Shown: positions 1-64,000 of the stretch, in pieces | Position numbering within the stretch: the first letter of the stretch is position 1 | Layout: every line of letters begins with the position of its first letter | Origin: an uncultured Planctomycetia bacterium | Lineage (GTDB): Bacteria; Omnitrophota; Gorgyraeia; 2-02-FULL-51-18 | Length of the DNA: 64,000 bases | NCBI GenBank assembly: GCA_964402785.1 | Contig: CAYODQ010000002.1 | Coordinates: forward strand, 5,763 to 69,762 | Direction of reading: 5' to 3' | Program-made: the position numbers and the translations under genes | Notes under the pieces: model-generated | What the model was told of the DNA's origin: nothing | The model's database searches: none | The model's input: the letters and a program-made list of their open reading frames with translations, nothing else

Positions 1-1074
1 GACCTTTTGACCATCGATACTAACGGCACCTTGTTCAATTAGCCGCTTCGCTTCCGATGTCGAAGTAACAGCACCAGCACGTTTTAGGAGTTCGGCTATC
101 CATATCTCTTTCTCAGTAATCTTCAACTCCTCCGGCTTCTCCGGCGCCTCTTTATTACTGAAGACGCGCGTAAACTCCCCCGCCTGCTCCTCCGCCGCCT
201 TTTGCCCATGAAGCTCTGCCGTCAAGATCTTAGCCAGCTTCACCTTCGCATCCCGCGGATGCATGGACGCATCAAATTTTTCATGGGTTAAAAGGTCGTA
301 ATAGGATTTCATAAGCGTGTCGGGAATAGACATCGCCTTTCCGAATACATCCTTGGGGGTGTCGTGGACACCGATATAGTTACCGTAGGACTTGGACATC
401 TTCTGCGTGCCATCGAGGCCTACGAGAAGCGGCATGGTCATGACGACTTGTGGGCGCTGTGCGAAATCTTTTTGGAGATTGCGGCCCATGAGGAGATTGA
501 ATTTCTGGTCGGTGCCGCCTAGCTCGATGTCGGCCTTCACGATGACCGAGTCATAGCCCTGGATCAGCGGATACAGCATCTCTTTGATGGAGATGGGATG
601 ATTGCCGGCCATGCGCTTCTCGAAATCATCGCGCTCCAGGATACGTGCGACGGTGGCGAGTGGTGCTATCTTTGACAAAAACTCGGTGAACATCATCTTG
701 CCGAACCAGTCGCTGTTACGGACGATCTCTATCTTCTTGGGATCGCGATCCAGGATCTTAAAAGCCTGCTCGGTGTAGGTTTTGGCATTGGACTCGACTT
801 CTTTCTCGGAGAGTGCGGGCCTGGTCTGGCTGCGGCCGGTGGGGTCGCCTATCATGGCGGTGAAATCACCCACGATGAACACGACCTTATGTCCCATATC
901 CTGGAACTCACGGAGCTTTCTTAAGAGCACAGTGTGGCCCAGATGGATGTCGGGTGCTGAGGGGTCAAAACCAGCTTTGACACGCAGAGGTTTACCCTCT
1001 TTGAGGCGGGCTTCCAGATCAGCTCGGTCTATGACATCAACGGCGTTACGACAAAGAATTTCAATGGGATTCAT
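1..1074 (-). CDS. tyrS: tyrosyl-tRNA synthetase, partial (C-terminal end lies beyond window start)
   Basis: Manual minus-strand translation from the ATG at 1072-1074: MNPIEILCRNAVDVIDRADLEARLKEGKPLRVKAGFDPSAPDIHLGHTV (HIGH motif), a KMSKS motif, and an S4-like end AKRLIEQGAVSIDGQKV. The ORF runs off the window edge, so it is missing from the ORF track. Confidence 0.85.
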   Translation of the reverse strand, partial: MNPIEILCRNAVDVIDRADLEARLKEGKPLRVKAGFDPSAPDIHLGHTVLLRKLREFQDMGHKVVFIVGDFTAMIGDPTGRSQTRPALSEKEVESNAKTYTEQAFKILDRDPKKIEIVRNSDWFGKMMFTEFLSKIAPLATVARILERDDFEKRMAGNHPISIKEMLYPLIQGYDSVIVKADIELGGTDQKFNLLMGRNLQKDFAQRPQVVMTMPLLVGLDGTQKMSKSYGNYIGVHDTPKDVFGKAMSIPDTLMKSYYDLLTHEKFDASMHPRDAKVKLAKILTAELHGQKAAEEQAGEFTRVFSNKEAPEKPEELKITEKEIWIAELLKRAGAVTSTSEAKRLIEQGAVSIDGQKV

Positions 1075-1107
1075 GGGGAATACTATAACACGGGAGGTAT
1101 AAATAAC

Positions 1108-1135
1108 GTAGGGGCAGCCCGAAGGCTACCCCTAC
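1108..1135. repeat. short GTAGGGG...CCCCTAC palindromic hairpin (short member of the repeat family also seen at 4010 and 20582), between tyrS start and rpsA stop
   Basis: gtaggggcagcc-cgaa-ggctacccctac forms a 12-bp stem with one mismatch and a CGAA tetraloop. It shares GTAGGGGC/CCCCTAC termini with the two longer elements. Confidence 0.5.
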
Positions 1136-1142
1136 GCTGGAA

Positions 1143-2750
1143 TTACTTCTGCGCGATGCCTTTTGTGGACAAAGCGATCTTCCTCTGAGGAAGATCGATC
1201 TTCACAATGCGCGCTTCAACTTTCTTGCCAACCGGGAAGGTTGTCTCGAGAAGCTGAGGGCTGGAAAGATCGGTTTCAGAAATATGCAAAAGACCTTCGA
1301 CGTCTTTTTCAATTTCCACGAACACACCGAAGCTAGCCACCTTGGTCACTTGTCCGAGGACGAGTGAGCCTTGTGACAACTTGGATGCGATCTCTTCCCA
1401 AGGATCGGTGATAAGCTGTTTCAAGCCAAGAGACAGCTTGTGGTTGACTTCGTCAACGACGAGAACCAACGCTTCCACTTCCTGGCCTTTTTTCAGCACA
1501 TCTTTAGGATGATTCACTTTGCGCGTCCATGACATATCGGACACGTGGATCAAACCATCGATGCCTTCTTCGAGCTCCACAAAAGCGCCGAACTCGGTCA
1601 GGTTGCGAACGGTACCCTTGACCTTGTTGCCCACTTTGTAGCGGTTCTCGACACCGGTCCACGGATTTTCACCCGTTTGCTTGATGCCCAGCGATATTTT
1701 TTCATGTTCTTTGTCAATATTGAGGACCATCACATCCACCGAATCGCCCGCTTTGAAAACTTCAGCAGGGTTGGTGATGCGCTTGGACCACGATATCTCA
1801 GAGACGTGCACAAGACCTTCAATGCCGCGCTCAAGCTCCACAAATACGCCGTAAGGCACCACATTCACGATGCGGCCTTTGGCCTTGGAGCCGATGGGAT
1901 ATCGCGTATCCACATGCGCCCAAGGATTGGCTTCGATTTGTTTTAAGCCCAGCGAAACACGCATGGTTTCCTTGTCAAAGGACAGGATCTTCACATCGAT
2001 CTTATCGCCCACTTTCACCAACTCAGACGGGTGATTCACACGTCCCCAGCTCATGTCGGTGATATGCAGAAGTCCATCGATGCCGCCAAGATTGATGAAC
2101 ACACCGAAGTCGGTGATGTTCTTGACGGTGCCTTTGCGGATGGAGCCGACTTCCAGCTCTTCCATGGTCTTGGCTTTGGATTCTTGTTTTTCTTTTTCGA
2201 GGAGATCCTTGCGTGAAACAATGATGTTTTTGCGGCTTGGATTGATCTTCACGATCTTAACTTGGATGGTTTGTCCGAGTAAGGAGTTGAGTGAACCAAA
2301 TCCTTTCAAGAACGCAAGAGACGCGGGCAAAAATGCTTCGACGCCGATGTCCATCATGAGTCCGCCCTTGACCTTGCGGGTCACGCGGCCTTCGATCGTA
2401 TCGCCTTCTTTGCAATTCTCAACCACACGATCCCAGCCCTGGCTTTTCTCCGCTTTCTTTTTGGAGAGCACCACACGGCCATGCTCGTTCTCGGTCTCTT
2501 CCAGAAGCACTTCGACTTCATCGCCCACTTTGAGTGACGACAATCCGTCGAATTCATACGAAGGCACCATGCCCTCAGACTTGAATCCGATATCGACAAT
2601 GACTTCTTTTTGACCTATGGACACAATGCGACCCTTGACCACGCGGCCTTGGGACAAATTGTGAAAGGTTTGTTCGTAGTTTATTTCGCTCCCGGATACA
2701 GCCAATTCATCAGCTTCATCCAAGAACGTTCTTTGTAGACCACTCGCCAT
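1143..2750 (-). CDS. rpsA: 30S ribosomal protein S1
   Basis: 535 aa with repeated S1 RNA-binding domains (recurring GxV.G.V..I..FGAFV motifs). RBS GGAGGAAGT precedes the ATG at 2750. Confidence 0.9.
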   Translation of the reverse strand: MASGLQRTFLDEADELAVSGSEINYEQTFHNLSQGRVVKGRIVSIGQKEVIVDIGFKSEGMVPSYEFDGLSSLKVGDEVEVLLEETENEHGRVVLSKKKAEKSQGWDRVVENCKEGDTIEGRVTRKVKGGLMMDIGVEAFLPASLAFLKGFGSLNSLLGQTIQVKIVKINPSRKNIIVSRKDLLEKEKQESKAKTMEELEVGSIRKGTVKNITDFGVFINLGGIDGLLHITDMSWGRVNHPSELVKVGDKIDVKILSFDKETMRVSLGLKQIEANPWAHVDTRYPIGSKAKGRIVNVVPYGVFVELERGIEGLVHVSEISWSKRITNPAEVFKAGDSVDVMVLNIDKEHEKISLGIKQTGENPWTGVENRYKVGNKVKGTVRNLTEFGAFVELEEGIDGLIHVSDMSWTRKVNHPKDVLKKGQEVEALVLVVDEVNHKLSLGLKQLITDPWEEIASKLSQGSLVLGQVTKVASFGVFVEIEKDVEGLLHISETDLSSPQLLETTFPVGKKVEARIVKIDLPQRKIALSTKGIAQK

Positions 2751-2825
2751 ACTTCCTCCATTACACGGATACGACGACCACTGGCCTAGGCCGCAGACTG
2801 TCGATTTACACCGAAACTTTTAAAA

Positions 2826-2906
2826 GTGCACCAGAGCACCGGCGCACCTGAGCACCAGCATCTCTAGGCTTTTTGGTGCCCTGGTGCCCTGGTGCCCTGG
2901 TGCTCC
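2826..2906. repeat. long imperfect hairpin made of 8-nt tandem repeats (GCACCNGN x4 / TGGTGCCC x4) around a 13-nt loop, with a T-run on the plus side
   Basis: Left arm gtgcaccagagcaccggcgcacctgagcaccagca. Right arm tggtgccctggtgccctggtgccctggtgctcc, approximately the reverse complement of the left arm. Followed by aaattttttttt. The plsC stop codon lies in the loop. Confidence 0.6.
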
Positions 2907-3601
2907 AAATTTTTTTTAAGCTGCTGGATATCTGTCATAATCTTCTGACTCACGGCCATGTATCCAGCTTCGCCTTCGCCCCATCCGCTCATCTCAGCCG
3001 GTATGAAAGGCTTTCCGTAACAAACTTTTATTTTCTTACACTTAAAACGTTTAGCACCTTTGGGGAAGGCTTCGTAACTGCCATCAATATAAACCGGCAC
3101 CACCCAAGCACCACTTTTCATGGCCAAAAATCCGACGCCGCCTTCTGGGTTTCGAAACTGCCCATCTTCCGAGCGCGTACCCTCAGGAAACACCGTGACA
3201 CAAGCGCCTTGTTTCAAAATACGTATCAAATCACGGATACTTTTAAAATCGGAAGCACTTTCGGACTTGATCGGATAAGCGCCGATCGAACGAAGCACCC
3301 AGCCCACAAAGCCATGCTTGAACAAATAATCTTTGGCCAAATACGTAACGCGCCGTTTGAGAGAAATACCCATCAGAGGCGGGTCGAGATAACTGGCGTG
3401 ATTGGGCGCCAATATCACCCCTCGTCCATCTCCGGGCAATGGCACCTGGCCAGCATCCAAATACGAGAATCTGAATAATACCTTATAGGTGATAAAAAGA
3501 ACAGCTTGGATCACACGGTAGACAAACTCACTGCCGCCGAAGGGGTTTTTGCTTTCTTTAGGCCCCACGAGCCTCTCCAAGAATGGCGAGGATTTTATCA
3601 A
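2864..3601 (-). CDS. plsC: 1-acyl-sn-glycerol-3-phosphate acyltransferase
   Basis: NHASYLDPP (HX4D acyltransferase motif) and FPEGTRS motif. The C-terminal residues ...TRAPGHQKA are encoded by the repeat hairpin. The start overlaps the cmk stop by ~44 nt, so the true start may be an internal alternative codon. Confidence 0.8.
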   Translation of the reverse strand: MIKSSPFLERLVGPKESKNPFGGSEFVYRVIQAVLFITYKVLFRFSYLDAGQVPLPGDGRGVILAPNHASYLDPPLMGISLKRRVTYLAKDYLFKHGFVGWVLRSIGAYPIKSESASDFKSIRDLIRILKQGACVTVFPEGTRSEDGQFRNPEGGVGFLAMKSGAWVVPVYIDGSYEAFPKGAKRFKCKKIKVCYGKPFIPAEMSGWGEGEAGYMAVSQKIMTDIQQLKKNLEHQGTRAPGHQKA

Positions 3602-4283
3602 CCGTCTGGGGTATTGTCAATGGCGTGGTGTCTAGGACAAGCGCTCCTTTGGCCACTTTGAGGGCGCCTGTTTTGCGCTTAGTATCTGTGGCATCACGGG
3701 TTAGGATCTCCCGGTAAACTTGGTTAAAAGTGGCCTTTTTGCCCTCCGCCAAGAGCTCTTTAAGCCTTCTGCGGGCGCGAAGCTTGGGATCGGCATCAAA
3801 ATAGAATTTGTAGTCCGCCTTGGGAAATACCACGCTTCCGATATCCCGGCCTTCCATGACAGCGCCGCTTTTGGCGCCCAGGATACGCTGCTTTCTGACC
3901 ATCTCCACTCTTATCTTGGGTTCGCGGGCTATGTAAAAAACATTTCGTGTTAATTCGGGCGTACGTATTGCCTTTGTTACGTCCTTACCATCCAAAAAAA
4001 CACGTTGCCCTGTAGGGGCAGGGCTTGTCCCTGCCCGCTTTCGGGCACCCACAAGGGGCGCCCCTACAAAACGAATTTTAATTTTTTTGGCGATTTGGAC
4101 TAAGGTTTTAACATCTTCCAGAGATACACCTTTTTGCATGGCCTTAAGCGTGACAGCGCGGTACATAGCACCCGTGTCGATGTACGGAAGTTTGAGCTTA
4201 ACGGCTAATGCTTTGGCGGTGGATGATTTGCCGCTTCCAGCCGGGCCATCGATGGCGATGATGAGTTTTTTCTTAACAGGCAT
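3558..4283 (-). CDS. cmk: cytidylate kinase carrying a ~20-aa in-frame insertion encoded by a palindromic repeat element
   Basis: IAIDGPAGSGKSSTAKALA P-loop matches Cmk. The likely start is M at 4283 (MPVKKKLIIAIDG); the longer ORF begins at 4319. The segment RFVGAPLVGARKRAGTSPAPTGQRVFLDGKDV has ~20 extra residues compared with E. coli Cmk (RFVSTNGNLEVILEGEDVS). Confidence 0.85.
   Translation of the reverse strand: MPVKKKLIIAIDGPAGSGKSSTAKALAVKLKLPYIDTGAMYRAVTLKAMQKGVSLEDVKTLVQIAKKIKIRFVGAPLVGARKRAGTSPAPTGQRVFLDGKDVTKAIRTPELTRNVFYIAREPKIRVEMVRKQRILGAKSGAVMEGRDIGSVVFPKADYKFYFDADPKLRARRRLKELLAEGKKATFNQVYREILTRDATDTKRKTGALKVAKGALVLDTTPLTIPQTVDKILAILGEARGA
4010..4068. repeat. ~59-nt palindromic repeat element (GTAGGGGC...GCCCCTAC family) inserted in frame within cmk
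   Basis: ccctgtaggggcagggcttgtccctgcccgctttcgggcacccacaaggggcgcccctaca contains nested stems GTAGGGGC/GCCCCTAC and GGCAGGG/CCCTGCC. It is clearly homologous to 20582-20644. Confidence 0.55.
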
Positions 4284-5130
4284 GCGGAGCGAGACGAAGT
4301 GAAACGGAATTGGCGGCACTAATGTATTTTTCTAACAAACGACCATTTTTTGAGACAAGCGCTTTTTTGAGAAGACGGATACTGGCCTCGTGCTCGACCA
4401 GTGATCTTAAGATCTCGGTTTTGTTGGACTGTAAAATATCCGCCCACAGCTTGGGGTCAGATTTAGAAAGCCTTGCGAGATCGCGTATGCTCGGATTACA
4501 AGCCTCCATGCCGAGCCGCGTCAAACGCTGAGCGCCGCCCGACTGAAAGAGTGAAAATGCCAGCACATGCGGAAGATGGCTCACGCGCGCCACCCACTCA
4601 TCGTGTTTCTCGGGTGTCAGAATATGTGTGTGAGCGCCGAGTGCGCGCCAAAATTTCTCGACCACAGGCTCATGGCGTGAGATAAAACATCCTGCCTTTT
4701 CAAATAGATCCGCATCCGCGTGCAATATCCCTGACTTTGCGCCGCCCGCCATGGGATGACAGCCAGTGAAATTAACGCCTTTGAGATATTTTTTGGCGGC
4801 TAGCTCGACCAACACTTTGGAGCTGGCGACATCGATGACATGTACGTCGGGCGAAAGATATTTTTTTAAGATCTTGATCTGCTGAATGATGGTCGAAACA
4901 GGAGCGCACAAGATCACAAGATCCGCATCTTTGACCCCTTCAGCCAAATTCATCGTAGCGCCCTGCAAGGCTCGGCGGCGAAATGCTTTGGCCACCGTGC
5001 TGCGCTGCCGCACCACACCCATCACAAGCTTGGCTAACTTTCGTTTGCGGATGGCAAGGCCTATGGATCCGCCGATAAGCCCAACACCCACGATAGCAAC
5101 TTTCTCGAACATCGGTTTATTAGCGGGCAT
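4273..5130 (-). CDS. tyrA: prephenate/arogenate dehydrogenase
   Basis: N-terminal Rossmann motif VAIVGVGLIGGSIGLA. Followed directly by hisC and pheA in an aromatic amino-acid cluster. Confidence 0.8.
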   Translation of the reverse strand: MPANKPMFEKVAIVGVGLIGGSIGLAIRKRKLAKLVMGVVRQRSTVAKAFRRRALQGATMNLAEGVKDADLVILCAPVSTIIQQIKILKKYLSPDVHVIDVASSKVLVELAAKKYLKGVNFTGCHPMAGGAKSGILHADADLFEKAGCFISRHEPVVEKFWRALGAHTHILTPEKHDEWVARVSHLPHVLAFSLFQSGGAQRLTRLGMEACNPSIRDLARLSKSDPKLWADILQSNKTEILRSLVEHEASIRLLKKALVSKNGRLLEKYISAANSVSLRLAPHAC

Positions 5131-6226
5131 GTGAGAGCACCTTTTTTAATTTGTAAAGAAATCGACGGTTGTCGGCCATCTTTCCGATCGTGACGCGTAA
5201 ATACGTATCCAGCCCCCAGCTGCCCATAGGCCGGACAATGATCCCCTCTTTGAGAAGCGACTCATACACAACTTTGGAGTCCCGCTTCAGATCGAATAAA
5301 ATAAAATTGGTGTACGTATCGACAAAACTCAGCCCCAGCTTGGTCAATTCGTTTTGAATGTATTTCCTGCCCTGCTCGACCGTCCGAATACTTTTTTTGA
5401 GAAAAACTTTGTCATCAAGCGCCGCGCAGGCTGCTTCTTGAGCCAGCAAATTCACATTGAATGGCTCACGCACTTTATTCAGCGTAAAAGCCAGGCTCTC
5501 GCTTGTCATCGCATAACCCACTCGAAGCCCGGCCAAACCATAAGCCTTTGAAAAAGTACGAGTCACAATGAGATTGGAAAAATGTTTGAGTAAATTGAGT
5601 GCGTTGGGATAGTCCTTGCGCGACTGGGCAAATTCACAATAAGCCTCATCCAACACCACCACCACATGTGAAGGCACCCTGTCCAAAAATGCGGACAGCC
5701 TCTTTGTCTCAATATAAGTCCCCACGGGATTGTCAGGGTTGGCGATAAATATAAGCTTGGTGCGCTCATTGATCTGTGAAGCCATGCCCTCGAGATCGTA
5801 CCGAAAAGTTTTCATGGGCACTTTGACAACACGGCCATTTTCAGCGGAGGATGCGATCTCATAGATCAGGAAAGTAGGGTCCGCAATGATCACCTCATCG
5901 CCCATCCCCACAAAAGCTCGCACGGCCATCACCAAAAGCTCATCAGAACCATTGCCAAATACCAGCTGCTCAGGCTTGAGATGCAAGGCGCGGCAAAGTT
6001 TCTGTCTCAGATAATAGCAGCCACCCTCGGGATAGCGGTGCACACGGCCCAATGCCTTACGCATCGCAGCGATGGCCTTAGGAGAAGCGCCCATGGCGTT
6101 TTCGTTGGATGCCATTTTGATGGCATTGCGGATCCCATAATCCCGCTCCAGCTCCTCAAGAGGCTTGCCGGGAACATAACTTTTGACCTGGCGGAGATTT
6201 TGCTTCGCCGATGGAAAAAGAGACAT
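5120..6226 (-). CDS. hisC: histidinol-phosphate / aromatic aminotransferase (class II PLP)
   Basis: 368 aa with the LASNENAMGASPKA motif typical of HisC-family aminotransferases. Confidence 0.8.
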   Translation of the reverse strand: MSLFPSAKQNLRQVKSYVPGKPLEELERDYGIRNAIKMASNENAMGASPKAIAAMRKALGRVHRYPEGGCYYLRQKLCRALHLKPEQLVFGNGSDELLVMAVRAFVGMGDEVIIADPTFLIYEIASSAENGRVVKVPMKTFRYDLEGMASQINERTKLIFIANPDNPVGTYIETKRLSAFLDRVPSHVVVVLDEAYCEFAQSRKDYPNALNLLKHFSNLIVTRTFSKAYGLAGLRVGYAMTSESLAFTLNKVREPFNVNLLAQEAACAALDDKVFLKKSIRTVEQGRKYIQNELTKLGLSFVDTYTNFILFDLKRDSKVVYESLLKEGIIVRPMGSWGLDTYLRVTIGKMADNRRFLYKLKKVLSHAR

Positions 6227-6227
6227 A

Positions 6228-7304
6228 TTACTCCGCTTTGGGGTAAGAACCCAAGATCTTAAGAAACACGCAGTGGCGGCTCAGCACCGATAGAGCCTTT
6301 CGAACCTTGGCATCATCATGATGACCTTCCAGATCCACAAAGAAATAATAACTCCATACTTTCTTTTTGGACGGACGTGATTCGATCTTGGTCAAATTGA
6401 TCTTGGCTTTTTTGAACGGTGACAAAATATCATGCAAAGCGCCGGACTTGTCTTTGATCTCAAATAAAATAGAGGTCTTATCTTGCCGGGTAGGCCTCGC
6501 CTCACTGCGCGACACCACCAAGAAACGAGTGGTGTTGTTGGGGTTATCCTCGATGGATGAACCCAAGATCTTAAGGCCGTATTCATTGGCAGCTATCTGG
6601 GACGCGATACAAGCAATGCCTTTACGCTTGGGATCTTTGGCCACGATCTGCGCCGCTTCGGCCGTACTCGCCGTCTCCACGAGCTCTGCATTGCGAAGAT
6701 GAGACTCCAGCCACAAACGACACTGGCCAAACACCTGATCCTTTGAAAAAACCTGCTTGATATCCGGCACGACGGCCCCGGCGGACATGAGATAATGATG
6801 CACCGGCAAATAGATCTCGCCGAATATTTTAAGATCCGAAGCAATGAACATGTCCAGCGTATGATTGACGGCGCCTTCGGTCGAGTTTTCAACGGGCACC
6901 ACGCCATAGTCGCAGCGCTCCGCCTCAACATCCAAAAACACATCGGTGATACTGGCACAAGGAGCGTATTCGACGGATGATCCAAATTTTTTCTGCGCGG
7001 CCTGATGCGTGTACGTAACGGGCGGCCCGAGGTATGCGATCTTTACTTTTTTCTCAAGGCTGATCGAGAAAGACATGATCTCGCGATAGATAGCATCTAT
7101 GGCGCCGGGCGTCAAAAGGCCTTTGTTGAGCGCTTTGAGGCGCGTCAAAACTTCCTTCTCACGATGAGGCGCGTAAATGCTCTGGCGATCTTTGGCTTTT
7201 TCTTTGCCGATCTCAAGAGACGCGGCGGCTCGCTCGTTCAAAAGCTCGATGATCTTGGTGTCGATGCCGTCTATTTTTTTACGCAGATTCTGCAGGCTCA
7301 TCAC
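6228..7304 (-). CDS. pheA: bifunctional chorismate mutase / prephenate dehydratase (P-protein) with C-terminal ACT domain
   Basis: N-terminal chorismate-mutase-like LRKKIDGIDTKIIELLNERAAASLEIGKEK. A prephenate dehydratase core and ACT-like end (ILFEIKDKSGALHDIL) follow. Confidence 0.85.
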   Translation of the reverse strand: MMSLQNLRKKIDGIDTKIIELLNERAAASLEIGKEKAKDRQSIYAPHREKEVLTRLKALNKGLLTPGAIDAIYREIMSFSISLEKKVKIAYLGPPVTYTHQAAQKKFGSSVEYAPCASITDVFLDVEAERCDYGVVPVENSTEGAVNHTLDMFIASDLKIFGEIYLPVHHYLMSAGAVVPDIKQVFSKDQVFGQCRLWLESHLRNAELVETASTAEAAQIVAKDPKRKGIACIASQIAANEYGLKILGSSIEDNPNNTTRFLVVSRSEARPTRQDKTSILFEIKDKSGALHDILSPFKKAKINLTKIESRPSKKKVWSYYFFVDLEGHHDDAKVRKALSVLSRHCVFLKILGSYPKAE

Positions 7305-7926
7305 TCACGCTCGTTGGGTCTTGCTCGACTTCTCCCGAAGCTGCTTCTGCGATCTGAGCTCCTTCCTGCTTCATCTCGGCAGGCAAAAGACTAGGATCCA
7401 GATCTTTTAAAGTGTATTCGGATAAGGCCGGCAGCTCATTGATCGACTTGAGGCCAAATCGCTCCAAAAACTCCTGGGTTGTACCATACAGGATAGGACG
7501 GCCCGGCACGTCTTTTCGGCCGGTGATCTTGACCAGATTGCGCTCCAAAAGTGTTTTGACCGCACCATCCACGGCCACTCCGCGTATCGCTTCAATATCC
7601 GCGCGCGTGACAGGCTGTCTATAAGCAATAACGGACAAAGTCTCCAAAGCCGCCTGGGAAAATTTCTTCTTCTCGCGGGATTCATAAAAACGCTTCAGCG
7701 TATCAGCATACCGAATGTCGGACGCCACCTGATAACCGCCCGCGATCTCGTACAATTTGAATCCGCGGTTCAAAGTCTCGTATTCGTTTTGCAACGCCTC
7801 GATAGCCTCTTTGATCTCAGCCGTTGAGACGTCTCCCGAAAAACCAACTTTCATCTCTTCGGCAGAAAGTGGCCTCTCGCTTGCAAAAAGCAGCGCTTCG
7901 ATCGCATTTTTGAAATCATTATCCAT
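7279..7926 (-). CDS. scpB: segregation and condensation protein B
   Basis: AIEALLFASERPLS winged-helix motif. Adjacent to scpA. Confidence 0.85.
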   Translation of the reverse strand: MDNDFKNAIEALLFASERPLSAEEMKVGFSGDVSTAEIKEAIEALQNEYETLNRGFKLYEIAGGYQVASDIRYADTLKRFYESREKKKFSQAALETLSVIAYRQPVTRADIEAIRGVAVDGAVKTLLERNLVKITGRKDVPGRPILYGTTQEFLERFGLKSINELPALSEYTLKDLDPSLLPAEMKQEGAQIAEAASGEVEQDPTSVSDEPAESA

Positions 7927-8665
7927 GATCTTGGGATCCCTCCACCGGTTGAATCATCTTTTCGTTGCGTGAAATTTCAATTTCTCCAAATTGTTTATCT
8001 TGCATGGCCAGCACTTCTTTTAAACGGATCAGCTCCAGGATAGCCAAAAAAATAGTGATCGCCTCTACTTTGGTGCGTGCCCGTTCGAAGATCTGGCTAA
8101 AATAGATCTTGGGGGTGCGAGCGAGTTCATGAAAGATCTCATGCACTTTTTCGGCCACGGTGTACTCATCCCGCACCACCTCGTGATACACTTCCTTGGG
8201 GATACTTTTCAGGACTTTGTTAAAAGCCTCCAAAAGCTCGAACAGCGTGACATCTGCGATCGGAATATCCGCTGGTGAGATCTCGGGCTCTACGCCAAAA
8301 CGCCCAAAGATACCGCTTTGGATCTCTTCTTGGGCCTTGAGACGCTCAGCGGCCTCTTTGAAAGCTTTGTATTGCAGAAGACGGCGCACAAGCTCCGCAC
8401 GAGGATCCTCTTCGTCAGTTTCAATGCCCTCCGGATCCGGCGGAAGCAGCATCTTGGATTTGATATGCATCAGTGTGGCCGCCATCACCAAAAACTCTCC
8501 GGCAATATCCAGATCCAACATCTCCATCAAATTCAAATACTCGAGATATTGCTCGGTGATACGCGTCATGGGGATATCTGAGATGCTGAGCTCTTCCTTG
8601 CGGATCAAATGCAAAAGAAGATCCAGAGGCCCTTCGAACATCTCTAACTTAACTTTATAACTCAC
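7919..8665 (-). CDS. scpA: segregation and condensation protein A (kleisin)
   Basis: LEMFEGPLDLLLHLIRKEEL N-terminus is typical of ScpA. Confidence 0.85.
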   Translation of the reverse strand: MSYKVKLEMFEGPLDLLLHLIRKEELSISDIPMTRITEQYLEYLNLMEMLDLDIAGEFLVMAATLMHIKSKMLLPPDPEGIETDEEDPRAELVRRLLQYKAFKEAAERLKAQEEIQSGIFGRFGVEPEISPADIPIADVTLFELLEAFNKVLKSIPKEVYHEVVRDEYTVAEKVHEIFHELARTPKIYFSQIFERARTKVEAITIFLAILELIRLKEVLAMQDKQFGEIEISRNEKMIQPVEGSQDHG

Positions 8666-9657
8666 GCGGCACCTTTATACATGTGTAGAAGTGATTTTAC
8701 TTCTTTAAGGGTCTCTTGTGCAACAGAAGATGCTTTGGCTTTGCCTCTTTTAAGGATATCGTCCACCAACCCTTTTTCTTTTTCAAGCTTTTGTCTCAGC
8801 TCATAGATCGGCTTCATGTGATCGGCTAAGATCGCACCAAAATTCTTTTTGCAATCCGTGCAGCCTTTTTGAGCGCTCGTGCACCAATCATATACTTCTT
8901 TGACGACGGACTCCCCCGAAAATATCTTATAATACGAATACACATTGCAAATATCCGGATGTCCGGGGTCGCTGAGTTTGGCACGGCTAGGATCCGTGAT
9001 CATCGATTGGACTTTTTTCTGGACGTCGGTGCCCGGATCCGAAAGATAAATAGCGTTGCCGTAGCTTTTGGACATCTTTCTTTTATCGATGCCCAAAATA
9101 CGCGCCTCTTTTGTCAAAATGGCTTCGGGCTCAGGAAAAATATCTTTTTTATAAAAATGTTTAAAACGCCGCACGATCTCTCGCGTCAGCTCCAGATGAG
9201 CCAGTTGATCCTCGCCCACCGGCACATGACTGGCTTTATACAAAATAATATCTGCTGCCTGCAGAACGGGATATCCCAAAAATCCATACGTGGTCAGGTC
9301 GCGACCCGTGATCTCGCGAAGCTGTTCTTTATAAGTCGGGTTTCTTTCAAGCCAGCCCAGCGGAGTGAGCATACCCAAGATCAAGGCTAACTCAGCATGT
9401 TCGGGTATCTCGGATTGAACAAAAACAGCGCTTTTATCAGGATCGACGCCGCAAGCAAGCCAATCCAAGACCATGTTGTAGGAATATTCGCGAAGCTTGG
9501 CGGGATTTTCGTATTCCCCCATGAGCGCATGGAGGTCAGCGACCATAAAAAAACACTCGTGGGTTTCTTGCAGCTTGCGCCAGTTCTCCAAAGCTCCCAA
9601 CAGGTGACCTAAATGCAAAGGCCCTGTTGGCCGCATACCAGAAAGGATGCGGCCCAT
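8662..9657 (-). CDS. trpS: tryptophanyl-tRNA synthetase
   Basis: SGMRPTGPLHLGHLLGA (HIGH motif) and KMSKS motif. 331 aa. Confidence 0.9.
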   Translation of the reverse strand: MGRILSGMRPTGPLHLGHLLGALENWRKLQETHECFFMVADLHALMGEYENPAKLREYSYNMVLDWLACGVDPDKSAVFVQSEIPEHAELALILGMLTPLGWLERNPTYKEQLREITGRDLTTYGFLGYPVLQAADIILYKASHVPVGEDQLAHLELTREIVRRFKHFYKKDIFPEPEAILTKEARILGIDKRKMSKSYGNAIYLSDPGTDVQKKVQSMITDPSRAKLSDPGHPDICNVYSYYKIFSGESVVKEVYDWCTSAQKGCTDCKKNFGAILADHMKPIYELRQKLEKEKGLVDDILKRGKAKASSVAQETLKEVKSLLHMYKGAA

Positions 9658-12000
9658 TTATTCGAGCTTCCTGGCCTTCTTTTGAATTTCGAATACTTCG
9701 ATACGATCCATGGCGATCAGATCGTCAAAATTGGAAACGCCGATACCGCATTCAAACCCCTCAAGTACTTCGCGGGCATCGTCTTTGAAACGCTTCAAAC
9801 TCTCGACCTTGCCTTCATGGATGCGCTGTCCATTGCGGATGACGCGGCATGAAAAATTACGAACGATCTTGCCTTTTTGGACACTGCAGCCCGCGATAGC
9901 GCCTACTTTGGAAACTTTGAACACTTGACGAACCTCGGCCACGCCCACGAACACTTCTTTTTCTTCGGGCATGAGCAAGCCTTCCATGGCCTTCTCGATC
10001 GCGGTCTTCACCTCATAAATGATCTGGTAGAAACGCACATCCACTTCTTCTTTTTCGGAGATCTCGCGCGCACTGCCTGTGATGCCGACATGAAACCCGA
10101 TCACTACAGCATTGGAAGCGGCGGCCAAAAGCACGTCGGACTCTGTGATATCACCGATACCGGTGTGAATGATATTCAAGCGGACATTTTTAGATTTGAT
10201 GGTGCCCAACGTATTTCTGAGTGCTTCCACCGAGCCCTGCACGTCTGATTTTACGATCAACTTCAGCTCTTCAACTTTACCGGCTTTGATATCCTCAAAT
10301 AAATGCTCGAGCGTGATATGTGAAACGCGTGCCATGCGATTTTCACGCAGAGCCACCTGTTTCTCTTCGATGATCTGACGTGCTTCGCGCTCGTCTTTCA
10401 CCACATAAAAACGATCTCCCGCCACAGGAACGGTTTCCAAACCCAAGATCTCAACGGGCATCGACGGCAACGCTTCTTTGATACGAGCGCCACGGTCATT
10501 GATCATGGCGCGCACTTTTCCATACTGAGATCCCACGATCGCAAAGTCTCCAACGCGAAGCGTGCCTTCTTGGACAAGAACCGTCGCCAAAACACCGCTA
10601 CCCTTCGACAGCTCTGCTTCAACGACCACACCGGTGGCCGGAATATTAGGATCCGCTTTTAATTCCAATAGATCAGACTCGAGGATCAAAAGTTCAAGAA
10701 GCTCATCAATGCCCTTGCCGGTTTTGGCTGACACACCCACCATCACGGTTTTGCCGCCCCATTCTTCAGGCATAAGCCCATGTTCCATCAAGCCTTTTTT
10801 GACACGCTCTGGCTGAGCGCCGGGAAGATCCATTTTGTTGATAGCCACGATAATAGGCACATTGGCGGCTTTGGCGTGATCAATAGCTTCTATGGTCTGC
10901 GGCATCACACCGTCATCAGCGGCCACAACCAATACCACCACATCGGTAGCTTGTGCGCCGCGTGCGCGCATTTGTGTAAAAGCTTCATGGCCCGGTGTAT
11001 CTAAAAATGTAACAGCTCCCTTGGGAAGAAAAACTTCATAAGCTCCAATGTGCTGAGTAATACCGCCCGCTTCGGAGGCCGCAACTTTTGTTTTCCGAAT
11101 AGCATCCAAAAGCGAGGTCTTGCCATGATCCACATGTCCCATAAATGTCACCACGGGAGCGCGTGTTACCATTTTGGATGTGTCTTTAAGCTCGGGACGT
11201 GAGGTTGCCTTTTCGGCAGCAACATCGGCAGCCTTTTCTATTTCATAACCGAACTCGATACCCACCTTCTGAGCCACATCAAAATTCACACTTTGATTGA
11301 TAGAAGCAAAGATCCCAAGCTTGATGAGCCTTGCGATCAGATCACTAGGCTTTGCATAAACTTTTTCGGACAATTCTTTAACGGTGATCGGTGTTTGGAT
11401 CTGAAGCTTCTTTGCCTTGGGCGGCTCCGCCGGTTGCACGGGAGCAGCGGCTATCGGAGCATCGCTTCCCATGGGCCTGAAAGGCTTGCGGACTTCTTGC
11501 ACCGGCTTTGCCTTGGGAGGCGGCGGAGGAACCATGGGCTTCCGGATCACGGGAGCGGAGTAACTGGTCGTATTCACAGGCTTCTTTTCAAAAGATGATG
11601 CTTGTTTCGGAGGAGCTGTCATCCGCTTCATAAGAAGCTCGCGCTTCGCACTTTCGATAGATGATAATGCCGAAGAACTCGAATTGGGCGACTTAAATGA
11701 CGTGTCTTGTTTTGCCGCTGGCTTGACTTCTTCTTTCTTCGCAGGCGCTTTCTCCGTTTTATCCGACTTTACGGTCTTCTCAGCCTTATCAGCAGGCTTC
11801 TCAATTTTTTCCGTTTTCTTAGCGGCGGGAGCAGGGGCGCTTTTCCCGGCAAGCGAGGCTTTGAGGCTTTTGACATCTTCGGCCGTCAAAACACTCATAT
11901 GGCTTGAAGCTGTGATCTTGAGCGCTTTTAGTTTGGCAACAACCTCTTTGGAGGTCAGCTTTAATTCTTTGGCGATCTCATGGACTCGAATACTCATCAA
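9658..12000 (-). CDS. infB: translation initiation factor IF-2
   Basis: 780 aa with a Lys/Ala-rich N-terminus. GTPase motifs [12 protein letters not shown] and DTPGHEAF. Conserved infB-nusA-rimP order. Confidence 0.95.
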
Positions 12001-12003
12001 TTC

Positions 12004-13224
12004 TTACTCTTTCTCGGTTTCTGCGCCGGATGCTGAAGCGTCACTGCGTCCCAACGCTGATAGAATTTTTTCCAATGTTTTGGCTCCCACACCCTTGACC
12101 GCTTTTAGATCTTCGAGAGGGGCGTTTTGCAGATCTTCGACGGTCTGATATCCGGCCGCGCGCAATGCTTCGGCGGTTTTGGGGCCCACACCTTCGAGAG
12201 ACTCCAAGGTTTGTCCTCCGGATACCCCGGTCTCAGCGTCACCTTCAGCAGAGCCCTCAGTGATATCATCCAACTTTTCTTTTGCGATGTCTTTTTTGGA
12301 ACGAATATCGATCGACCAGCCGGTGAGCTTTGAGGCCAGGCGCACATTCTGTCCATTCTTTCCAATGGCTAATGAAAGCTGATCATCCGCCACGACCACG
12401 CTAACTCTTTTTTCATCCTCACTCACAACGGTCACAGTGGCTACTTCGGCTGGGCTCAGAGCCGCTCGGATATACTCATCCACAGCATCGCTGTAGCGCA
12501 CGATATCGATCTTCTCACCCTGAAGCTCTTTAACCACACCTTTCACACGAGAGCCGCGAATACCCACACAAGCGCCCACGCAATCCACTTTGTCGTTTTT
12601 GGACCACACGGCGATCTTGGTACGATCCCCCGCCTCACGCGCCACAGAGCAGATCTCAACGGTGCCCTCGGCAACTTCCGGAACTTCCAACTCAAATAAA
12701 GCTTTCACAAAACCCGGATGACTGCGGGACAGAATGACCTGAGGCCCTTTGGCGGTTTTATTGACTTCAAGAATAAACGCATGGATAGAGTCGCCCTGGC
12801 GATAATTATCACGCGGCGACATCTCGCGCTTCGGAAGAACGCCTTCTGTTTTACCGAGATCAACCAAAAGTGAGCCTTTTTCAAAACGATACACGGTGCC
12901 GCTGGCGATCGAATCGGCCTTGGCATGAAATTCGTGAAACACCACATCCCGCTCCGCTTCACGGATCTTTTGAAAGATCACTTGCTTGGCTGTTTGCGCG
13001 GCAATGCGGCCAAATTCATGAGAGATGATCTCTTTTCCATCCGAAAAAATACCGATCTTGCCGGACATGGGATCGATACGAACCTGCACATCCTTATCCT
13101 TGTCATGTAATACTTTCTTGGCCGCAGACACAAGCGCTGCCTCCACCGATTCAAGGAGTACTTGTCGGCTGATGCCTTTTTCACGTTCAATATTTTCGAG
13201 TACGGCTAAAAATTCAGCGTTCAT
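12004..13224 (-). CDS. nusA: transcription termination/antitermination factor NusA
   Basis: S1 and KH domains, with C-terminal HhH repeats (GVGPKTAEAL..., GVGAKTLEKI). Confidence 0.95.
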   Translation of the reverse strand: MNAEFLAVLENIEREKGISRQVLLESVEAALVSAAKKVLHDKDKDVQVRIDPMSGKIGIFSDGKEIISHEFGRIAAQTAKQVIFQKIREAERDVVFHEFHAKADSIASGTVYRFEKGSLLVDLGKTEGVLPKREMSPRDNYRQGDSIHAFILEVNKTAKGPQVILSRSHPGFVKALFELEVPEVAEGTVEICSVAREAGDRTKIAVWSKNDKVDCVGACVGIRGSRVKGVVKELQGEKIDIVRYSDAVDEYIRAALSPAEVATVTVVSEDEKRVSVVVADDQLSLAIGKNGQNVRLASKLTGWSIDIRSKKDIAKEKLDDITEGSAEGDAETGVSGGQTLESLEGVGPKTAEALRAAGYQTVEDLQNAPLEDLKAVKGVGAKTLEKILSALGRSDASASGAETEKE

Positions 13225-13227
13225 ACG

Positions 13228-13707
13228 TCACAGATCCCTTATTGCTTTAACGATCTCATTCCAACGGAAAGATAATTTCTTTCCTTTTTTTTCCACCAAC
13301 TCCACGCCTTCCGGGCTCACTGACTCAAGGCGTGCCTCCCAAAACTGGCTGCGGCCCTCTGCGTCCGTCGTCCAAAGACGGACTTTCTCGCCCTTGGCGC
13401 GGTTAAATTCTTTTTCCGTTTTCATCGGCCTATCCAGGCCCGGGCTATTTACTTCTAAAGAATAAGGCGACCCAAAAAAACTTTGGGGCTGAGCTGCCTC
13501 ATATCTATCAAAAAGCTCACTCAATTTGCGGTTAACTTGGACGCATTGATCCAAAGTAATACCCCCCGCCTTATCCACCAAAAATGTCAAAAAACTTCTC
13601 GACCCTGACCGCCGATACTGGAGCTCGACAAGCTCAGCGCCCAACGACGCGATCTCGGCTTCAATCTCCGGCATTTGCCGTTCTAATTCAATGGGCAGCG
13701 GCGTCAT
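13228..13707 (-). CDS. rimP: ribosome maturation factor RimP
   Basis: 159 aa immediately upstream of nusA, in the conserved rimP-nusA-infB arrangement. Confidence 0.85.
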   Translation of the reverse strand: MTPLPIELERQMPEIEAEIASLGAELVELQYRRSGSRSFLTFLVDKAGGITLDQCVQVNRKLSELFDRYEAAQPQSFFGSPYSLEVNSPGLDRPMKTEKEFNRAKGEKVRLWTTDAEGRSQFWEARLESVSPEGVELVEKKGKKLSFRWNEIVKAIRDL

Positions 13708-13774
13708 ATTTCAATAGTCTATAAATGAGAATTCCGCCAAAAAGCTCGGCGGATTCGTCCTCGTTTCATTCGGC

Positions 13775-13800
13775 GAAAAAAAAAGTGGGCATTCACCCAC
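13775..13800 (-). terminator. rho-independent terminator downstream of proS
   Basis: Minus strand reads gtgggtgaatgcccac (5-6 bp stem, GAAT loop) followed by TTTTTTTTT. Confidence 0.5.
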
Positions 13801-13842
13801 TTCGTGTTAAACCTTCAATTAAGTAGCTTAAGAGTACCAAAA

Positions 13843-15567
13843 TTAGGCTAAATTGTCAATAATCCTGAGTATTTCTGACGGAGCTTTATCCACATCTACC
13901 AACAGCGCTTCGCCTGTTTTTCTGATCTTGATCTCAACCTTACCATTCTTCAGGTTTTTGGGGCCCAGTATCACACGAACCGGCAAACCCAGGAGATCCG
14001 CATCATTGAATTTCACACCGGCAGACTCTGCTCGATCGTCCACCAACATATCCACGCCCGCTTTTTCCAGTGCCGGATCCTGGGCAATATTCTTACAGAT
14101 CTCCAGGCTTTGGGGATCCTTAACATCGATCAATACAACATGTACTTGATAAGGGCTGATATTTTTTGGCCAAACGATACCCTTATCGTCACCATATTGC
14201 TCGATGGCAGCCGCCAATATACGATTGACCCCGATGCCGTAACAACCCATGATCACCGGGTTTTCTTTCCCGGCTGCGTCCAAATAATGCGCTTTCATGG
14301 GTTTTGAATAACGAAGATTGAGCTTAAAAATATGCCCCAGCTCGATCGCCGTTTTAAAATGAAGCGCTTCGCCTTGAGGCGACAGATCACCTTCGGCCAC
14401 TTGTCTGAAATCGCCCACCGTGATCGACTCACCTTTAATGTCACCCAAATTTACGTCGATCATGTGAGTATCATGCTTGTTGGCACCCGTAATAAAATTC
14501 GTCATAGTCAGAACATCTTCGTCGATGTAAATTTTGAGCTTCGCGCCAAATGGGCCGCAAAAACCAAAAGAAAAACCTAATTTTTCGATCGCATCTCGCG
14601 AAGCCATAAAACAACCCGGCTCCGATTTTTTGAGTTTGTATTCGCTCACTTCATGATCTCCGCGAACCAACACCTCAAAAAAAGTACCGTCTGGCCGTTG
14701 ATAGATCATGGTCTTCACCAGATCTTTGGGTTGTTTTTTAAGAAAACGCGCTACGCTCTCAACGCTGCTTTGACCCGGAGTGCTGACCGAAGTTGCTTTG
14801 CCAGATGCGGCGGATGAAGGAAACGTAAGCCCTTTTAATTGACGAGACGCCATCTCAACGCTCATCACCGTATCCGAATCACCGAGCTGAACCATCCTGT
14901 CTTCCCCGGCATCCGAAAATAGCACAAACTCTTGAGAACCCGAGCCGCCCATCGCACCGGGATCCGCCTGCACAATAAAAAACTGAAGCCCGCAACGTGT
15001 AAATATTTGCTTGTACGCTTCTTTCATAGCTTGATAGGTTTCATCCAGGCTTTGATCGGAGGTGTGAAAACTGTAAGCATCTTTCATAATAAATTCGCGG
15101 CTACGGATGACGCCCGATCGAGGACGCATCTCATCGCGGAACTTAGTTTGGATCTGATACCAGGTGGCCGGCAGCTGCTTGTAAGAATGGATCTCTCTTC
15201 TGGCAAGATCCGTGATGATCTCTTCATGTGTGGGACCCAAGACATTTTCTTTGCCGTGGCGGTCTTTGAAATGGATCATGTCTTCACCCATGATGTCAAA
15301 GCGCCCCGTCTCTTTCCAAAGCTCCGCCGGATGAAGTGCCGGCAACAATAACTCCAAAGCACCCGCCTTATCCATTTCATCGCGGACAATGCCCTCGGCT
15401 TTTTTAAGCGCCCTCAAACCCAGAGGTAAATACGAATAGGTTCCGCTTGCCAGCTTACGCGTAAGCCCAGCGCGCAGCATGAGGCGATGACTTTTGATCT
15501 GCGCCTCTTGCGGATTTTCTTTAAGTGTGGGGATCAGCGACTGCGACCAAAAAGCGATACGTTTCAT
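13843..15567 (-). CDS. proS: prolyl-tRNA synthetase
   Basis: 574 aa class II aaRS. N-terminus MKRIAFWSQSLIPTLKENPQEAQIKSHRLMLRAGL is typical of ProRS. Confidence 0.9.
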   Translation of the reverse strand: MKRIAFWSQSLIPTLKENPQEAQIKSHRLMLRAGLTRKLASGTYSYLPLGLRALKKAEGIVRDEMDKAGALELLLPALHPAELWKETGRFDIMGEDMIHFKDRHGKENVLGPTHEEIITDLARREIHSYKQLPATWYQIQTKFRDEMRPRSGVIRSREFIMKDAYSFHTSDQSLDETYQAMKEAYKQIFTRCGLQFFIVQADPGAMGGSGSQEFVLFSDAGEDRMVQLGDSDTVMSVEMASRQLKGLTFPSSAASGKATSVSTPGQSSVESVARFLKKQPKDLVKTMIYQRPDGTFFEVLVRGDHEVSEYKLKKSEPGCFMASRDAIEKLGFSFGFCGPFGAKLKIYIDEDVLTMTNFITGANKHDTHMIDVNLGDIKGESITVGDFRQVAEGDLSPQGEALHFKTAIELGHIFKLNLRYSKPMKAHYLDAAGKENPVIMGCYGIGVNRILAAAIEQYGDDKGIVWPKNISPYQVHVVLIDVKDPQSLEICKNIAQDPALEKAGVDMLVDDRAESAGVKFNDADLLGLPVRVILGPKNLKNGKVEIKIRKTGEALLVDVDKAPSEILRIIDNLA

Positions 15568-16643
15568 TTTTTGAATAATCCTATGATGTTTTCAATGATA
15601 GAGAAGCGTTGAACATCCTGCAGGATCACAAATGCCATCAGCCCCAAAAGTGCGATCATACCACCCTGCGTCATACGCTCTTTGACCGAGTCTTTGAGCG
15701 GAGAGCCTTTTAATTTCTCGATCAAGATAAAAAGCACATGGCCGCCATCCAGAACCGGTATCGGCAGCAAATTGAGCACAAACAAACTCACGCTCAAAGA
15801 ACCCATAAAATACAAAAGATAAGCGATCCCCATTTGAGCCGCTTGCTGCGTCATAAAAAATATGCCGATGGGCCCTGTCATAGAATCTTTGAACGGCATG
15901 GCCCCGGTGATCATGAGCCCAAGCGACATGAACACAAGCGCCGTCATTGACCAGAGCCGATCAAAAGCCAAGATCAACGCCTGTCCAAATGAGCTTTTGA
16001 CAGCGACCATCTCGCTCGAAGGCGCTATGCCCACGAATGATATTTTATGTTTCTTTCCAAAAAAACCGGGCGACTCTTTGATCCTGGGAGCGACGACGAG
16101 AGTTTGCTCGGCGCCAGCGCGATCGATCACAAACTCGATCTTCTCCTCACCTTTATGCACTTGCTTCAGGACATCTTCCCAATAAGTGACCGGCTCATTA
16201 TTTACACGCAGGATCTTATCGCCTTCCACAAAACCAGCTTGAGCGGCGGGCGCATCGGCAAGCACTTTTCCCACTTTGGCTAGAAGCGTCGGCTGGCCTG
16301 TTAAGAAAATAATGAAAAAAAGGACGAATGCCAAAAACGCATTCATGATAGGCCCTGCCATCACAACCGCTAATTTTTGTCCGAGGCTTTTGGATTGAAA
16401 CTCCCAGGACTCACCTTTGGCTTCTTCGGGGCTCTCGCCTGCCATTTTGACAAAACCGCCCAGCGGGAGCAAAGACACACAAAAATCGGTCTCGCCGAAT
16501 TTATGGCCAAATATCTTAGGTCCAAACCCGATCGAAAACTTTTCAACACGAATACCCACCATGCGCGCCACTATAAAATGACCGTATTCGTGCACGATGA
16601 CCAGAACACCCAGCACCAAAATGAACATCAAAGCACTTTGCAT
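15564..16643 (-). CDS. rseP: RIP zinc metalloprotease RseP (site-2 protease)
   Basis: HEYGHFIVAR (HExxH) in the first transmembrane segment, an internal PDZ-like region, and a LDGG motif. Likely start at MQSALMF (16643). Confidence 0.85.
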   Translation of the reverse strand: MQSALMFILVLGVLVIVHEYGHFIVARMVGIRVEKFSIGFGPKIFGHKFGETDFCVSLLPLGGFVKMAGESPEEAKGESWEFQSKSLGQKLAVVMAGPIMNAFLAFVLFFIIFLTGQPTLLAKVGKVLADAPAAQAGFVEGDKILRVNNEPVTYWEDVLKQVHKGEEKIEFVIDRAGAEQTLVVAPRIKESPGFFGKKHKISFVGIAPSSEMVAVKSSFGQALILAFDRLWSMTALVFMSLGLMITGAMPFKDSMTGPIGIFFMTQQAAQMGIAYLLYFMGSLSVSLFVLNLLPIPVLDGGHVLFILIEKLKGSPLKDSVKERMTQGGMIALLGLMAFVILQDVQRFSIIENIIGLFKK

Positions 16644-17788
16644 AGTTTCCTCGTCTCCTCCAACGCCCAAGCGTGCACTTCTTGTATATCCCTAAGATCG
16701 GGGTCGGCGATATGCCGATGATGCGCCATTACATTTTCAATGATTCTTGGGATTTGTACAAATGTAATTTTATCGTCCAAATAGGCCGATACCGCCACCT
16801 CATCTGCTGCCGATAAAACACAAGGCGCGCTGCCGGATTGCCTCGCGGCCTCGTAAGCTAGCCCGAGACAAGGAAATTTGGCCTTGTCCGGCGAGCTAAA
16901 ATGCAGCGAGCCGATCTGCGCCAGATCAAGCTTAAGCTCGGAAGGAACTTCGAGCCGCTTCGGGTATGAAAGCGCATATTGAATGGGCAGCTTCATATCA
17001 GTGACACCTAGCTGGGCAATGGTCGAGCCATCTTTGAACGACACCATTGAATGCACGATCGCTTCCGGATGCACCAAAACTTCGATACGATTGATAGGAA
17101 CATCGAACAACGAAGCTGCTTCGATGATCTCAAGGCCTTTATTCATCATGGTCGCCGAATCCACGGATATCTTCTTGCCCATACGCCAACGAGGATGATT
17201 GATCACGAATTCCTTGGTGAGAGTTTTGAATTGGCTAGCTGCGATATCCTTCAGCGGCCCACCTGAACTTGTAAGGATCAGTTTATCCACCGACGGAAGA
17301 TCTTGCCCTTGCAAACACTGAAAGATCGCCGAATGCTCGCTGTCGACCGGAACCAGGCATGCTTTTTTGTGGCAGCGAAGTGTATTGATCAATAACACCC
17401 CGGCCATGACCAAGATCTCTTTATTCGCCACCGCGATCTTCTTGCCTGCGCGGATGGCAGACAAAACCGCGGGCAAAGACGAAGTCCCTGTGGCGGCAGC
17501 CATAAGAATATCGGCGTCTAAATAACGAACGAATGCTTCCACGCCTTCTTTGTGTGTAAATAGTTTGATATTTTTGGGCAAACGTTTAGCGATCGACGAT
17601 GATGCTTGCGGGTCATCGAGATAAATAGCTTTGGGTTTAAACTCGAGTGCCTGCTGCAATATTTCATCGGCTTTGGATCCAGCTGCCAAGCCCGCGATCT
17701 TAAAAAATTTATCCTGCTGACGCACCACAGCCAGCGTATTACGCCCAACGGAGCCAGTGGATCCTAAAACGGTGACGGTTTGTTTCAC
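16628..17788 (-). CDS. dxr: 1-deoxy-D-xylulose 5-phosphate reductoisomerase
   Basis: TVLGSTGSVGRNTLAVV NADPH-binding N-terminus. 386 aa. Sits in the dxr-cdsA-uppS neighbourhood. Confidence 0.9.
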   Translation of the reverse strand: MKQTVTVLGSTGSVGRNTLAVVRQQDKFFKIAGLAAGSKADEILQQALEFKPKAIYLDDPQASSSIAKRLPKNIKLFTHKEGVEAFVRYLDADILMAAATGTSSLPAVLSAIRAGKKIAVANKEILVMAGVLLINTLRCHKKACLVPVDSEHSAIFQCLQGQDLPSVDKLILTSSGGPLKDIAASQFKTLTKEFVINHPRWRMGKKISVDSATMMNKGLEIIEAASLFDVPINRIEVLVHPEAIVHSMVSFKDGSTIAQLGVTDMKLPIQYALSYPKRLEVPSELKLDLAQIGSLHFSSPDKAKFPCLGLAYEAARQSGSAPCVLSAADEVAVSAYLDDKITFVQIPRIIENVMAHHRHIADPDLRDIQEVHAWALEETRKLCKVL

Positions 17789-18609
17789 GACAAATTCATC
17801 CCCACTAAATGAAAATAAAAAATGGGCACCGTGAACAAAACGCTATCCACCGCATCCAATACGCCACCCATGCCCGGCAGCGACTTACCAGAATCCTTTG
17901 TCTGACAAAAACGCTTCATCAGCGACTCCGACAGATCACCGATCTGGCCTACGATACCGATCAAGACACCCAAGATGATCAAGTGCGGCAAACTCCAGTG
18001 TTTGGGCAAATACGGCTGCATCAAACAAGAAACAACTACGCTTAAAAACAATCCACCAAACAAACCTTCGACCGACTTTTTGGGAGACACATGCGGGATC
18101 AGAGTGTGCTTTCCAAAAAGAGACCCGATGCAATAGGCGCCCACATCCCCCGCTTTCGTCACCGCTAAGATATAAGCAACCCAATAGACGCCCTCGTATA
18201 AAAATCGAAGCTTGATCAAAAAACTCAAGAACCAGCTGACATACAAGATCCCAAATAATGTCAAAGCAATACCCACGAGCGCTTCGGAATTATTCTTGCG
18301 GGTGAATTGTAGAACGAAAAGAAAAAGACACCCAAGGATTAGAAAAAGAACTTCCCCCGAGCGAGTCGATCCTTGCTCTAAATAAACAACAGCCGGTATG
18401 ATGGCTGCCATCGCCACACCAAACAGACGATAACAAGGCACCTTCGCCTCACGCAACAGCGTAAAAAATTCGAACTGCGCCAGTGCCACAAAAATGGCGG
18501 TCAGCACCGCGAACCAAAAATAATTGGACCAAAAAAGCACGAACGCGATCAGCGAGATCAAAAATGTGCTGGTCATCAATCGTTTAGCTAGCGGCATGGA
18601 TATCCCCAA
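17785..18609 (-). CDS. cdsA: phosphatidate cytidylyltransferase
   Basis: Polytopic membrane protein with a C-terminal CTP-transferase signature (SLMKRFCQTKDSGKSLPGMGGVLD). Confidence 0.8.
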   Translation of the reverse strand: MGISMPLAKRLMTSTFLISLIAFVLFWSNYFWFAVLTAIFVALAQFEFFTLLREAKVPCYRLFGVAMAAIIPAVVYLEQGSTRSGEVLFLILGCLFLFVLQFTRKNNSEALVGIALTLFGILYVSWFLSFLIKLRFLYEGVYWVAYILAVTKAGDVGAYCIGSLFGKHTLIPHVSPKKSVEGLFGGLFLSVVVSCLMQPYLPKHWSLPHLIILGVLIGIVGQIGDLSESLMKRFCQTKDSGKSLPGMGGVLDAVDSVLFTVPIFYFHLVGMNLS

Positions 18610-19297
18610 AACGCCTCTCTCGTTTTTGATACTCCCTCAAAGCTTTCAGATAATCATCGCGTGAAAAATCAGGCCAGTATTTTCTGGTGATATAAAACTC
18701 GGCATAAGAAAGCTGCCATAGCAGGAAATTGGACAAACGCATCTCGCCGCTGGTGCGGATCAAAAGATCCGGATCTGGAAGGCCGCGTGTATAAAGGTGG
18801 TCTGAAAAATAGGCTTCATTGAGGAGGCCATCGGCTGGAGCCTCCTCCAAGATCTCTCGAACAGCATCCAATATCTCCGTGCGCGCGCCATAGTTGAGCG
18901 CGATATTAAGGATAAGCGTACGATTTTTCTTGGTCTTCTCGACGGTTTCTTTTAATTTTTTTTGAACAGATGAGGGAAGCATCTCGGTGCGCCCTATCGT
19001 TCGGAATTGAACACCTTGCTTGACGAGATTTTTAAGTTCTTTATCCAAGAAAAAGTCCAGCAGCCTCATGAGCACCGTCACCTCTTCTTGGGGTCGCTTC
19101 CAATTTTCTTGGCTAAAGGCATAAAGAGTGAGCACCGGGATGCCGAAATCAATGGAAGCTTTGACGATCTCCCGAACGCTTTTAACTCCCGCGCGATGAC
19201 CTGCCACACGCGGCAAACCACGCTCTTTGGCCCATCGGCCATTGCCGTCCATGATCACGGCGACATGCTTGGGAAAATTAGCGTACTCTTCGGGCAC
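18584..19297 (-). CDS. uppS: undecaprenyl diphosphate synthase
   Basis: HVAVIMDGNGRWA motif at the N-terminus. Confidence 0.9.
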   Translation of the reverse strand: MPEEYANFPKHVAVIMDGNGRWAKERGLPRVAGHRAGVKSVREIVKASIDFGIPVLTLYAFSQENWKRPQEEVTVLMRLLDFFLDKELKNLVKQGVQFRTIGRTEMLPSSVQKKLKETVEKTKKNRTLILNIALNYGARTEILDAVREILEEAPADGLLNEAYFSDHLYTRGLPDPDLLIRTSGEMRLSNFLLWQLSYAEFYITRKYWPDFSRDDYLKALREYQKRERRFGDIHAAS

Positions 19298-20573
19298 TCT
19301 GGCTGAGCCTCAAGGTCTGCTTTTCGTGAGAACCCACGGACAAAAGAGAAATGGGCACATCGAGCAATTCTGTAAGGCGCTTAAGGTATTTCTTAGCATT
19401 GACGGGAAGCTGCGCGTACTGTTTGACCCCGGACGTATCTTGTCTCCACCCGGCATGTGTTTCATAAACAGGCACGGCCTTTTGCTGCACGGTCAAAGAC
19501 GCAGGAAAATCGCGGTAAAGCTTGCCGCCAAAACGATACCCAACGCAGATCTTGATCTGAGATAGATCATCCAACACATCCAGCTTGGTCACTGCGATCT
19601 CGTTGAGTCCGTTGATCATGCAAGCGTATTTGACCAGCACGGCATCAAACCATCCACAGCGCCGGGGCCGGCCCGTGGTTGCGCCAAATTCTTTTCCTTT
19701 TTTACGGATCTCTTCCATGAGCTTTGTATCAAACTCCGTAGGAAATGGTCCCTCACCCACACGCGTGGTGTATGCTTTCACAACACCCACCACCTTATCG
19801 ATCGCGTTGGGCGGCACACCTGTGCCCACCGAAGCGCCGCCCGCCGTGACATAGCTGGAGGTCACGTACGGATAGGTGCCATGATCCACATCCAAATGTG
19901 TGCCCTGGGCACCTTCGAACATGATCTTCTTCTTGGCTTTGACAGCTTGATTCAAAAGAACGGCTGTGTCTTGCACATACGGCTTCATGAGACGCCCGTA
20001 TTCAAGATACTGATCATAGATTTCTTTGAATGAAAAAGACTTTCGGCCAAATATCTTCTGGAGCACTTCGTTCTTTTCACGCAATGTACGCGTCAACTTC
20101 TCTCGAAAAGCAGGCTCATCGTAAAGATCCGCCACGCGTATCCCGCAGCGCATCACCTTGTCACCATAACTGGGGCCGATCCCGCGCCCGGTCGTACCGA
20201 TCTTGGTAAAACCTTCTTTGTCCTCACGCAGGCGATCATAAGCGCGATGGTACGGGAAAATAAGGTGAGCACGATCACTCACAAATAGCCGGCCCTTCAC
20301 AGAGATCTTTTTAGACTCGAGCTCTTTGATCTCTGAGATCAGGGCTTCGGGATCTACCACGACACCATTGCCGATCACGCATTTAACTTTGGGATGAAAG
20401 ATCCCGGATGGAATAAGGTGCAGGACAAATTCGCCGCATTCTTTGATAACGGTGTGCCCCGCATTGTTGCCGCCTTGGTATCGCACCACCACATCGACAT
20501 CCTTGGAAAGAATATCGATGATCTTTCCTTTGCCTTCATCGCCCCATTGGGCACCCACCACAACAATATTCAT
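19278..20573 (-). CDS. purA: adenylosuccinate synthetase
   Basis: MNIVVVGAQWGDEGKGKIID P-loop at the N-terminus. 431 aa. Confidence 0.95.
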   Translation of the reverse strand: MNIVVVGAQWGDEGKGKIIDILSKDVDVVVRYQGGNNAGHTVIKECGEFVLHLIPSGIFHPKVKCVIGNGVVVDPEALISEIKELESKKISVKGRLFVSDRAHLIFPYHRAYDRLREDKEGFTKIGTTGRGIGPSYGDKVMRCGIRVADLYDEPAFREKLTRTLREKNEVLQKIFGRKSFSFKEIYDQYLEYGRLMKPYVQDTAVLLNQAVKAKKKIMFEGAQGTHLDVDHGTYPYVTSSYVTAGGASVGTGVPPNAIDKVVGVVKAYTTRVGEGPFPTEFDTKLMEEIRKKGKEFGATTGRPRRCGWFDAVLVKYACMINGLNEIAVTKLDVLDDLSQIKICVGYRFGGKLYRDFPASLTVQQKAVPVYETHAGWRQDTSGVKQYAQLPVNAKKYLKRLTELLDVPISLLSVGSHEKQTLRLSQSARRVR

Positions 20574-20581
20574 TTTTATCC

Positions 20582-20644
20582 TTTAAACATAGTAGGGGCG
20601 GGCCTCGTGCCCGCCCACAAAAACGAGGGCACCCGTAAAGGGCG
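20582..20644. repeat. ~60-nt palindromic repeat element (second copy of the GTAGGGGC...GCCCCTAC family), between purA and serA
   Basis: gtaggggcgggcctcgtgcccgcccacaaaaacgagggcacccgtaaagggcgcccctac. Outer 8-9 bp stem and inner perfect stem GGGCGGGC/GCCCGCCC. Aligns along its whole length with 4012-4067. Confidence 0.55.
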
Positions 20645-20661
20645 CCCCTACGATAAACGCA

Positions 20662-22278
20662 TTACAGTTTAATTAACTTCGCATCCAATATATTCTTTGA
20701 CTGCCGGATCTGCTTCATCAGGTCGTCGGATATAGCGCTATCGATCTTGAGAAGAGTCTTAGCATGCCCCCCGGGAAGATCCCTTCCGAGTGTCATGCCG
20801 GCAATGTTCACGTGATTGGAACCCAAAAGTGTACCGATCTGCCCAACAATGCCTGGTACGTCATTGTTCGAGATTAGAAGCAAATACCCCTCCGGAACCG
20901 CTTCGACATTGTAGTTATCGATCGTAACGATACGAATATCTTCTCGGGAGATCACGGAGCCCGCGATACGCGTCTGTTTTTTATCTGTACGAATATCCAC
21001 TTGTAGCAAATTGGCATAATGTGCCGCCGTCGATGATTTGGACTCGGTCACCTTGACGCCTCGTTCTTTTGCCAAAACTGCCGCGTTCACATAATTCACA
21101 TTTTCGGCTAACATCGGCGTCAGCAGACCCTTCAAGAAAGCGACTGTGATCGGAGTTGTTTCACAGTCCGCTGCTTGGCCGGAATAGTGGATATCAGCCT
21201 GAAGAAGCTGCCCATCGATCAGCTGAGCCGCAAAAAGCCCCAGCTTTTCACTGAGAGAAATATAAGGCCTGATCTGATCCAATACCTCTGGATCCACAAA
21301 AGGAATATTGACCGCATTTTTGGAGCCCTTGCCATTCAAATAGTCGATGATGCTCTGCGCCACATCCACGGCCACCGCGATCTGAGCCTCTTCTGTGGAG
21401 GCGCCCTGATGAGGAGTGGCTACGATCTGCGGCAATTTAAAAAGTTCATGATCCTTTGGAGGGGGCTCAGACTCGAACACATCGAGCGCGGCACCCGCCA
21501 CCTGACCCGACCGGATGGCTTCCGCCAAAGCCTTCTCATCAATCAAACCACCACGCGCGCAATTGACGATACGAACGCCTTTTTTCATTTTCTTGAATTG
21601 TGCTTCTCCCAGCATATTTTTATTTTCAGCTGTTAGCGGCAAGTGCAGTGTAATAAAATCAGATTTTTTCAACACTTCTTCGATGGATACGGCTTCAACG
21701 CCCATTTGAAGTGCCTTCTCCGCCCTCAAGAACGGATCATAAGCGATCACGCGCATCCCAAAAGCCTGTGCACGTTTGGCAACCTCTGAGCCGATGCGGC
21801 CCAACCCCAACACACCCAAAGTTTTTTCATAAAGCTCTACACCGGTGAATTTTTTACGCTCCCATTCCCCACGCTTGACGGAATTAGAAGCTTCGGGGAT
21901 ATTGCGCGCCATGGCCATGAGCAAACAAAATGCCAGCTCTGCAGCGGATATGGTGTTGCCGCCAGGAGTATTTACGACAACAATACCCCTTTTGGAAGCC
22001 GCTTCTACATCGACGTTGTCCAATCCGACACCTGCACGACCCACAACCTTGAGCTGCTTGGCAGCAGCGATCACTTCGGCTGTTATTTGAGTGCCAGAGC
22101 GTACGACACAGGCATCGGCATCGGCAATATTCTTCTTGAGCTCATCTAAAGGCTGCTTGAGTTTGATCACAAGCTCTACGTTCTTCTGATCCCGGAATAC
22201 CTTGAGACCCTCTTCCGAGAGATCGTCGCAAACCAAGATCTTAAAAGTAGATTTTTTTGTCGATACCATAGTCGTCAT
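20662..22278 (-). CDS. serA: D-3-phosphoglycerate dehydrogenase with C-terminal ACT domain
   Basis: 2-hydroxyacid dehydrogenase motifs (GVLGLGRIGSEVAKRA). Likely start at MTTMVSTKK (22278), which avoids overlap with the upstream aminotransferase gene; the longer ORF reaches 22398. Confidence 0.9.
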   Translation of the reverse strand: MTTMVSTKKSTFKILVCDDLSEEGLKVFRDQKNVELVIKLKQPLDELKKNIADADACVVRSGTQITAEVIAAAKQLKVVGRAGVGLDNVDVEAASKRGIVVVNTPGGNTISAAELAFCLLMAMARNIPEASNSVKRGEWERKKFTGVELYEKTLGVLGLGRIGSEVAKRAQAFGMRVIAYDPFLRAEKALQMGVEAVSIEEVLKKSDFITLHLPLTAENKNMLGEAQFKKMKKGVRIVNCARGGLIDEKALAEAIRSGQVAGAALDVFESEPPPKDHELFKLPQIVATPHQGASTEEAQIAVAVDVAQSIIDYLNGKGSKNAVNIPFVDPEVLDQIRPYISLSEKLGLFAAQLIDGQLLQADIHYSGQAADCETTPITVAFLKGLLTPMLAENVNYVNAAVLAKERGVKVTESKSSTAAHYANLLQVDIRTDKKQTRIAGSVISREDIRIVTIDNYNVEAVPEGYLLLISNNDVPGIVGQIGTLLGSNHVNIAGMTLGRDLPGGHAKTLLKIDSAISDDLMKQIRQSKNILDAKLIKL

Positions 22279-22298
22279 GTCTTCACCATTCCTGATTT

Positions 22299-23414
22299 TC
22301 AGACGCTGGATGCAGCCAGTGCTTGGATTTTGTAGCCCTTCTTGGTCATAGCGTCTGCAAACGCATTCCACCCACGCTGAGCATCTTGACGTGTGCAAGC
22401 AAAACCCATGTGTGCAAAACGCACCAGCTTGCCCTGCAACTCACCTTGTCCATCCGCCATCACAACATAATGTTCATCGCGCATGATCTTGATCACGTCG
22501 CCCGATGCCACACCCTCCGGCATCACGATCGCAGTGAGGCCGCTGGATGGGGCCTTGGCAAACAGCTTGAGGCCTGAAGCTTCGACCTGTTTGCGAACCC
22601 AAGCCGCCACATCCGCATGACGCTTCCAAACATTTTCCATGCCTTCATCCAGAAGCATTTGCATTGCCACTTCCATGCCTCGGATCAAACTCACGGCTGG
22701 CGTATAAGGCGTATCATTTTTCTTAAGCGTCTTGAGCGCATCGGCAAACGTAAAATAGTACTTGGGTAGATCGGACTTGGAAATAGCTGCCTGTGCACGC
22801 TCGCCTAGAGCAACATACGCCAGACCCGGAGGCAACATCAACCCCTTTTGGCTCCCGCACACGACCACATCCACTCCCCACTCATCCATCCGAAGCGGAT
22901 CACAAGCTAGACCGCTGATGGCATCCACAAACAACATGGTGCCTGATTTACGCGTAAGCTCCGCGATTTGTTGTACGGGATGCATCACAGCCGTGGAGGT
23001 TTCGCACAAAGCGATCAAAACAGCTTTGGCATTGGGGTGCTTCTTTAATGTCTCCTCGACTTTATGAATATCAAACGTCTCGCCATATGGCAGTGAGATC
23101 TCAACCAAATTCATGCCATAAATTTTTGCGATATCACGATAGCGCTCGCCCCATTTACCGGCATTGAGCGAGATCACCGTATCCCCCTTGGAAAGAAGGT
23201 TGGTGATGGTTCCCTCCATCGCTCCCGTACCAGAGGCAGCAAAATAAAGAACAGGGTGCTTTGTCGCAAACACCTTAGGCAACATGCCATTCACCCGCTC
23301 CAAAACAGCCTGAAACTCTTTGGTGCGATGGTGGATGATAGGGATCGCGGTCGCGTCTAAAATCTTCTTGGGCACATTGGTGGGCCCCGGAGTTAATAAC
23401 AAATAATCTTTCAT
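22299..23414 (-). CDS. class V (AGXT/SGAT-type) aminotransferase, probable phosphoserine aminotransferase
   Basis: LLTPGPTNVP N-terminus and SQKGLMLPPGLA PLP-lysine motif. Directly upstream of serA. Confidence 0.7.
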   Translation of the reverse strand: MKDYLLLTPGPTNVPKKILDATAIPIIHHRTKEFQAVLERVNGMLPKVFATKHPVLYFAASGTGAMEGTITNLLSKGDTVISLNAGKWGERYRDIAKIYGMNLVEISLPYGETFDIHKVEETLKKHPNAKAVLIALCETSTAVMHPVQQIAELTRKSGTMLFVDAISGLACDPLRMDEWGVDVVVCGSQKGLMLPPGLAYVALGERAQAAISKSDLPKYYFTFADALKTLKKNDTPYTPAVSLIRGMEVAMQMLLDEGMENVWKRHADVAAWVRKQVEASGLKLFAKAPSSGLTAIVMPEGVASGDVIKIMRDEHYVVMADGQGELQGKLVRFAHMGFACTRQDAQRGWNAFADAMTKKGYKIQALAASSV

Positions 23415-23423
23415 ATACCTATC

Positions 23424-24023
23424 CTATTTTTTAATGGTTGGTATCTTGGAAACGACATCGTCCACGATGCCATAAGCTTTGGACTCTTCGGCCGACATAA
23501 AATAATCCCGGTCCGTGTCCTTTTCGATACGCGAAACATCCTGACCCGTGTGTTTGGCCAAGATCTTGTTCAGCTTCTCTTTCATGCCCTGTATCTCGCG
23601 CGCTTGGATCTGAATATCCGACGCCACGCCCTGCGCCCCGCCCCAAGGTTGATGGATCATGACACGAGAATTCGGAAGTGAAAATCGCTTGCCCTTGGCA
23701 CCAGCCGCCAAGATCACAGCGCCCATGCTAGCCGCCTGGCCAATACAGTACGTGGCAACATCGCATTTTAAAAATTGGATCGTGTCATAAATTCCGAGGC
23801 CCGCCGTCACCGAACCTCCGGGTGAATTGATATAGAGATGGATGTCTTTTTCAGGATCCTCCATCTGAAGAAAAAGTAGCTGTGCCACGATCAAATTGGC
23901 CACATTGTCGTCAACCGGAGTTCCCAAAAAAAGAACGCGGTCTTTTAAAAGACGAGAATAGATATCGTAAGCTCTTTCGGAGCGGCCGGTCTGTTCGATC
24001 ACCATTGGAACGAGTATGCTCAT
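23424..24023 (-). CDS. clpP: ATP-dependent Clp protease proteolytic subunit
   Basis: 199 aa. [14 protein letters not shown] catalytic-Ser region and RVMIHQP. Confidence 0.95.
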
Positions 24024-24038
24024 GGATAAAGCTCCTTG

Positions 24039-25262
24039 TTATTTTTCTTCGTCAAATTTAGCGTTGGCGATCAAAAAATCGATCGTTTGTTTTTCCTGAA
24101 TACTTTCACGTAGATCATCTTCAAAAACGCGTCTCACTTCATCGATCGGACGCTGTGACTGCTCGGCGATGGCTTTGAGGCGCGCTTCCAAGGCCAGCTC
24201 ATCCAACTCGATCTTCTCTTCATCCGCGATCGTCTGCAGGATGAAATAGAGCTTCACCTGCTCTTTTGCTTTTTTGTCATAGTCTGCGTCATGCGCTTTC
24301 ATTTCAGAGACCCACTCAGTCTCTGGGTAGCCCGCTTGCAAGAAACGCCGCCGAGCCTGCTCAAACAATCGTTCTTTCTGCTTTTCTACAAGGCTCTCCG
24401 GTAAAGGAAATTGAGACATACCCAAAAGCTTTTCAAATAACTCCTGCTTCATTTTTTCAACGGATGCGCTGTGTTTTTGGGCTGCGATATCTTTACGAAC
24501 AGCCGCCTTGAGATCATCTACGCTTTCCATGCCGTACAGCTTGGCAAATTCGATATCAAGCGCCGGAGACTTGCGCTCATGTATCTCGCGCAACGTCACG
24601 CGCGTAAAAGGCTTACCATCCCGTGAGATCTCTTTGATCTCCCCCAAAGATGCGCCCACAACCTTGGCGTGGAAATCATCCTCGTCGCTTGGTTTTACAG
24701 ACAAAAGAACTCCGGTGCGCCCCTGAATATATTCATCGCCCTGTTTCAGCTCAATATCCACCAAAACAAAATCACCATCTGCGATCACACGCTTTTCGGT
24801 GATCGGTGTAAATGTGGCACGCTGATCCAAAAGTGACTGCATCCCATTTTCCATATCCTGATCGGTGACATCCGCTGACTCGCGCTTAAGCTTGATACCT
24901 TTATAGTTCTTGATCGAAACCTTGGGAGACTCTTCAAATTCGGCACTAAAAGAGAGGTTTTTGCCCCTCTCGTACTGAATATCCGAGATCTTCGGCAAAG
25001 ATACGGGCTCTACTTTTTGAGTTTGTACGGATTTGTAATAAACTTCAGGGATGTAGGCCTTTAGCAGCTCTTCGCGGGCTTCAGCATTGTAACGCTTTTC
25101 AACCATATCGATAGGCGCCTTACCCTCGCGAAAACCCGGTAGGCGTGCTTGTTTCTGAAAATCCCTCAGCACTTCTTGAAAACGACTCTCCACATCACGG
25201 GCTTCTACTTCTACCTTCATATGGATCGTACAATCCTTGACCTTCTTCAAATTAACTTTCAC
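24039..25262 (-). CDS. tig: trigger factor
   Basis: 407 aa immediately upstream of clpP, in the conserved tig-clpP order. Central PPIase-like region. Confidence 0.9.
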   Translation of the reverse strand: MKVNLKKVKDCTIHMKVEVEARDVESRFQEVLRDFQKQARLPGFREGKAPIDMVEKRYNAEAREELLKAYIPEVYYKSVQTQKVEPVSLPKISDIQYERGKNLSFSAEFEESPKVSIKNYKGIKLKRESADVTDQDMENGMQSLLDQRATFTPITEKRVIADGDFVLVDIELKQGDEYIQGRTGVLLSVKPSDEDDFHAKVVGASLGEIKEISRDGKPFTRVTLREIHERKSPALDIEFAKLYGMESVDDLKAAVRKDIAAQKHSASVEKMKQELFEKLLGMSQFPLPESLVEKQKERLFEQARRRFLQAGYPETEWVSEMKAHDADYDKKAKEQVKLYFILQTIADEEKIELDELALEARLKAIAEQSQRPIDEVRRVFEDDLRESIQEKQTIDFLIANAKFDEEK

Positions 25263-25323
25263 GTGCGTAACCTTTCTTAAAATCGCCGATCTATCAGATC
25301 ATCCAAGGACGATACAAGATCAA

Positions 25324-25668
25324 CTAATCTGTGTCTGACTCTTTGGGCTCTTTGGTAGTTTTAACTGCGTAACGACGAGCCTTGTGATCTTTAACGCGGT
25401 CATGTTTGCGTCCCAGCTGAAGCTGCACCACGCCAAAGCACTTGTCAAAAGCAGCGTACATATCTTCGCTTTGCTCGGTCGCCGAAAAACGCATATTCTT
25501 GCCAAGCAATGAAATCTCGGCCATATGCCGGATCTTTTGCACTTCCAAAACAACGTGCACCGACTCGATTTTAAGCGAGTATTTATCGAGCTTAAGGATC
25601 TTCTCTGTGATGTATTCCTTCAAGGGTTCTGTCACTTTAAAATGACGTCCGCTGATATCAATTTTCAT
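25324..25668 (-). CDS. hpf: ribosome hibernation promoting factor
   Basis: MKIDISGRHFKVTEPLKEYI N-terminus; the longer ORF to 25707 is probably an upstream extension. Directly downstream of lptB. Confidence 0.85.
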   Translation of the reverse strand: MKIDISGRHFKVTEPLKEYITEKILKLDKYSLKIESVHVVLEVQKIRHMAEISLLGKNMRFSATEQSEDMYAAFDKCFGVVQLQLGRKHDRVKDHKARRYAVKTTKEPKESDTD

Positions 25669-25713
25669 GTCGTTTTTCCCTTTCAAAAGACCACCATGAT
25701 ACCACAAGCCAAC

Positions 25714-26436
25714 TTACATTGAAAACTTCTCACCCAGGTATATTTTACGCGCTTCTTTGTTGCTCAGAAGCTCATTTTTGGTACCTGAGATGAGGATCTT
25801 GCCCTCGTACATGATATAAGCGCGATCGGTGATCGAAAGCGTCTCGCGCACATTGTGATCGGTCAAGAGAATGCCCAGACCTTTATTCTTGAGCTCCTTG
25901 ATCAAGTGCTGACAGTCCGATACGGCGATCGGGTCTATTCCAGAAAAAGGTTCATCCAGTAAAATGCAAAGCGGATGCGTCACCAAAGCCCTCGTGATCT
26001 CAAGACGACGTCTCTCACCGCCTGATAACGTGTAGGCTTTAGACTTTCTGAGATGCGCAATACCCAGCTCATTCAAAAGCTCCTCCAAACGCCTCTTGCG
26101 TTCCGGTCTTGGCAGATCCAGTGTCTCCAAAACAGCCATAATATTCTCTTCAACCGTCAGCTTACGGAAAATGGATGGCTCTTGGGAGAGGTACCCAATC
26201 CCCAGCTGAGCACGCTTATGCATCGCGTATGCACTGACATCGCGATGATCAAATAAGATCTGTCCGCTGTCAGGCTTGATAACGCCTGTGACCATATAAA
26301 ACGTGGTGGTCTTACCGGCGCCATTCGGCCCCAAAAGCCCTACGATCTCGCCAGGGTTGATCGAGATATCAACGCCATTCACGACCGCGCGGCCACCGTA
26401 CGACTTTCGTAATTGCCTAGTTTCTAAGAGCGCCAT
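25714..26436 (-). CDS. lptB: LPS export ABC transporter ATP-binding protein
   Basis: 240 aa ABC ATPase. [11 protein letters not shown] Walker [12 protein letters not shown] signature, ILLDEP Walker B. Confidence 0.9.
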
Positions 26437-27196
26437 CGATGAGCCCCCTTCCGCCTTGATTCAACGTTATCTCCGGGTTACCTTCCAATCGAATGGAGCC
26501 CGTGTCCACGGAATAGATCGCCCGCTTTGAATGTGTCGTATCCTGATCACGCTCAATGATCACGTTTCCGGTCGCGATGATCTCCTTGATCTTTTTCTCG
26601 GTCGGCTCAAAATGCACGTCCATGCGATTGGCGGTCAAAGTGCCTTTGTCGTCCCGCACCCGAACGCGCCGATAGAACGTCATGATGTTCTGATTGTAAA
26701 ATATTTTAAGCGGTCCCGCACAGGTCAAGCGCGTATTCGGCAAAATGATCATTTCAATATCTCGGTTCAGCTGAAGAAATCCCTCATTGGGCCTGCCATA
26801 GGCACCATGGCCGGTGACTTTGGCATTTTGATGATCGACGTAAACGATAGAGTCGGTTTCAAGTGTACCGCCATCCTGCGACCATTGCACCCGATCCGTC
26901 CGCACGATCGTGTTGTCTCTGAGCTTAAGGGTCACATTTTGATCCAAATAAACCGTTTGGCCGGGATCGACTTTAGCGGTATCCCCCTGCAGATTCCAAG
27001 CAGATTTGCCGCGCTCATCAAAACCCGTTAAGTTGAATTTCTGAAATTGCTGATCCTGGCTGGATTGAACCATCTCTGTCCGGGCGCGCTCTTTTCGCTT
27101 GGCGATCTTCTGAGCTTTATTTTCTGTATAAAAATAAAACAAAGCTGCGAAAATAGTGATCGGCAAAAGAAGAAGCGGAAAATTCTTAAATCTCAT
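26417..27196 (-). CDS. membrane-anchored LptC/LptA (OstA)-family LPS transport protein
   Basis: N-terminal TM helix [18 protein letters not shown] followed by two OstA-like beta-jellyroll regions. It is the only gene in the kdsC to lptB position where E. coli has lptC plus lptA. Confidence 0.55.
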
Positions 27197-27726
27197 CAGC
27201 GAAAATACCTCTCCGTGACCTGCGCCCACTTGCCCTGACTCTTTAAGATCAAATCGATAGCCTCCCGGACGGCTCCGTGCCCACCAGCCCGCTCCGTTAC
27301 GATATGCGCGATACTTTTGATATCCGAAACTGCGTTTCTAACCGCTATAGCAAGGCCGGCTCGTTTCATGGGCGGCAAGTCGATGAGATCATCGCCGATA
27401 TAACACACTTCCTCCGGCCGCAGTTTATATTTTTTAAGAAGCTTCTCGAACACCTTCAGCTTGTCAAAAGCATTCTGAAAGATCTCATCGAATTGCAGCT
27501 CTTTGGATCGGCGTTTGTTGATACGCGATTTTTTCCCGCTCACCATTGCGATCTTGATACCGGCGCGCTTAAGCAAGGTCAGCCCAAAACCATCCTGCAC
27601 GTCAAAAAATTTGAGCTCATCTCCATAGTCACCATAAACGATACGCCCATCCGTCAGAACAGCGTCATTGTCCACGATCACAAGCTTGATATTGGCAATA
27701 CGATCGTTGAGAGCTTGGTCACTCAT
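27196..27726 (-). CDS. kdsC: 3-deoxy-D-manno-octulosonate 8-phosphate phosphatase (HAD)
   Basis: 176 aa HAD family with IKLVIVDNDAVLTDGRI, located between kdsD and lptC. Confidence 0.8.
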   Translation of the reverse strand: MSDQALNDRIANIKLVIVDNDAVLTDGRIVYGDYGDELKFFDVQDGFGLTLLKRAGIKIAMVSGKKSRINKRRSKELQFDEIFQNAFDKLKVFEKLLKKYKLRPEEVCYIGDDLIDLPPMKRAGLAIAVRNAVSDIKSIAHIVTERAGGHGAVREAIDLILKSQGKWAQVTERYFR

Positions 27727-27730
27727 CTTT

Positions 27731-28690
27731 TTATACGATCCCGGCTCTTAAAATATCCTGTACGTCCAGAAGTCCGATCGGCCGCCTTTTTTTATCCACC
27801 ACAGGAACCTCATCGATCTTTTTGCTGCGCAGAAGATCCAGCGCTTCGGCAGCCAAATGGTCACCCGCAATAGCGATCGGATCGGCGGTCATCACACGCT
27901 TGACCGGCTCATCCAGAATACGCTGACCTTCTTTGAGGCGACGCCTTAGATCACCATCCGTGAAGATGCCGACCAATTTACCCTTGCTATCTATCACCGT
28001 AGCCGAGCCGGCACGGGCATCTGTGATCTTGTACAGAACATGCTTCAACTTCATATCGTCTCGAACGATCGGATTGGCTTTGCCTGTGCGCATGATGTCA
28101 GAAACCTTGAGAAGAAGTTTTTTTCCTAAACTCCCTCCGGGATGATAAAACGCAAAATCTTCTGCACGAAAACCTTTTTTCTTAAGAAGTGAGACGGCTA
28201 GCGCATCCCCCAAAACAAGCATCGCGGTCGTAGAGGCTGTCGGCGCCAAATTGTGCGGACACGCCTCTTTTTTGACGCTGACATCCAGCACAGCGTCGCT
28301 ATATTTAGCCAAAAGAGATTTGGTGTTGCCGGTAAAAGCGATCAGCTTGCATCCAATTTTTTTTATGAGAGGAAGCATCTTGATGATCTCTTCGGTTTGA
28401 CCGCTGTTAGAGATTGCAACGACCACATCATCTTTTGTGACGCGGCCCAGATCGCCATGCAGAGCTTCGGCGGGATGCATAAAAAGAGAGGGCGTGCCTG
28501 TTGAAGAAAGTGTAGCGGATATTTTTTGGGCGATGAAACCAGGCTTTCCGATGCCTGTCATCACTACGCGGCCTCTGGACTTTAAAATAATTTCACAGGC
28601 ATTTTCAAAATCACGGCCAACGCGAGACAAAAGAGCCGTGATGGCGTCACGCTCGATCCTGATCACTTGTTTGGCTGTTTCAGCGATCAT
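27731..28690 (-). CDS. kdsD: arabinose-5-phosphate isomerase (SIS + tandem CBS domains)
   Basis: SIS domain (GRVVMTGIGKPGFIAQK) followed by CBS pairs. kds gene neighbourhood. Confidence 0.85.
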   Translation of the reverse strand: MIAETAKQVIRIERDAITALLSRVGRDFENACEIILKSRGRVVMTGIGKPGFIAQKISATLSSTGTPSLFMHPAEALHGDLGRVTKDDVVVAISNSGQTEEIIKMLPLIKKIGCKLIAFTGNTKSLLAKYSDAVLDVSVKKEACPHNLAPTASTTAMLVLGDALAVSLLKKKGFRAEDFAFYHPGGSLGKKLLLKVSDIMRTGKANPIVRDDMKLKHVLYKITDARAGSATVIDSKGKLVGIFTDGDLRRRLKEGQRILDEPVKRVMTADPIAIAGDHLAAEALDLLRSKKIDEVPVVDKKRRPIGLLDVQDILRAGIV

Positions 28691-29558
28691 GTCGGACGAT
28701 CTCGCTCAGTTTAAGCAGCCTCGTCAGGAGCTTTTCGAGCTCGGAAAGCTTGACCATATTAGGCCCGTCGCTTGGCGCATGATCTGGATCTTCGTGAACC
28801 TCCATAAAAACACCGTCCACACCGGCCACCACTCCCGCTTGGGCCAATGTCGGCACAAAGCGCCTATCTCCACCTGAGCTGGTGCCGCGACCGCCCGGCT
28901 GCTGAACCGAATGCGTGGCATCAAAAATAACCGGATAGCCGTATTCACGCATGATCGGGATCGACCTAAAATCATTCACCAAAGTGTTGTAACCAAAAAA
29001 TGTGCCTCGCTCCGTAAGCATCACCCTAGAATTTCCGGTCGACGCCACCTTATCGGCGACATTTCCCATCTCCCAGGGCGCTAAAAATTGGCCCTTTTTG
29101 ACATTGACCACTTTTCCTGTGTGGCCGGCGGCTAAAAGAAGATCTGTTTGGCGGCATAAAAATGCAGGGATCTGAAGCACGTCGGCAACTTTTGCTGCAG
29201 CCCGCGCTTCCTCGGGACTATGGACGTCAGTAAGAATCGGCAGCCCTGTCTCTTTTTTGACCGTAGCCAAAATAGACATGCCATCTTGTAAGCCTAGGCC
29301 CCTAAACGAAGACATGGAGCTGCGATTGGCTTTATCGTAACTGGATTTATAGATCAAGGGCATCTTGAGGCGTTTTGTGATCTTCTGGATGGCTTTGGCA
29401 TGGCGGATGGCACTTTTTTCATTTTCGACCACACACGGACCGGCAATCAAAACCAAAGGATGTTGTCCGCCAATCAAAATATTGGCCAATTTGACGATTT
29501 TTTGTTCGGAGTTTGGAGTTCGGAGTTCGGAGGTTTTATTTTTTTTAATACTTTTCAT
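28680..29558 (-). CDS. kdsA: 2-dehydro-3-deoxyphosphooctonate aldolase (Kdo8P synthase)
   Basis: QKIVKLANILIGGQHPLVLIAGPCVVEN aligns to the E. coli KdsA N-terminus. The first ~18 codons (MKSIKKNKTSELRTPNSE) are encoded by the repeat hairpin, and the ATG sits in the hairpin loop. Confidence 0.85.
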   Translation of the reverse strand: MKSIKKNKTSELRTPNSEQKIVKLANILIGGQHPLVLIAGPCVVENEKSAIRHAKAIQKITKRLKMPLIYKSSYDKANRSSMSSFRGLGLQDGMSILATVKKETGLPILTDVHSPEEARAAAKVADVLQIPAFLCRQTDLLLAAGHTGKVVNVKKGQFLAPWEMGNVADKVASTGNSRVMLTERGTFFGYNTLVNDFRSIPIMREYGYPVIFDATHSVQQPGGRGTSSGGDRRFVPTLAQAGVVAGVDGVFMEVHEDPDHAPSDGPNMVKLSELEKLLTRLLKLSEIVRHDR

Positions 29559-29596
29559 CTAACACGTCTCCCAACTCCGAACTCCCTACTCCGAAC
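29504..29596. repeat. long imperfect hairpin built from GTTCGGA heptamer tandem repeats, spanning the pyrG/kdsA junction
   Basis: Left arm gttcggagtttggagttcggagttcggagg. 37-nt T-rich loop holding the kdsA ATG. Right arm ccaactccgaactccctactccgaac. Confidence 0.6.
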
Positions 29597-29602
29597 TTCA
29601 TT

Positions 29603-31958
<2,356 letters not shown>

Positions 31959-31965
31959 CGCTCCT

Positions 31966-33015
31966 TCATTTATGTTGGCCAGGCTGAGTCTTGATCAGAT
32001 CCGATTTACGCCGGCGAGGCTGCTGAGTCTCATTGGCAATGCGCTGCGAAAGCTCTTCTTGATTAGTGACGGCGACACCGATCTTACCGACCACGATACC
32101 GGCAGCACAATTTGAAATATGAGCTGCATCAATAATATTCGCTCCTCCGGCTAGCGCCAACGTCAAAGCGCTGATCACCGTATCCCCGGCACCAGACACG
32201 TCAAAAACTTCCTGAGCCACGGTTGGAATTTTCACAGTTTCCTTGCGCGGACGAAAGATTGCCATACCATTTTCTCCGCGTGTAATGATCAAGCTTTGGG
32301 AGCGAAGCTTTTTGAGCATAAGCTGCCCTGCTTTTTCAAGCGTGGCATCATCTTTGATCTTAAACCCAACAGCCGCACCCGCTTCATGGTGATTGGGTGT
32401 CAGAGTGGTAACGCCATTGTAGTAAGAAAAATGAGTCTCTTTTGGATCCACCGTGATCACCTTTTTGTGCTTCTTGGCGATACGCACTGCCTCACTCACG
32501 AGTTTTGGTACGATCACACCTTTGCCATAATCTTCGATGATGAGCGCATCCACTTCCGGCAATTTTTTGCGGATAAATTCTTGGATCTGATCCTGTATAG
32601 AATCCGCGATCGGCTTCACAAGCTCGCGGTCGATACGAACCACTTGCTGATGATGTGCGATCACGCGTGTTTTTTGAGTCGTGGGACGTGATTTATCGGC
32701 CACGATGCCATCACAATGCACACCTCTTTTTTGAAGCACGCTCCTTAAAACTTCGCCGCGCGAATCGTCACCAACCACACCCGCCAAATAAACTTGTCCA
32801 CCCAAAGTGCTGATGTTGTACGCCACATTGGATGCTCCTCCCGGCATAAAATTTTCAGAATTGACCCACACAACCGGCACGGGAGCTTCGGGCGAAATGC
32901 GAGAAACATTGCCCCAAATAAATTCATCCAAGATCAGATCGCCGACGACCAAAACCTTGGATTTGTTAAAATTGGAAATGATATGCTTCCAACGTGCTAA
33001 GTCATTATGTTCCAT
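31966..33015 (-). CDS. hldE: D-glycero-beta-D-manno-heptose-7-phosphate kinase (RfaE/HldE domain I only)
   Basis: [31 protein letters not shown] aligns closely with the E. coli HldE N-terminus ([31 protein letters not shown]). At 349 aa it covers the kinase domain only, with no adenylyltransferase domain. Confidence 0.8.
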   Translation of the reverse strand: [349 protein letters not shown]

Positions 33016-33073
33016 GCGGTAGCATTCCTAATATTCGGTTAAACTTGCAGGTTTAGTCCAGCAAAGATGATGA

Positions 33074-33102
33074 TTTTAGCATTGCGTAGGGAACACGTCA
33101 AC
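33074..33102 (-). promoter_or_regulatory. sigma70-type promoter upstream of hldE
   Basis: Minus strand reads TTGACG, a 17-nt spacer, then TAAAAT. The predicted TSS is ~50 nt upstream of the hldE start at 33015. Confidence 0.5.
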
Positions 33103-33140
33103 AAACCCCTCTCCCCAAGAATCCAAGCCTTAGATGAGAT

Positions 33141-33325
33141 AAGCGTGCAAGCCGACAAGGGACACTATCCTACAGACACGCCTGCCTGCCGGCAGGCAGG
33201 CTCCGGTGCCCCTGCGAGGCACCTCGCTCTTCTTGCCCCCTCGCCCATGTTTAAAATAGAGCTATGTTCCGTGCGGCTCGGGGGTCGCGGAGGTCTTACG
33301 GATAGTATCCCTTGTCGGCTTGAGA
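33141..33325. repeat. ~180-bp element with ~22-bp terminal inverted repeats and an internal perfect 20-nt palindrome (MITE-like or structured RNA)
   Basis: Left TIR caagccgacaagggacactatcc matches right TIR ggatagtatcccttgtcggcttg (one mismatch). Inside is cctgcctgccggcaggcagg (33181-33200) and a ggtgcc...ggcacc stem. A partial copy gcctgcctgcctgccggc sits at 33596-33612. Confidence 0.4.
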
Positions 33326-33638
33326 AGCCATTCTCACACGAAGGCTGTATCCATGACTCGTTTCTGCAGTATATGAAAGTAATTCATCCAGAAGAGCGAG
33401 CGGTGTCTTAGGGTTAAGCCGGCAGCGCATTTCGATTTTATTCGTTCCCGGCCGTTTGGATGCGCTTATGGTTTTGTTGTAAGTCGTTTGGAGACGGCAC
33501 GAGCCCTGGTTTATACATTATGCGAGCTGGAAATCCACCCGACGCGGTGCCTCTAATATAGGCAGTCCGCCACCGCGTCTTGGATTTTGTCCGAGCCTGC
33601 CTGCCTGCCGGCTTTACATCTGAGAGGAAGAAATGGGT

Positions 33639-34463
33639 TTATTTTTTGGATTGAGATTTAATAACGCCATTAATAGGGTCGAAGGGCGTTTTGAGCATGC
33701 TCCACTCGCGGATACGCTTTTCGTCGGCGGATAAATAGATCCAAACTCTTCCCCGGCTATACAAAACACCCTTCAAACTTGTCCTGGGCTCAACGAGAAT
33801 GGTGTCCACACTCCCCCGACCTTTCAACTCTTTCGATTCTCTCTTTAGCACCTGTATCTCCAAGTCATGGTCTTTTTCTTCACTGGAAACAACGGTGTGC
33901 ACCGCTTTGCCTACTTGAAGATCTTGCCTGCGCACCCAGAAAAAAGCCGATATGACATCGTGCACAAATCCGCCGATCTCAAACTCTTTTTTTTCGCCGT
34001 TCTTAAGCGATTCGTAATAGCCCTTTTTATTAGATGGATCAAAAACCGTCTTTTCGTCCGCTCGGTACCGCCCCTCACTTAGTTTTTTTTGGAATTCCAG
34101 CGGATACAGATCGTCAACCGCAATAAAGCTATGCAGCTCATCTTGGACCGGGTATATCGTCGACAACACTTCGTTGGTCCTTGCGATCGCGACCACATGG
34201 TAAGCTTCTCGCCCAAGATGTTGGATCTTTTCCTTCACCCACAACTCTCCGTAACCCACGGGGACGCCCATCCAAGAAACTTCGTACAACAAATGCTCGC
34301 CCAACTCCATACGAGCATTCGGCTTTGACAGGGGGGGTAATTTCTTCGGTGTTTTTGCTGCAAAATTATTCTGCGCGATCGCTGGCATTGAACCGCACAG
34401 GATCGTCATCAATAAAACCAAAATCAAATATTTAACGTTGGTAAGTTGCAGATTTTTTTTCAT
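33639..34463 (-). CDS. secreted DUF3108-family protein (unknown function) at the start of the LPS-core cluster
   Basis: Signal peptide MKKNLQLTNVKYLILVLLMTILCGSMPAIA. YEVSWMGVPVGYGELW is a DUF3108-like motif. No homolog of known function recognised. Confidence 0.5.
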   Translation of the reverse strand: MKKNLQLTNVKYLILVLLMTILCGSMPAIAQNNFAAKTPKKLPPLSKPNARMELGEHLLYEVSWMGVPVGYGELWVKEKIQHLGREAYHVVAIARTNEVLSTIYPVQDELHSFIAVDDLYPLEFQKKLSEGRYRADEKTVFDPSNKKGYYESLKNGEKKEFEIGGFVHDVISAFFWVRRQDLQVGKAVHTVVSSEEKDHDLEIQVLKRESKELKGRGSVDTILVEPRTSLKGVLYSRGRVWIYLSADEKRIREWSMLKTPFDPINGVIKSQSKK

Positions 34464-36435
34464 GCTGTCTAGTCAGGATTGTCGCCAAGCTCTGGTACAC
34501 CTCTTCCACCCGGATCGCTTTTAGGCATTCAAAATCGATCGTGCATGCATGAGCCAAACAGACCACACATCCAATATCTTTATGCAAAACGCGGTGCGAC
34601 GCACCCAGCGGTTGCCAGCGGCGAGCGCCAAGCCCGGCTTGATTGCGTCCAAAAATACTGACAACCGGCGTACCAACAGCTGCGGCCACATGCACCGGGC
34701 CCGAATCATTTGAAACTAGAGCATCGCATACAGATAAGAACGCTGTCAGTTCATTTAAATTTTGACGGCCCGTCCAGTCCTGTACCCTCTCATCAAAACC
34801 CTTGGAAAGATAGGCTCCCAGCGAAACCTCATCCTCGCCACCAATAATCGCAACGCGGTGCGAATGGAACGCCAGGATACTTTCGATCAAGCGGCGGTAA
34901 TTTTCTTTGGGCCATCGCTTTGAAGGGCAGCTGGCGCCGGCGTGAATCGCGATCACCCCTTCTCGCTTAGCCAAATCCACTCGGGTCTCCGGAAAAAGCA
35001 GCTTATCCGGCATTTGAGTTGGGCGCGGCACACCAAACGCCTCGACCAAGTGCAAAGCATACTCAGATTCATGCTCCAAGCCCAGATGTCTTTTGTCAGG
35101 CATCGCGTGAGTGAGCAAAAAAGATAGGTTATTTTGATATCCGATCCGATATGGAATAGCTGATAAAAATGGGATCAAATAGGAACGTATCCCCGGATGC
35201 ATCACAAATGCTGCGTCAAACGATCGTCTTCTTATTTCTCGAATAAACCGGCTATAACCCCATGGAAACGTATGCGCTCCGCCCTTTTTGTAATCATAAA
35301 CCAGGACTTCATCGATCCAAGGATGCTCCCGCAAAAGATCCTGCGTGTAAGGCCGCGTCATGACCGTGATATGCGCATCGGGATGCTGTTGACGAAGTGC
35401 ATAGATAGATGGCAGCGTCAGCACCAGATCTCCAACACGATCCAATCGCATCACCAAAAACCTCAACCCCTGGCCTCTCAATCGATCCTCCAGGATCTGA
35501 GACGCTTTGTGATAAACAGTTTCTACGGATAAGTTGCTGAGGCACTCATGGCCATAGCGACATTGAGCTTTTTCGCATGGGGAACAAAAGATCTTGAGAG
35601 ATAAAGAAGCGCTGCCTTTTGTCCTGGGGCCGTACTTTGCCGGGTCCGTGGGCCCAAATAATGCCAGCACCGGAACTTTGAGCGCATCCGCGATATGAAG
35701 TGGCGCACTATCATTGGTGATGACGAGCTTTGCACGACGGACCAGACTTACTAATTCCAAGAAAGTCGTCTCGCCGCAAACATTTAAAGCCGCTTGCTTC
35801 ATGGATGAGCGAACACGTTCGGCGTCTTTTGCATCAGCCTTATCCCCCACCAATACGATCTGAAATCCTTTTTCATGGGCAAGCCGATCCAGAAGCTGAG
35901 CGTAATGAACTGCTGGCCATTTTTTAATATCGCTCTTGGAGCCTACGGCGGCAATGATCGTGGGCTTGTCTCTATCCAGCATTGGACGAGTAGAATCATT
36001 CGGTGATCTCCGCTCCAACCATCTTTGCTCCACCGGAAAAAGAGAAACAAGTCCTTTCAAAGAAGCCAGGTGTTTTTCACCGCGATGAGCGCCTTTGGAT
36101 CGAGTAATATAAGAATTACGATAACGTGCTCCTGAAAGCAAGCCGATCAAAGAACGCCGAAGATCGATCACAAGATCATAGCGCTCGTTGCGGATCGACT
36201 GAATAAACGCCCATTTCTGCTGAAAAGGTGCTCGTTTATTGAACACCCGAAACTGATCGATGCGCGGATCCCCTTCAAAAACGATCTTCCCGGATTCTCC
36301 CGCGATCACATCCAATTTCGCTTCAGGAAATGACAATTTCAATTGCTCAAACACCGGAAGCGTCAACACCACATCTCCTAAATTTGAAAGTGTGACGACC
36401 AAGATCTTTTGGATCGAGCTTTTGTCGGTGATCAT
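34432..36435 (-). CDS. tandem family-9 glycosyltransferase (two heptosyltransferase domains fused)
   Basis: Two complete GT9 units, each with an N-terminal LSNLGDVVLTLP / RVGDLVLTLP motif and a C-terminal NDSAPLHIA / NDSGPVHVAAA motif. 667 aa. Confidence 0.75.
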   Translation of the reverse strand: MITDKSSIQKILVVTLSNLGDVVLTLPVFEQLKLSFPEAKLDVIAGESGKIVFEGDPRIDQFRVFNKRAPFQQKWAFIQSIRNERYDLVIDLRRSLIGLLSGARYRNSYITRSKGAHRGEKHLASLKGLVSLFPVEQRWLERRSPNDSTRPMLDRDKPTIIAAVGSKSDIKKWPAVHYAQLLDRLAHEKGFQIVLVGDKADAKDAERVRSSMKQAALNVCGETTFLELVSLVRRAKLVITNDSAPLHIADALKVPVLALFGPTDPAKYGPRTKGSASLSLKIFCSPCEKAQCRYGHECLSNLSVETVYHKASQILEDRLRGQGLRFLVMRLDRVGDLVLTLPSIYALRQQHPDAHITVMTRPYTQDLLREHPWIDEVLVYDYKKGGAHTFPWGYSRFIREIRRRSFDAAFVMHPGIRSYLIPFLSAIPYRIGYQNNLSFLLTHAMPDKRHLGLEHESEYALHLVEAFGVPRPTQMPDKLLFPETRVDLAKREGVIAIHAGASCPSKRWPKENYRRLIESILAFHSHRVAIIGGEDEVSLGAYLSKGFDERVQDWTGRQNLNELTAFLSVCDALVSNDSGPVHVAAAVGTPVVSIFGRNQAGLGARRWQPLGASHRVLHKDIGCVVCLAHACTIDFECLKAIRVEEVYQSLATILTRQHEKKSATYQR

Positions 36436-37475
36436 CGGCTCAGCTCCAGTGTTTTTTCATAAACTTGCTCAGGTGAGATCGATCGCATACAAAGATGGTC
36501 GCTGCAAGATTGAAAATAACACGGCAGTTCACATCCGACTCGGGATTGAAAAGTAAATAACGCGCCGGAGGAAACAGGACCTGTCAAAGCAGCGGACGTG
36601 GGCCCAAATAGCGCCACAATGGGCGTCTTTTGAGTTGCCGCCAAATGAACCGGCCCCGAGTCATTGGACAGCATGACTTGAGCCCCCTTCAAAAGCCAGG
36701 CCAATTCATCCAAAGATGTTTGCCCGCACAACGAGATCAGCCTGGGATCCCGGACAGATTCGATGAGGAGTTTTGCCAACTCCATCTCCGAAACGGTCCC
36801 GCAGATCACGACATGCCCCGTATTTTTGCTCAGCCAAAGCTGTGTCCACTTCGCAAAAGACTGGATCGCCCACCGCTTAAGATGCCAGTTGCCACCAATA
36901 TGAATGACGGCATACGAAGAGCTTGCGGACAAACCCGCCTTGCCGCATTTACTCTGCAATCGCTCAAAAGCTCCTGCATCCGGAAAAAAATCCATTTGGC
37001 GTCCCCGAGACGGGATCCCCAGCGCTTGCGAAAGATGCAAAAAATGATCGATCTTATGCAAAGCCTGATCAGGCGGCGCTACCGCATGAGTCATAGATGT
37101 TTTTTTGTCAGGCGCCTGATATCCTGCGCGAATAGCAATGCCCGACATTTTCAAAAGGAACGATCTGGATTTTGACGGCGTCAGCAAAATAGCGGCGTCA
37201 TAGCGCTCTCCTCGCAAACGGCGAACCAAAACCAACGCCTGCCATAAAGATCCCAAATGAATGCGCTCGTTATAAACCAACGAATTGCGGACGTTGGGAT
37301 TATGCTTCAGGACACCCTCAACACGATGAGGCAATAAAACGTCCATCTCGCAATCCGGGTAGGCTTGCTTAAAAGCTCTTAAAAATGGCGTGGCAAAAAG
37401 AACATCCCCCAACCAATTTGGACAAACAACCAAAACGCGCTTTAAATCTTTCGGAAGCGCTGCAGACATGATCAA
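36432..37475 (-). CDS. family-9 glycosyltransferase (LPS heptosyltransferase, WaaC/WaaF-like)
   Basis: VLVVCPNWLGDVLFATP N-terminus and LSNDSGPVHLAA C-terminal motif. Confidence 0.75.
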   Translation of the reverse strand: MIMSAALPKDLKRVLVVCPNWLGDVLFATPFLRAFKQAYPDCEMDVLLPHRVEGVLKHNPNVRNSLVYNERIHLGSLWQALVLVRRLRGERYDAAILLTPSKSRSFLLKMSGIAIRAGYQAPDKKTSMTHAVAPPDQALHKIDHFLHLSQALGIPSRGRQMDFFPDAGAFERLQSKCGKAGLSASSSYAVIHIGGNWHLKRWAIQSFAKWTQLWLSKNTGHVVICGTVSEMELAKLLIESVRDPRLISLCGQTSLDELAWLLKGAQVMLSNDSGPVHLAATQKTPIVALFGPTSAALTGPVSSGALFTFQSRVGCELPCYFQSCSDHLCMRSISPEQVYEKTLELSR

Positions 37476-38275
37476 GAATCCATGGAAGGGCTGACACTCT
37501 GCTGGCCACCCTTATAAGACACACGCTTTTTTCCTAGGTGATAAATACCGGAGACTTTGGCCCAAAAACTAAACAGCCCGTTCGAATTATTGACCTTGAT
37601 GCGATGCAGACCATAAAAATCATGAGGCACTTTTCCGTAATTGGTCGTCACAGCACCTTCATATCCACTTGACTGAACCAAAGCCCTCACTTCAGGAGTG
37701 GTGCCTCCTGCGGGAAAACTGAAAAGCGTGACAGGATGACCCAAAATACTTTCAAGTTTCACCTTTGATGCGGTCAACTCGTTCTTTATTTGCTCTTCGG
37801 AGCATTTAGGCAAAAAAGCGTGGGATAATGTATGACTGCCAATGGTGACGCCGGATTCATCCATGATCTGAAGCTGCTTTGATGTCAGCCACCCCGCCTT
37901 GCCGATATTGTCCGTGATCATAAAGATAGTGGCTGGTAAACCTAGCTTTTTTAGGATAGGAAATGCATTGTTATAATTATCCACCGTCCCATCGTCAAAC
38001 GTAATACACACGGTCTTAGGCTTGATCTTTCTGCCTGCCTTTAATTCCTCCACCACTTTAGACAAGGGCTCGACATGATAACGGTGTGTTTTTAAGAACT
38101 GCATCTGTCGCTCGAAAGATTCGGGTGTGACCGTTGGTGACTTGATCTTGGGGTTGGCGTAATCGACAATGTGATACATGAGAATAGGGGTCTCAAAAAA
38201 ATAAGCGCGGGCAGCTTGGAAAAGGATCCAAGCGCAAATTAAAACAAGAACGAGGCCTTTGTACCGCCGGGTCAA
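37472..38275 (-). CDS. polysaccharide deacetylase (NodB homology domain), membrane-anchored
   Basis: N-terminal TM helix. ILMYHIV and CITFDDGTVDNY NodB motifs. Confidence 0.7.
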   Translation of the reverse strand: MTRRYKGLVLVLICAWILFQAARAYFFETPILMYHIVDYANPKIKSPTVTPESFERQMQFLKTHRYHVEPLSKVVEELKAGRKIKPKTVCITFDDGTVDNYNNAFPILKKLGLPATIFMITDNIGKAGWLTSKQLQIMDESGVTIGSHTLSHAFLPKCSEEQIKNELTASKVKLESILGHPVTLFSFPAGGTTPEVRALVQSSGYEGAVTTNYGKVPHDFYGLHRIKVNNSNGLFSFWAKVSGIYHLGKKRVSYKGGQQSVSPSMDS

Positions 38276-40395
38276 ACCAGGCTCTCCGATAACGATACGC
38301 CGGATGGACGCTTGTTATTGATGAGATGAAGGACGGCATCCAACACTTCCTGCACACTGATCTTCTTCATACACGGATGGCCGATCGGACAGCTTCTGAG
38401 ATAACAAGGGCTGCACTGAAGCTCTTTCCAAAACACCTGATGATGTGAGGGCGGCATCAAGTGTCTTTTAGGATCAGTGGGCCCGAAAATAGCCACAAGC
38501 GGTATATCCAAGCTGGATGCGATATGCATTGGAGCCGAATCAGAGCTGATAAACACCTGACAACGCCTGATCAGCGCCGTGAGCTCTGTGATCGTCGTTT
38601 TTCCGACAGCATTCACCGGCTTGTTGCGTGTTTGCGATAAAAGCTCGTCCGCCAGCGCCTGCTCTTCGTGAGAACCCGTGATCACCACGCGAATATTTCT
38701 CCTCGCCAACTCATCGCAAAGCTTGGCGTAATTTTCCACAGGCCAAAGCTTGGTCGGCCATCGCGGAGACGATCCCGGATTGATCCCGACCAGGATCTGG
38801 CTGGGAGAAACCCACTGGGACTCCAAAAATTTTCCGATCTTCTCATCCTCACTCTTTTCCGTCCATATCTCAAGCTGCTTTGAGGATGGCTCGACTCCGA
38901 TAAGCTTCAGGACCTGAAATTGATGATCGATAGGAGAAATTGTTGAAAAATCGCCCTCTGCGCGCCGGTTAAGAAAAAAAGACCATTTGCGATTTTTGTG
39001 CCCCGCGCGCACCCGGGCACCGCAGAAAAATGAAAAGAAATGACTCAGTCGATTGTTTTGAAGATCGATAGCAATATCAAAATCCTCGCCAGCCAACAAC
39101 CGGGCCATCCGAAGCGCCGATCGCCATTTGTGCTTCATACTCTCTTCATAGACCATCACATCATCCACATACGGACAATTACGAATGATCTTTCTCGATT
39201 TTCTTCCAACAAGGACCGTGATCCAGGCTTTGGGATATTTTTCACGCAACGCCCTAAGAGAAGGAATACTGAGTATCACATCCCCAAGCGCACTCAACTT
39301 GATGACCAATATTTTTTTTCGGGAAAGCGCTTCTTCGTATACCTTGAGCTTCTTCTCAAACATCATGGGAAGATCATACTCAGCCTCGACTTTGGCGCGC
39401 AAAGATTGGGCTAGGTTTTTGGCCAGAGATTCGTCTTTGAGTATCCTCAACACGGCGTCCGCCAATTCGCGCGGATCCTCGGGACCCACCAATAATCCGT
39501 CTTTTTCGTGCTCAATGATATCCACCAAGCCACCCATGCGCGTCGCCACCACAGGGACACCGCAAGCGCCTGCCTCGATCACGACACGCCCAAAAGCCTC
39601 TTCGCCCACCGACGGCGCCACCAAAACCGACATCTTACTCAAAAGCTCTGGAATATTATATCGGGTCCCCATGAACTGAACTGCCTGCGAAAGCCCAAGG
39701 TTACGCGTGAGCATCAAAAGCTCTTCTTTGTATTGTGGTTTGGGCGCATCTCCAATGATCTGGATCTTGATATGCGGATAAACTCGCACGACCCGTGCCA
39801 TGGCTTTCAAAAAAAGTGGGTGTCCCTTGATCGGTGTCAGCCTCCCCACCAAACCGATCACCACTTCCTTTGTTGCTGCCAGTTTTTCAGCGTCGCGCAA
39901 TTTAAACTCTTCCAAATTGACACCACGCGGGATCATGCGGATCTTTTCGTGAGGTACACCAAAGTCATCTCGCATGCGCTTCCCAATAATATGGCTAGCG
40001 ACAATCACGTATTTGCCCCAACCCATCGGACGGCTTAAAAGGTGTTTACTATAAAAACCGTGGCTCGTTGTCACGAACGGAACCTGAGTGTAGCGGCTCA
40101 CAAAATAAGCGATCAGGGCGGGAACGCGGCTGCGGGCATGGATCACATCGATACCCTCCATGCGAACGATTTTGATCAATGCTTTTACGGAGGCGATGAT
40201 AGAAAAAACTGATTTTTTATGCACCGGAAGCGCATAATGCGTGACACCCGCTGACACGAGCTCGCCAACCAGAGGGCCCCCAGCTGAAACCACCACAGCC
40301 TTATAGCCTTTACGTTTTAAATACTTCGCCAGATCGACCGACCCGCGTTCAACCCCGCCTGATTTGAGCTCTGGCAATATCTGAAGCACGACCAT
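38272..40395 (-). CDS. GT4 glycosyltransferase fused to a C-terminal GT9 heptosyltransferase domain
   Basis: N-terminal ~370 aa carries the GT4 EX7E motif (EEAFGRVVIEAGACGVPVVATRMGG). C-terminal ~330 aa is a GT9 domain (ILVIKLSALGDVILSIP ... SSDSAPMHIASS). Confidence 0.75.
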   Translation of the reverse strand: MVVLQILPELKSGGVERGSVDLAKYLKRKGYKAVVVSAGGPLVGELVSAGVTHYALPVHKKSVFSIIASVKALIKIVRMEGIDVIHARSRVPALIAYFVSRYTQVPFVTTSHGFYSKHLLSRPMGWGKYVIVASHIIGKRMRDDFGVPHEKIRMIPRGVNLEEFKLRDAEKLAATKEVVIGLVGRLTPIKGHPLFLKAMARVVRVYPHIKIQIIGDAPKPQYKEELLMLTRNLGLSQAVQFMGTRYNIPELLSKMSVLVAPSVGEEAFGRVVIEAGACGVPVVATRMGGLVDIIEHEKDGLLVGPEDPRELADAVLRILKDESLAKNLAQSLRAKVEAEYDLPMMFEKKLKVYEEALSRKKILVIKLSALGDVILSIPSLRALREKYPKAWITVLVGRKSRKIIRNCPYVDDVMVYEESMKHKWRSALRMARLLAGEDFDIAIDLQNNRLSHFFSFFCGARVRAGHKNRKWSFFLNRRAEGDFSTISPIDHQFQVLKLIGVEPSSKQLEIWTEKSEDEKIGKFLESQWVSPSQILVGINPGSSPRWPTKLWPVENYAKLCDELARRNIRVVITGSHEEQALADELLSQTRNKPVNAVGKTTITELTALIRRCQVFISSDSAPMHIASSLDIPLVAIFGPTDPKRHLMPPSHHQVFWKELQCSPCYLRSCPIGHPCMKKISVQEVLDAVLHLINNKRPSGVSLSESLV

Positions 40396-40397
40396 AT

Positions 40398-42365
40398 CTA
40401 CATGATCCTTTGCGCCACGTTATGCAATACATCTTCTTGACGCCGCCGATACTCCCAGTCTGGGGCGCCAGACCGCTGAGACAACGACATCATCTGATCT
40501 AAAAATTGCTCGGAACGACCCCGCACGATCTTCCCTTCGCGCTCCAATCGATCCAAATATTCTTCGTATTTGGGTTTCGTGGATGTCCCTGCCTGCCAAG
40601 GTTCTATCACCAACACAAGTTTTCCGGCCATCACCGCTTCCGAGATCATCGACATGGACTCACCTGTTACGATCACCCAATCCGACAATCCCAATATAGC
40701 ACTCACGCCGCCCTGACGATTGGCTTCATTGGCGATCAAAAGATATGGACACACCCGCTTATCCAGAAAAAAATGCTTCATCACCTGCTCGGCCCAGGCT
40801 GGCGTTCGGCGCGAACTGGTCGCGATCACCTCAACACCCTGCCTTAGACTGAACTGATGCAGCATTTGCATCCACTTTTCAAACAGCGCCAGCTGAAACT
40901 GGATTTTAGTGGTATCTCCGCCAACAAGCAATCCAATTTTCTTCGCGTGCCCGCCCAAAGACAGCTCCGCGCGTAGTTTTTGCGATTCCCTTGAGAGATC
41001 TTCTTGTCGCATGGCAGAAAGCGCTCCATCCGTCACGAATACACGGTCGCTGGACATGGCTTTATCGTGTTTCGGAAGAATGATAGCATCGAACAGCTCG
41101 TGCGACGTGCTGGGCTTCATGATCAAAACGGATTTTGCTTTATTTTCTTTTTTGATCCAAATATTCACATCTTGAAGCGACGAGCCGCAAGAAATAACAA
41201 TATCCGCATACGCACGCCTCATCTGGCGATAGCAATCAGGTTTCAATGCAGCCTTGAGCCACAGAGTCCTAAATGGGATGTGTCCCCGACAAAGAATGCT
41301 CAGCGCGCGCAAGCCCCCTCTAAAAAACTCGTTCCTGAATTGGATCTGAAGCTCTTCACAAAAAAGCCTGTCGGCTGTTCCTTGCGGCTCACGCATGCGT
41401 CGCATCGCATCCACAACCGCCATGGATTGATGCACATGCCCGGCTCGCCCATCACTCAACACCAGGATCTTTTTGTCGGGCGACGATTTCCAGCGCCGAT
41501 GACCCCAAAGCCACTGATGAGGAGATCTTCGGATCTTCTCTTCAAGGGTATCTGCAAATTGCTGCAAAATAAAACTCTCGGCGTCATCCGGCGCTGCATC
41601 TGCCGGAGGCATCTTAAGGGCATCGCCCACTTCGATGAAGTGCTTCTCGCCTTTTTGCCTAAAAATAAAAACGGGGAAAATGGGTGCGCCGGTTCTCATG
41701 GAAAAAGCGGCAACGCCTGGAGGGGTTGATGAGAGTCTGTCAAAAAGATGAACGAATCGCCCTTTCTTTCCGCCATCCTGGTCGCTCAAAATGGCCACGA
41801 TCTTGCCTTCGTGCAAGGATTTTAAGATCTGGCGAACCATGATCCCTTTGTAAATGACCTGGCTGCCTTTGGATTCACGCAACTTGTTCAAATAGGCATC
41901 CGATCGTGGGTGCTTTTGCAATCTCGCCAAAGCCACCAGCGGCATCCCCATCAAGCTGCCGGCAATATTCAGAAGCTCCCAACTGCCAAAATGGCCGGTC
42001 AAAAAAATGACGCCTTTTTTTTGCCTCAAAGCTTCTTCGTATTTCTCGCGGCCTTCGATCGTAAAATGTTCTTGGATATATTTAAGATCCATATCCGGGA
42101 CCCTGAGCAGATCCACGGCATTCATGGCTAAGTTCTGAAAAGATCGCTCGGCTATTCTTTTGAGTTCTTTGGGTGAATAGGCTTCACCCAGAGCCATCTT
42201 GAGATTGCGATAAGCAATGGCGCCGCGCTTGGAAAAAATAAACACAAGCGTCCCCACCCCGCGCGCAAAAGCGAGCGAAAAACTAAAAGGAAGCCAGCGG
42301 ACTAAAGCTCGCCCAGCTTGGACGACTTTAAGAATTAAGGCATCTTCTAATAAAGTCTTCTTCAT
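40398..42365 (-). CDS. lipid A late acyltransferase (LpxL/HtrB-like LPLAT) fused to an ELM1/DUF1022-like domain
   Basis: N-terminal ~300 aa has the LGHFGSWELL acyltransferase motif and a PIFPVFI region. C-terminal ~350 aa starts ILVLSDGRAGHVHQSM, matching the conserved start of bacterial ELM1/DUF1022 proteins. Confidence 0.65.
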   Translation of the reverse strand: MKKTLLEDALILKVVQAGRALVRWLPFSFSLAFARGVGTLVFIFSKRGAIAYRNLKMALGEAYSPKELKRIAERSFQNLAMNAVDLLRVPDMDLKYIQEHFTIEGREKYEEALRQKKGVIFLTGHFGSWELLNIAGSLMGMPLVALARLQKHPRSDAYLNKLRESKGSQVIYKGIMVRQILKSLHEGKIVAILSDQDGGKKGRFVHLFDRLSSTPPGVAAFSMRTGAPIFPVFIFRQKGEKHFIEVGDALKMPPADAAPDDAESFILQQFADTLEEKIRRSPHQWLWGHRRWKSSPDKKILVLSDGRAGHVHQSMAVVDAMRRMREPQGTADRLFCEELQIQFRNEFFRGGLRALSILCRGHIPFRTLWLKAALKPDCYRQMRRAYADIVISCGSSLQDVNIWIKKENKAKSVLIMKPSTSHELFDAIILPKHDKAMSSDRVFVTDGALSAMRQEDLSRESQKLRAELSLGGHAKKIGLLVGGDTTKIQFQLALFEKWMQMLHQFSLRQGVEVIATSSRRTPAWAEQVMKHFFLDKRVCPYLLIANEANRQGGVSAILGLSDWVIVTGESMSMISEAVMAGKLVLVIEPWQAGTSTKPKYEEYLDRLEREGKIVRGRSEQFLDQMMSLSQRSGAPDWEYRRRQEDVLHNVAQRIM

Positions 42366-43308
42366 CGCTCACTTCGAATTCAATTTCAAGTACCCAAAAA
42401 TTGACACTCTTAAGCTCATCCGCGCTCAATTTAGCCAACACAGGTTTAAGCCTGAAATAATCTTTTTCTGTTGTCACCACCTCTCGCAAACCCGTGAGCT
42501 GGCATTGTTTGATAAAATGCCTTATCTCCGAGATCTCATACTCGTGATGATCACCATATCTAGCCGCCAAAAGGATCTCGGCGCCCAAGAGCTCCACCAT
42601 TTTTTCAAACGAATAAGGATCGCCGATGCCGGAGATCGCTGCCAATTTACGCCCCCTAACCTCGCTGGTATTCCAGCTTCGATTTTTAAGCGGCTCAAAA
42701 AAACGCACGGGTTTGTGCATAGCCTCAAAAATGATAGCATTGGGCTTGATCGAATTTATTTTTTGCCGTATCCAATGCAAGTTCTTATGCCCGATATTGG
42801 CTTTGGTCAGCACAAAAATATCCGCGCGCCCCAGATTCTCCAGCGGTTCTCGCAGCGTCCCTCTCGGAATAAGACCGCCGGGACCAAACGGCTCTGTCGA
42901 GTTGAGCGTAATGATATCAAGGTCGCGATGCAACCTTAAATGCTGGAACCCGTCATCCAAGATCAAATAATTCACACCGTGCTTTTGGATCGCTTCCTGC
43001 GCGGTTTTGATACGGTCCCTACCCACTATGACCGGCACTCCAGGAAGCTTCTTTTCCAATTCCTTCACCTCATCCATGCTGTAACCGCGCGTTAAAACGG
43101 CGACCTTTTTACCCTCTTCTTTCAGCTCGCGCGCCAAACGCACCGTGAGCGGCGTTTTTCCATTGCCGCCCCAAGTGATATTTCCAACAGAAAGCACTCT
43201 TGCGTTCACTTTTTTGATCTTGTTTGGAAACCAGCGATAACTGGCATGCCACACCTTTATCACAAGCCGATAACCAGCGGCCAAAATCTTGGCTATTATT
43301 TTTTTCAT
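42328..43308 (-). CDS. lpxK: tetraacyldisaccharide 4'-kinase
   Basis: VLSVGNITWGGNGKTPLTVRLA P-loop characteristic of LpxK. Confidence 0.85.
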   Translation of the reverse strand: MKKIIAKILAAGYRLVIKVWHASYRWFPNKIKKVNARVLSVGNITWGGNGKTPLTVRLARELKEEGKKVAVLTRGYSMDEVKELEKKLPGVPVIVGRDRIKTAQEAIQKHGVNYLILDDGFQHLRLHRDLDIITLNSTEPFGPGGLIPRGTLREPLENLGRADIFVLTKANIGHKNLHWIRQKINSIKPNAIIFEAMHKPVRFFEPLKNRSWNTSEVRGRKLAAISGIGDPYSFEKMVELLGAEILLAARYGDHHEYEISEIRHFIKQCQLTGLREVVTTEKDYFRLKPVLAKLSADELKSVNFWVLEIEFEVSDEEDFIRRCLNS

Positions 43309-44621
43309 ACGTTTAACAGTCTCCTTCCAAGCGATTGTTCGAGAACCGATAGTACATAATCCAGGTTTTTTTGGGCAGCGCCTCGGTGGCGACCGATCAG
43401 ATCTTTTGCCGCCTCACCGATATCCATTCGTTTGCGTGCGTCACCTATCCATTCCACCAACTTTACTTCCAGCGCCTCTTTATCTTTCACACATACCGAC
43501 GCTTTTCCATTTTCAAACTCCTCGACCATAGACTTAAAATTTTGCATGTAAGGGCCGTACAAAACGGGCTTTCCAAAATAGGCCGGCTCGACCAAATTAT
43601 GCCCGCCGATGGGCACAAGGCTGCCGCCCATGAACACGGCATCGGATGCGGCGTAAAAATCGGATAAAACACCCATTTTATCGATCAAAAAAACAGCGGC
43701 CTCGCGATCATTTTCCGCCGAGGCTTCAAATCTCTTTGAATACCGCCGGACACCCAAACTCTTGTTAAGCGCTGTTTTCTCAATATCATCCGCCCGATCG
43801 ACATGCCGAGGCGCCAAAACAAGCCTGAGGTCATGCTGCTTTCGCAAGCGTGAATACACATCCAAAACGATCTCTTCTTCGCCCGGATGAGTACTAGCGC
43901 ATAGCCAGGTAAAAAGACCGTGTTCATCCGGCAGCTGCGCGCGATCCTTGTCGGAAATCTTCCATTCGTTGGGCGACCATTCAAATTTCAAATTCCCCGT
44001 CACCTGCACACGCGACTCATCAGCGCCCAACCGAACAAATCGATCTTTCATCGTATCGTCTTGGACGGCGATCCCGCTGAGCCTATTCAAGGAATGCTTT
44101 AGAAAGAATTTGGCCTTCAGATATTTTTTAAATGCGCGGTCTGAGATCCGGCCATTGACGATGAACGTTGGTATCCTTTTGGCGAATAAAACATCGATCA
44201 AGTTGGGCCAGATCTCGGTTTCAAACAAAAGCACCGTGGAGGGAGAGATTTTTTTGACAAATGCGGCAACCGCCCAACTCCAATCGATCGGAAAATAGCA
44301 AAGCGCATCGTCATCTGATTTGATCTTGGAAGCGACCTCATATCCTGTTACGGTCGTGGTCGTGAACAAAATCTTGGCTTCCGGCATGCGAAGCTTAAGC
44401 TGGGCGGCCCACCTCACAGCAAGCCCGATCTCGCCCACCGATACGGCATGCAGCCACACCACCTTGTGACCGGCGAGCTTATCCAAACAGTCTTTGGGGG
44501 GATTTCCAAAACGAGCAGAGGCACCTTTATTAGCCTTCCCCTTCAAAATAAAAATAGGTAAATAAAATAAAGAAAATATCGCGAAGCCGAAATTGTACAA
44601 AAACTTGGATAAAAAGATCAT
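43305..44621 (-). CDS. waaA: 3-deoxy-D-manno-octulosonic acid transferase (Kdo transferase)
   Basis: VWLHAVSVGEIGLAVRWAAQLK conserved N-terminal motif. 438 aa. Confidence 0.9.
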   Translation of the reverse strand: MIFLSKFLYNFGFAIFSLFYLPIFILKGKANKGASARFGNPPKDCLDKLAGHKVVWLHAVSVGEIGLAVRWAAQLKLRMPEAKILFTTTTVTGYEVASKIKSDDDALCYFPIDWSWAVAAFVKKISPSTVLLFETEIWPNLIDVLFAKRIPTFIVNGRISDRAFKKYLKAKFFLKHSLNRLSGIAVQDDTMKDRFVRLGADESRVQVTGNLKFEWSPNEWKISDKDRAQLPDEHGLFTWLCASTHPGEEEIVLDVYSRLRKQHDLRLVLAPRHVDRADDIEKTALNKSLGVRRYSKRFEASAENDREAAVFLIDKMGVLSDFYAASDAVFMGGSLVPIGGHNLVEPAYFGKPVLYGPYMQNFKSMVEEFENGKASVCVKDKEALEVKLVEWIGDARKRMDIGEAAKDLIGRHRGAAQKNLDYVLSVLEQSLGRRLLNV

Positions 44622-45499
44622 GCTCTGGGATGCGCCTTTCCGTATGCGTCTTTCAACCTCTCGATGGACACATGTGTATAGATCTGTGTAGTGGAAAGAT
44701 TCTCATGCCCCAAAAGCTCTTGGACAGATTTAAGGTCCGCGCCACGGTTCAAAAGATGCGTCGCAAAGGAATGTCGAAGTGTGTGCGGTGATATTTTTTC
44801 ACGGCGCGATGTTTGATCGATATATTTAAGTAAGGTGCGACGTACACTCCTATCCGTAAGCCGAGAGCCTCGCTGATTGGGCGAATGATTTAGAAATACG
44901 GCGCGCGATGACTTTTTGATCTGCTGATCCCTCAACTCCAGATACTGCCGAATATTTTTCAGCGCCCGATCACCGATAGGGCACAAGCGTTCTTTTGATC
45001 CTTTTCCAAACACACGGCAAACGCCGCTGATGAAATCAACTTTATCCAGATCCAAACTCACCAACTCCGACACGCGCATCCCGGTGGAATAAAGTGTCTC
45101 CAGGATAGCTTTGTCACGGCGGCCGTCCAGATCATTCGAAGGCGCATCAAGAAGACGGCTCACATCGGATTCATCCAATATGATCGGGAGTTTTTTCTCC
45201 TGCTTGGGATTGCGCACGGAGGCAAGCGGATTTTTGGAAACCAGCCCTTCCCTCACCAGAAAACGATAAAAAGTGCGCAACGCAGCCATGCGACGACTCA
45301 CCGTCCTTTTGGACAAACCATCCGCATTCAGCTTTGCCAAATATGAACGCACCTTGTCTTTGTCGATGCCCTCCACCGAAGCGTCACCGATGAAACTGAA
45401 AAATTCTTTAAGATCATGCGAATAATTCAAGATCGTATGCGGCGAATAATTTTTCTCGCCTTTCAAATAGTTGAGAAATTTTTGAAGAGAGATGTTCAT
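44618..45499 (-). CDS. tyrosine site-specific recombinase XerC/XerD family
   Basis: 293 aa with an N-terminal SAM-like domain. C-terminal HTLRHSFATHLL...LGHENLSTTQIYTHV carries the catalytic Tyr. No flanking att/tRNA, so it is probably the housekeeping Xer. Confidence 0.85.
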   Translation of the reverse strand: MNISLQKFLNYLKGEKNYSPHTILNYSHDLKEFFSFIGDASVEGIDKDKVRSYLAKLNADGLSKRTVSRRMAALRTFYRFLVREGLVSKNPLASVRNPKQEKKLPIILDESDVSRLLDAPSNDLDGRRDKAILETLYSTGMRVSELVSLDLDKVDFISGVCRVFGKGSKERLCPIGDRALKNIRQYLELRDQQIKKSSRAVFLNHSPNQRGSRLTDRSVRRTLLKYIDQTSRREKISPHTLRHSFATHLLNRGADLKSVQELLGHENLSTTQIYTHVSIERLKDAYGKAHPRA

Positions 45500-45501
45500 A
45501 T

Positions 45502-47769
45502 CTAAATATCGGAGAGATGTTTATCGTCTTCCGCGGGCCCTTGATCGTCAGCTTTGGGCGCTGCATCGGATCCCGGCTCAGCCGAATTCGCTGAGGGAAG
45601 TTTGTTGACGATATAGTTGCAATTGGGATAAGCCGTACACCCAAAAAAGGGCCGTCCGCGGCCTGACTTGGCGCGGCGCGCAACAAGCTTGCCCGTTTTG
45701 CATTGCGGGCAAACCACGTCGGTCGATATTGATTTTGCATTCTTGCACTCAGGCCACGCTGAGCAGCTCATGAAGCGGCCGCGGCGGCCCCATTTGATCA
45801 CCATGGGCTTGCCACATTTGTCACAGATCTCATCAGTGGGCTCAGCCACTTTCTTGACCGTTTGGATCTGGTCTTTGGCGGCCTCCATCTGCCCTTTAAA
45901 GACATCGTAAAAAGTGCGTACCACCTGCACCCAATTACAATGCCCTTCTTCGATCTCGTCCAACTGCTCTTCAAGTCCTGCGGTGAACTGAAAATCCATC
46001 ACCTTTTCAAAATGTTTCACCAAAATATCCACCACCAACATCCCAAGCTCCGTCGGCACCAAACTCCCGCCTTCTCTGCGGATATAATCGCGCCCCGTAA
46101 GCGTGGCGATGATCGGAGCATACGTCGAAGGGCGGCCGATCCCCTGTTCTTCCAGAGCCTTGACCAACGATGCATCCGTGAATCGCGCTGGCGGTTTTGT
46201 AAAATGCTGATGGTTTTGCAGATCCAAAAGGATCAAATTCTCCCCCACCTCAAGAGCAGGAAGCGGATTATCCTCATCTTCGCTGCGATCTGTGACGGCC
46301 AAAAAGCCAGGGAACTCCACACGGCTACCAGTGGAGCGAAAAATAAACTCGCCCGCTGCAATATCTGCCGTATCTTGCGCGATCAGCGCCGGCACCATCT
46401 GACTAGCCACCGTTTGCTCCCAGATCAGTGAATACAGCTTTTGTTGATCAGGCGTTAAGAAGGATTCGATCGACTTGGGATCTCTAGAAATAGCGCTGGG
46501 CCTAATAGCCTCATGTGCTTCCTGAGCTGCTTTTTTTGACTTATAAACATTGGGAGTACCCGGCAAATAATCCTTACCGAATTGTTTTGCAATGTAGTCA
46601 CGCGTCTCCTTGAGGGCTCCCTCCGAAATTCGCACTGAATCCGTACGCATGTAGGTGATTAAACCCACGCTGCCCTCGTCGGCAATCTCCACGCCTTCAT
46701 AAAGGGTTTGAGCCACCTTCATCGTTTTGGAGGCAGGGAAACGATATCGGTTATAAGCTGCCTGTTGTAATTTGCTGGTGGTGAACGGCGCCGACGGATT
46801 GCGCTTTTTCTTGAGATGCTTGACCTCCTTGACGATGAAGGGAGCATTTTTGGATGCCGCCAAAGCCTTATCGGCCACCCCTTTATCGGCCATCTCTATC
46901 TTTTTATCACCGATCTTTTCGAGATTGGCTTTGAAAGTACGCGTATCACCGCTCTTTTTTTTGAGATCCGCTTCGATGGACCAGTATTCTTCGGGTACAA
47001 ATGCCCGGATCTTTCTTTCCTGGTCGACGATGAGACGAAGCGCTACCGATTGCACGCGGCCGGCTGACAATCCACGGCCCACTTTCTGCCACAAAAGCGG
47101 GCTTAAACTATAACCCACGAGACGATCCAGCACGCGCCTTGCTTGCTGGGCGCCAATGAGATCCATGTTCAGATCATGCGGTTTTTTAAACGCCTCTAAA
47201 ATAGCGTCCTTCGTGATCTCATTGAACACCACTCGCCATACGGTTTTTCCTTTGCCGAGGGCTTCTTTCAAATGCCAGCTGATCGCTTCACCCTCACGGT
47301 CAGGGTCACAGGCCAGGTATATTTCTTTTTTAGATTTGGCTTTTTTCTTAAGCTCGCTGAGCGTTTTCTTCCTGTCTTTGACCACGATATACTTGGGCTC
47401 AAAATTATTCTCGATGTCGATGCCCATTTTACTTTTGGGAAGATCGATCACATGACCCATCGAAGCCGTCACTTCAAATCCGGAGCCTAGATATTTCTGG
47501 ATGGTCTTGCATTTGGCAGGAGACTCCACGATCACAAGCGCATGCGCTGGCGCTCCACCACCCACAAAATGCACAATCTCAATCTGGTCTCCCTCGCGCA
47601 CCGCCACATCCGAAAGACAGTCACGCGATACGATCTCAAGATTGTGTTCGACCACGACCTTTTCTTTCACGATCTTGAGCGCCTCTAAAAGCTGCAACAA
47701 ATTAATTCCTGAAGAAAATTCCCTCTTCTCTCCATTCAAAATAATATGAACCATAGATGCTGTGCTCAC
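45502..47769 (-). CDS. topA: DNA topoisomerase I with an in-frame N-terminal ThiS-like ubiquitin-fold extension
   Basis: TOPRIM start LVIVESPAKCKTIQKYLG and a catalytic Tyr region (SEGSVGLITYMRTDS). C-terminal Zn-ribbon repeats (CDKCGKPM..., CPQCKTGK...). The ORF starts at GTG 47769, overlapping the dprA TGA (GTGA). Confidence 0.85.
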   Translation of the reverse strand: MSTASMVHIILNGEKREFSSGINLLQLLEALKIVKEKVVVEHNLEIVSRDCLSDVAVREGDQIEIVHFVGGGAPAHALVIVESPAKCKTIQKYLGSGFEVTASMGHVIDLPKSKMGIDIENNFEPKYIVVKDRKKTLSELKKKAKSKKEIYLACDPDREGEAISWHLKEALGKGKTVWRVVFNEITKDAILEAFKKPHDLNMDLIGAQQARRVLDRLVGYSLSPLLWQKVGRGLSAGRVQSVALRLIVDQERKIRAFVPEEYWSIEADLKKKSGDTRTFKANLEKIGDKKIEMADKGVADKALAASKNAPFIVKEVKHLKKKRNPSAPFTTSKLQQAAYNRYRFPASKTMKVAQTLYEGVEIADEGSVGLITYMRTDSVRISEGALKETRDYIAKQFGKDYLPGTPNVYKSKKAAQEAHEAIRPSAISRDPKSIESFLTPDQQKLYSLIWEQTVASQMVPALIAQDTADIAAGEFIFRSTGSRVEFPGFLAVTDRSEDEDNPLPALEVGENLILLDLQNHQHFTKPPARFTDASLVKALEEQGIGRPSTYAPIIATLTGRDYIRREGGSLVPTELGMLVVDILVKHFEKVMDFQFTAGLEEQLDEIEEGHCNWVQVVRTFYDVFKGQMEAAKDQIQTVKKVAEPTDEICDKCGKPMVIKWGRRGRFMSCSAWPECKNAKSISTDVVCPQCKTGKLVARRAKSGRGRPFFGCTAYPNCNYIVNKLPSANSAEPGSDAAPKADDQGPAEDDKHLSDI
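47557..47754 (-). CDS. thiS: ThiS-like sulfur-carrier (beta-grasp) domain, no stop codon before the topA TOPRIM domain
   Basis: MVHIILNGEKREFSSGINLLQLLEALKIVKEKVVVEHNLEIVSRDCLSDVAVREGDQIEIVHFVGGG. The C-terminal IEIVHFVGGG matches the B. subtilis ThiS end exactly. Codons GGT GGT GGA are followed directly by GCG CCA GCG CAT GCG CTT GTG ATC GTG GAG. Confidence 0.6.
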
Positions 47770-48809
47770 GATTTCACCGAATAATACTTTCCGGGCAGCT
47801 CTTTAAGAGCGCCTTTGATCTGAAGCATGGTGAGAGACATCAAGACCTGTGAGGGCGCAAGCCTGGTCTTCTCGACGATCTCATCCACATGCAACGGCTC
47901 CGCATCGTCAAAGAGATCCAAAATGCCTTTTTCCTCCGGAGAGCTAGCCGATTTCTTGGCTTGCTTCAGATTGGCTTCTTTAAAAAGAACGCCGTATTCA
48001 TTCAAGATATCTTCGGCACAAGTAACGAACCGCGCACCTTGCTTGAGCAGCCAGTTGCTTCCTTTGGATTTGGAAGATTCATTGGCGGGCACCGCAAAAA
48101 CATCACGGCCCTGCTCCAGCGCCAATCCCGATGTGATCAAAGCGCCGCTTTTCTCACGTGCTTCCACAACGACCAAGCCGCGCGACAAACCGCTGATGAT
48201 GCGGTTGCGCATCGGAAAATAGGCTGGCATCGGGGTCATCCGAATCGGATACTCTGACACCACAGCTCCTTTTCTGGCGATCGCATCGATCATCTTCTTT
48301 CCGCCATGGTCGTAAACATTGCCAATGCCGCCACCCAGAACGGCCACGGTCACACCATCCGCTTTCAAAGCGCCATTGTGCGCCGCGGTGTCTATTCCTC
48401 TAGCCATACCACTTACGACCACAACTCCAGCGCCGGCCAGATCACAACCAAATGCCTCCGCTGTTTTGAGTCCATGGAGGGAAGCGTCGCGGGAACCCAC
48501 CACACCCACGGCAAGATCATTATCACTTGGAAGCTCACCCTTCACATAAAGCAGGATCGGTGGATCGAATATATTTTTAAGTGCTGCCGGATAGGCCTTA
48601 TCAAAAAAATGGATGATATGAACACCTCGAGCATACGTCATTTCGATCTCTTCATCGGCCGCTTTAAGATCGCGGGCTTTGGCCTGAAAAAACCTCTCCA
48701 AAGAACCGTGCTCCATCAATCCATTTTTAAACGTTACGGCGCCCATGCGCGGCACCAGTGATAAAGCCACCATTTGCCGCAACGTCTCGGTTATCTTAAA
48801 TGCGCCCAT
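47766..48809 (-). CDS. dprA: DNA processing protein A (Smf)
   Basis: Rossmann-like DprA core GVVVVSGMARGIDTAAHNGAL...AVLGGG. Conserved dprA-topA adjacency. Confidence 0.85.
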   Translation of the reverse strand: MGAFKITETLRQMVALSLVPRMGAVTFKNGLMEHGSLERFFQAKARDLKAADEEIEMTYARGVHIIHFFDKAYPAALKNIFDPPILLYVKGELPSDNDLAVGVVGSRDASLHGLKTAEAFGCDLAGAGVVVVSGMARGIDTAAHNGALKADGVTVAVLGGGIGNVYDHGGKKMIDAIARKGAVVSEYPIRMTPMPAYFPMRNRIISGLSRGLVVVEAREKSGALITSGLALEQGRDVFAVPANESSKSKGSNWLLKQGARFVTCAEDILNEYGVLFKEANLKQAKKSASSPEEKGILDLFDDAEPLHVDEIVEKTRLAPSQVLMSLTMLQIKGALKELPGKYYSVKS

Positions 48810-49351
48810 CAGAACCAGTCCTTTCCAAATTCAAACGTATCCCCTTCCAACCAAAGCGCTATCTCTTCGGCTACCTGCTGAGCTGTTTTGCCATCCGTCA
48901 CAAAACTCTTATCAGCCTTCTCATAATATTTCTGCCGCTCGCCCATCAGCCGCGCAATACTCGTCTTCATGTCCTCGCCCTTTAAAAGCGGACGATGGCG
49001 TGATTCTTTGACCCGCTGATACACGGTCTCTGGCGTCGCAAAAAGCGCTATCACCAACCCATTTTTTTTTAAATTTTCCATATTGGTAGCGTCCAACACA
49101 GCGCCCCCGCCTGTCGTGATCACCAAATGCTGTCCTCTCGAAACCTGCTCGATCGCAGATCTTTCGAGACCTCTAAAATAAGGCTCACCTTTTTTCTCGA
49201 ACAGATCCGAGATCTTGGCTTTGGCATCCTCTTCGATCTTATGATCCACATCCACCCACAAGCGGTTCATGCGCTTGGCCAATTGCTTACCTACGGATGA
49301 TTTGCCGGTGCCCATAAAACCAATGAGGACGATATTTTTTTCCGTCATCAA
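48809..49351 (-). CDS. aroK: shikimate kinase
   Basis: IVLIGFMGTGKSSVGKQLA P-loop. 180 aa. Confidence 0.85.
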   Translation of the reverse strand: MMTEKNIVLIGFMGTGKSSVGKQLAKRMNRLWVDVDHKIEEDAKAKISDLFEKKGEPYFRGLERSAIEQVSRGQHLVITTGGGAVLDATNMENLKKNGLVIALFATPETVYQRVKESRHRPLLKGEDMKTSIARLMGERQKYYEKADKSFVTDGKTAQQVAEEIALWLEGDTFEFGKDWF

Positions 49352-50472
49352 CTCTCTTTTATTTGTTTTTGGTACGATTTATAATTCCGCATCGTTTCCT
49401 GCAGACTATCGCCGCCAAATTTTTCAAGAAAAGCATTGGCCAATTCAAACGCCACCATCGCTTCGCCCACGACACCGCATGCCGGCACGGCCGTGACATC
49501 CGAGCGCTCAATGGTCGCCACTTCTTTTTTCTTGGATTCGATATTCACCGATTGAAGCGGGCTCATCAGAGTGGCATAAGGCTTGGTACCTGCGCGCAGC
49601 ACAAGATCTTCTCCATTGGTCATCCCACCCTCAAAGCCGCCCGCGCGGTTGGTTTTGCGGTAATATCCTTTTTTCTTATCGTAGAAGATCTCATCATGCA
49701 CAAACTTACCCAGATCCTTGGAAACACCAAAGCCCATCCCGATCTCGACACCTTTGATCGCCTGGATCGACATAAGCGCGGCGCACAACTTAGCCGTGAG
49801 CCTTCGGTCATAATGCACATAACTACCCAATCCCATCGGAACGCCCGTCACCACGACTTCAAAGATACCGCCGATCGTGTCTTTGGATGTTTTGGCTTCG
49901 TCTACGCGCGCCATCATCTTTTTTTCAGCTGCCTTATCCGCGCAATGCATGGGTGAGTGCAGCGCATGCTTCTTGATCTCAGAAAAACTCATCCCCTCTG
50001 TATTCGCGTTGACGCCACCGATAGAGACGACGTGGCTTACGATCTCAACACCAAATTCCGCCAAAAAAGCGCGGCACACAGCTCCCACAGCCACGCGCGC
50101 CGTGGTTTCACGCGCACTCGCGCGCTCGAGAATATCCCGCACATCCTGACGGCCATATTTAAGAGCACCGACAAGATCCGCATGCCCCGGACGCGGACGC
50201 TTCACGATCGGAAGCTCATTGATCTTAAAATCCCGGTTGGGAACAAATAACGCGATGGGGCCGCCGATAGACCTCTTGCTCCGCACGCCGGACATGATCT
50301 CAACATGATCCTTTTCGATCGTCATACGCCCGCCGCGGCCATAGCCTTCTTGACGTCGCGACAGATCAGCGTTGATGTCAGCCTCGTCCACTTTAAGTCC
50401 AGCGACCATCCCTTCAAGGATGGCGATCAAACATTTGCCGTGTGACTCCCCGCTTGTCAAAAATCGAAGCAT
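49348..50472 (-). CDS. aroC: chorismate synthase
   Basis: MLRFLTSGESHGKCLIAILEGMVAGL N-terminus is typical of AroC. 374 aa. Confidence 0.9.
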   Translation of the reverse strand: MLRFLTSGESHGKCLIAILEGMVAGLKVDEADINADLSRRQEGYGRGGRMTIEKDHVEIMSGVRSKRSIGGPIALFVPNRDFKINELPIVKRPRPGHADLVGALKYGRQDVRDILERASARETTARVAVGAVCRAFLAEFGVEIVSHVVSIGGVNANTEGMSFSEIKKHALHSPMHCADKAAEKKMMARVDEAKTSKDTIGGIFEVVVTGVPMGLGSYVHYDRRLTAKLCAALMSIQAIKGVEIGMGFGVSKDLGKFVHDEIFYDKKKGYYRKTNRAGGFEGGMTNGEDLVLRAGTKPYATLMSPLQSVNIESKKKEVATIERSDVTAVPACGVVGEAMVAFELANAFLEKFGGDSLQETMRNYKSYQKQIKES

Positions 50473-50484
50473 CGTCTCCCCCTC

Positions 50485-51267
50485 TTAAATTCCCTGTAAA
50501 TAATGGATATACCAAGTTGCAATTTGTTGTCCAAAAAAAATAAAGATCACAGCGCCCGCCGCCAAATAAGGCCCAAAAGGGATCAGCTCATCTCCCTTTT
50601 TTATACGCAAATAAACCCCGATCACGGAACCGATCAGCGATGACAAAAAGATCGTCCACAAAACACCCTGCCACCCGATGACCGCACCGATCCCTGCCAA
50701 AAGCTTCACATCCCCGCCGCCCATGGCTTCTTTTTTAAGAACCCATTCGGCAATCGTGCCCGCCGCGTATAAAAAACCGCCGCCCAACAACATCCCAGCA
50801 AAAGACAACAAAAATCCCATCCAATGGCTATCAACCCCGTGTATACCTGGAAATACGGCGGACGCGACGAGTCCGATCACGATCGTCGATAACGTGATCT
50901 CATCGGGAATGATCCGATAACGAAAATCAATGATGCTTTGTGCCAAAAGCCCCAGCGTCAGATACAAATACAGAAAACCTTTGGGCGTGGGCCCAAAAAC
51001 AACATAAAATATGACAAAAATAACGCCCGTGATCGCTTCTATAAAAGGATATTGCCAAGAGATCTTGGCTTTGCAATGCCGGCACTTGGCACCCAAGATC
51101 AAAAAACTCAGGATTGGTAAATTATCGTACCAAGCGATCGCTTTTTGGCAGCCAAAACAATGAGAGCCCGGAAAAACAATAGACTCTTCTTTGGGCATCC
51201 GAAGAATACAAACATTCAAAAAGCTTCCGATCATGCTCCCAAAAATAAATGCTATGACGTGAGGCAA
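50485..51267 (-). CDS. pilD: prepilin peptidase (A24 family) with N-terminal Cys-rich Zn domain
   Basis: Polytopic membrane protein. CFGCQKAIAWYDNLPI...CRHCKAKI tetra-Cys motif, plus conserved Asp-containing regions. Confidence 0.8.
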   Translation of the reverse strand: MPHVIAFIFGSMIGSFLNVCILRMPKEESIVFPGSHCFGCQKAIAWYDNLPILSFLILGAKCRHCKAKISWQYPFIEAITGVIFVIFYVVFGPTPKGFLYLYLTLGLLAQSIIDFRYRIIPDEITLSTIVIGLVASAVFPGIHGVDSHWMGFLLSFAGMLLGGGFLYAAGTIAEWVLKKEAMGGGDVKLLAGIGAVIGWQGVLWTIFLSSLIGSVIGVYLRIKKGDELIPFGPYLAAGAVIFIFFGQQIATWYIHYLQGI

Positions 51268-52151
51268 TTTAATAGCTCCTTATGCATGATCTCTCTGACA
51301 GCATCATTTCGGCCCGTCCATAATTCAAATGAAAGAGCGGCCTGATTCGCAAGCATGCCCAACCCATTTGCGCATGGAATACCCAGCTTTTTGGCTTCTT
51401 TAAGCCAAACAGTCTCTCTGGGAGTATACACAAGATCATACGCAGCTTTCGGCTGATGAAGATTTTTTAATTCCATTGGAGAGTGTTGGGATTTCATGCC
51501 CACGGACGTGGCATTCAAGACCAGATCAAAACGCTCGCGAGACACATCCTCCGCAGATGCTGCGCTGATCTCGGTTTCTGGAAAATAGGTTTGCGCATAT
51601 TCGGCCAGGCCTTCCGCTCGCTCCGCAGTGCGGTTGTGAATACGAACAATATCCGCATTGGCACGTGCGAGCGCAAATAAAGCGCCGCGCGCCGCGCCCC
51701 CCGCTCCCAAGATCAAAATGGATTTGCCATCGGGATTAAAATTAAGCTCTTCTTTGAGTGCGCGAAGAAGTCCAGGCCCATCCGTGTTGAATCCCAAAAG
51801 CTGGCCGTCTTTATTCACGACTGTGTTGATGGCACCCGTCGCTCTATCCAGATCCTCTGGTATCTCATCAATAAAATCGAGAGCAAGCTCTTTAAAAGGA
51901 ATAGTCAAATTGACGCCGCGAATACCCAGCGATCGGATCCCTTCAAATGCCAACGCAAGCGCATTGGGATCCACTTCAAACGCCATGTAAGCGCAATTCA
52001 TACCCAGTTGTTTGAAAGCGGCATTGTGTAGCTGCGGTGACAGAGATTGTCGGATGGGATTTCCCAACACTCCGTAGAGCTGCGTTTGACTGTCTATCGT
52101 CCTATCTTCATGTTTCAAAGAGACACCCTCCCCTTTTTCAAGCAAACCCAA
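51252..52151 (-). CDS. aroE: shikimate dehydrogenase
   Basis: LYGVLGNPIRQSLSP substrate motif and ILGAGGAARG NADP motif. The ORF track start (TTG) is probably an upstream over-extension. Confidence 0.8.
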   Translation of the reverse strand: MGLLEKGEGVSLKHEDRTIDSQTQLYGVLGNPIRQSLSPQLHNAAFKQLGMNCAYMAFEVDPNALALAFEGIRSLGIRGVNLTIPFKELALDFIDEIPEDLDRATGAINTVVNKDGQLLGFNTDGPGLLRALKEELNFNPDGKSILILGAGGAARGALFALARANADIVRIHNRTAERAEGLAEYAQTYFPETEISAASAEDVSRERFDLVLNATSVGMKSQHSPMELKNLHQPKAAYDLVYTPRETVWLKEAKKLGIPCANGLGMLANQAALSFELWTGRNDAVREIMHKELLNCLTS

Positions 52152-52193
52152 ACCACTTTTCCAGGGATCATGGGATCCCTGGAAAACGCCAAC

Positions 52194-53750
52194 TTAGACG
52201 CCGTGATCTGACTTGCTGTTCTTTGAAACTTGCGAGCGATAGACCAGTTTATTGAGTGCATCAAGGTAGGCCCTGACACTGGCTTCAATAACGTCCGTGC
52301 TCAATCCTTGTCCCAAGATGACTTGTCCGCTCGGGCCTTTGATCTTGACCGTGACTTCGCCTTGCGCGTCTTTGCCCACGGTTACCGAGCGAATTTGATA
52401 ATCGAGAAGCTTGGTTTTACACGAGACCATCTTATCGATCACCTTGTACGCGGCATCCACCGGGCCAGAGCCCGTGCCGGACGCAGACACTGCTTTGTGT
52501 TTGTCTTTTAAGCGGATTGAAACTTTTGGAGCTTTGCCGCTCTCGCTTAAAACAGACAAATGAAGCAGTTGGTACACCTTCGGTGTCGATGAGATCTCGC
52601 TGTCTACCAGCGCTATCAAGTCATCATCAAAAACTTCTTTTTTCTTATCAGCCAATGCTTTGAAATTGCCGAACACTCTATCGAGCTCTTTAGCATTGAG
52701 CGTAAAATTGAGTTTGGCTAAACGTGTCTCCAGCGCGTGACGCCCAGAGTGTTTGCCCAATACGATCTGCGTTTCACCAAAGCCCACATCTTCAGGCTTC
52801 ATGATCTCATATGTTTTTCGGTGCTTGAGCAGGCCGTCCTGATGGATGCCTGATTCGTGAGAAAATGCATTTTTGCCAACCACGGCTTTATTGGGCTGCA
52901 CCACCATGCCTGTGAGAGCACTCACCAGCCGGCTTGTCTTACAGATCTGATCTTTTTGGATGTCCGTATAAAGATCGCCAAATGCGTCCCGGCGCGTATC
53001 GAGTGCCATCACGATCTCTTCCATCGCAGCATTGCCGGCTCGCTCGCCGATCCCGTTCACCGTGCACTCGATCTGACGTGCGCCATTTTTGATCGCTGAC
53101 AATGAATTGGCCACTGCCAACCCAAGATCATTGTGACAATGCACACTGATGATCGCGCGATCCATGTTGGGCACATTGCGAAAAATACCTTCAATGAGCT
53201 TTCCAAACTCAAAGGGCGTGGTGTATCCCACGGTATCCGGGATATTCACAACCGTCGCACCCGCATCGATCACAGCTTCGACGACCTCGTATAAAAAGTC
53301 AGGCTCGGTGCGCGAAGCATCTTCCGGCGAAAACTCCACCTGAGCCACACGGTTCCGGGCATATTTGACCGACTCCGCTGCCAAGCGCACGATCTCTTCT
53401 TTGGCTTTGTTCAATTTATATTTGCGATGAATAGCGGAGGTTGCCAAAAAAACATGCAACCTTGCGTTCTTGGCGGGCTTGAGGCAATCCAAAGCCACAT
53501 CCATATCTTTTTGGACAGCACGAGCCAGCGCGCAAATAGTGGGTCCCTTGACGTCCTTGGCGATTTGTTTCACCGCCGCAGCATCACCGGGAGATGTGAT
53601 CGGAAAACCGGCTTCGATGATATCCACCTTGAGTGCGGCCAACTGACGGGCGATCTCCAACTTGGCCTTGGCATCCAAACTGGCGCCCGGCGATTGTTCG
53701 CCATCTCTCAATGTGGTGTCAAAAATAAATATCTTATTTGATTCGTTCAT
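52194..53750 (-). CDS. leuA: 2-isopropylmalate synthase
   Basis: IFIFDTTLRDGEQSPGASL aligns strongly with E. coli LeuA (VIIFDTTLRDGEQALQASL). 518 aa with the C-terminal LeuA regulatory domain. Downstream of ilvC. Confidence 0.85.
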   Translation of the reverse strand: MNESNKIFIFDTTLRDGEQSPGASLDAKAKLEIARQLAALKVDIIEAGFPITSPGDAAAVKQIAKDVKGPTICALARAVQKDMDVALDCLKPAKNARLHVFLATSAIHRKYKLNKAKEEIVRLAAESVKYARNRVAQVEFSPEDASRTEPDFLYEVVEAVIDAGATVVNIPDTVGYTTPFEFGKLIEGIFRNVPNMDRAIISVHCHNDLGLAVANSLSAIKNGARQIECTVNGIGERAGNAAMEEIVMALDTRRDAFGDLYTDIQKDQICKTSRLVSALTGMVVQPNKAVVGKNAFSHESGIHQDGLLKHRKTYEIMKPEDVGFGETQIVLGKHSGRHALETRLAKLNFTLNAKELDRVFGNFKALADKKKEVFDDDLIALVDSEISSTPKVYQLLHLSVLSESGKAPKVSIRLKDKHKAVSASGTGSGPVDAAYKVIDKMVSCKTKLLDYQIRSVTVGKDAQGEVTVKIKGPSGQVILGQGLSTDVIEASVRAYLDALNKLVYRSQVSKNSKSDHGV

Positions 53751-53796
53751 GGCTGTATCCTTCTAAATGTTTGCAAACGTGTTGGTTTAAAATCCA

Positions 53797-53895
53797 TCAT
53801 TCCATGGACCCAAGCTGGGTCAAAGCTCCGCTGCATCGCCTTTCGGCGAGTAGCTGCTTCATTTCTAGGATGAGGATCAACACGTGCTTTGTCAT
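53797..53895 (-). CDS. putative BCAA-rich leader peptide ORF between ilvC and leuA
   Basis: ATG 8 nt after the ilvC stop encodes MTKHVLILILEMKQLLAERRCSGALTQLGSME (33 aa), with six consecutive Val/Leu/Ile codons. Overlapped and followed by hairpins cgccgaaaggcg and gacccagcttgggtc. Confidence 0.3.
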   Translation of the reverse strand: MTKHVLILILEMKQLLAERRCSGALTQLGSME

Positions 53896-53905
53896 TTGAG
53901 CTTTT

Positions 53906-54892
53906 TTACAGCCACTTCATCATGCCGCGCAATTTTGCACCCACCACTTCGATGGAATGCTTGTCGTCTGCATGGCGTAATTTTTCGAATTTTTTCTTGC
54001 CGGCTTTATAGTCACCCAAAAATTCTTTGACGAATTTACCGGATTGGATCTCTTTTAATATTTTCTTCATTTCTTTACGTGTCTTGTCGTTTACAACACG
54101 AGGACCGCGAGTCAGATCACCGAACTCAGCCGTATCGGAGACGCGCTTTCTCATACCCTGAATACCCGTGGCATAGATCATGTCGGTGATGAGCTTGAGC
54201 TCATGCAAACACTCAAAATAAGCGATCTCTGGCTGATACCCGGCCTTGACCAGCGTATCAAACCCCGCCTTGACCAATGCTGCGGTGCCGCCGCAAAGAA
54301 CACTTTGCTCACCAAAAAGATCGGTCTCGGTCTCTTCTTTGAAGGTTGTCTCCAACACGCCCGCACGTGTGCCGCCTAAACCTTTGGCGTAAGACAGAGC
54401 CAATTTCTTAGCCTGTCCGGTACCATCCTGATAAACCGCGAACAAACATGGCACACCTTTACCTTCTTCATACAAACGGCGAACCAGGCTTCCGGGGCCC
54501 TTGGGAGCCACCATGAACACGTCCACGCCTTTGGGTGGGACGATCTGTTTAAAGTGAATATTAAATCCATGTGAGAAAGCCAACGCCTTGCCTTTGGTCA
54601 AATACGGCGCAACGGATGTTTTGTAGATCTCGGCCTGAAGAGGATCTTGAGCTAAAATAATGATCACATCCGCACGACGCGCAGCTTCGGCTGCATCCAC
54701 AGGATCGAATCCGTCTTTTTTCGCCATGTCATAATTGGCTCCACCGGGCCTCTGAGATACGATCACTTTGACACCGCTGTCACGCAAATTGAGCGCCTGC
54801 CCGCGGCCCTGGATACCGTACCCGATCACGGCTACAGTTTTATTCTTGATGATATTCAGATCTGCGTCTTTGTCGTAATAAATTTTTGCCAT
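53906..54892 (-). CDS. ilvC: ketol-acid reductoisomerase (class I)
   Basis: 328 aa. [21 protein letters not shown] Rossmann motif. Confidence 0.95.
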
Positions 54893-54903
54893 TTTAGACT
54901 CCT

Positions 54904-55407
54904 TTATTCTTTTTTAGAAAGTGCCACTGCGCCCGTTTGCGCGATCTCGTGAATACCCATCTGCGTCAAGATCCCGAAAAGCTTCTTGGTATTTTCCCGG
55001 GACTCCACACATTCCAAAGTGATAAATTTTGTCGTCTCTTCGATGATGCGGATACGAAACTGCTTCATCAATTCTTCGATCTTGTGTTTGGCTGGCGTTT
55101 GATTAACGATCTTAACCAGCATCAACTCGCGATCCACATACCCTTCTTCGCTCAGATCCTGAACCTTGATCACATCGATCAGCTTATTGAGCTGCTTTTT
55201 GACCTGCTCAAGCGTACGTTGATCACCCGCTGCCACCAACGTGATGCGCGACATAGTGGGATCTTCCGTCTCACCCACTGCCAACGAATCGATATTGAAA
55301 CCACGCGCCGAAAAAAGCCCCACGACATGCGACAAGACGCCGGCGCGATTCTCAACCAGCACAGAAATAATCCTGTGTTCTATAGGTGTTGCATCATGTA
55401 CCGCCAT
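54904..55407 (-). CDS. ilvN: acetolactate synthase small (regulatory) subunit
   Basis: 167 aa ACT-domain protein ([29 protein letters not shown]) directly downstream of ilvB. Confidence 0.9.
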
Positions 55408-55416
55408 AAATCTCCT

Positions 55417-57093
55417 TTAAGCCATATCCATGATTTCTTCGAAGGACTTGCCCGAAGGAATCATGGGATACACATTTTCTTCCTCACGCACAACAATATC
55501 CAGGATCACCGGACGGTCCGTTATAGTGAGAGACCATTTGATCGCTTCATCCAATTCAGCTTTTTTGGATACGCGCCGCCCTGCCCCACCGTACGCCTCG
55601 CTGAGCTTGACGAAATCGGGATTGCCGTTCATCACGGAGCTGGAATAGCGGTGATTGTAAAATGCCTCTTGCCACTGGCGCACCATACCCAAATGATTAT
55701 TATTGATGATCGCGATGATCACCGGGAGCTTGTTGACCACAGCGGTCGCAAGTTCCTGGATATTCATCTGAATAGAACCGTCACCCGTGATACAAAGAAC
55801 ACGCTTTTTGGGGAACGCGAACTTTGCGCCAATCGCGGCCGGAAAACCATAGCCCATGGTTCCCAGCCCGCCGCTGGTCAAAAATTGATTGGGCCCGCTA
55901 AAACGATAATACTGCGCTGCCCACATCTGGTGCTGACCCACGTCCGTCGATACGATCGCATCAGGACCCACGACCTCAGCCAAGCGCTGCACAGCATACT
56001 GAGGACGGATCTCAAGGCTGTCATCTTTGTACCGAAGAGGGCTCTCTTTTTTCCAGGCTTCGATATCGGCGAGCCATGCTTTGGTATCGGCAGGCTTGGC
56101 GATCTTATTGAGCTCTTGTAATACCTGCTTCACATCGCCCACGATCGGAACATCCACTTTCACATTCTTGGAAATAGCGGATGGATCCACATCGATGTGT
56201 ATGATCTTCGCTGTCGGAGCAAATTTTTTGAGGTCACCCGTGACGCGATCATCAAAACGCGCACCCACTGCGATCAAAAGATCGCTTTCATGCACCGCGC
56301 GATTGGCATACACCGTGCCATGCATACCCAACATCCCCATAAAAAGCGGATGAGTACCCGGCACACCGCCCAACCCCATCAAGGTGTTGGTGCAAGGCGC
56401 TTTGGTCTTCTCTACAAATTCGATAAGCTCTTTTGCGGCTCCGGCGATGATGACACCGCCGCCCGTATAAATAACCGGCTTTTTGGATTCTTGTATCAAA
56501 GTAGCCGCTTTTTTGATCTGCCCCGAGTGTGCCGGAAGCGGCGCTTTGAAGCCACGCACACTCACAGTTTCAGGATAATTAAACTCACCCTTCATCAAAC
56601 TCACGTCCGATGGAAAATCGATAAGCACGGGACCTGGACGGCCATGAGTCGCAATGTAAAAAGCTTCTTTTAAAATGCGCGGCACATCTTTGATATCTTT
56701 CACCAAATAATTATGCTTGGTGATAGGGCGAGTGATGCCTGTGACATCCGCCTCTTGAAATGCATCGTTTCCGATCAAAAATGATTTCACTTGGCCCGTC
56801 AAAACCACCAGCGGGATCGAATCCATGTAAGCATCTGCAATACCGGTAACGGTATTGGTGGCGCCCGGACCTGACGTCACCACCACCACGCCGCAACGGC
56901 CGGTTGAGCGAGCGTAACCCTCGGCCATGTGAACCGCGCCTTGTTCATGGCGCACAAGAACAACTTTAAATTTGGCATCATACAACGCATCAAAGATCGG
57001 CAAACAAGCGCCGCCCGGAAGCCCGAATACAAAATCCACGCCTTCTTTAGAGAAAGCTTCCACCACCATTTGTGCGCCGGTCATAACAGACAT
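55417..57093 (-). CDS. ilvB: acetolactate synthase large subunit
   Basis: 558 aa ThDP enzyme. GITGDGSIQMNIQEL ThDP-binding motif. Confidence 0.9.
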   Translation of the reverse strand: MSVMTGAQMVVEAFSKEGVDFVFGLPGGACLPIFDALYDAKFKVVLVRHEQGAVHMAEGYARSTGRCGVVVVTSGPGATNTVTGIADAYMDSIPLVVLTGQVKSFLIGNDAFQEADVTGITRPITKHNYLVKDIKDVPRILKEAFYIATHGRPGPVLIDFPSDVSLMKGEFNYPETVSVRGFKAPLPAHSGQIKKAATLIQESKKPVIYTGGGVIIAGAAKELIEFVEKTKAPCTNTLMGLGGVPGTHPLFMGMLGMHGTVYANRAVHESDLLIAVGARFDDRVTGDLKKFAPTAKIIHIDVDPSAISKNVKVDVPIVGDVKQVLQELNKIAKPADTKAWLADIEAWKKESPLRYKDDSLEIRPQYAVQRLAEVVGPDAIVSTDVGQHQMWAAQYYRFSGPNQFLTSGGLGTMGYGFPAAIGAKFAFPKKRVLCITGDGSIQMNIQELATAVVNKLPVIIAIINNNHLGMVRQWQEAFYNHRYSSSVMNGNPDFVKLSEAYGGAGRRVSKKAELDEAIKWSLTITDRPVILDIVVREEENVYPMIPSGKSFEEIMDMA

Positions 57094-57145
57094 AGTTCCC
57101 CCTCAAAAGTTGCTTATTTACGGTCAATCGCTGTCCAAATTAGTA

Positions 57146-57181
57146 AATTTCGTATTATATCACGAAACAAAGCGGTGGCAA
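57146..57181 (-). promoter_or_regulatory. sigma70-type promoter (with extended -10) for the ilvB-ilvN-ilvC-leuA operon
   Basis: Minus strand reads TTGCCA, a 16-nt spacer, then TGaTATAAT, about 50 nt upstream of the ilvB ATG, with a GAGGG RBS. Confidence 0.45.
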
Positions 57182-57206
57182 GAAACAAGATTTTGAGGCA
57201 AGAAAT

Positions 57207-58448
57207 CTATTTTAACCCTATACAAACCCTTGGGATGCGACTGTGCAAAGCGCAGACGATCTCATAAGGTATTGTTTGGGACAAAGAAGCAAGGTCTTCG
57301 GCTGAAACAGACCTTCCTTTCTGCGATCCAATAAGCGTCACAGCATCCCAACGTCTGATTTTTTTGTCCAACCCTATATCCACCAAGGTTTGATCCATGG
57401 TCACCCGGCCCGCAACCGGATATTTTTTTTCGCGTATCAGCACCTGCGCCTTATTTGAGAATGCAACTCTATAACCATGGCTATAGCCGATCGGGAGGAT
57501 GGCAATGCGCGTTTTCTTTTTGGCTTTGTACGTCGATCCGTAGCTCACAGCGCGCCCCGCAGGCACTTCCTTGAGAAAAGAAATGCGAGCATACAAGCTT
57601 AAAACCGGCTTGAGGGATATTGGTAATTTTTTATTTTTCCACGGATTGAGGCCATACAACGCAATCCCCGGCCTCACGCAATTTTCATGTGCATCTGGAA
57701 ACCTGATCAAACCCAGGCTATTGGAAGTGTGGATATATCTTGGGCTGAACCCCGTATCTCTGACCTTTTCAAGGCACTTGCGAAATAATTTAAGCTGGTC
57801 ACGTGTGGCTCTGCCAACAATCTCGTCTGTATTGGCAAAATGAGTGTACAGCCCGTCCACCCGGATCTTTCCCCCTTTTCGGATGCGCGCTAAAAGCGGA
57901 TCCAATTCTTCATGCCACACACCCAAGCGGCCCATTCCTGTGTCCACTTTTAAATGAATGGGAAATGATGCATTTTCCGGCAAAAATCTTTCAAGCGCCT
58001 CCACATCTTCCTCGCAAGAAACCGTGGGCCTTATTTCCCACTCAACATATGAAGGCACCTGATTCGGATGAAAGCTCCCCAAAACAAGGATCTGCGCTCG
58101 CGGACAAATACGACGAAGCTCGGAGGCCTCCACCCAGTTGGCCACGCCAAAAAAACGCACACCCTCTTGATACAAAGTCCCGGCCACAGCTTTCATGCCA
58201 TGACCATACGCATCCGCTTTCACTATGGCTAAAATCTCAGAGTTAGCGACACGCACATGCTTCCGGATCTGTTTCAAATTATGCCGCAATGCATTGAGAT
58301 CGATCTCGATCCACACAAGCGGCCCCAAATTGCTCTTGGTTCGGAGTTCAGAGTTCGGAGTTCGGAGGTCGTTTCTGGTGACTGGTGCCTGGCGCTCTGG
58401 TGCTCTAGTTTGTGGTCTCTTCATCATTTCTTGATCGTCACATTGCAA
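57207..58448 (-). CDS. alr: alanine racemase (true start probably ~58320; the longer ORF reads through the repeat region)
   Basis: AIVKADAYGHG PLP-lysine motif. LVWIEIDLNALRHNL aligns with the E. coli Alr N-terminus. The upstream 45 codons include RTPNSELRTKSN, which is encoded by tandem repeats. Confidence 0.85.
   Translation of the reverse strand: MQCDDQEMMKRPQTRAPERQAPVTRNDLRTPNSELRTKSNLGPLVWIEIDLNALRHNLKQIRKHVRVANSEILAIVKADAYGHGMKAVAGTLYQEGVRFFGVANWVEASELRRICPRAQILVLGSFHPNQVPSYVEWEIRPTVSCEEDVEALERFLPENASFPIHLKVDTGMGRLGVWHEELDPLLARIRKGGKIRVDGLYTHFANTDEIVGRATRDQLKLFRKCLEKVRDTGFSPRYIHTSNSLGLIRFPDAHENCVRPGIALYGLNPWKNKKLPISLKPVLSLYARISFLKEVPAGRAVSYGSTYKAKKKTRIAILPIGYSHGYRVAFSNKAQVLIREKKYPVAGRVTMDQTLVDIGLDKKIRRWDAVTLIGSQKGRSVSAEDLASLSQTIPYEIVCALHSRIPRVCIGLK
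58338..58408. repeat. composite tandem-repeat module: GTTCGGA heptamers (x4) followed by TGGTGC-type repeats, between tsaB and alr
   Basis: ggttcggagttcagagttcggagttcggagg, tcgtttc, tggtgactggtgcctggcgctctggtgctctag. The same two repeat families form the hairpins at 2826-2906 and 29504-29596. Confidence 0.55.
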
Positions 58449-59038
58449 TCGCGCGGATGCAGATACTCAGGGTCTAATTTTGCCGGCGAGATAAATTTCC
58501 TGTTCCTCGCCAGCTCGCTGCCCGCCTCTGCGATCCATCGGGCCATAGGCTCGGCGCTTGTGATCACCCTGTATCCTCTTTTTTCAAATTTCTCGATGTC
58601 TGTCTGAGCGCGCAATGCGGGCTTGTCCGTTTCATGCACTCGCCCATGAACCAGTTCGTAAGCAGCGCCATAAACTTTTGCTTTGCGCGCATCCAGCAGA
58701 ACAGCCACTTTAGGATGCTCTTTTGACAACGACGATCTTGCGATCGCTTCCAAGCTCGATACACCCACAATCTTTTTGTTGAGAGCAAATGCCAACATTT
58801 TTGCAGTGACCACGGCCACTCGTATTCCTGTGAACGAGCCGGGCCCTAACCCTACAGCGATCACGTCTATATCCGCAATGCCTAGCTTTATCGATTTCAA
58901 CATTTTTTCAATAGCGGGTATCAGTGTGCTGGAATGTCTCTCCTGCGAGCTGTGATGGATCTCTTTGAGAATGGATCCGTTTACCCACACGGCCAAGCTG
59001 AGCACCTCGCTGGAAGTGTCAAAAGCCAATAGTTTCAC
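58424..59038 (-). CDS. tsaB: tRNA t6A37 biosynthesis protein TsaB (YeaZ)
   Basis: MKLLAFDTSSEVLSLAVW N-terminus. Adjacent to tsaE. Confidence 0.8.
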   Translation of the reverse strand: MKLLAFDTSSEVLSLAVWVNGSILKEIHHSSQERHSSTLIPAIEKMLKSIKLGIADIDVIAVGLGPGSFTGIRVAVVTAKMLAFALNKKIVGVSSLEAIARSSLSKEHPKVAVLLDARKAKVYGAAYELVHGRVHETDKPALRAQTDIEKFEKRGYRVITSAEPMARWIAEAGSELARNRKFISPAKLDPEYLHPRDCNVTIKK

Positions 59039-59514
59039 AGAGATCTCCTGATAGCCTCCACCAATTCAAGCCTTGTTTTGCGACCCGGGCTTATTTTTAG
59101 TTTCCGGGTATTTGGCGATACATGCCCGAACGAAAACCAGATCGTCTGCAAAGGCAGGCATCCTCTGCCCCGCTCTGGCCACTCCACGAATGTCACGGCC
59201 TTCGACGAAAAACACTCTTGCGCAAAATCTCGGTCAGCCCCTTCTACTTTTTTTAGGCGATACCAGTCCAAATGGAAAACCTTTTCTCGACCTTGATACT
59301 CATGGATCACTACAAATGTGGGGCTAGCTACCTCCGTCGACACCGGGACTTTGAGCCCCTGGCACACACCTTTCACCCAGGTCGTTTTTCCGGCTCCCAG
59401 CGCACCTTGAAGCGCAACAACATCGCCTGCCTTCAAAAAATTTCCTACTTTTTTCCCAAAAGCCATTGTTTCTTTGGCTGACGAAAGCGTGATCTCTAAT
59501 TTATTTTTTTTCAT
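59035..59514 (-). CDS. tsaE: tRNA t6A37 biosynthesis ATPase TsaE (YjeE)
   Basis: LQGALGAGKTTWVKGV P-loop. Probable start at MKKNKLEI (59514); the longer ORF overlaps thiL. Confidence 0.8.
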   Translation of the reverse strand: MKKNKLEITLSSAKETMAFGKKVGNFLKAGDVVALQGALGAGKTTWVKGVCQGLKVPVSTEVASPTFVVIHEYQGREKVFHLDWYRLKKVEGADRDFAQECFSSKAVTFVEWPERGRGCLPLQTIWFSFGHVSPNTRKLKISPGRKTRLELVEAIRRSL

Positions 59515-60433
59515 TTTTAAAATGATCAAATCCTTGCAACTTGAGCGGCATACGCTTACCCTGAGCATCCAACAGGCGGATCGCACCCGCAACGTCGGTC
59601 ACTCTACCCACAGGATACACCCTCGAAGCAAATTTGGGAGAGGCCAAAATTTTGCGCGCATCTTTATCTGACACGGTGAAAAGCAGCTCAAAATCTTCTC
59701 CATCCGTCAACGCGCTCTCCAGCGACAAGGATCTCGAAGACCGGGGTATTTGAGGCGCAAATAGATCTGCCCCCACTCGGCTTTCCTCACAAATGTGTTT
59801 TAGGTCTGAGATAAGCCCGTCGGAGATATCCATCATCGAATGCAGCCGCACGAGCTTTGAAAGTTTTTGAGCGAGCTCGACCTGTGGCATAAAACGAAGA
59901 TGCTTCTTAGAAGCATAAGACCCGCCCAAAGCGCCTGTCACGAAGATATAATCACCACATTTGGCGCCGCTCCGAAGCACAGCTTTGCCTTTTGCGACTT
60001 CGCCCATCAAAGTCACCGCGATCGTGATCTTATCGCTTTGATTGGTATCGCCGCCCACGATCTCGACCGCAAAGCTGCGCGCTAAATCAGACAGTCCTCG
60101 CATCAGAGCATCCGCATACGTGATCTTAAGATTTGACGGCAACCCAACAGCCACCACCGCGTATTTGGGGATACCTGCCATAGCCGCGATATCGCTTAAA
60201 TTGACCGCCATTGCTTTTCTTCCGATCTCATACGGACTCGCATCACCTCTCTTGAAATGATGCCCTTCGATGAGCATGTCCGTCGTCAACAAAATATCTT
60301 TGTTGGTTCCCGGCAAAACAGCCGTATCATCTCCGATGCCTTTGATCCCGGCACGCCCGGGACGAAGTTTTTTTTGAAGTGATGCGATCCATCCGAATTC
60401 GCCCGCTTGCGAAAGCGTCTTTTTCATTTTCAT
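59501..60433 (-). CDS. thiL: thiamine-monophosphate kinase
   Basis: AIR-synthase-related fold (GIGDDTAVLP, LMGEVAKGKAVLRSGAKCGDYIFVTGALG). 310 aa. Confidence 0.85.
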   Translation of the reverse strand: MKMKKTLSQAGEFGWIASLQKKLRPGRAGIKGIGDDTAVLPGTNKDILLTTDMLIEGHHFKRGDASPYEIGRKAMAVNLSDIAAMAGIPKYAVVAVGLPSNLKITYADALMRGLSDLARSFAVEIVGGDTNQSDKITIAVTLMGEVAKGKAVLRSGAKCGDYIFVTGALGGSYASKKHLRFMPQVELAQKLSKLVRLHSMMDISDGLISDLKHICEESRVGADLFAPQIPRSSRSLSLESALTDGEDFELLFTVSDKDARKILASPKFASRVYPVGRVTDVAGAIRLLDAQGKRMPLKLQGFDHFKNEKK

Positions 60434-61476
60434 GAGGTCATATTCTTAAACATCAATGTGATAGCGACCATCACAGTATTGTGCAGCATATGCGCTGCGA
60501 TGGGCGTCACAAGAGAACCCGTGGATTCATAAAGATAGGTCAAAAAAAGTCCTAGAAAAAGGATGGGCAGAAAAGCCACGGCATTAAAATGAAACGCTGC
60601 AAAGATGGCGGATGACAAGATCGCTGCCGGCCAAATACCCCACTTTTTTTTGAGCGCCCCAAATGCAAACCCCCTAAAAAACATCTCCTCCAAAATAGGG
60701 CCGAGTAGAGCAACGAACAATGTAAAAGCGACAAGATAGGACTCGGTTGATTCTTTAAGAAAGATCTGTACCACGTTCTGAGGCTCCGGCTCATACGTAA
60801 AAAATTTGAGGATCAGCGAAAGCCAGGCAAAAATAAAAATTAGAGGCGGGATCACCGCCAAATATCCCCACAACGCTTCACGGATGCGTGCGAAAAACTT
60901 CTGAGATGTAAAACCCAGCTCCCGCAACCCCTGGCCGAATTTGAGCCGCACCAGAAGCAAAACAAATAAAGCCACTGCAAAATTCCTAAGCAGGCTGTGC
61001 ACCAGCAAATAATAATCTTTTGGCATATGCATCCAATCCATGGCCAACGATAAAACATAAAAAATATATAGCAGGATCTCCACGAAGAACAGGAAGACAA
61101 ATGCCTGAAAAACGGCACGCCCACCCCACCGCGGCTCGGGCAAATGTGTGCGCATCGATACGATCGGCTGATTGCGAGATCTTTTTTGGATAAGAATAAT
61201 ATCTGCGATCACCCCGCCCACCAGGAGAGCCAAAAAAGCAAATGAAAAGCCGGCAGAGACAGCGGGCGCCTCAGAAAATTTCTCTTTTAGCCGCCTCTCT
61301 TTAGATTTGAATTCTTGGATCGTTTCGGATCTCTCCGCGGCTTGCTGCGCAATATGCGCTGTATCTTTTTTATCGGCATGATCGGCGACGAGGGTGAGAG
61401 AGTAAAAAATGGCAATGAACACCAGCATTAAAAAAGTCCAAATATTGGACTTTATCCAGGAAGCTATAAATTTCAC
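60430..61476 (-). CDS. CPBP-family intramembrane metalloprotease (CAAX protease / Abi-like) with N-terminal extension
   Basis: EEMFFRGF, FAAFHF and HMLHNTV motifs (EExxxR, FxxxH, HxxxN) across multiple TM helices. Confidence 0.7.
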   Translation of the reverse strand: MKFIASWIKSNIWTFLMLVFIAIFYSLTLVADHADKKDTAHIAQQAAERSETIQEFKSKERRLKEKFSEAPAVSAGFSFAFLALLVGGVIADIILIQKRSRNQPIVSMRTHLPEPRWGGRAVFQAFVFLFFVEILLYIFYVLSLAMDWMHMPKDYYLLVHSLLRNFAVALFVLLLVRLKFGQGLRELGFTSQKFFARIREALWGYLAVIPPLIFIFAWLSLILKFFTYEPEPQNVVQIFLKESTESYLVAFTLFVALLGPILEEMFFRGFAFGALKKKWGIWPAAILSSAIFAAFHFNAVAFLPILFLGLFLTYLYESTGSLVTPIAAHMLHNTVMVAITLMFKNMTS

Positions 61477-62249
61477 GTAAGACTGAGCCCAAAAAAACGG
61501 GACGCATTTTGAGTGGTTTGAAAAGCCAGGTCTTCAACTGACACATTTCGCTTCTGTGCCAAAAAAGAAGCTACTTCAGCGACGAACGCCGGTTCATTGC
61601 GCTTTCCTCTAAAGATCTGTGGCGCAAGATAAGGAGAATCGGTCTCCAACAGCATCCTGTCTGCCGGCACGAAACTCGCAGCATCCAAAACCGGCACGGC
61701 ATTCTTATAGGTCACGGTCGCGGTGAAAGACACCAAAAAGCCGATATCCAGAAGCTTGGTCAACGCGTCGCGATCGTAGGAATAACAATGCATGACCCCG
61801 CGAAGCTTGCCTTCGTTTTCTTTGATCAACATCTCATAGGTGTCCTCAAACGCATTTCGCGAGTGGATGACCACAGGAAGATCGTATTTTTGCGCTACAT
61901 GAAGCATATGGCGAAATATCTTTTTCTGGATCGCGGCGTCACCCTCGCTCTTATAATAATCCAGCCCTATCTCACCGATCGCCACAGGCTTTGTTTTTTG
62001 AATAAAATCTTCCAGGGTCAACAAACCAGTCTCATCGATCTCATGCGCATGATGCGGATGAAGACCGGCTGTGTGCCGCATCGATGGCTCTTGTGAGGCC
62101 AATCGCCAGGCAGCCTCATTCGTTGCGTTGTCCGTGCCAACATTGATCATACATTCAACGCCTGCTTTTTTGGCGCGCGACAACATGTCAGCCCGATCCG
62201 CGTCAAAATCGGGAAAATGCAAGTGACAATGTGTATCCACCAGCCTCAT
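61473..62249 (-). CDS. tatD: TatD-family metal-dependent hydrolase
   Basis: MRLVDTHCHLHFPDFD N-terminus. 258 aa. Confidence 0.85.
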   Translation of the reverse strand: MRLVDTHCHLHFPDFDADRADMLSRAKKAGVECMINVGTDNATNEAAWRLASQEPSMRHTAGLHPHHAHEIDETGLLTLEDFIQKTKPVAIGEIGLDYYKSEGDAAIQKKIFRHMLHVAQKYDLPVVIHSRNAFEDTYEMLIKENEGKLRGVMHCYSYDRDALTKLLDIGFLVSFTATVTYKNAVPVLDAASFVPADRMLLETDSPYLAPQIFRGKRNEPAFVAEVASFLAQKRNVSVEDLAFQTTQNASRFFGLSLT

Positions 62250-63403
62250 GAGGATCCTGTGCTCGACCTTCTAAGGCGGGCAACAATCTTCGGAATAGCT
62301 TCCGACACACGATCGATCTCGGCATCGGTCGTATAACGTCCCAAAGAAAAGCGGATAGCGGATCGCGCCCTTTTCTCTCCCAAGCCCATTGCCAAAAGAA
62401 CATGAGATGGCTCGACAGATCCAGCCGTACAAGCAGATCCCGTAGAAACATAAATTTTATCCAGATCCAAATTGACCAAAAGCGTCTCTCCGTCAATGCC
62501 GTCAAATGACAGATTGAGGGTGTTGTATATGCGACTCTCTGCATGTCCGTTCAGGTGAGTATCGGATATCTTTTTGGTCAAAGCCGTTTGCAACCTGTCC
62601 CTAAGTATTTTCACGCGCTTTGTTTCGTCCGAACGATTTATCTCGCAAAGCTGCACAGCCTTTCCCATCCCAACAATACCCGCAACATTTTCGGTGCCAG
62701 GTCGGATATTTTTCTCCTGATGTCCGCCGTGAAACAACGATTTAATTTTCACGCCCTTTCGGATATAGAGAGCGCCAACTCCTTTGGGAGCGCATATTTT
62801 GTGAGCCGACAATGACAGGAGATCCGCGCCCCATTCTGACGGTTTGACCTCCATTTTGCCAAACGACTGGACTGCATCCACATGAAAGATCGCGCCAGAT
62901 CTTTGGCAAAGCGAAGCCAGCTCTTTGATAGGCTGGATGGTCCCAACCTCATTGTTCACGTGCATGACACTGACAAGCGCTGTCTTGTCCGAAATTTTTT
63001 GGCGCACAAAATCAACATCAACAAAACCATCACGGCTGACGGGTATGAATTCCACCGAATACCCAGATCGAGCCAGCACCTGAGCAGGGCTAAGCACGGC
63101 CTGATGCTCGAAGGCTGACACCAATAAATGTTTGCGGCCTTTTTCTTCCTGTGCCAACAGCGCGCCTTTTATCGATAAATTATCAGACTCTGTCCCACCG
63201 GAGGTAAAAAATACATCTCCCGCCTCCACCGACAAACTTTCAGCAACAAGCTCCCTCGCCTCTTCGATCGCATGACGAGCTGTCTGTCCTTTTTGATGAA
63301 AGCTAGAGGCGTTGGCAAAATGCTGAGTCAAATAAGGACGCATTGCCTCGAATACCTCAGGATCCACAGGAGTTGTGGCATTGTAATCAAGATAGGCTTC
63401 CAT
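62246..63403 (-). CDS. cysteine desulfurase (NifS/IscS class)
   Basis: 385 aa class V PLP enzyme. LDYNATTPVDPEV N-terminus, SAHKICAPKGVGALYI PLP-Lys region, SGSACTAGS catalytic Cys loop. Confidence 0.85.
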   Translation of the reverse strand: MEAYLDYNATTPVDPEVFEAMRPYLTQHFANASSFHQKGQTARHAIEEARELVAESLSVEAGDVFFTSGGTESDNLSIKGALLAQEEKGRKHLLVSAFEHQAVLSPAQVLARSGYSVEFIPVSRDGFVDVDFVRQKISDKTALVSVMHVNNEVGTIQPIKELASLCQRSGAIFHVDAVQSFGKMEVKPSEWGADLLSLSAHKICAPKGVGALYIRKGVKIKSLFHGGHQEKNIRPGTENVAGIVGMGKAVQLCEINRSDETKRVKILRDRLQTALTKKISDTHLNGHAESRIYNTLNLSFDGIDGETLLVNLDLDKIYVSTGSACTAGSVEPSHVLLAMGLGEKRARSAIRFSLGRYTTDAEIDRVSEAIPKIVARLRRSSTGSS

Positions 63404-63434
63404 AAGTTACGATCCCATATGGAGGTGGGTCCAG

Positions 63435-64000
63435 CTATTCATTTTTGGGAAGTTCGATGCGAGGAAACAGCGAAGAACCTTTTGAAATAACGCCGCCCTT
63501 TTCAAAGAAACCCCATGAGTCATCTTTGAAAGGTGATGACGCAGGGCTTCCCGACAATCCTAGTTGAGCCCAGATCTCTTGTGACTTGGTTGGCATGAAC
63601 GGATAAACGGCCTGCGATATGACCTTGAGATGCTCGCACAAAGTGCGCATGACGATATCCACCTCTTCCTTTTTTCCCTCTTTGGCCAACTTCCATGGCG
63701 CTTTTTGTTCGATGTATTCATTCATACACATCACGACACCCCAGATATTTTCCAGAGCTTGAGAGAAGGCAAGATTACTCATGTGCAGCCCAACGATGCC
63801 GGGTAATTTATCCATATCATTTGTGTATTGACCCTTGGCTTCGCCAACATTTTTAACCATCTTGCCGGCGGGGATATGACCTTGGCAATATTTCTCGCAC
63901 ATTGTCAGCGTTCGGCTTAAAAGATTTCCCAATCCATTAGCCAAATCTGCATTGGCCCGAGTTATCAGGGCTTCTTCACTAAAAGTGCCATCCTGCCCGA
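63435..64000 (-). CDS. metG: methionyl-tRNA synthetase, partial (C-terminal anticodon-binding portion; N-terminus beyond window end)
   Basis: GNLLSRTLTMCEKYCQGHIP and KAPWKLAK motifs mark the MetRS anticodon-binding domain. The reading frame stays open to the window edge. Confidence 0.8.
   Translation of the reverse strand, partial: GQDGTFSEEALITRANADLANGLGNLLSRTLTMCEKYCQGHIPAGKMVKNVGEAKGQYTNDMDKLPGIVGLHMSNLAFSQALENIWGVVMCMNEYIEQKAPWKLAKEGKKEEVDIVMRTLCEHLKVISQAVYPFMPTKSQEIWAQLGLSGSPASSPFKDDSWGFFEKGGVISKGSSLFPRIELPKNE

Follow-up and report, generated by a model that had tools for sequence, protein, structure and literature searches.

Heptamer and octamer repeat arrays of about 30 nt at three gene junctions of a compact genome from an uncultured bacterium

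Genomic context and anatomy of the repeat arrays

The window, i.e., the whole stretch of DNA analysed (64,000 nucleotides, 64 kb), comes from an uncultured bacterium assigned to Planctomycetia, and the named homologs of its KdsA, Alr, and PlsC proteins were mostly labelled Candidatus Omnitrophica/Omnitrophota; the window is read here as part of an Omnitrophota MAG. The genome in the window is very compact and strongly strand-biased, with 55 of the 58 long ORFs on the minus strand and most neighbours overlapping or abutting, and the three plus-strand ORFs (103-123 aa) are probably spurious. The gene names used at orthologous loci were confirmed by recorded Pfam domains. A search of the whole window against Rfam at the gathering threshold gave 0 matches.

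Two families of tandem arrays were found at three junctions, plsC/rpsA (J1), pyrG/kdsA (J2), and tsaB/alr (J3), namely H, built from GTTCGGA units, and O, built from TGGTGCCC-like units, each array having about four units and about 30 nt (Table 1). All six arrays comprised 3.8-4.7 units over 29-33 nt (TRF scores 38-60), so that head-to-tail units within the 5-11 nt range of long simple-sequence repeats extend beyond chance length. A two-unit H probe matched the window 9 times against 0.63 expected, and a two-unit O probe 7 times against 0.32 expected, with none of the 100 shuffles reaching either count; one O-probe match, at 39007, looks like a chance match. In total, three array loci with two unit families were counted in the 64 kb. 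A preliminary description of this DNA had reported two modules, each repeated four times, at these three gene boundaries, inverted at J1 (O'/O) and J2 (H/H') and in direct order at J3, and running into the plsC C-terminus, the kdsA start (with its ATG in the loop), and the open alr frame. The sequence, the TRF calls, and the junction reads agree with this picture, and the H and O arrays are real and far above chance, except that the O module of J3 is a mixture of 7- and 8-mers rather than a clean octamer array. Moreover, two other assemblies (ENA ERZ3430527 and Logan SRR7369924) contain J1 without a single base difference, and its 5' arm was identical in loci L125 and L126, indicating that J1 is not an assembly artefact.

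Table 1. Positions of the arrays and neighbouring features (window coordinates unless a locus is named)
Feature	Position	Strand	Description
J1, plsC/rpsA junction	2826-2906	-	mRNA-sense order plsC, O'-loop-O, rpsA
J1 5' arm (mRNA sense)	2874-2905	-	O' array GAGCACCA + (GGGCACCA)x3; last ~11 PlsC codons; TRF 2874-2903, TGGTGCCC x3.8, 100% matches
J1 loop	2859-2873	-	AAAAGCCTAGAGATG; holds plsC stop TAG (2864-2866)
J1 3' arm	2826-2858	-	Degenerate O array TGGTGCTC AGGTGCGC CGGTGCTC TGGTGCAC; upstream of conserved rpsA leader; TRF 2828-2858, degenerate inverted partner, 78%
rpsA leader region	2751-2825; L127 2257-2339; L131 3680-3745	- (window)	
J2, pyrG/kdsA junction	29504-29597	-	mRNA-sense order pyrG, H-loop-H', kdsA
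J2 5' arm	29568-29597	-	H array GTTCGGAGTAGGGAGTTCGGAGTTGGGAG in the former pyrG-kdsA spacer; four GGAG motifs; TRF, inverted partner at the same positions
J2 loop	29533-29567	-	35 nt, A-rich; in-frame kdsA start ATG (29556-29558)
J2 3' arm	29504-29534	-	H' array (TCCGAAC)x4 within kdsA codons 9-18 (TSELRTPNSE); TRF 29504-29532, GTTCGGA x4.1
Upstream ORF	29545-29601	-	18 codons, MKFGVGSSELGDVLDEKY*, through the J2 5' arm
J3, tsaB/alr junction	58339-58406	-	mRNA-sense order tsaB, O'-H', alr
J3 O' array (mRNA sense)	58374-58406	-	GCACCAGA GCGCCAG GCACCAGT CACCAGA; TRF, 7-/8-mer mix, TCTGGTGC-like, x4.4
J3 H' array (mRNA sense)	58339-58371	-	TCCGAAC TCCGAAC TCTGAAC TCCGAAC; TRF, GTTCGGA x4.7
ATGA overlap	58424-58427	-	tsaB stop TGA (58424-58426) with ATG (58425-58427), in frame with alr via both arrays
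Alternative alr start	58326-58328	-	TTG (MGPLVW...); gene caller's choice in the 92% relative, AGGAG preceding there
CTCC/CCTCC in arrays	window J1-J3; L128 5188-5218; L132 391-416		Side observation
Second, palindromic family	1107-1137, 4011-4068, 20591-20652		GTAGGGGC...GCCCCTAC copies

Hairpins at plsC/rpsA and pyrG/kdsA

The inverted arrays at J1 and J2 give hairpin stems of 29-33 bp, separated by 15 and 35 nt, respectively. Hairpins had been proposed for all three junctions, and structure prediction on the sense-strand RNA bore this out for J1 (-55.4 kcal/mol, z -5.8) and J2 (-48.7 kcal/mol, z -9.6), but not for J3, which was less structured than its shuffles (z +1.45) and has no stem. At J1, the 5' arm encodes the PlsC C-terminus ...EHQGTRAPGHQKA. 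The junction is retained in the relative with 83% PlsC identity (L127), where (GTCACCAG)x4 is followed by a loop with the plsC stop and by a 3' arm of CTGGTGAC type. The two arms have changed in concert, as GGCACCAG is paired with CTGGTGCx in the window and GTCACCAG with CTGGTGAC in L127, i.e., a G-to-T change in the 5'-arm unit is matched by a C-to-A change in the 3' arm, and the L127 hairpin also folds (-51.0 kcal/mol, z -5.3). A joint RNAalifold run on the two sequences gave a weak consensus owing to register slip within the repeats, and the separate folds were clearer. In the relative at 67% identity, no array is present and plsC continues directly to the conserved rpsA leader. In the window, UUUU comes after the sense-strand J1 stem, and no U run is present in the L127 tail.

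Beside J1, the window and L127 share the ~69 nt directly before the rpsA start at 100% identity, whereas the adjoining PlsC reaches only 83%. The 67% relative retains a core of this segment, GTAAATCGA...GGTCGTCG, whose two parts are separated by a variable hairpin. It is probably a conserved rpsA leader or autoregulatory element, and it had no Rfam match.

At J2, the relatives tell a different history. The pyrG-kdsA gap measures 1, 6, and 13 nt and carries no array in relatives at 89, 80, and 77% KdsA identity, respectively, which identifies the hairpin as a recent gain in the lineage of the window. The closest relative reads TAAAATGAAAC-ACGTG where the window reads TAAAATGAAG-(28-nt H arm)-ACGTG, and, in the sequence comparison, deleting 30 nt at kdsA codons 9-18 restores a relative-like KdsA N-terminus. 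The last GGAG of the 5' arm ends 9 nt upstream of the kdsA ATG. In addition, the ATG of an 18-codon upstream ORF occupies the kdsA-start position of the closest relative (TAAAATGAA); this ORF is read in a different frame from kdsA and ends 12 nt beyond the kdsA ATG. The preliminary description had named conservation of position or structure among relatives as a point to check, and conservation is seen for the positions of J1 and J3 and for the J1 hairpin, whereas J2 is absent from the three relatives.

The likely source of the J2 insertion lies in the same genome. Of 31 bases, 29 agree between the J2 3' arm and the J3 H array, including a terminal GGT; no shuffle gave any match, and the ortholog of J3 in L129 (92%) is less similar to J3 than this arm is. 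Intragenomic copying between the two is clear, in line with the modular, recombining family that had been proposed. Because J3 is shared by relatives, it is the older of the two, and J2, being new, most likely received the J3 copy. J2 would thus most likely represent a copy of the J3 array together with a more diverged inverted copy.

Turnover of arrays at tsaB/alr

J3 differs from the other two junctions in its direct arrangement and in its depth of occurrence. The alr frame is open through both arrays back to the ATG overlapping the tsaB stop. In L129, six or seven O'-type units precede four H' units; its O' array measures 45 nt, that of the window 30 nt. The final H' unit of L129 pairs with the AGGAG ahead of the TTG start. 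At 75% Alr identity (L128), the arrays read (GGTCACAA)x4, (GCACCAG)-type units, and (TCCGAGC TCCGGGC)x2, H' having drifted to TCCGRGC. Unit number and unit sequence thus vary among relatives at one locus, at J3 (L129, L128) as at J1 (L127). Further away, L132 (59%) carries (AAGACAG)x4 and (GTCCTCC)x4, i.e., the same architecture with different units and partial pairing (z -3.0), and L219 (52%) carries (AAAATCT)x~4.7. Hence, arrays occur at tsaB/alr in five lineages with three unrelated unit sets.

No array was found at tsaB/alr in the remaining 12 Alr relatives examined (52-61% identity); a metagenome search for close Alr relatives returned only those at or below 61% identity. Those array-free relatives in which a short lead can be seen have their alr ATG at the tsaB end or inside it, and most Omnitrophota Alr proteins have 8-14 residues ahead of the conserved W. 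An ancestral tsaB/alr junction lacking an array is established by these relatives, and tsaB/alr is a permissive site with recurrent, independent array gains.

In all four array-bearing lineages checked (L219 lay outside this check), reading from the ATG located at, or overlapping, the tsaB stop gave an open frame in phase with the alr body despite differing array lengths, suggesting that J3-type arrays are translated in these four lineages; the sample is small, and phase would be retained by chance in about 1 of 3 independent events. Moreover, CTCC or CCTCC is present in the alr-proximal array of the window, L129, L128, and L132, unlike as their units are.

Distribution across phyla and the 30-nt length

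A degenerate 22-nt H probe detected at least 120 loci in genome contigs, answering the question of further (GTTCGGA)n copies raised by the preliminary description, which had held that a lack of both further copies and conservation would point to chance; copies and conservation at J1 and J3 were both found. The matches listed fall in Cyanobacteria, Verrucomicrobiota, Omnitrophota, Bacteroidota, Desulfobacterota, Planctomycetota, Nitrospirota, Acidobacteriota, and others, with (GTTCGGA)n in Crocosphaera, Calothrix, and Dolichospermum among them. Among these listed matches, H arrays lay inside long open frames in 34% of cases compared with 65% of random positions, an inverted partner accompanied 18 of 136, and between co-directional genes no strand preference was seen (22 vs 21, crude ORFs). 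The non-query arrays among the same matches were mostly of period 7 (188), with 58 of period 8 and 47 of period 6. In viral contigs, (GTTCGGA)x3 occurred at 14 loci, compared with 27, 6, and 2 for three composition-matched control heptamers, and O-type units were likewise present. The idea of GTTCGGA as a special, horizontally spreading unit was rejected, since composition-matched heptamers are similarly frequent there; H being one of many array-forming heptamers, its wide occurrence needs no horizontal transfer.

The array length was more uniform than the unit. In Omnitrophota loci, nearly all arrays were 4.1-4.4 units of 7 nt or 3.8-4.1 units of 8 nt, about 30 nt in either case, and the non-query period-7 arrays among the matches listed had a secondary length mode at 30-32 nt. 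In a 267-kb set not picked by array length, period-7/8 arrays were either below 20 nt, as in shuffles, or 28-35 nt, with almost none between, and shuffled sequence contained no arrays of 28 nt or more. This ~30-nt length rule is accounted for by none of the explanations considered below.

Arrays were also dense in other Omnitrophota loci, with 4-7 arrays per 4.5-8 kb in L027, L083, and L104. L027 (1-4522, Omnitrophota MAG nzgw316) contains seven period-7 arrays of about 30 nt each, which use at least five different heptamers and are located at gene ends, directly ahead of a start codon, and apparently in frame within two ORFs; there, (AGTTCGG)x4.4 encodes VRSSEFGVRS inside a 352-aa ORF. In L080 (3809-3891), L090 (610-673), and L104 (3598-3678), also Omnitrophota, adjacent arrays are complementary apart from one systematic mismatch per unit, e.g., GTTCGGA with TCCGCAC, indicating that each arm was homogenised separately after the pair had diverged.

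Comparison with known repeat systems

The J1-J3 arrays belong to the class of heptamer/octamer long simple-sequence repeats known from Geobacter, cyanobacteria, Xanthomonas, and Beggiatoaceae, with the four-unit elements of Geobacter metallireducens and the cyanobacterial STRR as the closest precedents, and H and O are new unit families of this already described kind. In G. metallireducens, Gmet_H4 (GGACCGG x4) has 49 copies inside and between genes, and three further classes, GTTGCTYN x4 (class 1, 24 pairs), TCTCCGTS[Y] x3 (class 2, 21 pairs), and MTYCTGA x5 (class 3, 8 pairs), consist of three to five tandem 7-9-mers, mostly as opposite-strand pairs at variable distance (Aklujkar et al. 2009, PMC2700814). 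Certain sites qualify for classes 1 and 2 at once, one pair is located between proB and proA, the elements are absent from G. sulfurreducens, and the authors read the sites as putative binding sites for a global regulator (IHF/HU) (PMC2700814). The present arrays share with these about four tandem units of 7-9 nt per site (all six arrays), hairpin-capable opposite-strand pairs at variable distance (15 nt at J1, 35 nt at J2), coexisting families (two in the 64 kb), lineage specificity, and location both inside genes (J1 5' arm at the 3' end of plsC, J2 3' arm in kdsA, J3 arrays in the alr N-terminal frame) and between them (J2 5' arm in a spacer); the direct pair of two families at J3 resembles the Geobacter sites of both classes. 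They differ in unit sequence, which does not fit the Geobacter consensus, and in phylum, so that they are the same kind of element but other families, and the Geobacter copies number dozens per genome against three loci counted here in 64 kb.

The cyanobacterial STRR or long simple-sequence repeats have units of 5-11 nt (Mazel 1990 and Mrazek 2007, as cited in PMC4692102 and PMC4679880), and the over-representation of heptamer repeats in bacteria is established (PMC4692102, PMC4679880). As with STRR, tandem heptamers lie mainly outside gene interiors here and period 7 dominates among the matches listed; many unit families per genome are an STRR trait that the present genome may share. STRR arrays are sometimes much longer. 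The defining STRR units CCCCAAT, TTGGTCA, and CAACAGT are unlike H and O, and we know of no STRR description that includes inverted pairing or a ~30-nt length mode. TAACTGA direct repeats, for which a role in translation has been proposed, occur in marine Beggiatoaceae, cyanobacteria, and Bacteroidetes, with one dominant unit and a strong forward bias (169 direct sets vs 1 indirect) (MacGregor 2015, PMC4679880). As with H and O, that unit is seen in several phyla, whereas H and O comprise two units with hairpin pairs and, among the matches listed, no orientation bias across phyla. The intergenic heptamers GGGAATC of Xanthomonas and GGGGA(T/C)T of Nostoc, some in inverted pairs, recur at the same junctions in related species with varying length and sequence (Rehm 2015, PMC4692102). 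Unlike H and O, which lack G runs, these heptamers are rich in G and form G-quadruplexes. A literature search for the H and O unit strings returned nothing relevant.

Membership of the REP/BIME family, as had been suggested, is not borne out. REP/BIME/REPIN elements are imperfect palindromes of ~20-40 nt with a family-specific conserved sequence and a GTAG-type head, and are associated with RAYT transposases. J1-J3 resemble them in being dispersed, hairpin-forming, extragenic-leaning, and modular in their clusters, but their arms are tandem 7/8-mers without a GTAG-headed palindrome, J3 has no palindrome at all, and the J1 loop AAAAGCCTAGAGATG and the 35-nt A-rich J2 loop are unrelated. REP architecture fits a separate family of the window, GTAGGGGC...GCCCCTAC, rather than H or O.

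Origin and possible function of the arrays

The reading that we favour, at slightly better than even weight, is that the arrays are tolerated, self-perpetuating simple-sequence passengers with incidental effects on the coupling of cistrons, and not dedicated regulators. It starts from what the comparison demonstrates directly, namely the anatomy of the arrays, their gain and turnover across relatives, the paralogous copy, and the preservation of frame. Units within an array would be kept uniform by replication slippage or gene conversion, and whole arrays would occasionally be copied to a new site or inverted beside themselves, most plausibly via template switching in replication or repair. 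They would persist where harm is small, i.e., in the first or last ~10 codons and at tight intra-operon junctions. Since neither unit contains a stop codon in any frame on either strand, ribosomes would read through the arrays, adding short low-complexity tails at the PlsC C-terminus, the KdsA N-terminus, and probably the Alr N-terminus. Complementary arrays flanking a spacer would form a 29-33 bp hairpin in the polycistronic mRNA; that at J2 may bury the GGAG motifs beside a kdsA start exposed in the loop, in which case kdsA translation would rely on ribosomes coming from pyrG, possibly by way of the 18-codon upstream ORF. The J1 and J2 stems would also be long enough to serve as RNase III substrates.

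Several observations speak against passengers and for selected elements. The paired changes at J1 and the persistence of J3 down to 75% Alr identity could reflect selection for function, and the CTCC or CCTCC near alr in four lineages hints at a constraint at the RNA or peptide level. The arrays might be selected cis-regulatory RNAs, either processing and stability hairpins (RNase III sites, 3'-end protectors) or coupling hairpins that hide ribosome-binding sites, with the C/A-rich tract of J3 tuning alr initiation. The great stability of the sense-strand hairpins at J1 and J2, the paired changes in the 83% relative, the paired GGAG motifs and looped-out ATG at J2 with an upstream ORF bridging the pyrG stop and the kdsA start, the pairing of H' with AGGAG in L129, and the CTCC retained in the alr-proximal array of four lineages are all consistent with this. 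We nevertheless consider it rather unlikely, because the J2 hairpin is evidently not needed by three close relatives with gaps of 1-13 nt, J1 is absent at 67% identity, and the J3 units are wholly replaced in L132 and L219; RNase III cleavage of the J2 stem would fall inside the kdsA coding sequence, and, among the matches listed, only 18 of 136 H arrays have an inverted partner and strand bias is lacking across phyla, which argues against a universal sense-strand RNA signal. The single regulatory RNA structure once envisaged for all three sites fails on the unstructured J3. Intrinsic terminators, also suggested earlier, or attenuators at operon boundaries would agree with the strong stems and with the UUUU after the J1 stem. 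Terminator and promoter consensus scans at J1-J3 called neither hairpin, the loops of 15 and 35 nt exceeding the scan's 3-8 nt limit; moreover, J2 has no U run, its 3' arm lies inside kdsA and it is missing from three close relatives, the L127 tail at J1 lacks a U tract, and J3 is stemless, making termination very unlikely.

A further difficulty for passengers is that arrays of 7- and 8-nt units cluster alike at 28-35 nt, since plain slippage should give monotonically decaying lengths; this length ruler suggests a dedicated generating mechanism or a bound factor. One candidate is a platform for an oligomeric nucleic-acid-binding protein, be it a DNA-bound nucleoid-associated or global regulator or an RNA-bound protein of the S1/Csp type, whose four-unit footprint of ~30 nt would set the length. 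The unit-independent length mode fits well, and similar roles have been proposed for Geobacter (PMC2700814), TAACTGA (PMC4679880), and Nostoc heptamers (bioRxiv 10.1101/2022.06.06.494920). Such a platform seems unlikely, given that dozens of unrelated units in one lineage (at least five in 4.5 kb of L027) could not be read by one sequence-specific protein, that a 7-bp period mismatches the DNA helical repeat, and that the arrays also lie inside coding regions and have no orientation preference among the matches listed. Equally doubtful is the broader proposition that the arrays are made or maintained by a length-measuring process in many bacterial phyla rather than being passive slippage products; candidates would be an enzyme that copies a 7-8 nt template repeatedly to write ~30 nt where breaks occur or replication restarts, or a factor protecting four-unit tracts. 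If true, it would explain the 28-35 nt for both unit sizes, the pasting and inversion of arrays, and their insertion in frame. Mobilisation of REP/BIME- or REPIN-type palindromes by a RAYT transposase would account for dispersed hairpins in modular combinations at gene junctions and for the copy-paste event evident between J2 and J3, but it is highly improbable, even more so than termination, in view of the tandem arms without palindrome core or GTAG head, the unrelated loops, the non-palindromic J3, the overlap with coding ends, and the genuinely REP-like family that exists separately in the same window. Finally, the copies are short, few, and confined to one window, as chance microsatellites or assembly artefacts might be; these are refuted by the shuffles, by J1 in independent assemblies, and by orthologous arrays in other samples, and virtually no weight is left to them.

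The over-representation of heptamer repeats in bacteria has been known since 1990-2007. The three junctions add to it a natural series, consisting of a dated gain (pyrG/kdsA), a donor-copy pair within one genome, hairpin arms that change together, one junction invaded independently by three unrelated unit sets, and a shared length of ~30 nt for 7- and 8-nt units, by which the choice between a slippage by-product and a written or bound element becomes testable. In practice, the arrays shift start and stop codons, so that gene callers disagree (the called length of Alr varies between 373 and 418 aa in relatives, and KdsA becomes 15 residues longer), and they probably fragment short-read assemblies.

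Additional repeats and motif resemblances

The H unit holds GGAG and the O unit GGTG, the two halves of GGAGGTG, and their complements CTCC and CACC stand on the sense strand at J3. This likeness, as well as that of CTGGTG to the core of E. coli Chi, we take to be a resemblance and not evidence.

The second family of the window, bounded by GTAGGGGC...GCCCCTAC, is palindromic, unrelated to H and O, and REP/REPIN-like with a GTAG head. It occurs as a single hairpin just past the rpsA stop, as a double hairpin in a 79-nt intergenic gap, and as a double hairpin in frame inside cmk (encoding ..VGAPLVGARKRAGTSPAPTG..); the 83% relative has a shorter form of the last, and the 67% relative lacks it. 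In L018 (Calothrix), L086, and L114 (a delta-proteobacterial MAG), GTAGGGGC- or GCAGGGGC-headed GC-rich hairpins are nested within (GTTCGGA)n arrays, and these nested hairpins resemble both the second family of the window and small dispersed repeats inside heptamer arrays.

Follow-up and report, generated by a model that had tools for sequence, protein, structure and literature searches.

A GTAG-tagged REP doublet translated in frame within the cytidylate kinase gene of an uncultured Omnitrophota bacterium

REPINs are non-autonomous mobile elements that are thought to be mobilised in trans by RAYTs (Y1/HUH transposases), with mobilisation proceeding via single-stranded hairpin DNA and without a target-site duplication. 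The units of such systems are 20-40 nt long, fold into an imperfect GC-rich stem-loop, carry a conserved unpaired GTAG (or GTGG) at one end and typically occur in many copies per genome, mainly between genes and 3' of co-directional or convergent ones. GTAG-tagged REPs with a RAYT were reportedly described by Nunvar in 2010, and the palindromic elements of Rickettsia (RPEs) are said to go back to Ogata et al. in 2000; we know of no dedicated transposase for the RPEs. GTAG-tagged REP/REPIN-RAYT (TnpA-REP) systems have been described by Bertels & Rainey 2011 (PMC3116915), and the GTAG and CGTC REP superfamilies, together with REPtrons, were defined by Di Nocera, De Gregorio and Rocco 2013 (PMC3733652). 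By the account given in PMC8266576, REP transposition by RAYT has never been fully reconstituted, E. coli included. Among the intragenic REPs listed in PMC3733652, which are most numerous in Opitutus terrae, more than half are dimers or groups and encode 20-30 aa; an intragenic GTAG-11 dimer of Geobacter uraniireducens encodes VGAGCPRPGRGDRAP, and the rickettsial RPE-4 and RPE-6 are classed in the same paper as CGTC-tagged REPs. Translated intragenic GTAG REP dimers have been known since that 2013 description, and the cmk case reported here adds to them.

The window, the whole 64-kb stretch of DNA that was analysed, contains a cmk gene (cytidylate kinase; 3558..4283, minus strand; 241 aa plus stop; Pfam PF02224; protein identical to P0001) in an ORF spanning 3558..4319 of the minus strand, with the ATG at 4283 as the likely start. 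The initial annotation had reported a palindromic element in frame inside this gene, and an exact 56-mer match within the cmk ORF, at 4012..4067, bears this out. The 56-nt element, with the ends GTAGGGG…CCCCTAC, is a REP doublet (a REPIN-like dimer with the GTAG tags outside) and reads GTA GGG GCG CCC CTT GTG GGT GCC CGA AAG CGG GCA GGG ACA AGC CCT GCC CCT AC on the coding strand. REP unit 1 (GTAGGGGCGCCCCTTGTGGGTGCCC; 4043..4067, minus strand) consists of the GTAG tag and an 8-bp stem with one G-T pair around the loop CTTGT, and yields the peptide VGAPLVGA; a 6-nt spacer (4037..4042; GAAAGC on the coding strand) separates it from REP unit 2 (GTAGGGGCAGGGCTTGTCCCTGCCC; 4012..4036, plus strand), which has a perfect 8-bp stem and is read on the cmk strand as (R)AGTSPAPT. 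At the codon level the element accounts for Cmk residues V73-T91 (VGAPLVGARKRAGTSPAPT); extra residues had been ascribed to it correctly, with the proposed peptide shifted by one residue. The cmk loop elements use the frame GTA-GGG-GC…C-CCT-AC, and the neighbouring frame opens with a TAG stop. No target-site duplication is visible in the flanks of the cmk copy (TTGCCCT and AAAACGA). The length of 56 nt is not a multiple of three, and the insertion event may have involved extra bases, lost bases or replacement of the old loop. Because repeats may cause false joins between the contigs of a MAG such as this one, a repeat-induced chimera was considered, but the element is below read length, in frame and flanked by colinear cmk on both sides, the ENA contig L001 (2,546 nt) encodes an identical protein with an identical element, and six other assemblies carry analogous insertions in the same loop, leaving an assembly artefact extremely improbable.

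The 64 kb contain three copies, of which two are intergenic and lie 3' of genes, and the palindromic family with paralogs that had been proposed corresponds to GTAG-tagged REP dimers. A 60-nt intergenic doublet (20592..20651; exact match) lies between the stop of serA (upstream; ORF 20662..22398, minus strand) and the start of purA (downstream; ORF 19278..20573, minus strand), the identities of both genes being confirmed by Pfam. This second full-length copy was correctly recognised between purA and serA in the initial annotation, and its position there (20584-20643) was 8 nt off. Its units (20592..20616, plus strand; 20627..20651, minus strand) are separated by a 10-nt spacer, and its flanks (AAACATA and GATAAAC) show no visible duplication. 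The short hairpin GTAGGGG..CCCCTAC (28 nt), which had been listed at 1108..1135, is found at exactly those coordinates, 8 nt 3' of the rpsA stop; synteny with the locus L248 suggests that tyrS lies downstream, and the architecture is the same as that of the element in the Cmk loop of ortholog P0075. The copies at 20592 and 1108 are ordinary intergenic REPs 3' of genes.

In both window doublets, two 25-nt units of the pattern GTAG-GGGC-N4-N5-N4-GCCC are arranged in inverted orientation, each with the four-base GTAG tag followed by a GC-rich stem of 8 bp that closes a 5-nt loop. All four of these units and the short hairpin start with GTAG, the 7-nt ends of the elements (GTAGGGG/CCCCTAC) can pair with each other, and the stems vary among the copies yet remain complementary (AGGG/CCCT, GGGC/GCCC and GCCC/GGGT). 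The bracketed element patterns had no match in 100 dinucleotide-preserving shuffles and GTAGGGGC occurs five times in the window against an expected 0.77, and chance is therefore excluded. A literature search for the string GTAGGGGC returned unrelated primer matches only, and no paper on such palindromic repeats in Omnitrophota was found.

Folding of the RNA, which had been suggested as a check, gave significant hairpins in the window copies (z-scores from -4.3 to -6.8), with the mRNA-sense strand of 4012..4067 forming a two-hairpin fold of -35.7 kcal/mol (z = -4.4). The minus strand folds better in all three copies (-35.7 vs -31.5, -37.4 vs -34.0 and -29.9 vs -22.0 kcal/mol) because the imperfect stem position is G-U on that strand and A-C on the opposite one; the neighbouring genes have the minus strand as their sense strand, and it is also the strand richer in G over the full length of the window. 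On the minus strand of 20592..20651, the first hairpin is followed by CGTTTTTGTG, a terminator-like arrangement, and a hairpin with TTTTT within the spacer occurs in this copy only. A terminator scan found no T-run terminator at the 1108 hairpin, and the cmk copy, located inside an ORF and with the spacer GAAAGC, is unlike a Rho-independent terminator; at most one REP copy, that at 20592, may double as a terminator. A search of the whole window against the curated RNA families of Rfam 15 returned no match at the gathering threshold.

Cmk sequences in the PDB match the window protein with E-values down to 1e-40 and show a gap at the point of the insert, and all residues that are invariant among 28 aligned orthologs are retained. 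In an AlphaFold model (mean pLDDT 87.4; pTM 0.80), residues 74-93 are coil between the strands 70-73 and 94-97, and the ten-residue blocks covering the insert have mean pLDDT values of 68 and 52, compared with about 90 in most other blocks. The coil in the model and the gap in the PDB sequences place the insertion point in a loop, as the initial annotation had anticipated. The insert thus lengthens the tip of a beta-hairpin, in a solvent-exposed and probably disordered loop. Cmk with the insert is probably still active, and the insertion is probably neutral.

A set of 120 Omnitrophota-type Cmk orthologs, in which the loop was measured between the conserved …IRF and Q(R/K)V…, provided the context for the insertion. 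The loop has 2-7 aa in 111 of the 120 orthologs and 8 aa in two; the 20 aa between F72 and Q93 in the window protein confirm the extra segment that had been claimed. Enlarged loops of 13-20 aa occur in eight orthologs among the 120, besides an unrelated 13-aa loop in P0003, and seven of these eight are linked to GTAG elements by DNA or peptide evidence. In 39 of 40 bootstraps the window Cmk falls together with P0002 (80% identity, loop GPIRGLK) and P0003 (76%), its closest orthologs, both of which lack the element at the DNA level. The 13-aa loop of P0003 (…KKTSVAT) was considered as a decayed remnant of the window element and rejected, its DNA having no trace of a REP. It had been reasoned that orthologs sharing the segment with no likeness to the intergenic copies would count against an inserted repeat; the nearest orthologs do not have the segment. 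Among metagenome contigs, where an empty-site allele was sought for the insertion boundaries, none was close enough (best relative, 64% identical), and the element is absent from cmk in all of the 29 full-length metagenome loci checked (of 32 returned).

Five of the seven long-loop orthologs other than the window Cmk were compared at the DNA level. P0004 carries a 53-nt doublet at the identical codon position as in the window (TTT/GTAGGGG…CGTAC/C GGG CAG), with stems that differ from those of the window and still pair, while P0013 and P0017 carry a 47-nt doublet two codons further on. In P0019 there is a decayed copy of the P0013/P0017 insertion, in which the left arm is gone and CCCCGCCCCTAC is retained, and P0075 has a single perfect 28-nt hairpin. 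P0008 probably carries such an element as well, its loop peptide (VKPPLAGARARRAGTSPAPA) being closely like that of the window. In a loop-masked tree, the long-loop proteins are scattered among short-loop orthologs, with the smallest clade uniting the window Cmk and P0004 having 32 members and P0008 falling across the root. Because of this scatter, at least five independent gains of loop elements are indicated (the window, P0004, P0008, the P0013 group and P0075; P0037 was left out of the count). The recurrence likely reflects the sole place in a small essential enzyme where 10-20 extra flexible residues do no harm, and a target preference may contribute, with a pyrimidine preceding GTAG in every case. 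This recurrent hotspot in Cmk may be new.

Membership of the window element in the RAYT-associated superfamily, as a GTAG-tagged REP dimer (a REPIN, corresponding to the HH dimers of PMC3733652), is well supported. In a set of 326 units of the form GTAG-GGGC-N4-N5-N4-GCCC from other loci, all four variable stem pairs were complementary in 86% of units in the viral-contig set and in 94% of those in the genome set, compared with 30% and 60%, respectively, after the partners were shuffled. The 326 units include several pair types and favour the loop CTTGT, and C or T precedes GTAG (position -1) in about 74% of them; all of the insertions in Cmk and RAYT likewise have a pyrimidine there. When one genome per species was scanned for the unit subtype common to both window doublets (GTAGGGGCGCCC-N5-GGGTGCCC), at least 120 matches were returned, and those listed came from MAGs of more than a dozen phyla, including Acidobacteriota, Chloroflexota, Desulfobacterota, Bacteroidota, Pseudomonadota (several classes), Planctomycetota, Nitrospirota, Gemmatimonadota, Latescibacterota, Poribacteria, Peregrinibacteria, Myxococcota, Bdellovibrionota and Omnitrophota. 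The occurrence of near-identical units across more than a dozen phyla may be new. Doublets of this kind were also seen in more than 120 IMG/VR contigs.

One of the matching loci, L128 (Ca. Poriferihabitaceae, Gammaproteobacteria), has six REP copies around a 169-aa ORF that is recognised by NCBIfam NF047646 (REP-associated tyrosine transposase equivalog; 81.9 bits vs a cutoff of 80) and by Pfam Y1_Tnp (PF01797). The doublets on both sides of this RAYT contain a unit identical to cmk unit 1 at 25/25 positions, as does the Omnitrophota locus L229. Homologs of the L128 RAYT are present in nine of the 120 listed loci, for which the REP pattern had been the sole criterion of retrieval, and in eight of these nine the REP units lie within or adjoin the RAYT ORF. 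A protein search returned 379 homologs, three of them named Candidatus Omnitrophota/Omnitrophica. In three Omnitrophota MAGs (loci L249-L252), a REP unit precedes the RAYT, an in-frame doublet lies inside it and more units follow, and the unit inside the gene is identical to cmk unit 1 at 23/25 positions. NF047646 is the best match of the Omnitrophota homologs, at 64-68 bits. These scores are under the curated cutoff of 80, in part owing to the internal REP, by which the match is split in two of the three proteins. One Omnitrophota MAG and one gammaproteobacterial MAG share an identical 25-nt unit, and their RAYTs are only about 45% identical.

That the extra segment is an old native loop of Cmk, with its likeness to the repeats being coincidental or the repeats being derived from cmk, would agree with the long loops that several orthologs have at the same place. 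Those orthologs, however, are scattered among short-loop ones in the tree, exact matches to the unit occur among the REPs of unrelated genomes and beside RAYT genes, and the pattern had no match in the 100 shuffles. Short loops in the orthologs, the scattered tree and the identical REP units elsewhere effectively refute a native loop, which is scarcely credible.

Very probably, the cmk copy is a REPIN that was mobilised in trans by a RAYT and landed in a permissive beta-hairpin loop of Cmk, the other two copies being intergenic REPs. One REPIN copy would have entered cmk at the position encoding the tip of the beta-hairpin in the NMP-binding part of the enzyme. Its survival there could be explained by the lack of a stop codon in the frame GTA-GGG-GC…C-CCT-AC, by a net length change that would have preserved the reading frame, by a peptide rich in Gly, Ala, Pro and Arg that would only extend an exposed, probably disordered loop, and by selection, which would purge insertions elsewhere in this small essential gene.

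A search of the six frames of the 64-kb window for an ORF with the HUH…Y…NP transposase motif found none; that a RAYT moved the cmk copy is inferred from the loci of other genomes. The lack of a RAYT in the window would also be expected had the copy arrived by gene conversion, hairpin template switching or REP recombination, with its association with RAYTs being historical. The length of the element is not frame-neutral, the old loop was apparently replaced and not simply interrupted, the site is filled by one doublet in the window and by another in P0004, and a possible ancestral F-V-G-Q site (TTT GTA GGG CAA) would have shared the microhomology GTAGGG with the end of the element. Against such an origin, which is improbable, one loop has received insertions at three positions and of three architectures (the 56/53-nt doublet, the 47-nt doublet and the 28-nt hairpin), and the constant pyrimidine at -1 of the Cmk and RAYT insertions is more readily explained by an enzyme that selects its sites than by copying at random.

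A REPIN mobilised by a RAYT could, since its arrival, have come to be kept for its hairpin or its peptide, which would extend the main explanation and is compatible with it. Possible roles include a ribosome-pausing or transcript-protecting mRNA structure in the tyrA-cmk-plsC-rpsA run, a DNA structure or a useful surface loop of Cmk. Both stems and the terminal pairing are intact in the cmk element, folding favours the mRNA-sense strand in each of the three window copies, the doublet of P0004 occupies the same codon position and keeps its pairing with stems of another sequence, and the intergenic copy combines a terminator-like hairpin with a T-run on the sense strand; further, Di Nocera et al. 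(PMC3733652) argue that G-T pairs imply a function at the RNA level. Retention for such a role is nevertheless rather unlikely, as most Cmk orthologs, the closest ones included, do not have the insert and the insertion common to P0013, P0017 and P0019 is decaying in P0019, as neutral sequence would. The sense strand is also G-rich and probably leading, and the strand bias, seen in three cases only, may reflect the mechanism of insertion.

In the RAYT clade to which these transposases belong, the loop directly after the HUH motif usually contains a REP or REP doublet in frame, as in the Omnitrophota example …MPNHLHGVIVI-VGAPLVGAQ…GATTRVAPT-LGDIIGAFK…. An in-frame REP within RAYT was confirmed from DNA at nine loci of several phyla, and a strict peptide pattern placed a REP at the post-HUH loop in 22 of 113 homologs, compared with one elsewhere in the protein. 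A loose pattern, which takes in decayed copies, suggests that about two thirds of RAYT loops may be REP-derived; the first loose peptide signature (68/103) was too permissive and was replaced by the strict pattern. In their section on REPtrons, Di Nocera et al. 2013 (PMC3733652) describe 5' or 3' overlaps only, with no REP inside RAYT, and a search of Bertels et al. 2017 for the relevant terms found no such arrangement. That most RAYT genes of this clade contain an in-frame REP doublet may be a new observation.

Besides cmk, the fetched loci include HsdM, NuoL and an AcrB-like transporter as real genes with a translated in-frame element, cases being kept where homology was present on both sides of the element or across it. 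For the HsdM methyltransferase, the N6_Mtase match covers residues 147-492 and the element residues 428-452. Long ORFs across elements in GC-rich MAGs (L247, L246, L200, L155, L153 and L206) were rejected as mostly spurious or as having the element upstream of the true start. Two of the three frames of the REP doublet are open at each end and on both strands, with flexible peptides of Gly, Ala, Pro and Arg. A broader proposal, put forward tentatively and with the balance leaning against it, is that of a translatable REP-RAYT lineage crossing phyla, in which the doublet would normally reside inside the post-HUH loop of RAYT, the 25-nt unit would be near-identical and the element would recurrently become coding in permissive loops (Cmk and RAYT).

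The window elements share with GTAG REP/REPIN-RAYT systems the unpaired 5' GTAG tag, the GC-rich 8-bp stem and short loop, inverted dimers with the GTAG tags outside, compensatory stem changes and G-T pairs, intergenic copies 3' of co-directional genes, a RAYT gene flanked by the same units (a REPtron, here in the loci of other genomes) and occasional translated dimers of about 20 aa. The G. uraniireducens GTAG-11 peptide (VGAGCPRPGRGDRAP; PMC3733652) nearly matches the loop of the P0013 Cmk, VGARLPRPGRGNPAPT. There are also differences, in that an Omnitrophota host and a cmk target are absent from the published lists consulted (PMC3733652) and the same Cmk loop has been struck repeatedly in orthologs. 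Further, no description of RAYTs was found in which the REP doublet is usually inside the transposase ORF, as it is in this clade, and classical REPIN-RAYT pairs are lineage-specific, whereas the 25-nt unit here is nearly invariant across many phyla.

The initial annotation had likened the element to the RPEs of Rickettsia, an analogy that holds for the outcome, an in-frame coding insertion, and fails for family membership, the element here having a GTAG and not a CGTC tag and belonging to the RAYT superfamily. Like the RPEs, it is a palindromic repeat in frame in a gene for a functional protein, with a surface peptide that leaves the fold intact and with vertical inheritance followed by decay. 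Unlike it, RPE-1 is longer (about 100-150 nt) and RPEs are restricted to Rickettsia, RPE-4 and RPE-6 carry the tag CGTC (PMC3733652), and no sequence relationship with the window element was seen. With the REP/BIME elements of E. coli and their TnpA-REP (RayT/YafM), it shares the transposase family NF047646, the GTAG tag and the logic of a hairpin substrate, but the E. coli REPs are strictly extragenic and have bulged stems, longer loops and an unrelated sequence. Bacterial MITEs (Correia/NEMIS, Nezha, RUP and ERIC) are likewise short and non-autonomous with terminal inverted repeats, and some lie in frame in genes; they are, however, IS derivatives of 70-300 nt with DDE transposases and target-site duplications, whereas the partner here is Y1/HUH. 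The window element has a 7-nt terminal inverted repeat and flanks that are not duplicated, and is not classed as a MITE.

The 19-residue segment of Cmk is a translated REP dimer rather than a functional motif peculiar to the lineage, and should be masked whenever Cmk sequences are aligned or used for trees. The cmk copy and its relatives extend the GTAG REP/RAYT system, including its intragenic form, to the Omnitrophota, a phylum most of which is uncultured. Follow-up is most warranted for the recurrent Cmk hotspot and for the REPs inside RAYT. Cmk, a small essential enzyme in which one loop has been colonised on at least five occasions, provides a natural experiment on insertion-tolerant sites and on the target preferences of RAYT elements, and REPs inside the RAYT frame, together with near-identical units in more than 12 phyla, bear on the matching of REPs with their transposases and on purely vertical spread. 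If the proposal of a translatable lineage is true, such elements would be a recurrent source of protein loop extensions in uncultured bacteria, beyond the occasional accident.

The Omnitrophota window (4043-4067, within the in-frame doublet in cmk), a second Omnitrophota MAG (L229, 2041-2065) and a gammaproteobacterial Poriferihabitaceae MAG (L128, 3708-3732 and 4072-4096) share the 25-nt REP unit GTAGGGGCGCCCCTTGTGGGTGCCC without a single difference, and the REP subtype pattern is found, among the matches listed, in MAGs from more than a dozen phyla. Doublets of the form GTAGGGGC…GCCCCTAC are also present on more than 120 IMG/VR contigs (L008-L127) classed as viral, which may be true phages or misclassified bacterial fragments, and reach 3-4 copies per about 10 kb in some of these contigs (L033, L067). 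Several loci carry REP units, together with their flanking sequence, in regular tandem arrays (L135, 1862-2276; L183, 6376-6690; L128, 3700-5400), with a period of 195 nt in L135 and of 232 nt for paired REP units in L183, and these arrays resemble the grouped REP clusters known from the literature.

The ORF of the REP-associated tyrosine transposase (RAYT) itself houses in-frame REP units or doublets, located in the loop directly after the HUH motif. Such insertions occur in the Omnitrophota loci L249 (10265-10344) and L252 (10310-10395) and in the further loci L160 (5181-5344), L201 (2633-2709), L237 (3946-4009), L227 (4009-4033) and L196 (3428-3545), with HGVIVI-VGAPLVGAQ…GATTRVAPT-LGDIIGAFK as an example of the peptide across a RAYT-internal REP. 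The strict REP peptide signature falls in the post-HUH loop in 22 of 113 RAYT homologs, compared to a single occurrence elsewhere in the protein. No description of REPs within the RAYT ORF was found in Di Nocera et al. 2013 or Bertels et al. 2017.

Directly upstream of the Omnitrophota RAYT gene in L249 (about 9870-9960), one half of the REP stem, ATCGGGCAACCAC, is repeated seven times in tandem in an array that leads into a complete REP unit. Downstream, the middle segment of RAYT (…PNHLHG… and the internal REP units) is partly duplicated in both L249 (10800-10920) and L252 (10700-10760), which suggests local duplication or recombination at REPs. Three genes approximately 3.3 kb downstream of RAYT in L252 (13965-20621) look like a diversity-generating retroelement cassette: one is bAvd-like, one encodes a reverse transcriptase (RVT_1) and one a Big_1 protein of 2,434 aa.

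In the Cmk ortholog P0037, a loop of 16 aa, QTAYRTASRGERDAVR, stands where the window Cmk has its insert but lacks the usual VGA…APT signature; this loop could be an element translated in another frame or an unrelated insertion. Every 4-kb block of the window (1-64000) shows a negative GC skew on the plus strand, and the G-rich minus strand is the better-folding strand for all three of the window REP elements. No Rfam family reached its gathering score anywhere in the 64-kb window. Between serA and purA (20623-20648, minus strand), the sense-strand first hairpin of the intergenic doublet is followed in the spacer by CGTTTTTGTG, a configuration that is terminator-like. The rpsA-tyrS spacer of the syntenic relative L248 (4360-4470) holds a palindrome of about 85 nt (GGGGCCGGTGGCCGG…CCGGCTGCCGGCCCC), unrelated to the GTAG hairpin that lies in the same spacer in the window; this spacer is occupied by different hairpin elements in related lineages.

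Follow-up and report, generated by a model that had tools for sequence, protein, structure and literature searches.

The only long non-coding stretch in the 64-kb DNA segment of an Omnitrophota bacterium analyzed here (positions 1-64000; hereafter, the window) harbors two giant imperfect hairpins, denoted D1 and D2, which lie between two groups of LPS biosynthesis genes and retain their pairing in the related lineages compared. Judging from the sequence comparisons, this gap probably represents a so far undescribed segment of structured RNA between two LPS operons. With regard to its role, the leading interpretation, held with somewhat less than even confidence, is that the gap is a clade-restricted element in which the two hairpins act in cis as the transcribed tail of the upstream operon.

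Genomic setting of the gap

The gap spans positions 33016-33638 (623 nt), between the stop of the DUF3108 gene (33639; gene at 33639-34463, minus strand) and the start of an hldE-like gene coding for a PfkB kinase of 349 aa (33015; gene at 31966-33015, minus strand). Read on the minus strand, it contains D1, a linker, D2, the hldE promoter and the hldE 5' UTR; the homologous gap in the relative L002 is ~619 nt long. All other gene junctions in the window are 155 nt or shorter, which confirms the claim of an earlier note on this DNA that the 620 bp upstream of hldE are an unusually long non-coding region. Two further candidate gaps, at 22399-23423 and 59039-59500, were rejected; both are genes missed by the crude gene map.

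The gap is surrounded by an LPS gene supercluster that is encoded on a single strand, with lipid A genes and genes for core glycosyltransferases on the upstream side (lpxK, waaA, a lipid A acyltransferase, a GT4-GT9 fusion, a deacetylase, GT9, GT9-GT9 and, last, DUF3108), and the hldE kinase, kdsB, pyrG, kdsA, kdsD, kdsC, lptC/A, lptB and hpf downstream. The hldE-like gene matches the PfkB kinase family only, and because the adenylyltransferase domain is absent, its predicted product is HldA-like rather than the bifunctional HldE. The hldE-kdsB-pyrG-kdsA-kdsD-kdsC-lpt operon has its own conserved promoter.

All of the ~60 mapped genes of the window lie on the minus strand and mostly overlap or are separated by a few bases, and the GC skew of the plus strand is negative across the whole profiled part. 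Among the products encoded upstream of the gap are a 667-aa protein (34432-36435) with two separate regions of similarity to the GT9 heptosyltransferase family (products of ~670 aa, also matching GT9, are encoded directly upstream of DUF3108 in the relatives L006-L009), the GT4-GT9 fusion (38272-40395), a 655-aa fusion protein (40398-42365) that joins a lipid A acyltransferase to a Mito_fiss_Elm1-family domain, and topoisomerase I (45502-47769) with an N-terminal match to the ThiS-family (ubiquitin-like) domain (residues 9-72, E = 1.4e-11), an unusual fusion.

No conserved ORF was found in the gap. A 114-aa ORF on the plus strand was rejected as a gene, having neither a Pfam match nor a counterpart in L002. 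The peptide LQQN(H/Y)KR..AGNE, common to the window and L002, was likewise rejected as coding; an in-frame reading of the alignment row for L005 is interrupted by a stop codon.

Directly after D2 lies the promoter of the hldE operon (33073-33101, minus strand), with TTGACG and TAAAAT separated by 17 nt and a TG-extended -10 element. This sigma70-like promoter, already recognized in the earlier note, reads from 33101 to 33073, is kept in L002, L022 and L023 and thus conserved in four lineages, and has a similar counterpart in the more distant L037; the call is supported by this conservation. The 5' UTR that follows (33016-33072, minus strand) is highly conserved as well, with 86% identity to L002 over 70 nt. 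An intrinsic terminator, that is, a G+C-rich hairpin with a U tract, was not found on the minus (gene) strand of 33016-33638, and consensus scans of this strand detected no promoter preceding D1 or D2, nor, on either strand, a dedicated promoter or terminator of the element. TG-extended promoters and canonical terminators occur in other gaps of the window, the latter, for example, at 13803-13782 and 20648-20626. No convincing match to the RfaH ops/JUMPStart motif was seen by eye. Because D1 begins ~10 nt past the DUF3108 stop, with no promoter or terminator between them, D1 and D2 would be transcribed as the 3' tail of the upstream operon.

Two large hairpins in a narrow clade

The window was placed in Omnitrophota by its DUF3108 protein, for which no exact record was found, and its closest relatives are uncultured Omnitrophota represented by short metagenome contigs. 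The DUF3108 protein of L001 is 98% identical to that of the window; L002 and L003 (75% each), L004 (77%) and L005 (76%) are separate lineages, and in L022 and L023, the hldE protein is 91% identical to the window's. A homologous gap of ~620 nt is present at the same site in all these contigs, complete in L002 (619 nt) and partial in L001, L003, L004, L005, L022 and L023. The element is absent in the more distant relatives examined (DUF3108 identity of ~52-56%), namely, L007 and L008, where other genes follow DUF3108, and the P0079 contig (JGI 3300078620). In the P0079 contig, an opposite-strand histidine kinase gene is located between DUF3108 and hldE, which is the site of the element in the window clade.

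In seven relatives (L001, L003, L004, L005, L006, L022 and L023), the contig breaks off in the hairpin region or at most 15 nt away from it. Long palindromes may have hampered assembly at low coverage, and this may account for the rarity of the element in databases. In L008, a scaffold gap (a run of N, at 6521-6630) lies inside a large gene with repeated ENGKLKMEN-like segments, downstream of DUF3108.

None of the 4227 models of Rfam 15 matched any part of the window at the gathering score, and none matched positions 32900-33750 even at E<=10; thus, no family in this collection explains the gap. The same search of L002-L008 gave no relevant match, ARAGORN predicted no tRNA or tmRNA, and no string convincingly resembling the P4 region of RNase P was seen by eye. 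The failure of the earlier note to recognize RNase P RNA, tmRNA or SRP RNA in the gap is borne out by the Rfam and ARAGORN results. Searches of genome collections (in which the window lineage is not represented) and metagenome collections with the core motif GAGTCAYGNATAYAGCCTTC returned only an unrelated coding gene of Chitinophagaceae and chance sites, as checked with nhmmer; scans of viral collections with the D2 tip motif and the promoter motif produced 0 matches, and BLAST searches for distant similarity in plasmid and phage collections also had no match. Nothing relevant was found in the literature on Omnitrophica non-coding RNA and DUF3108. The element is an orphan, known from a few lineages of one clade and belonging to no known family. 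The 20-nt motif GAGTCACGCATACAGCCTTC belongs to a conserved, alignable stretch found in many contigs of Chitinophagaceae and other Bacteroidota (L010-L012, L016-L020, L025, L027-L033 and L036), which was taken to be a putative protein-coding gene unrelated to the element.

The repeats, palindrome, stems and promoter listed in the earlier note are all present in the sequence, most of them as parts of the two hairpins. D2 (33126-33346, minus strand; ~220-280 nt) has as its core the segment that had been described as bounded by ~22-bp terminal inverted repeats (TIRs), and extends it by ~25 nt of further pairing on each side. The inverted repeat, 33148-33170 and 33300-33322, is complementary at 22 of 23 positions, can be extended to 30 nt at 87%, and does not recur in the window, where chance alone would give 0 matches. 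On the minus strand, the right repeat (33300-33322) is the 5' strand and the left one (33148-33170) the 3' strand of the long D2 helix, which measures 23 bp, including one G-U, in the window; in 8 of the 26 helix pairs, both sides have changed among the three lineages. This helix is enclosed by an outer stem (AGCCUU.../...AAGGCU) and carries a three-branch tip. The tip hairpin (33205-33223, minus strand), the GGTGCC/GGCACC stem of the earlier note, combines an invariant loop, UCGCAGG, with a covarying stem, which is GGUGCC/GGCACC in the window, AGGUC/GACCU in L002 and GAGGCC/GGCCUC in L023, and its flanks, GCGAG and CGGAGC, are conserved. The linker and the 5' base of D2 include the block CGAGUCAYGNAUAYAGCCUUC (33340-33360, minus strand), which is conserved in the window, L002 and L005.

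In L037 (hldE identity of 80%), the contig holds 184 nt upstream of hldE and ends there; within it (positions 1-110), a ~57-nt hairpin, AGCCCCUC...GGAGGGGCU, ends 14 nt upstream of a similar hldE promoter, TTGACT-17-TTAAAAT. The base of this hairpin (AGCCUUC...GGAGGCU) resembles that of D2, so that D2 may have grown out of a smaller, older hairpin.

D1 is best seen in the relatives, where its length is ~165-265 nt. The L002 version is a ~265-nt rod that includes perfect helices of 26 and 20 bp, and the L005 version a ~165-nt rod with a perfect 22-bp helix; the two share an internal loop, CCCUUNCCC opposite GGCCGGGAAYG. In the window, D1 (33413-33617, minus strand) is degraded: in the window lineage, L001 included, CAGGCAGGCAGG stands in place of ~70 nt of the 5' arm that L002 and L004 possess. 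The basal helix GUAAAGCCGGCAG/CUGCCGGCUUAAC remains, and so does the tip hairpin (33531-33587, minus strand), to which belongs the 9-bp stem GACGCGGTG/CACCGCGTC; the earlier note had identified this stem correctly but placed it ~10 nt away from its actual position, 33541-33549 / 33571-33579. The tip stems covary with respect to L002, with AUCCA/UGGAU changed to GUCC/GGAC and GACGCGGUG/CACCGCGUC to UUGGCGCCG/CGGCGCCAA. The orphan 3' arm, ACUUACAACAAAACCAUAAGCGC...GGCCGGGAACGAA (33428-33487, minus strand), is still conserved, at 82% identity to L002 over 60 nt, although its pairing partner is deleted.

Two short tracts distinguish the window lineage. The perfect palindrome GCCTGCCTGCCGGCAGGCAGGC (33180-33201) is a 20-nt insertion that adds an extra hairpin to the D2 multiloop; it is absent from L002, L022 and L023 and specific to the window lineage, which L001 shares. 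The partial repeat reported in the earlier note is the GCCTGCCTGCCTGCCGGC tract (33595-33612), a lineage-specific (GCCT)n/(CAGG)n run that replaces the 5' arm of D1. Because this arm is lost, only D2 is intact in the window lineage, with the 20-nt palindromic hairpin added. The two (GCCT)n/(CAGG)n tracts share 14-20 nt, are both specific to this lineage, and look as if a single copying event (a template switch) had produced them. Pairing between the two, across 389 nt, would also be possible.

Maintenance of the pairing and its possible causes

On both strands, the gap folds far more stably than shuffled sequence, with z = -6.1 for the minus strand and -5.5 for the plus strand. For D2, compared among the window, L002 and L023, 15 of the 49 consensus pairs have changed on both sides and 95.9% of the cells are paired; 0 of 500 shuffles reached the observed values, and sliding the partner by 1-3 columns left 0-4 such pairs. 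For D1, in the comparison of L002 with L005, 10 of the 50 pairs have changed on both sides and none is broken, against 0 in the slid controls. These counts come from three lineages for D2 and two for D1.

The sequence is also constrained relative to synonymous sites. In the single clean comparison, that of L002 with L023, D2 is 92% identical, compared with 59% for the four-fold degenerate sites in the neighboring hldE. When the window is compared with L002, four-fold sites are 31-43% identical, near saturation, whereas ungapped blocks of 60-70 nt in the gap are 82-86% identical. The gapped identity of the whole gap (70%) barely exceeds the shuffled baseline of 62-66%, and therefore, the argument for constraint relies on the ungapped blocks and on the L002-L023 pair.

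The earlier note proposed that the segment could be a MITE-like non-autonomous transposable element. The 22/23 complementarity of the repeats has the appearance of such an element, the absence from the site in more distant relatives implies a gain at some time, and relatives' contigs often end within the element. However, the search for target-site duplications turned up none (the flanks are ...AAGCGTG / AGAAGCC...), and the 'TIRs' are not the ends of an element because the pairing symmetry runs past them, with the flanks carrying on the hairpin for ~25 nt. BLAST, nhmmer and a covariance model of the D2 core revealed no further copy in the 64-kb window, the only weak covariance-model match (8292-8372, E = 0.05) lying within a gene. 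No gene for a transposase, RAYT or TnpB is present in the window, where an XerC/D-like protein is the only recombinase and the rest of the genes are housekeeping; neither did the plasmid, phage and viral collections yield any related sequence, nor did the core motif have a related match in the genome and metagenome collections. The element occupies the same site in all close relatives, and the substitutions in the arms are compensatory rather than decaying. Compensated changes in the arms argue against a MITE because transposase-binding ends need conserved sequence, not compensated pairing. The MITE reading was accordingly not borne out, and a MITE or another non-autonomous mobile element, or else an old fossil of one fixed before the lineages split, appears very improbable. 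More generally, what looks like a clean 'TIR-bounded' segment may turn out to be the central part of a conserved hairpin and not a transposon.

A more serious rival is a DNA-level quasi-palindrome, the arms of which are kept complementary by template switching or arm-to-arm conversion, without an RNA function and with perhaps a role in the DNA, such as forming a cruciform, or none at all. Perfect stems and compensatory changes of several bases are a documented outcome of template switching (PMC8794818). The D1 helices, which are purely Watson-Crick, with 10 two-sided and 0 one-sided changes, fit such copying of the arms, and new perfect palindromes have appeared in single lineages, namely, the 20-nt palindrome of the window and the 20-bp P2 helix of L002, which is absent in L005; the two window-specific (GCCT)n tracts share their 14-20 nt as if copied. 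The mismatches in the arms are balanced overall, with G-U (32) not in excess of A-C (29), and the preferred folding strand differs between the domains, being the gene strand for D2 and the opposite strand for D1. Arm copying alone, however, leaves unexplained the conserved unpaired loops and linker blocks as well as the ~five-fold slower change of D2 relative to four-fold sites, and D2 contains conserved G-U pairs on the gene strand. Because of these unexplained features, replication template switching is ranked as a contributing process and the main rival but not as the whole story, and a quasi-palindrome devoid of RNA function is considered unlikely.

The same observations weigh on the favored reading, a cis-acting RNA tail of the upstream operon. 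The strand signals are mixed between D1 and D2, the G-U to A-C balance is unusual for a one-strand RNA under selection, and the absence of one-sided changes in D1 fits arm copying at the DNA level too. Furthermore, the window lineage manages without the D1 5' arm, the element is missing from more distant relatives, only two or three independent lineages are available for each domain, and 540 nt is a lot of structure for a simple barrier. If the cis-acting reading is correct, the hairpins would serve as a processing, stability or insulation element of the RNA: the continuous helices of at least 20 bp (23 bp in D2 of the window, 26 and 20 bp in D1 of L002, 22 bp in L005 and ~27 bp in L023) would be substrates for an RNase III-type, double-strand-specific RNase or barriers to 3'-exonucleases, such that the upstream message would be uncoupled from the hldE operon and its stability set by the hairpins.

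The earlier note also offered a structured ncRNA as an alternative to a transposon. Its structural part stands, given the covariation, the constraint above synonymous sites and the lack of an Rfam match; expression, the minus-strand assignment and an independent transcript are putative. A stand-alone, trans-acting ncRNA of a new class, that is, a rod-like molecule of ~250-540 nt that would be derived from the DUF3108 3' UTR or from an unrecognized promoter of its own and would bind a protein or RNA, could account for the unpaired motifs conserved inside covarying helices (the UCGCAGG loop with GCGAG and CGGAGC, CCCUUNCCC / GGCCGGGAAYG, and CGAGUCAYGNAUAYAGCCUUC), and both the constraint above synonymous sites and the absence of an Rfam match are in its favor. 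Nevertheless, this possibility is rated slightly below the quasi-palindrome, considering that no promoter or terminator of its own was found on either strand, that the clade is very narrow, that the tips vary greatly and the window has lost one arm, and that most folded functional RNAs do not have near-perfect helices of 20-26 bp. A bolder version, which we also regard as rather unlikely, is that the rods represent a novel class of bacterial ncRNA, large and double-stranded almost throughout and limited to one Omnitrophota clade, that would be cut from the transcript of the LPS supercluster and would serve a separate function, such as binding a dsRNA-binding protein or controlling the stoichiometry of the LPS operons, with the arms kept paired by template switching and selection together.

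The finding is a lead rather than a discovery and rests on a handful of low-coverage metagenome contigs. If real as RNA, the element would stand out as a cis element of unusual size, double-stranded over nearly its whole length, in the LPS biosynthesis cluster of a barely studied phylum, and would provide a natural case for separating selection for pairing from replication template switching in long hairpins.

Comparison with known hairpin elements and structured RNAs

With MITEs, the element shares a terminal inverted repeat of ~23-30 nt around a non-coding core of ~115 nt, but it differs from them in the lack of a target-site duplication, of other copies in the window and of a partner transposase, and in the covariation of its arms. 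Large size, strong predicted structure, covariation and occurrence in uncultured or little-studied lineages are features in common with OLE, ROOL, GOLLD, HEARO, raiA and 6S RNA. The element, however, matches no Rfam model, its helices are far longer and more perfect, and the central bubble of 6S RNA is missing from the branched D2.

Another parallel is provided by the RNase III-type processing sites. RNase III acts on substrates with ~20 bp or more of continuous helix, and its known intercistronic sites, such as those in phage T7 early mRNA and the stems of rRNA operons, are single hairpins of ~40-60 nt. Continuous helices of at least 20 bp between coding units of one transcript would be common to these sites and to the element, whereas here there are two branched rods of 200-280 nt as putative cleavage substrates.

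The REP/BIME, REPIN, ERIC and Correia elements are long imperfect hairpins located between same-strand genes that are thought to affect mRNA stability or processing, and some of them carry or adjoin promoters. They form multi-copy families of 35-155 nt that are mobilized by RAYT or IS transposases. Arm co-evolution is described for REPINs (PMC3116915). The present element resembles them as a long imperfect hairpin structure between genes on one strand, but it is ~540 nt in size, is found only once in the window, at one orthologous site, and has no transposase or RAYT nearby. Among all these systems, the element appears closest in kind to the intercistronic hairpin elements, compared with which it is far larger and occurs once in the window.

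Follow-up and report, generated by a model that had tools for sequence, protein, structure and literature searches.

An LpxL-type acyltransferase fused to a KdoT/ELM1-family glycosyltransferase domain in a conserved lipid A/core operon of Omnitrophota

The window analysed here is a stretch of 64,000 nucleotides from an uncultured Omnitrophota bacterium, and its minus strand carries a lipid A/core operon in which one gene encodes both a late acyltransferase and a glycosyltransferase. Genes were assigned with Pfam or with Pfam and NCBIfam models, and are listed here in the order of the coding strand:

43305..44621, minus strand: waaA, Kdo transferase of family GT30, two genes upstream of the fusion gene (PF04413, E 2e-55; NF004388, 321 bits)
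42328..43308, minus strand: lpxK, lipid A 4'-kinase, directly upstream of the fusion gene (PF02606, E 8e-70)
40398..42365, minus strand: whole fusion gene, LpxL-type acyltransferase plus KdoT/ELM1-type GT-B glycosyltransferase, 655 aa (ORF, Pfam)
38272..40395, minus strand: GT4 + GT9 fusion protein, directly downstream, its GT4 half a candidate GnaT-like partner (Pfam/NCBIfam)
37472-38275, minus strand: polysaccharide deacetylase, core-oligosaccharide part (Pfam/NCBIfam)
36432-37475, minus strand: GT9, core-oligosaccharide part (Pfam/NCBIfam)
34432-36435, minus strand: GT9+GT9 fusion, core-oligosaccharide part (Pfam/NCBIfam)
31966-33015, minus strand: HldE-kinase-like PfkB (Pfam)
31209-31958, minus strand: KdsB (Pfam)
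29603-31216, minus strand: PyrG (Pfam)
28680-29558, minus strand: KdsA (Pfam)
27731-28690, minus strand: KdsD (Pfam)
27196-27726, minus strand: KdsC (Pfam)

The ATG of the fusion gene lies 38 nt within the 3' end of lpxK. The same arrangement is found at two related loci (L001 and L003), in which the waaA-lpxK-fusion-GT4/GT9 operon is conserved at 39-51% identity. The gene is thus directly downstream of both lpxK and waaA on the coding strand, the reverse of its placement upstream of lpxK-waaA in the sequence-only reading. The core-oligosaccharide part of the operon as a whole spans 34432..38275 (minus strand), the operon totals five GT9 (heptosyltransferase-like) domains and an HldE-like kinase, and the gene assignments within 27196..33015 predict a complete CMP-Kdo supply pathway on the same strand and in the same operon. 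In all contexts looked at (L001, L003, L005 and L106), the gene after the ELM1 domain encodes a GT4(-GT9) protein, which recalls the pairing of KdoT with a GT4 enzyme (GnaT/LpsB) that extends the added Kdo. The N-terminus of the window GT4-GT9 protein (MVVLQILPELKS) is identical to that of A. baumannii GnaT (MKVMQLLPELNS) at 7 of 12 positions, a comparison made with primer-derived GnaT fragments and taken as a lead only; the two also have an EX7E motif in common, which is generic. Promoter and terminator scans returned matches at chance level only.

Within the fusion protein, domains and motifs were placed by profile matches, alignments and predicted structure models as follows:

41481..42365, minus strand: LpxL/LpxM-family late acyltransferase domain, aa 1-295 (PF03279, NCBIfam, Foldseek)
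41976..41993, minus strand: HFGSWE, the HX4E catalytic dyad H125/E130, aa 125-130 (motif position, homologue alignment)
40401..41480, minus strand: ELM1/GtrOC1/KdoT-family GT-B domain, aa 296-655 (PF06258, BLASTP, HHalign, domain model)
41436..41459, minus strand: LSDGRAGH motif, aa 303-310, with D305/H310 equivalent to KdoT D8/H13 (alignment with primer-derived KdoT MHIVYVSDGKAGH)
41229..41327, minus strand: helical insertion of ~33 aa, aa 347-379, in the acceptor-side N-terminal Rossmann half (alignment columns 68-100, HHalign gap, model)
41064..41069, minus strand: H433-D434, equivalent to KdoT H109-D110 (invariant in all three alignments)
40803..40814, minus strand: S518-R519-R520-T521, the SRRT motif, with R520 equivalent to KdoT R180 (motif position, alignment)

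The reading frame opens with an ATG and runs through 655 aa with zero internal stops, and GC content is uniform along the gene. The junction is in frame (…tgg aaa tcg tcg ccc gac aaa aag atc ctg gtg ttg agt gat ggg…), and its DNA contains neither an RBS-like sequence nor a usable internal start ahead of the conserved D305/H310. The linker between the two domains is ~5 residues long. An AF2 model of the full-length protein (pLDDT 91.2, pTM 0.87) has a well-ordered junction, and the fusion protein is predicted to form a single compact body. Both halves match their Pfam families far above the cut-offs: PF03279 (Lip_A_acyltrans) over aa 15-293 with an E-value of 9.2e-50 (169.9 bits, cut-off 22.3; profile positions 19-294 of 295), and PF06258 (Mito_fiss_Elm1) over aa 308-615 with an E-value of 1.3e-45 (156.3 bits, cut-off 27). 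The sequence-only reading described one ORF that joins an LpxL-type acyltransferase to an ELM1/DUF1022 GT-B domain, and this is borne out by the uninterrupted frame, these two matches and the structure models. The frameshift that could have split it into two genes was not found, as the junction is in frame and at least 120 homologues from independent assemblies are built in the same way. The two motifs that the reading had singled out are also in place: HFGSWE at aa 125-130, and the opening of the C-terminal domain (ILVLSDGRAGHVHQSM, aa 300-315), in which ILVLSDGRAGH is the family hallmark and aligns with MHIVYVSDGKAGH of A. baumannii KdoT.

In an alignment of 78 fusion homologues, H125, G127, W129 and E130 of the acyltransferase motif are invariant. 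The best NCBIfam matches of this domain are all LpxL, LpxP or LpxM models, led by LpxL PRK08419 / NF006270 at 154.8 bits against an equivalog cut-off of 248; all of these models score below their own cut-offs, which leaves the assignment at family level rather than at that of LpxL, LpxM or LpxP, or of a given chain or position. Foldseek searches with the predicted model matched LpxM (5KNK/5KN7) with an E-value of 1e-13 and a TMt of 0.69, and PatA (5F2T and others) with a TMt of 0.82-0.87. The AF2 model has N-terminal helices at aa 2-24 and 27-44, and a moderately hydrophobic stretch lies at aa 25-44 (peak 19-mer aa 25-43, Kyte-Doolittle 1.57, with an Arg inside). The domain thus has PF03279, the HX4E dyad and the fold in common with E. 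coli LpxL and A. baumannii LpxM (5KN7/5KNK), but known LpxL/LpxM proteins are single-domain enzymes of ~300 aa, whereas the window protein adds a C-terminal glycosyltransferase. E. coli LpxL requires the Kdo2 moiety on lipid IVA, the intermediate that is also used by KdoT.

The isolated C-terminal domain was modelled as a two-Rossmann GT-B fold (pLDDT 92.2). Its top Foldseek matches in the PDB are all GT-B enzymes (MshA, UrdGT2, MurG, WecB, GT9; probability 1.00, TM ~0.5); WaaA is absent from the top 50, no Kdo transferase is singled out among the GT-B matches, and searching PDB sequences with a profile of the ELM1 domain likewise gave no relative. WaaA (KdtA, GT30) enzymes are multifunctional and transfer Kdo from CMP-Kdo onto lipid IVA/inner core; the PF04413/GT30 signature was not found by Pfam in the fusion protein and is carried by the separate waaA gene. 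In E. coli K-12, KdoIII addition depends on WaaZ, which belongs to an unrelated family. D305, G309 and H310 are invariant among the 78 fusion homologues. The equivalents of SRRT and of KdoT D8, H109 and D110 do not vary between LpxL-fused, LpxK-fused, standalone and Acinetobacter forms, and that of KdoT H13 is nearly invariant (Asn in L005). The window SRRT aligns with KdoT S178-T181 (ILTTSRRTPAE) and is invariant in every alignment made.

For comparison with the characterised member of the family, we used an A. baumannii KdoT reference (L022) whose gene was retrieved by matching a degenerate DNA pattern to metagenome contigs; it matches ABO13309.2 exactly and contains all four fragments reconstructed from published primers. 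A blastp search aligned the C-terminal domain to KdoT at 27% identity over 298 aa (E-value 7e-21), HHalign matched KdoT residues 2-269 with a probability of 99.8% and an E-value of 4.2e-28, and KdoT itself matches PF06258 with an E-value of 9e-60. By these sequence comparisons the window domain is a clear homologue of KdoT. Both have PF06258, the GT-B fold and the SDGxxGH, P.HD, SRRT and ES.SM.(S/F)EA motifs, and both are encoded near a polysaccharide deacetylase and further glycosyltransferases. KdoT, however, is a standalone protein of 296 aa encoded in the outer-core locus (ilvE side), away from waaA and lpxK, whereas the window domain is fused to an acyltransferase. At ~360 aa, the window ELM1 domain has a longer C-terminal tail than KdoT, with 25-27% identity between the two, and carries the ~33-aa insertion, which occurs in all such "long" ELM1 domains and is missing from Acinetobacter KdoT (helices H51-63, H71-78 and H81-89 span the region in the domain model). 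Since this insertion lies in the acceptor-binding half, acceptor specificity may differ from that of KdoT. The O5 of KdoI is the position normally taken by the first heptose in LPS cores. With five GT9 domains and an HldE-like kinase in the operon, a KdoIII-KdoI-O5 linkage may therefore be unavailable here.

Deletion of A. baumannii A1S_2903/GtrOC1 (= KdoT) was reported in 2024 to give a Kdo2-lipid A chemotype (PMC10936431), and in December 2025 the protein was shown in vitro to be a CMP-Kdo:Kdo2-lipid IVA KdoIII transferase (PMC12856342). According to the latter study, KdoT attaches KdoIII to O5 of KdoI, prefers Kdo2-lipid IVA over hexa-acylated lipid A, cannot start Kdo addition on lipid IVA and is catalytically sufficient alone in vitro; it requires its SRRT motif, with mutagenesis showing that R180 is needed for activity, whereas single mutations of candidate catalytic bases had no effect, and in vivo it depends on GnaT for an unexplained reason (PMC12856342). 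A Rickettsia homologue rescued the core defect of Acinetobacter ΔkdoT but the outer-membrane barrier only partly, the vancomycin MIC staying low (PMC12856342); this complementation indicates that the family function holds over large distances. Plant ELM1 (Arabidopsis ELONGATED MITOCHONDRIA1), after which PF06258 is named, differs in that the passage of PMC10936431 that cites it describes an adaptor recruiting DRP3A to sites of mitochondrial fission rather than an enzyme of LPS synthesis. NCBI labels the fusion homologues "ELM1/GtrOC1 family putative glycosyltransferase". Our literature searches found nothing on DUF1022 and nothing relevant on Omnitrophota lipid A, and for ELM1 together with LpxL the KdoT paper alone came up, in which a fusion is not mentioned. 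The sequence-only reading was right to propose a role of the family in lipid A/inner core, as the KdoT genetics (PMC10936431) and biochemistry (PMC12856342) attest. Its description of ELM1/DUF1022 as being of unknown biochemical function has been outdated since 2024-2025, when the A. baumannii member was shown to be KdoT, and since the function is already established, the fusion corroborates it rather than offering a handle on an uncharacterised family.

To see how widely the fusion occurs, we searched sequences from NCBI, JGI, ENA and Logan, and found at least 120 full-length homologues at 36-79% identity. Among the 150 best 50%-identity cluster representatives retrieved with the C-terminal domain alone, 98 are full-length fusions; some of the "standalone" ELM1 representatives are contig-edge fragments. 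Altogether ~100 distinct 50%-identity clusters, mostly from Omnitrophota MAGs, share both the architecture and the operon setting of the window gene, and tblastn gave matches running in frame from one domain straight into the other at 10 independent genome loci. A truncated ELM1 domain in a complete Omnitrophota chromosome (L034) was rejected, as it is due to a masked run of N. In a scan of contigs seeded with the LpxL motif, at least 10 of the 80 loci listed were fusions, a sample in which fusions are under-represented and which is not a taxonomic census. No ELM1 gene was found within ±6 kb of the 70 standalone LpxL loci, which belong to other phyla; adjacency of LpxL and ELM1 is thus not general. 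One standalone ELM1 relative (L006) sits among methyltransferases and a GT2.

Two further proteins (P0255 and P0137) are LpxK-ELM1 fusions, with the same "long" ELM1 domain and the same operon slot (waaA … [LpxK-ELM1] - [GT4-GT9]); there the partner is the 4'-kinase instead of the acyltransferase, and the LpxL domain is absent at the locus. A rough neighbour-joining tree, star-like and without support values, places the LpxK-ELM1 proteins inside the LpxL-fused radiation and the window ELM1 domain in a long-branch clade separate from KdoT, and is no firm guide to how many times fusion or fission took place.

We consider it probable that the protein is a bifunctional late lipid A/inner-core enzyme, an LpxL/LpxM acyltransferase joined to a KdoT-like Kdo transferase, with both domains acting on Kdo2-lipid IVA. 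WaaA and LpxK, encoded directly upstream, would supply the lipid intermediate to both domains. [quoted passage not shown] The protein would be membrane-associated and act at the inner membrane, and the GT4-GT9 protein encoded next would then lengthen the core. Given the common lipid intermediate, the ~5-residue linker and the compact body, acylation and Kdo extension would be co-localised and coupled at a fixed 1:1 ratio. That KdoT acts at the Kdo2-lipid IVA stage fits fusion of its family to LpxL or LpxK, and its preference for this substrate matches fusion to enzymes of the same stage (LpxL here; LpxK in P0255 and P0137). The ORF, the identities of both domains, the KdoT homology with its functional motifs and the conservation of fusion and operon are established; CMP-Kdo as donor, the position at which the acceptor is modified, which reaction comes first and any channelling of substrate are inferred.

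An artefactual origin, with two neighbouring genes joined by a frameshift, an assembly error or a lost stop, has a negligible probability. The source is apparently a MAG, and such errors do occur in MAGs; the identical protein was found on a single 118-kb NCBI contig only. But the ~650-aa architecture recurs in independent assemblies and in 98 of the 150 best cluster representatives, in-frame tblastn matches cross the domains at 10 loci and stop, RBS and start are all missing from the junction, and we therefore rejected a frameshift or chimeric origin. It is also highly improbable that the N-terminal domain is a PatA-like PF03279 member acylating another glycolipid, with the whole protein in a non-LPS pathway: the TMt to mycobacterial PatA equals or exceeds that to LpxM, and the domain falls under all LpxL equivalog cut-offs, but its best NCBIfam matches are all lipid A acyltransferases, the conserved operon in which the gene overlaps the end of lpxK, downstream of waaA, also carries genes for Kdo synthesis, heptosyltransferases and Lpt proteins, and the characterised relative of the partner domain, KdoT, acts on Kdo2-lipid IVA (PMC12856342).

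The ELM1 domain might instead be non-catalytic, a scaffold or adaptor that tethers or regulates LpxL or recruits the next glycosyltransferase, as suggested by the adaptor role, in recruiting a dynamin-related protein, ascribed to plant ELM1 in the citing passage of PMC10936431, by the unexplained need of KdoT for GnaT in vivo and by the unaffected single mutants of its candidate bases (PMC12856342). We hold this to be highly improbable, as KdoT by itself suffices for catalysis in vitro (PMC12856342), the donor-site motifs are all invariant over ~100 divergent clusters, as expected of an enzyme, and the two-Rossmann GT-B fold is intact in the model. A lesser but real possibility is that the domain is an active inner-core glycosyltransferase that makes a product other than KdoIII→KdoI-O5, by transferring another sugar, or Kdo at another position or step; it might, for instance, attach Kdo to KdoII, or supply the second Kdo should WaaA be monofunctional. 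The acceptor-side insertion that KdoT lacks, the identity of just 25-27%, the heptose core implied by five GT9 domains and an HldE-like kinase, which would compete for KdoI-O5, and the presence of some standalone relatives such as L006 in non-lipid-A glycan clusters all favour it. Transfer of Kdo as by KdoT is favoured by the invariance of the donor-side motifs (SRRT, the proposed holder of the Kdo carboxylate, and the ES.SM.SEA block), by the complete CMP-Kdo pathway predicted in the same operon and by the Rickettsia homologue that complements the ΔkdoT core defect (PMC12856342).

A more far-reaching form of the bifunctional reading, which we regard as doubtful, is that the protein is an obligate two-active-site unit handing Kdo2-lipid IVA from site to site, in which the "long" ELM1 domain may form a linkage other than KdoIII-(2→5)-KdoI or use another donor sugar. 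If true, hand-over with a different linkage would define a second, biochemically distinct branch of non-WaaA inner-core transferases and, taken with the GT4 neighbour, the KdoT-GnaT co-dependence could reflect a need for physical coupling.

This is a real, conserved fusion, and it confirms rather than reveals the role of the ELM1 family. A second Kdo transferase independent of WaaA was described in 2024-2025 only for Acinetobacter and Rickettsia (PMC10936431, PMC12856342); here a member of its family sits within the lipid A/core operon of an uncultured and distant phylum, where the window locus defines a "long" ELM1 subfamily. Covalent fusion to LpxL, and elsewhere to LpxK, is independent "Rosetta-stone" evidence for placing KdoT at the Kdo2-lipid IVA stage and agrees with its in vitro preference for a tetra-acylated substrate. 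The GT4-containing gene that is always next in the contexts examined parallels the puzzling co-dependence of KdoT and GnaT, and the window protein is a natural bifunctional protein suited to the study of how lipid A acylation and core extension are coupled.

Pfam profiles matched both halves of the fusion gene, an LpxL-type acyltransferase joined to an ELM1 (DUF1022) domain in a single ORF, as the sequence-only reading had proposed. PF03279 (Lip_A_acyltrans) was found at aa 15-293 (E 9.2e-50) and PF06258 (Mito_fiss_Elm1), expected in the C-terminal half, at aa 308-615 (E 1.3e-45), each far over its gathering threshold, and the motifs quoted in that reading are in place (HFGSWE, aa 125-130; ILVLSDGRAGHVHQSM, aa 300-315). 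The gene lies within a densely packed, same-strand LPS super-operon:

40398..42365 (-), LpxL-ELM1 fusion gene, one unbroken ORF with an ATG start, 655 aa
super-operon genes 1-4 (-), waaA, lpxK, the LpxL-ELM1 fusion, GT4-GT9 fusion
super-operon genes 5-8 (-), polysaccharide deacetylase, GT9, GT9-GT9 fusion, DUF3108
super-operon genes 9-14 (-), PfkB (HldE-kinase-like), KdsB, PyrG, KdsA, KdsD, KdsC
super-operon genes 15-16 (-), LptC-LptA fusion, LptB

The coding-strand order is topA, xerC, waaA, lpxK, fusion; the gene therefore lies downstream of waaA-lpxK, the reverse of the placement first read, and, counted from its ATG, overlaps the 3' end of lpxK by 38 nt. A linker of about 5 residues separates the final conserved LpxL motif (QWLWGHRRWKS) from the opening ELM1 strand (KILVLSDG). 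The junction DNA is in frame and has no stop, RBS-like sequence or usable internal start before the conserved D305/H310, GC content is even along the whole gene, and no second LpxL or ELM1 copy was found within the 64-kb window.

A whole-protein search retrieved at least 120 proteins of ~650 aa with both Pfam domains (36-79% identity) from independent NCBI, JGI, ENA and Logan assemblies, those with names being almost all 'Candidatus Omnitrophica/Omnitrophota'. Using the C-terminal 360 aa alone as a query, we then ran an exhaustive HMMER search over 50%-identity clusters, yielding 2264 clusters at E <= 1e-3 and 173 at E <= 1e-30. This survey of other genomes, suggested by the sequence-only reading, gave full-length fusions for 98 of the 150 best cluster representatives, with the ELM1 match beginning near residue 295; the others were N-truncated or partial (25), standalone-sized (18) or shorter fragments (9), and some 'standalone' representatives are contig-edge pieces of fusions (the P0144 cluster includes a 652-aa member). 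Among the loci listed, tblastn matches passed in frame between the domains at 10 independent genome loci, from Omnitrophota and MAGs labelled 'uncultured Planctomycetia'. A frameshift or split-gene artefact is ruled out by the in-frame junction, the homologues and these ten loci. Several fusion-bearing MAGs (L030, L031, L032, L035) carry the label 'uncultured Planctomycetia' and one homologue (P0067) is labelled 'Candidatus Eisenbacteria'; either the fusion is not confined to Omnitrophota or the labels of these bins are wrong.

For the N-terminal domain, all NCBIfam matches were LpxL/LpxP/LpxM models (best PRK08419, 154.8 bits), none of which reached its equivalog cut-off. The HX4E residues H125 and E130 are invariant in the alignment of fusion homologues. 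The full-length AF2 model (pLDDT 91.2, pTM 0.87) has a linker without disorder, and over its N-terminal half it matches both LpxM of A. baumannii (5KNK/5KN7, E 1e-13) and PatA of mycobacteria. Because of these matches, the invariant motif and the LpxM/PatA fold, we assign the domain to the PF03279 secondary acyltransferases, though not to LpxL at equivalog level.

The ELM1 family had been called uncharacterised in the sequence-only reading, which no longer holds. Deletion of the ELM1-like A1S_2903 in A. baumannii cuts the core to Kdo2-lipid A (VanOtterloo et al. 2024, PMC10936431), and the protein was renamed KdoT in December 2025 in JBC (PMC12856342). Purified KdoT is inactive on lipid IVA without Kdo and needs the second Arg of its conserved SRRT motif, the GT4 enzyme GnaT acts after it, KdoIII is linked 2→5 to KdoI, and a Rickettsia homologue complements the Acinetobacter core defect while restoring the outer-membrane barrier only in part (PMC12856342). 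NCBI names several fusion homologues 'ELM1/GtrOC1 family putative glycosyltransferase'.

To obtain a KdoT sequence, we translated fragments from the primer table of PMC12856342 and searched metagenome contigs with a degenerate DNA pattern of the N-terminal one. This gave L022:2751-3638, a protein of 296 aa in which each of the four primer-derived fragments occurs; it is identical to A. baumannii ABO13309.2 and matches PF06258 (E 9e-60). The C-terminal domain of the fusion aligned with it by BLASTP over 298 aa (E 7e-21, 27% identity), and HHalign, comparing a profile built from 27 'long' ELM1 domains with one built from 11 Acinetobacter KdoTs, gave a probability of 99.8% (E 4e-28), covering KdoT residues 2-269. 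In the alignments, the probed KdoT residues D8, H13, H109/D110 and S178-R-R-T181 (SRRT) correspond to D305, H310, H433/D434 and S518-R519-R520-T521 of the window protein. None of these positions, nor a C-terminal ES.SM..EA block, varies among the LpxL-fused, LpxK-fused, standalone and Acinetobacter forms, with one exception: standalone L005 has Asn at the H13 equivalent. AF2 modelled the domain as a two-Rossmann GT-B fold (pLDDT 92.2); its top PDB matches were all GT-B enzymes (TM ~0.5), and no sequence relatives of ELM1 were found among solved structures. The generic GT-B matches to this model also included ~500-residue chains of Tetrahymena respiratory complex I/supercomplexes (8b6f_A0, 8gym_T1, 7tgh_T1; E ~3e-8). 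They suggest that a mitochondrial complex contains a GT-B-like protein, curious beside the name 'mitochondrial fission ELM1'.

The domain differs from KdoT by a helical insertion of ~33 aa (aa 347-379) in its acceptor-side half and by a longer C-terminal tail, at just 25-27% identity, and a rough NJ tree groups the 'long' domains in a single clade that a long branch separates from KdoT. By profile, motif and fold the window protein belongs to both the LpxL and KdoT families; it departs only from equivalog-level LpxL assignment and from the short standalone architecture of the characterised KdoT clade.

Other long ELM1 genes have other partners. Two LpxK-ELM1 fusions (P0255, L106:3438-5543, and P0137; 701 and 718 aa) are found at the corresponding place in the operon, ahead of the same GT4-GT9 gene, and their locus lacks an LpxL domain; loss of the LpxL part from an overlapping lpxK/lpxL-ELM1 pair may have produced them. 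In a Deltaproteobacteria MAG (L005), a long ELM1 gene that is truly standalone likewise has GT4-GT9 directly after it, and one standalone ELM1 (L006) sits in an unrelated glycan cluster. Around standalone LpxL genes of Acidobacteriota, Nitrospirota and other phyla, no ELM1 gene occurred within ±6 kb (0/70 loci, among those listed). GT4-GT9, common to all three forms, is thus the constant neighbour of long ELM1, while its fusion to LpxL or to LpxK is specific to the lineage. A polysaccharide deacetylase (pda) lies no more than two genes from ELM1 in the Acinetobacter OC locus (L022:2751-7250), which reads kdoT, Glyco_trans_1_2-type glycosyltransferase (PF13524), pda, and also in the window, where the order is fusion, GT4-GT9, pda; ELM1-GT-deacetylase may be a conserved module. 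At L005:2354-5541 standalone ELM1 retains GT4-GT9 as its neighbour.

The block from dprA-topA-xerC-waaA to GT9-GT9 is also kept at two loci (L001, L003) whose fusion homologues are 51% and 39% identical. With KdsB, KdsA, KdsD, KdsC and PyrG, a complete CMP-Kdo supply line is co-operonic; CTP synthase pyrG (29603-31216, -) has kdsB and kdsA on either side, an arrangement that would suit joint regulation of CTP supply and CMP-Kdo formation. Three more two-domain fusions occur in the operon, GT4+GT9 (38272-40395, -), GT9+GT9 (34432-36435, -) and LptC+LptA-like (26417-27229, -), the first two kept in related loci; consecutive LPS enzymes seem to be fused systematically in this lineage. The DUF3108 protein (33639-34463, -), whose gene separates those for the heptosyltransferases from that for the HldE-like kinase, is kept in all related loci examined (L001, L003). 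Topoisomerase I (45502-47769, -) begins with a ubiquitin-fold domain of ThiS/MoaD type (PF02597, aa 9-72, E 1.4e-11), which ends in GGG and is followed at once by the Toprim domain; this fusion is annotated in the homologous locus L001, not in L003.

Both domains are intact family members whose catalytic motifs are kept over ~100 divergent clusters. LpxL of the E. coli type needs lipid IVA that already bears the Kdo2 moiety. KdoT, the characterised relative of the C-terminal domain, also acts on Kdo2-lipid IVA (PMC12856342). Both halves would thus share one substrate, the product of WaaA and LpxK encoded just upstream; the fusion would hold both activities at the membrane in 1:1 stoichiometry, thereby coupling secondary acylation to further Kdo addition from CMP-Kdo, after which the GT4-GT9 protein would extend the core. 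The alternative LpxK fusion also fits this mechanism. The C-terminal domain is very probably an active inner-core glycosyltransferase, and we lean towards its being specifically a CMP-Kdo-dependent Kdo transferase. Its acceptor position could plausibly differ from the 2→5 site on KdoI, because the fusion's operon encodes five GT9 domains and an HldE-like kinase, heptose usually taking the KdoI position that bears KdoIII in Acinetobacter, and because the ~33-aa insertion falls in the acceptor-side half.

The fusion protein would then work like LpxL plus KdoT. That the fusion implicates DUF1022 in lipid A/inner-core synthesis was correctly deduced from the sequence, but as a discovery it has been overtaken by direct KdoT biochemistry. 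Neither PMC10936431 nor PMC12856342 mentions fusion proteins, and we found no discussion of a bifunctional LpxL-ELM1 architecture in published papers, database entries carrying automatic names. What is new is this architecture itself, its LpxK-ELM1 parallel, the finding that the KdoT family extends to Omnitrophota, a separate 'long' ELM1 subfamily, and a conserved ELM1→GT4 adjacency that echoes the unexplained co-dependence of KdoT and GnaT.
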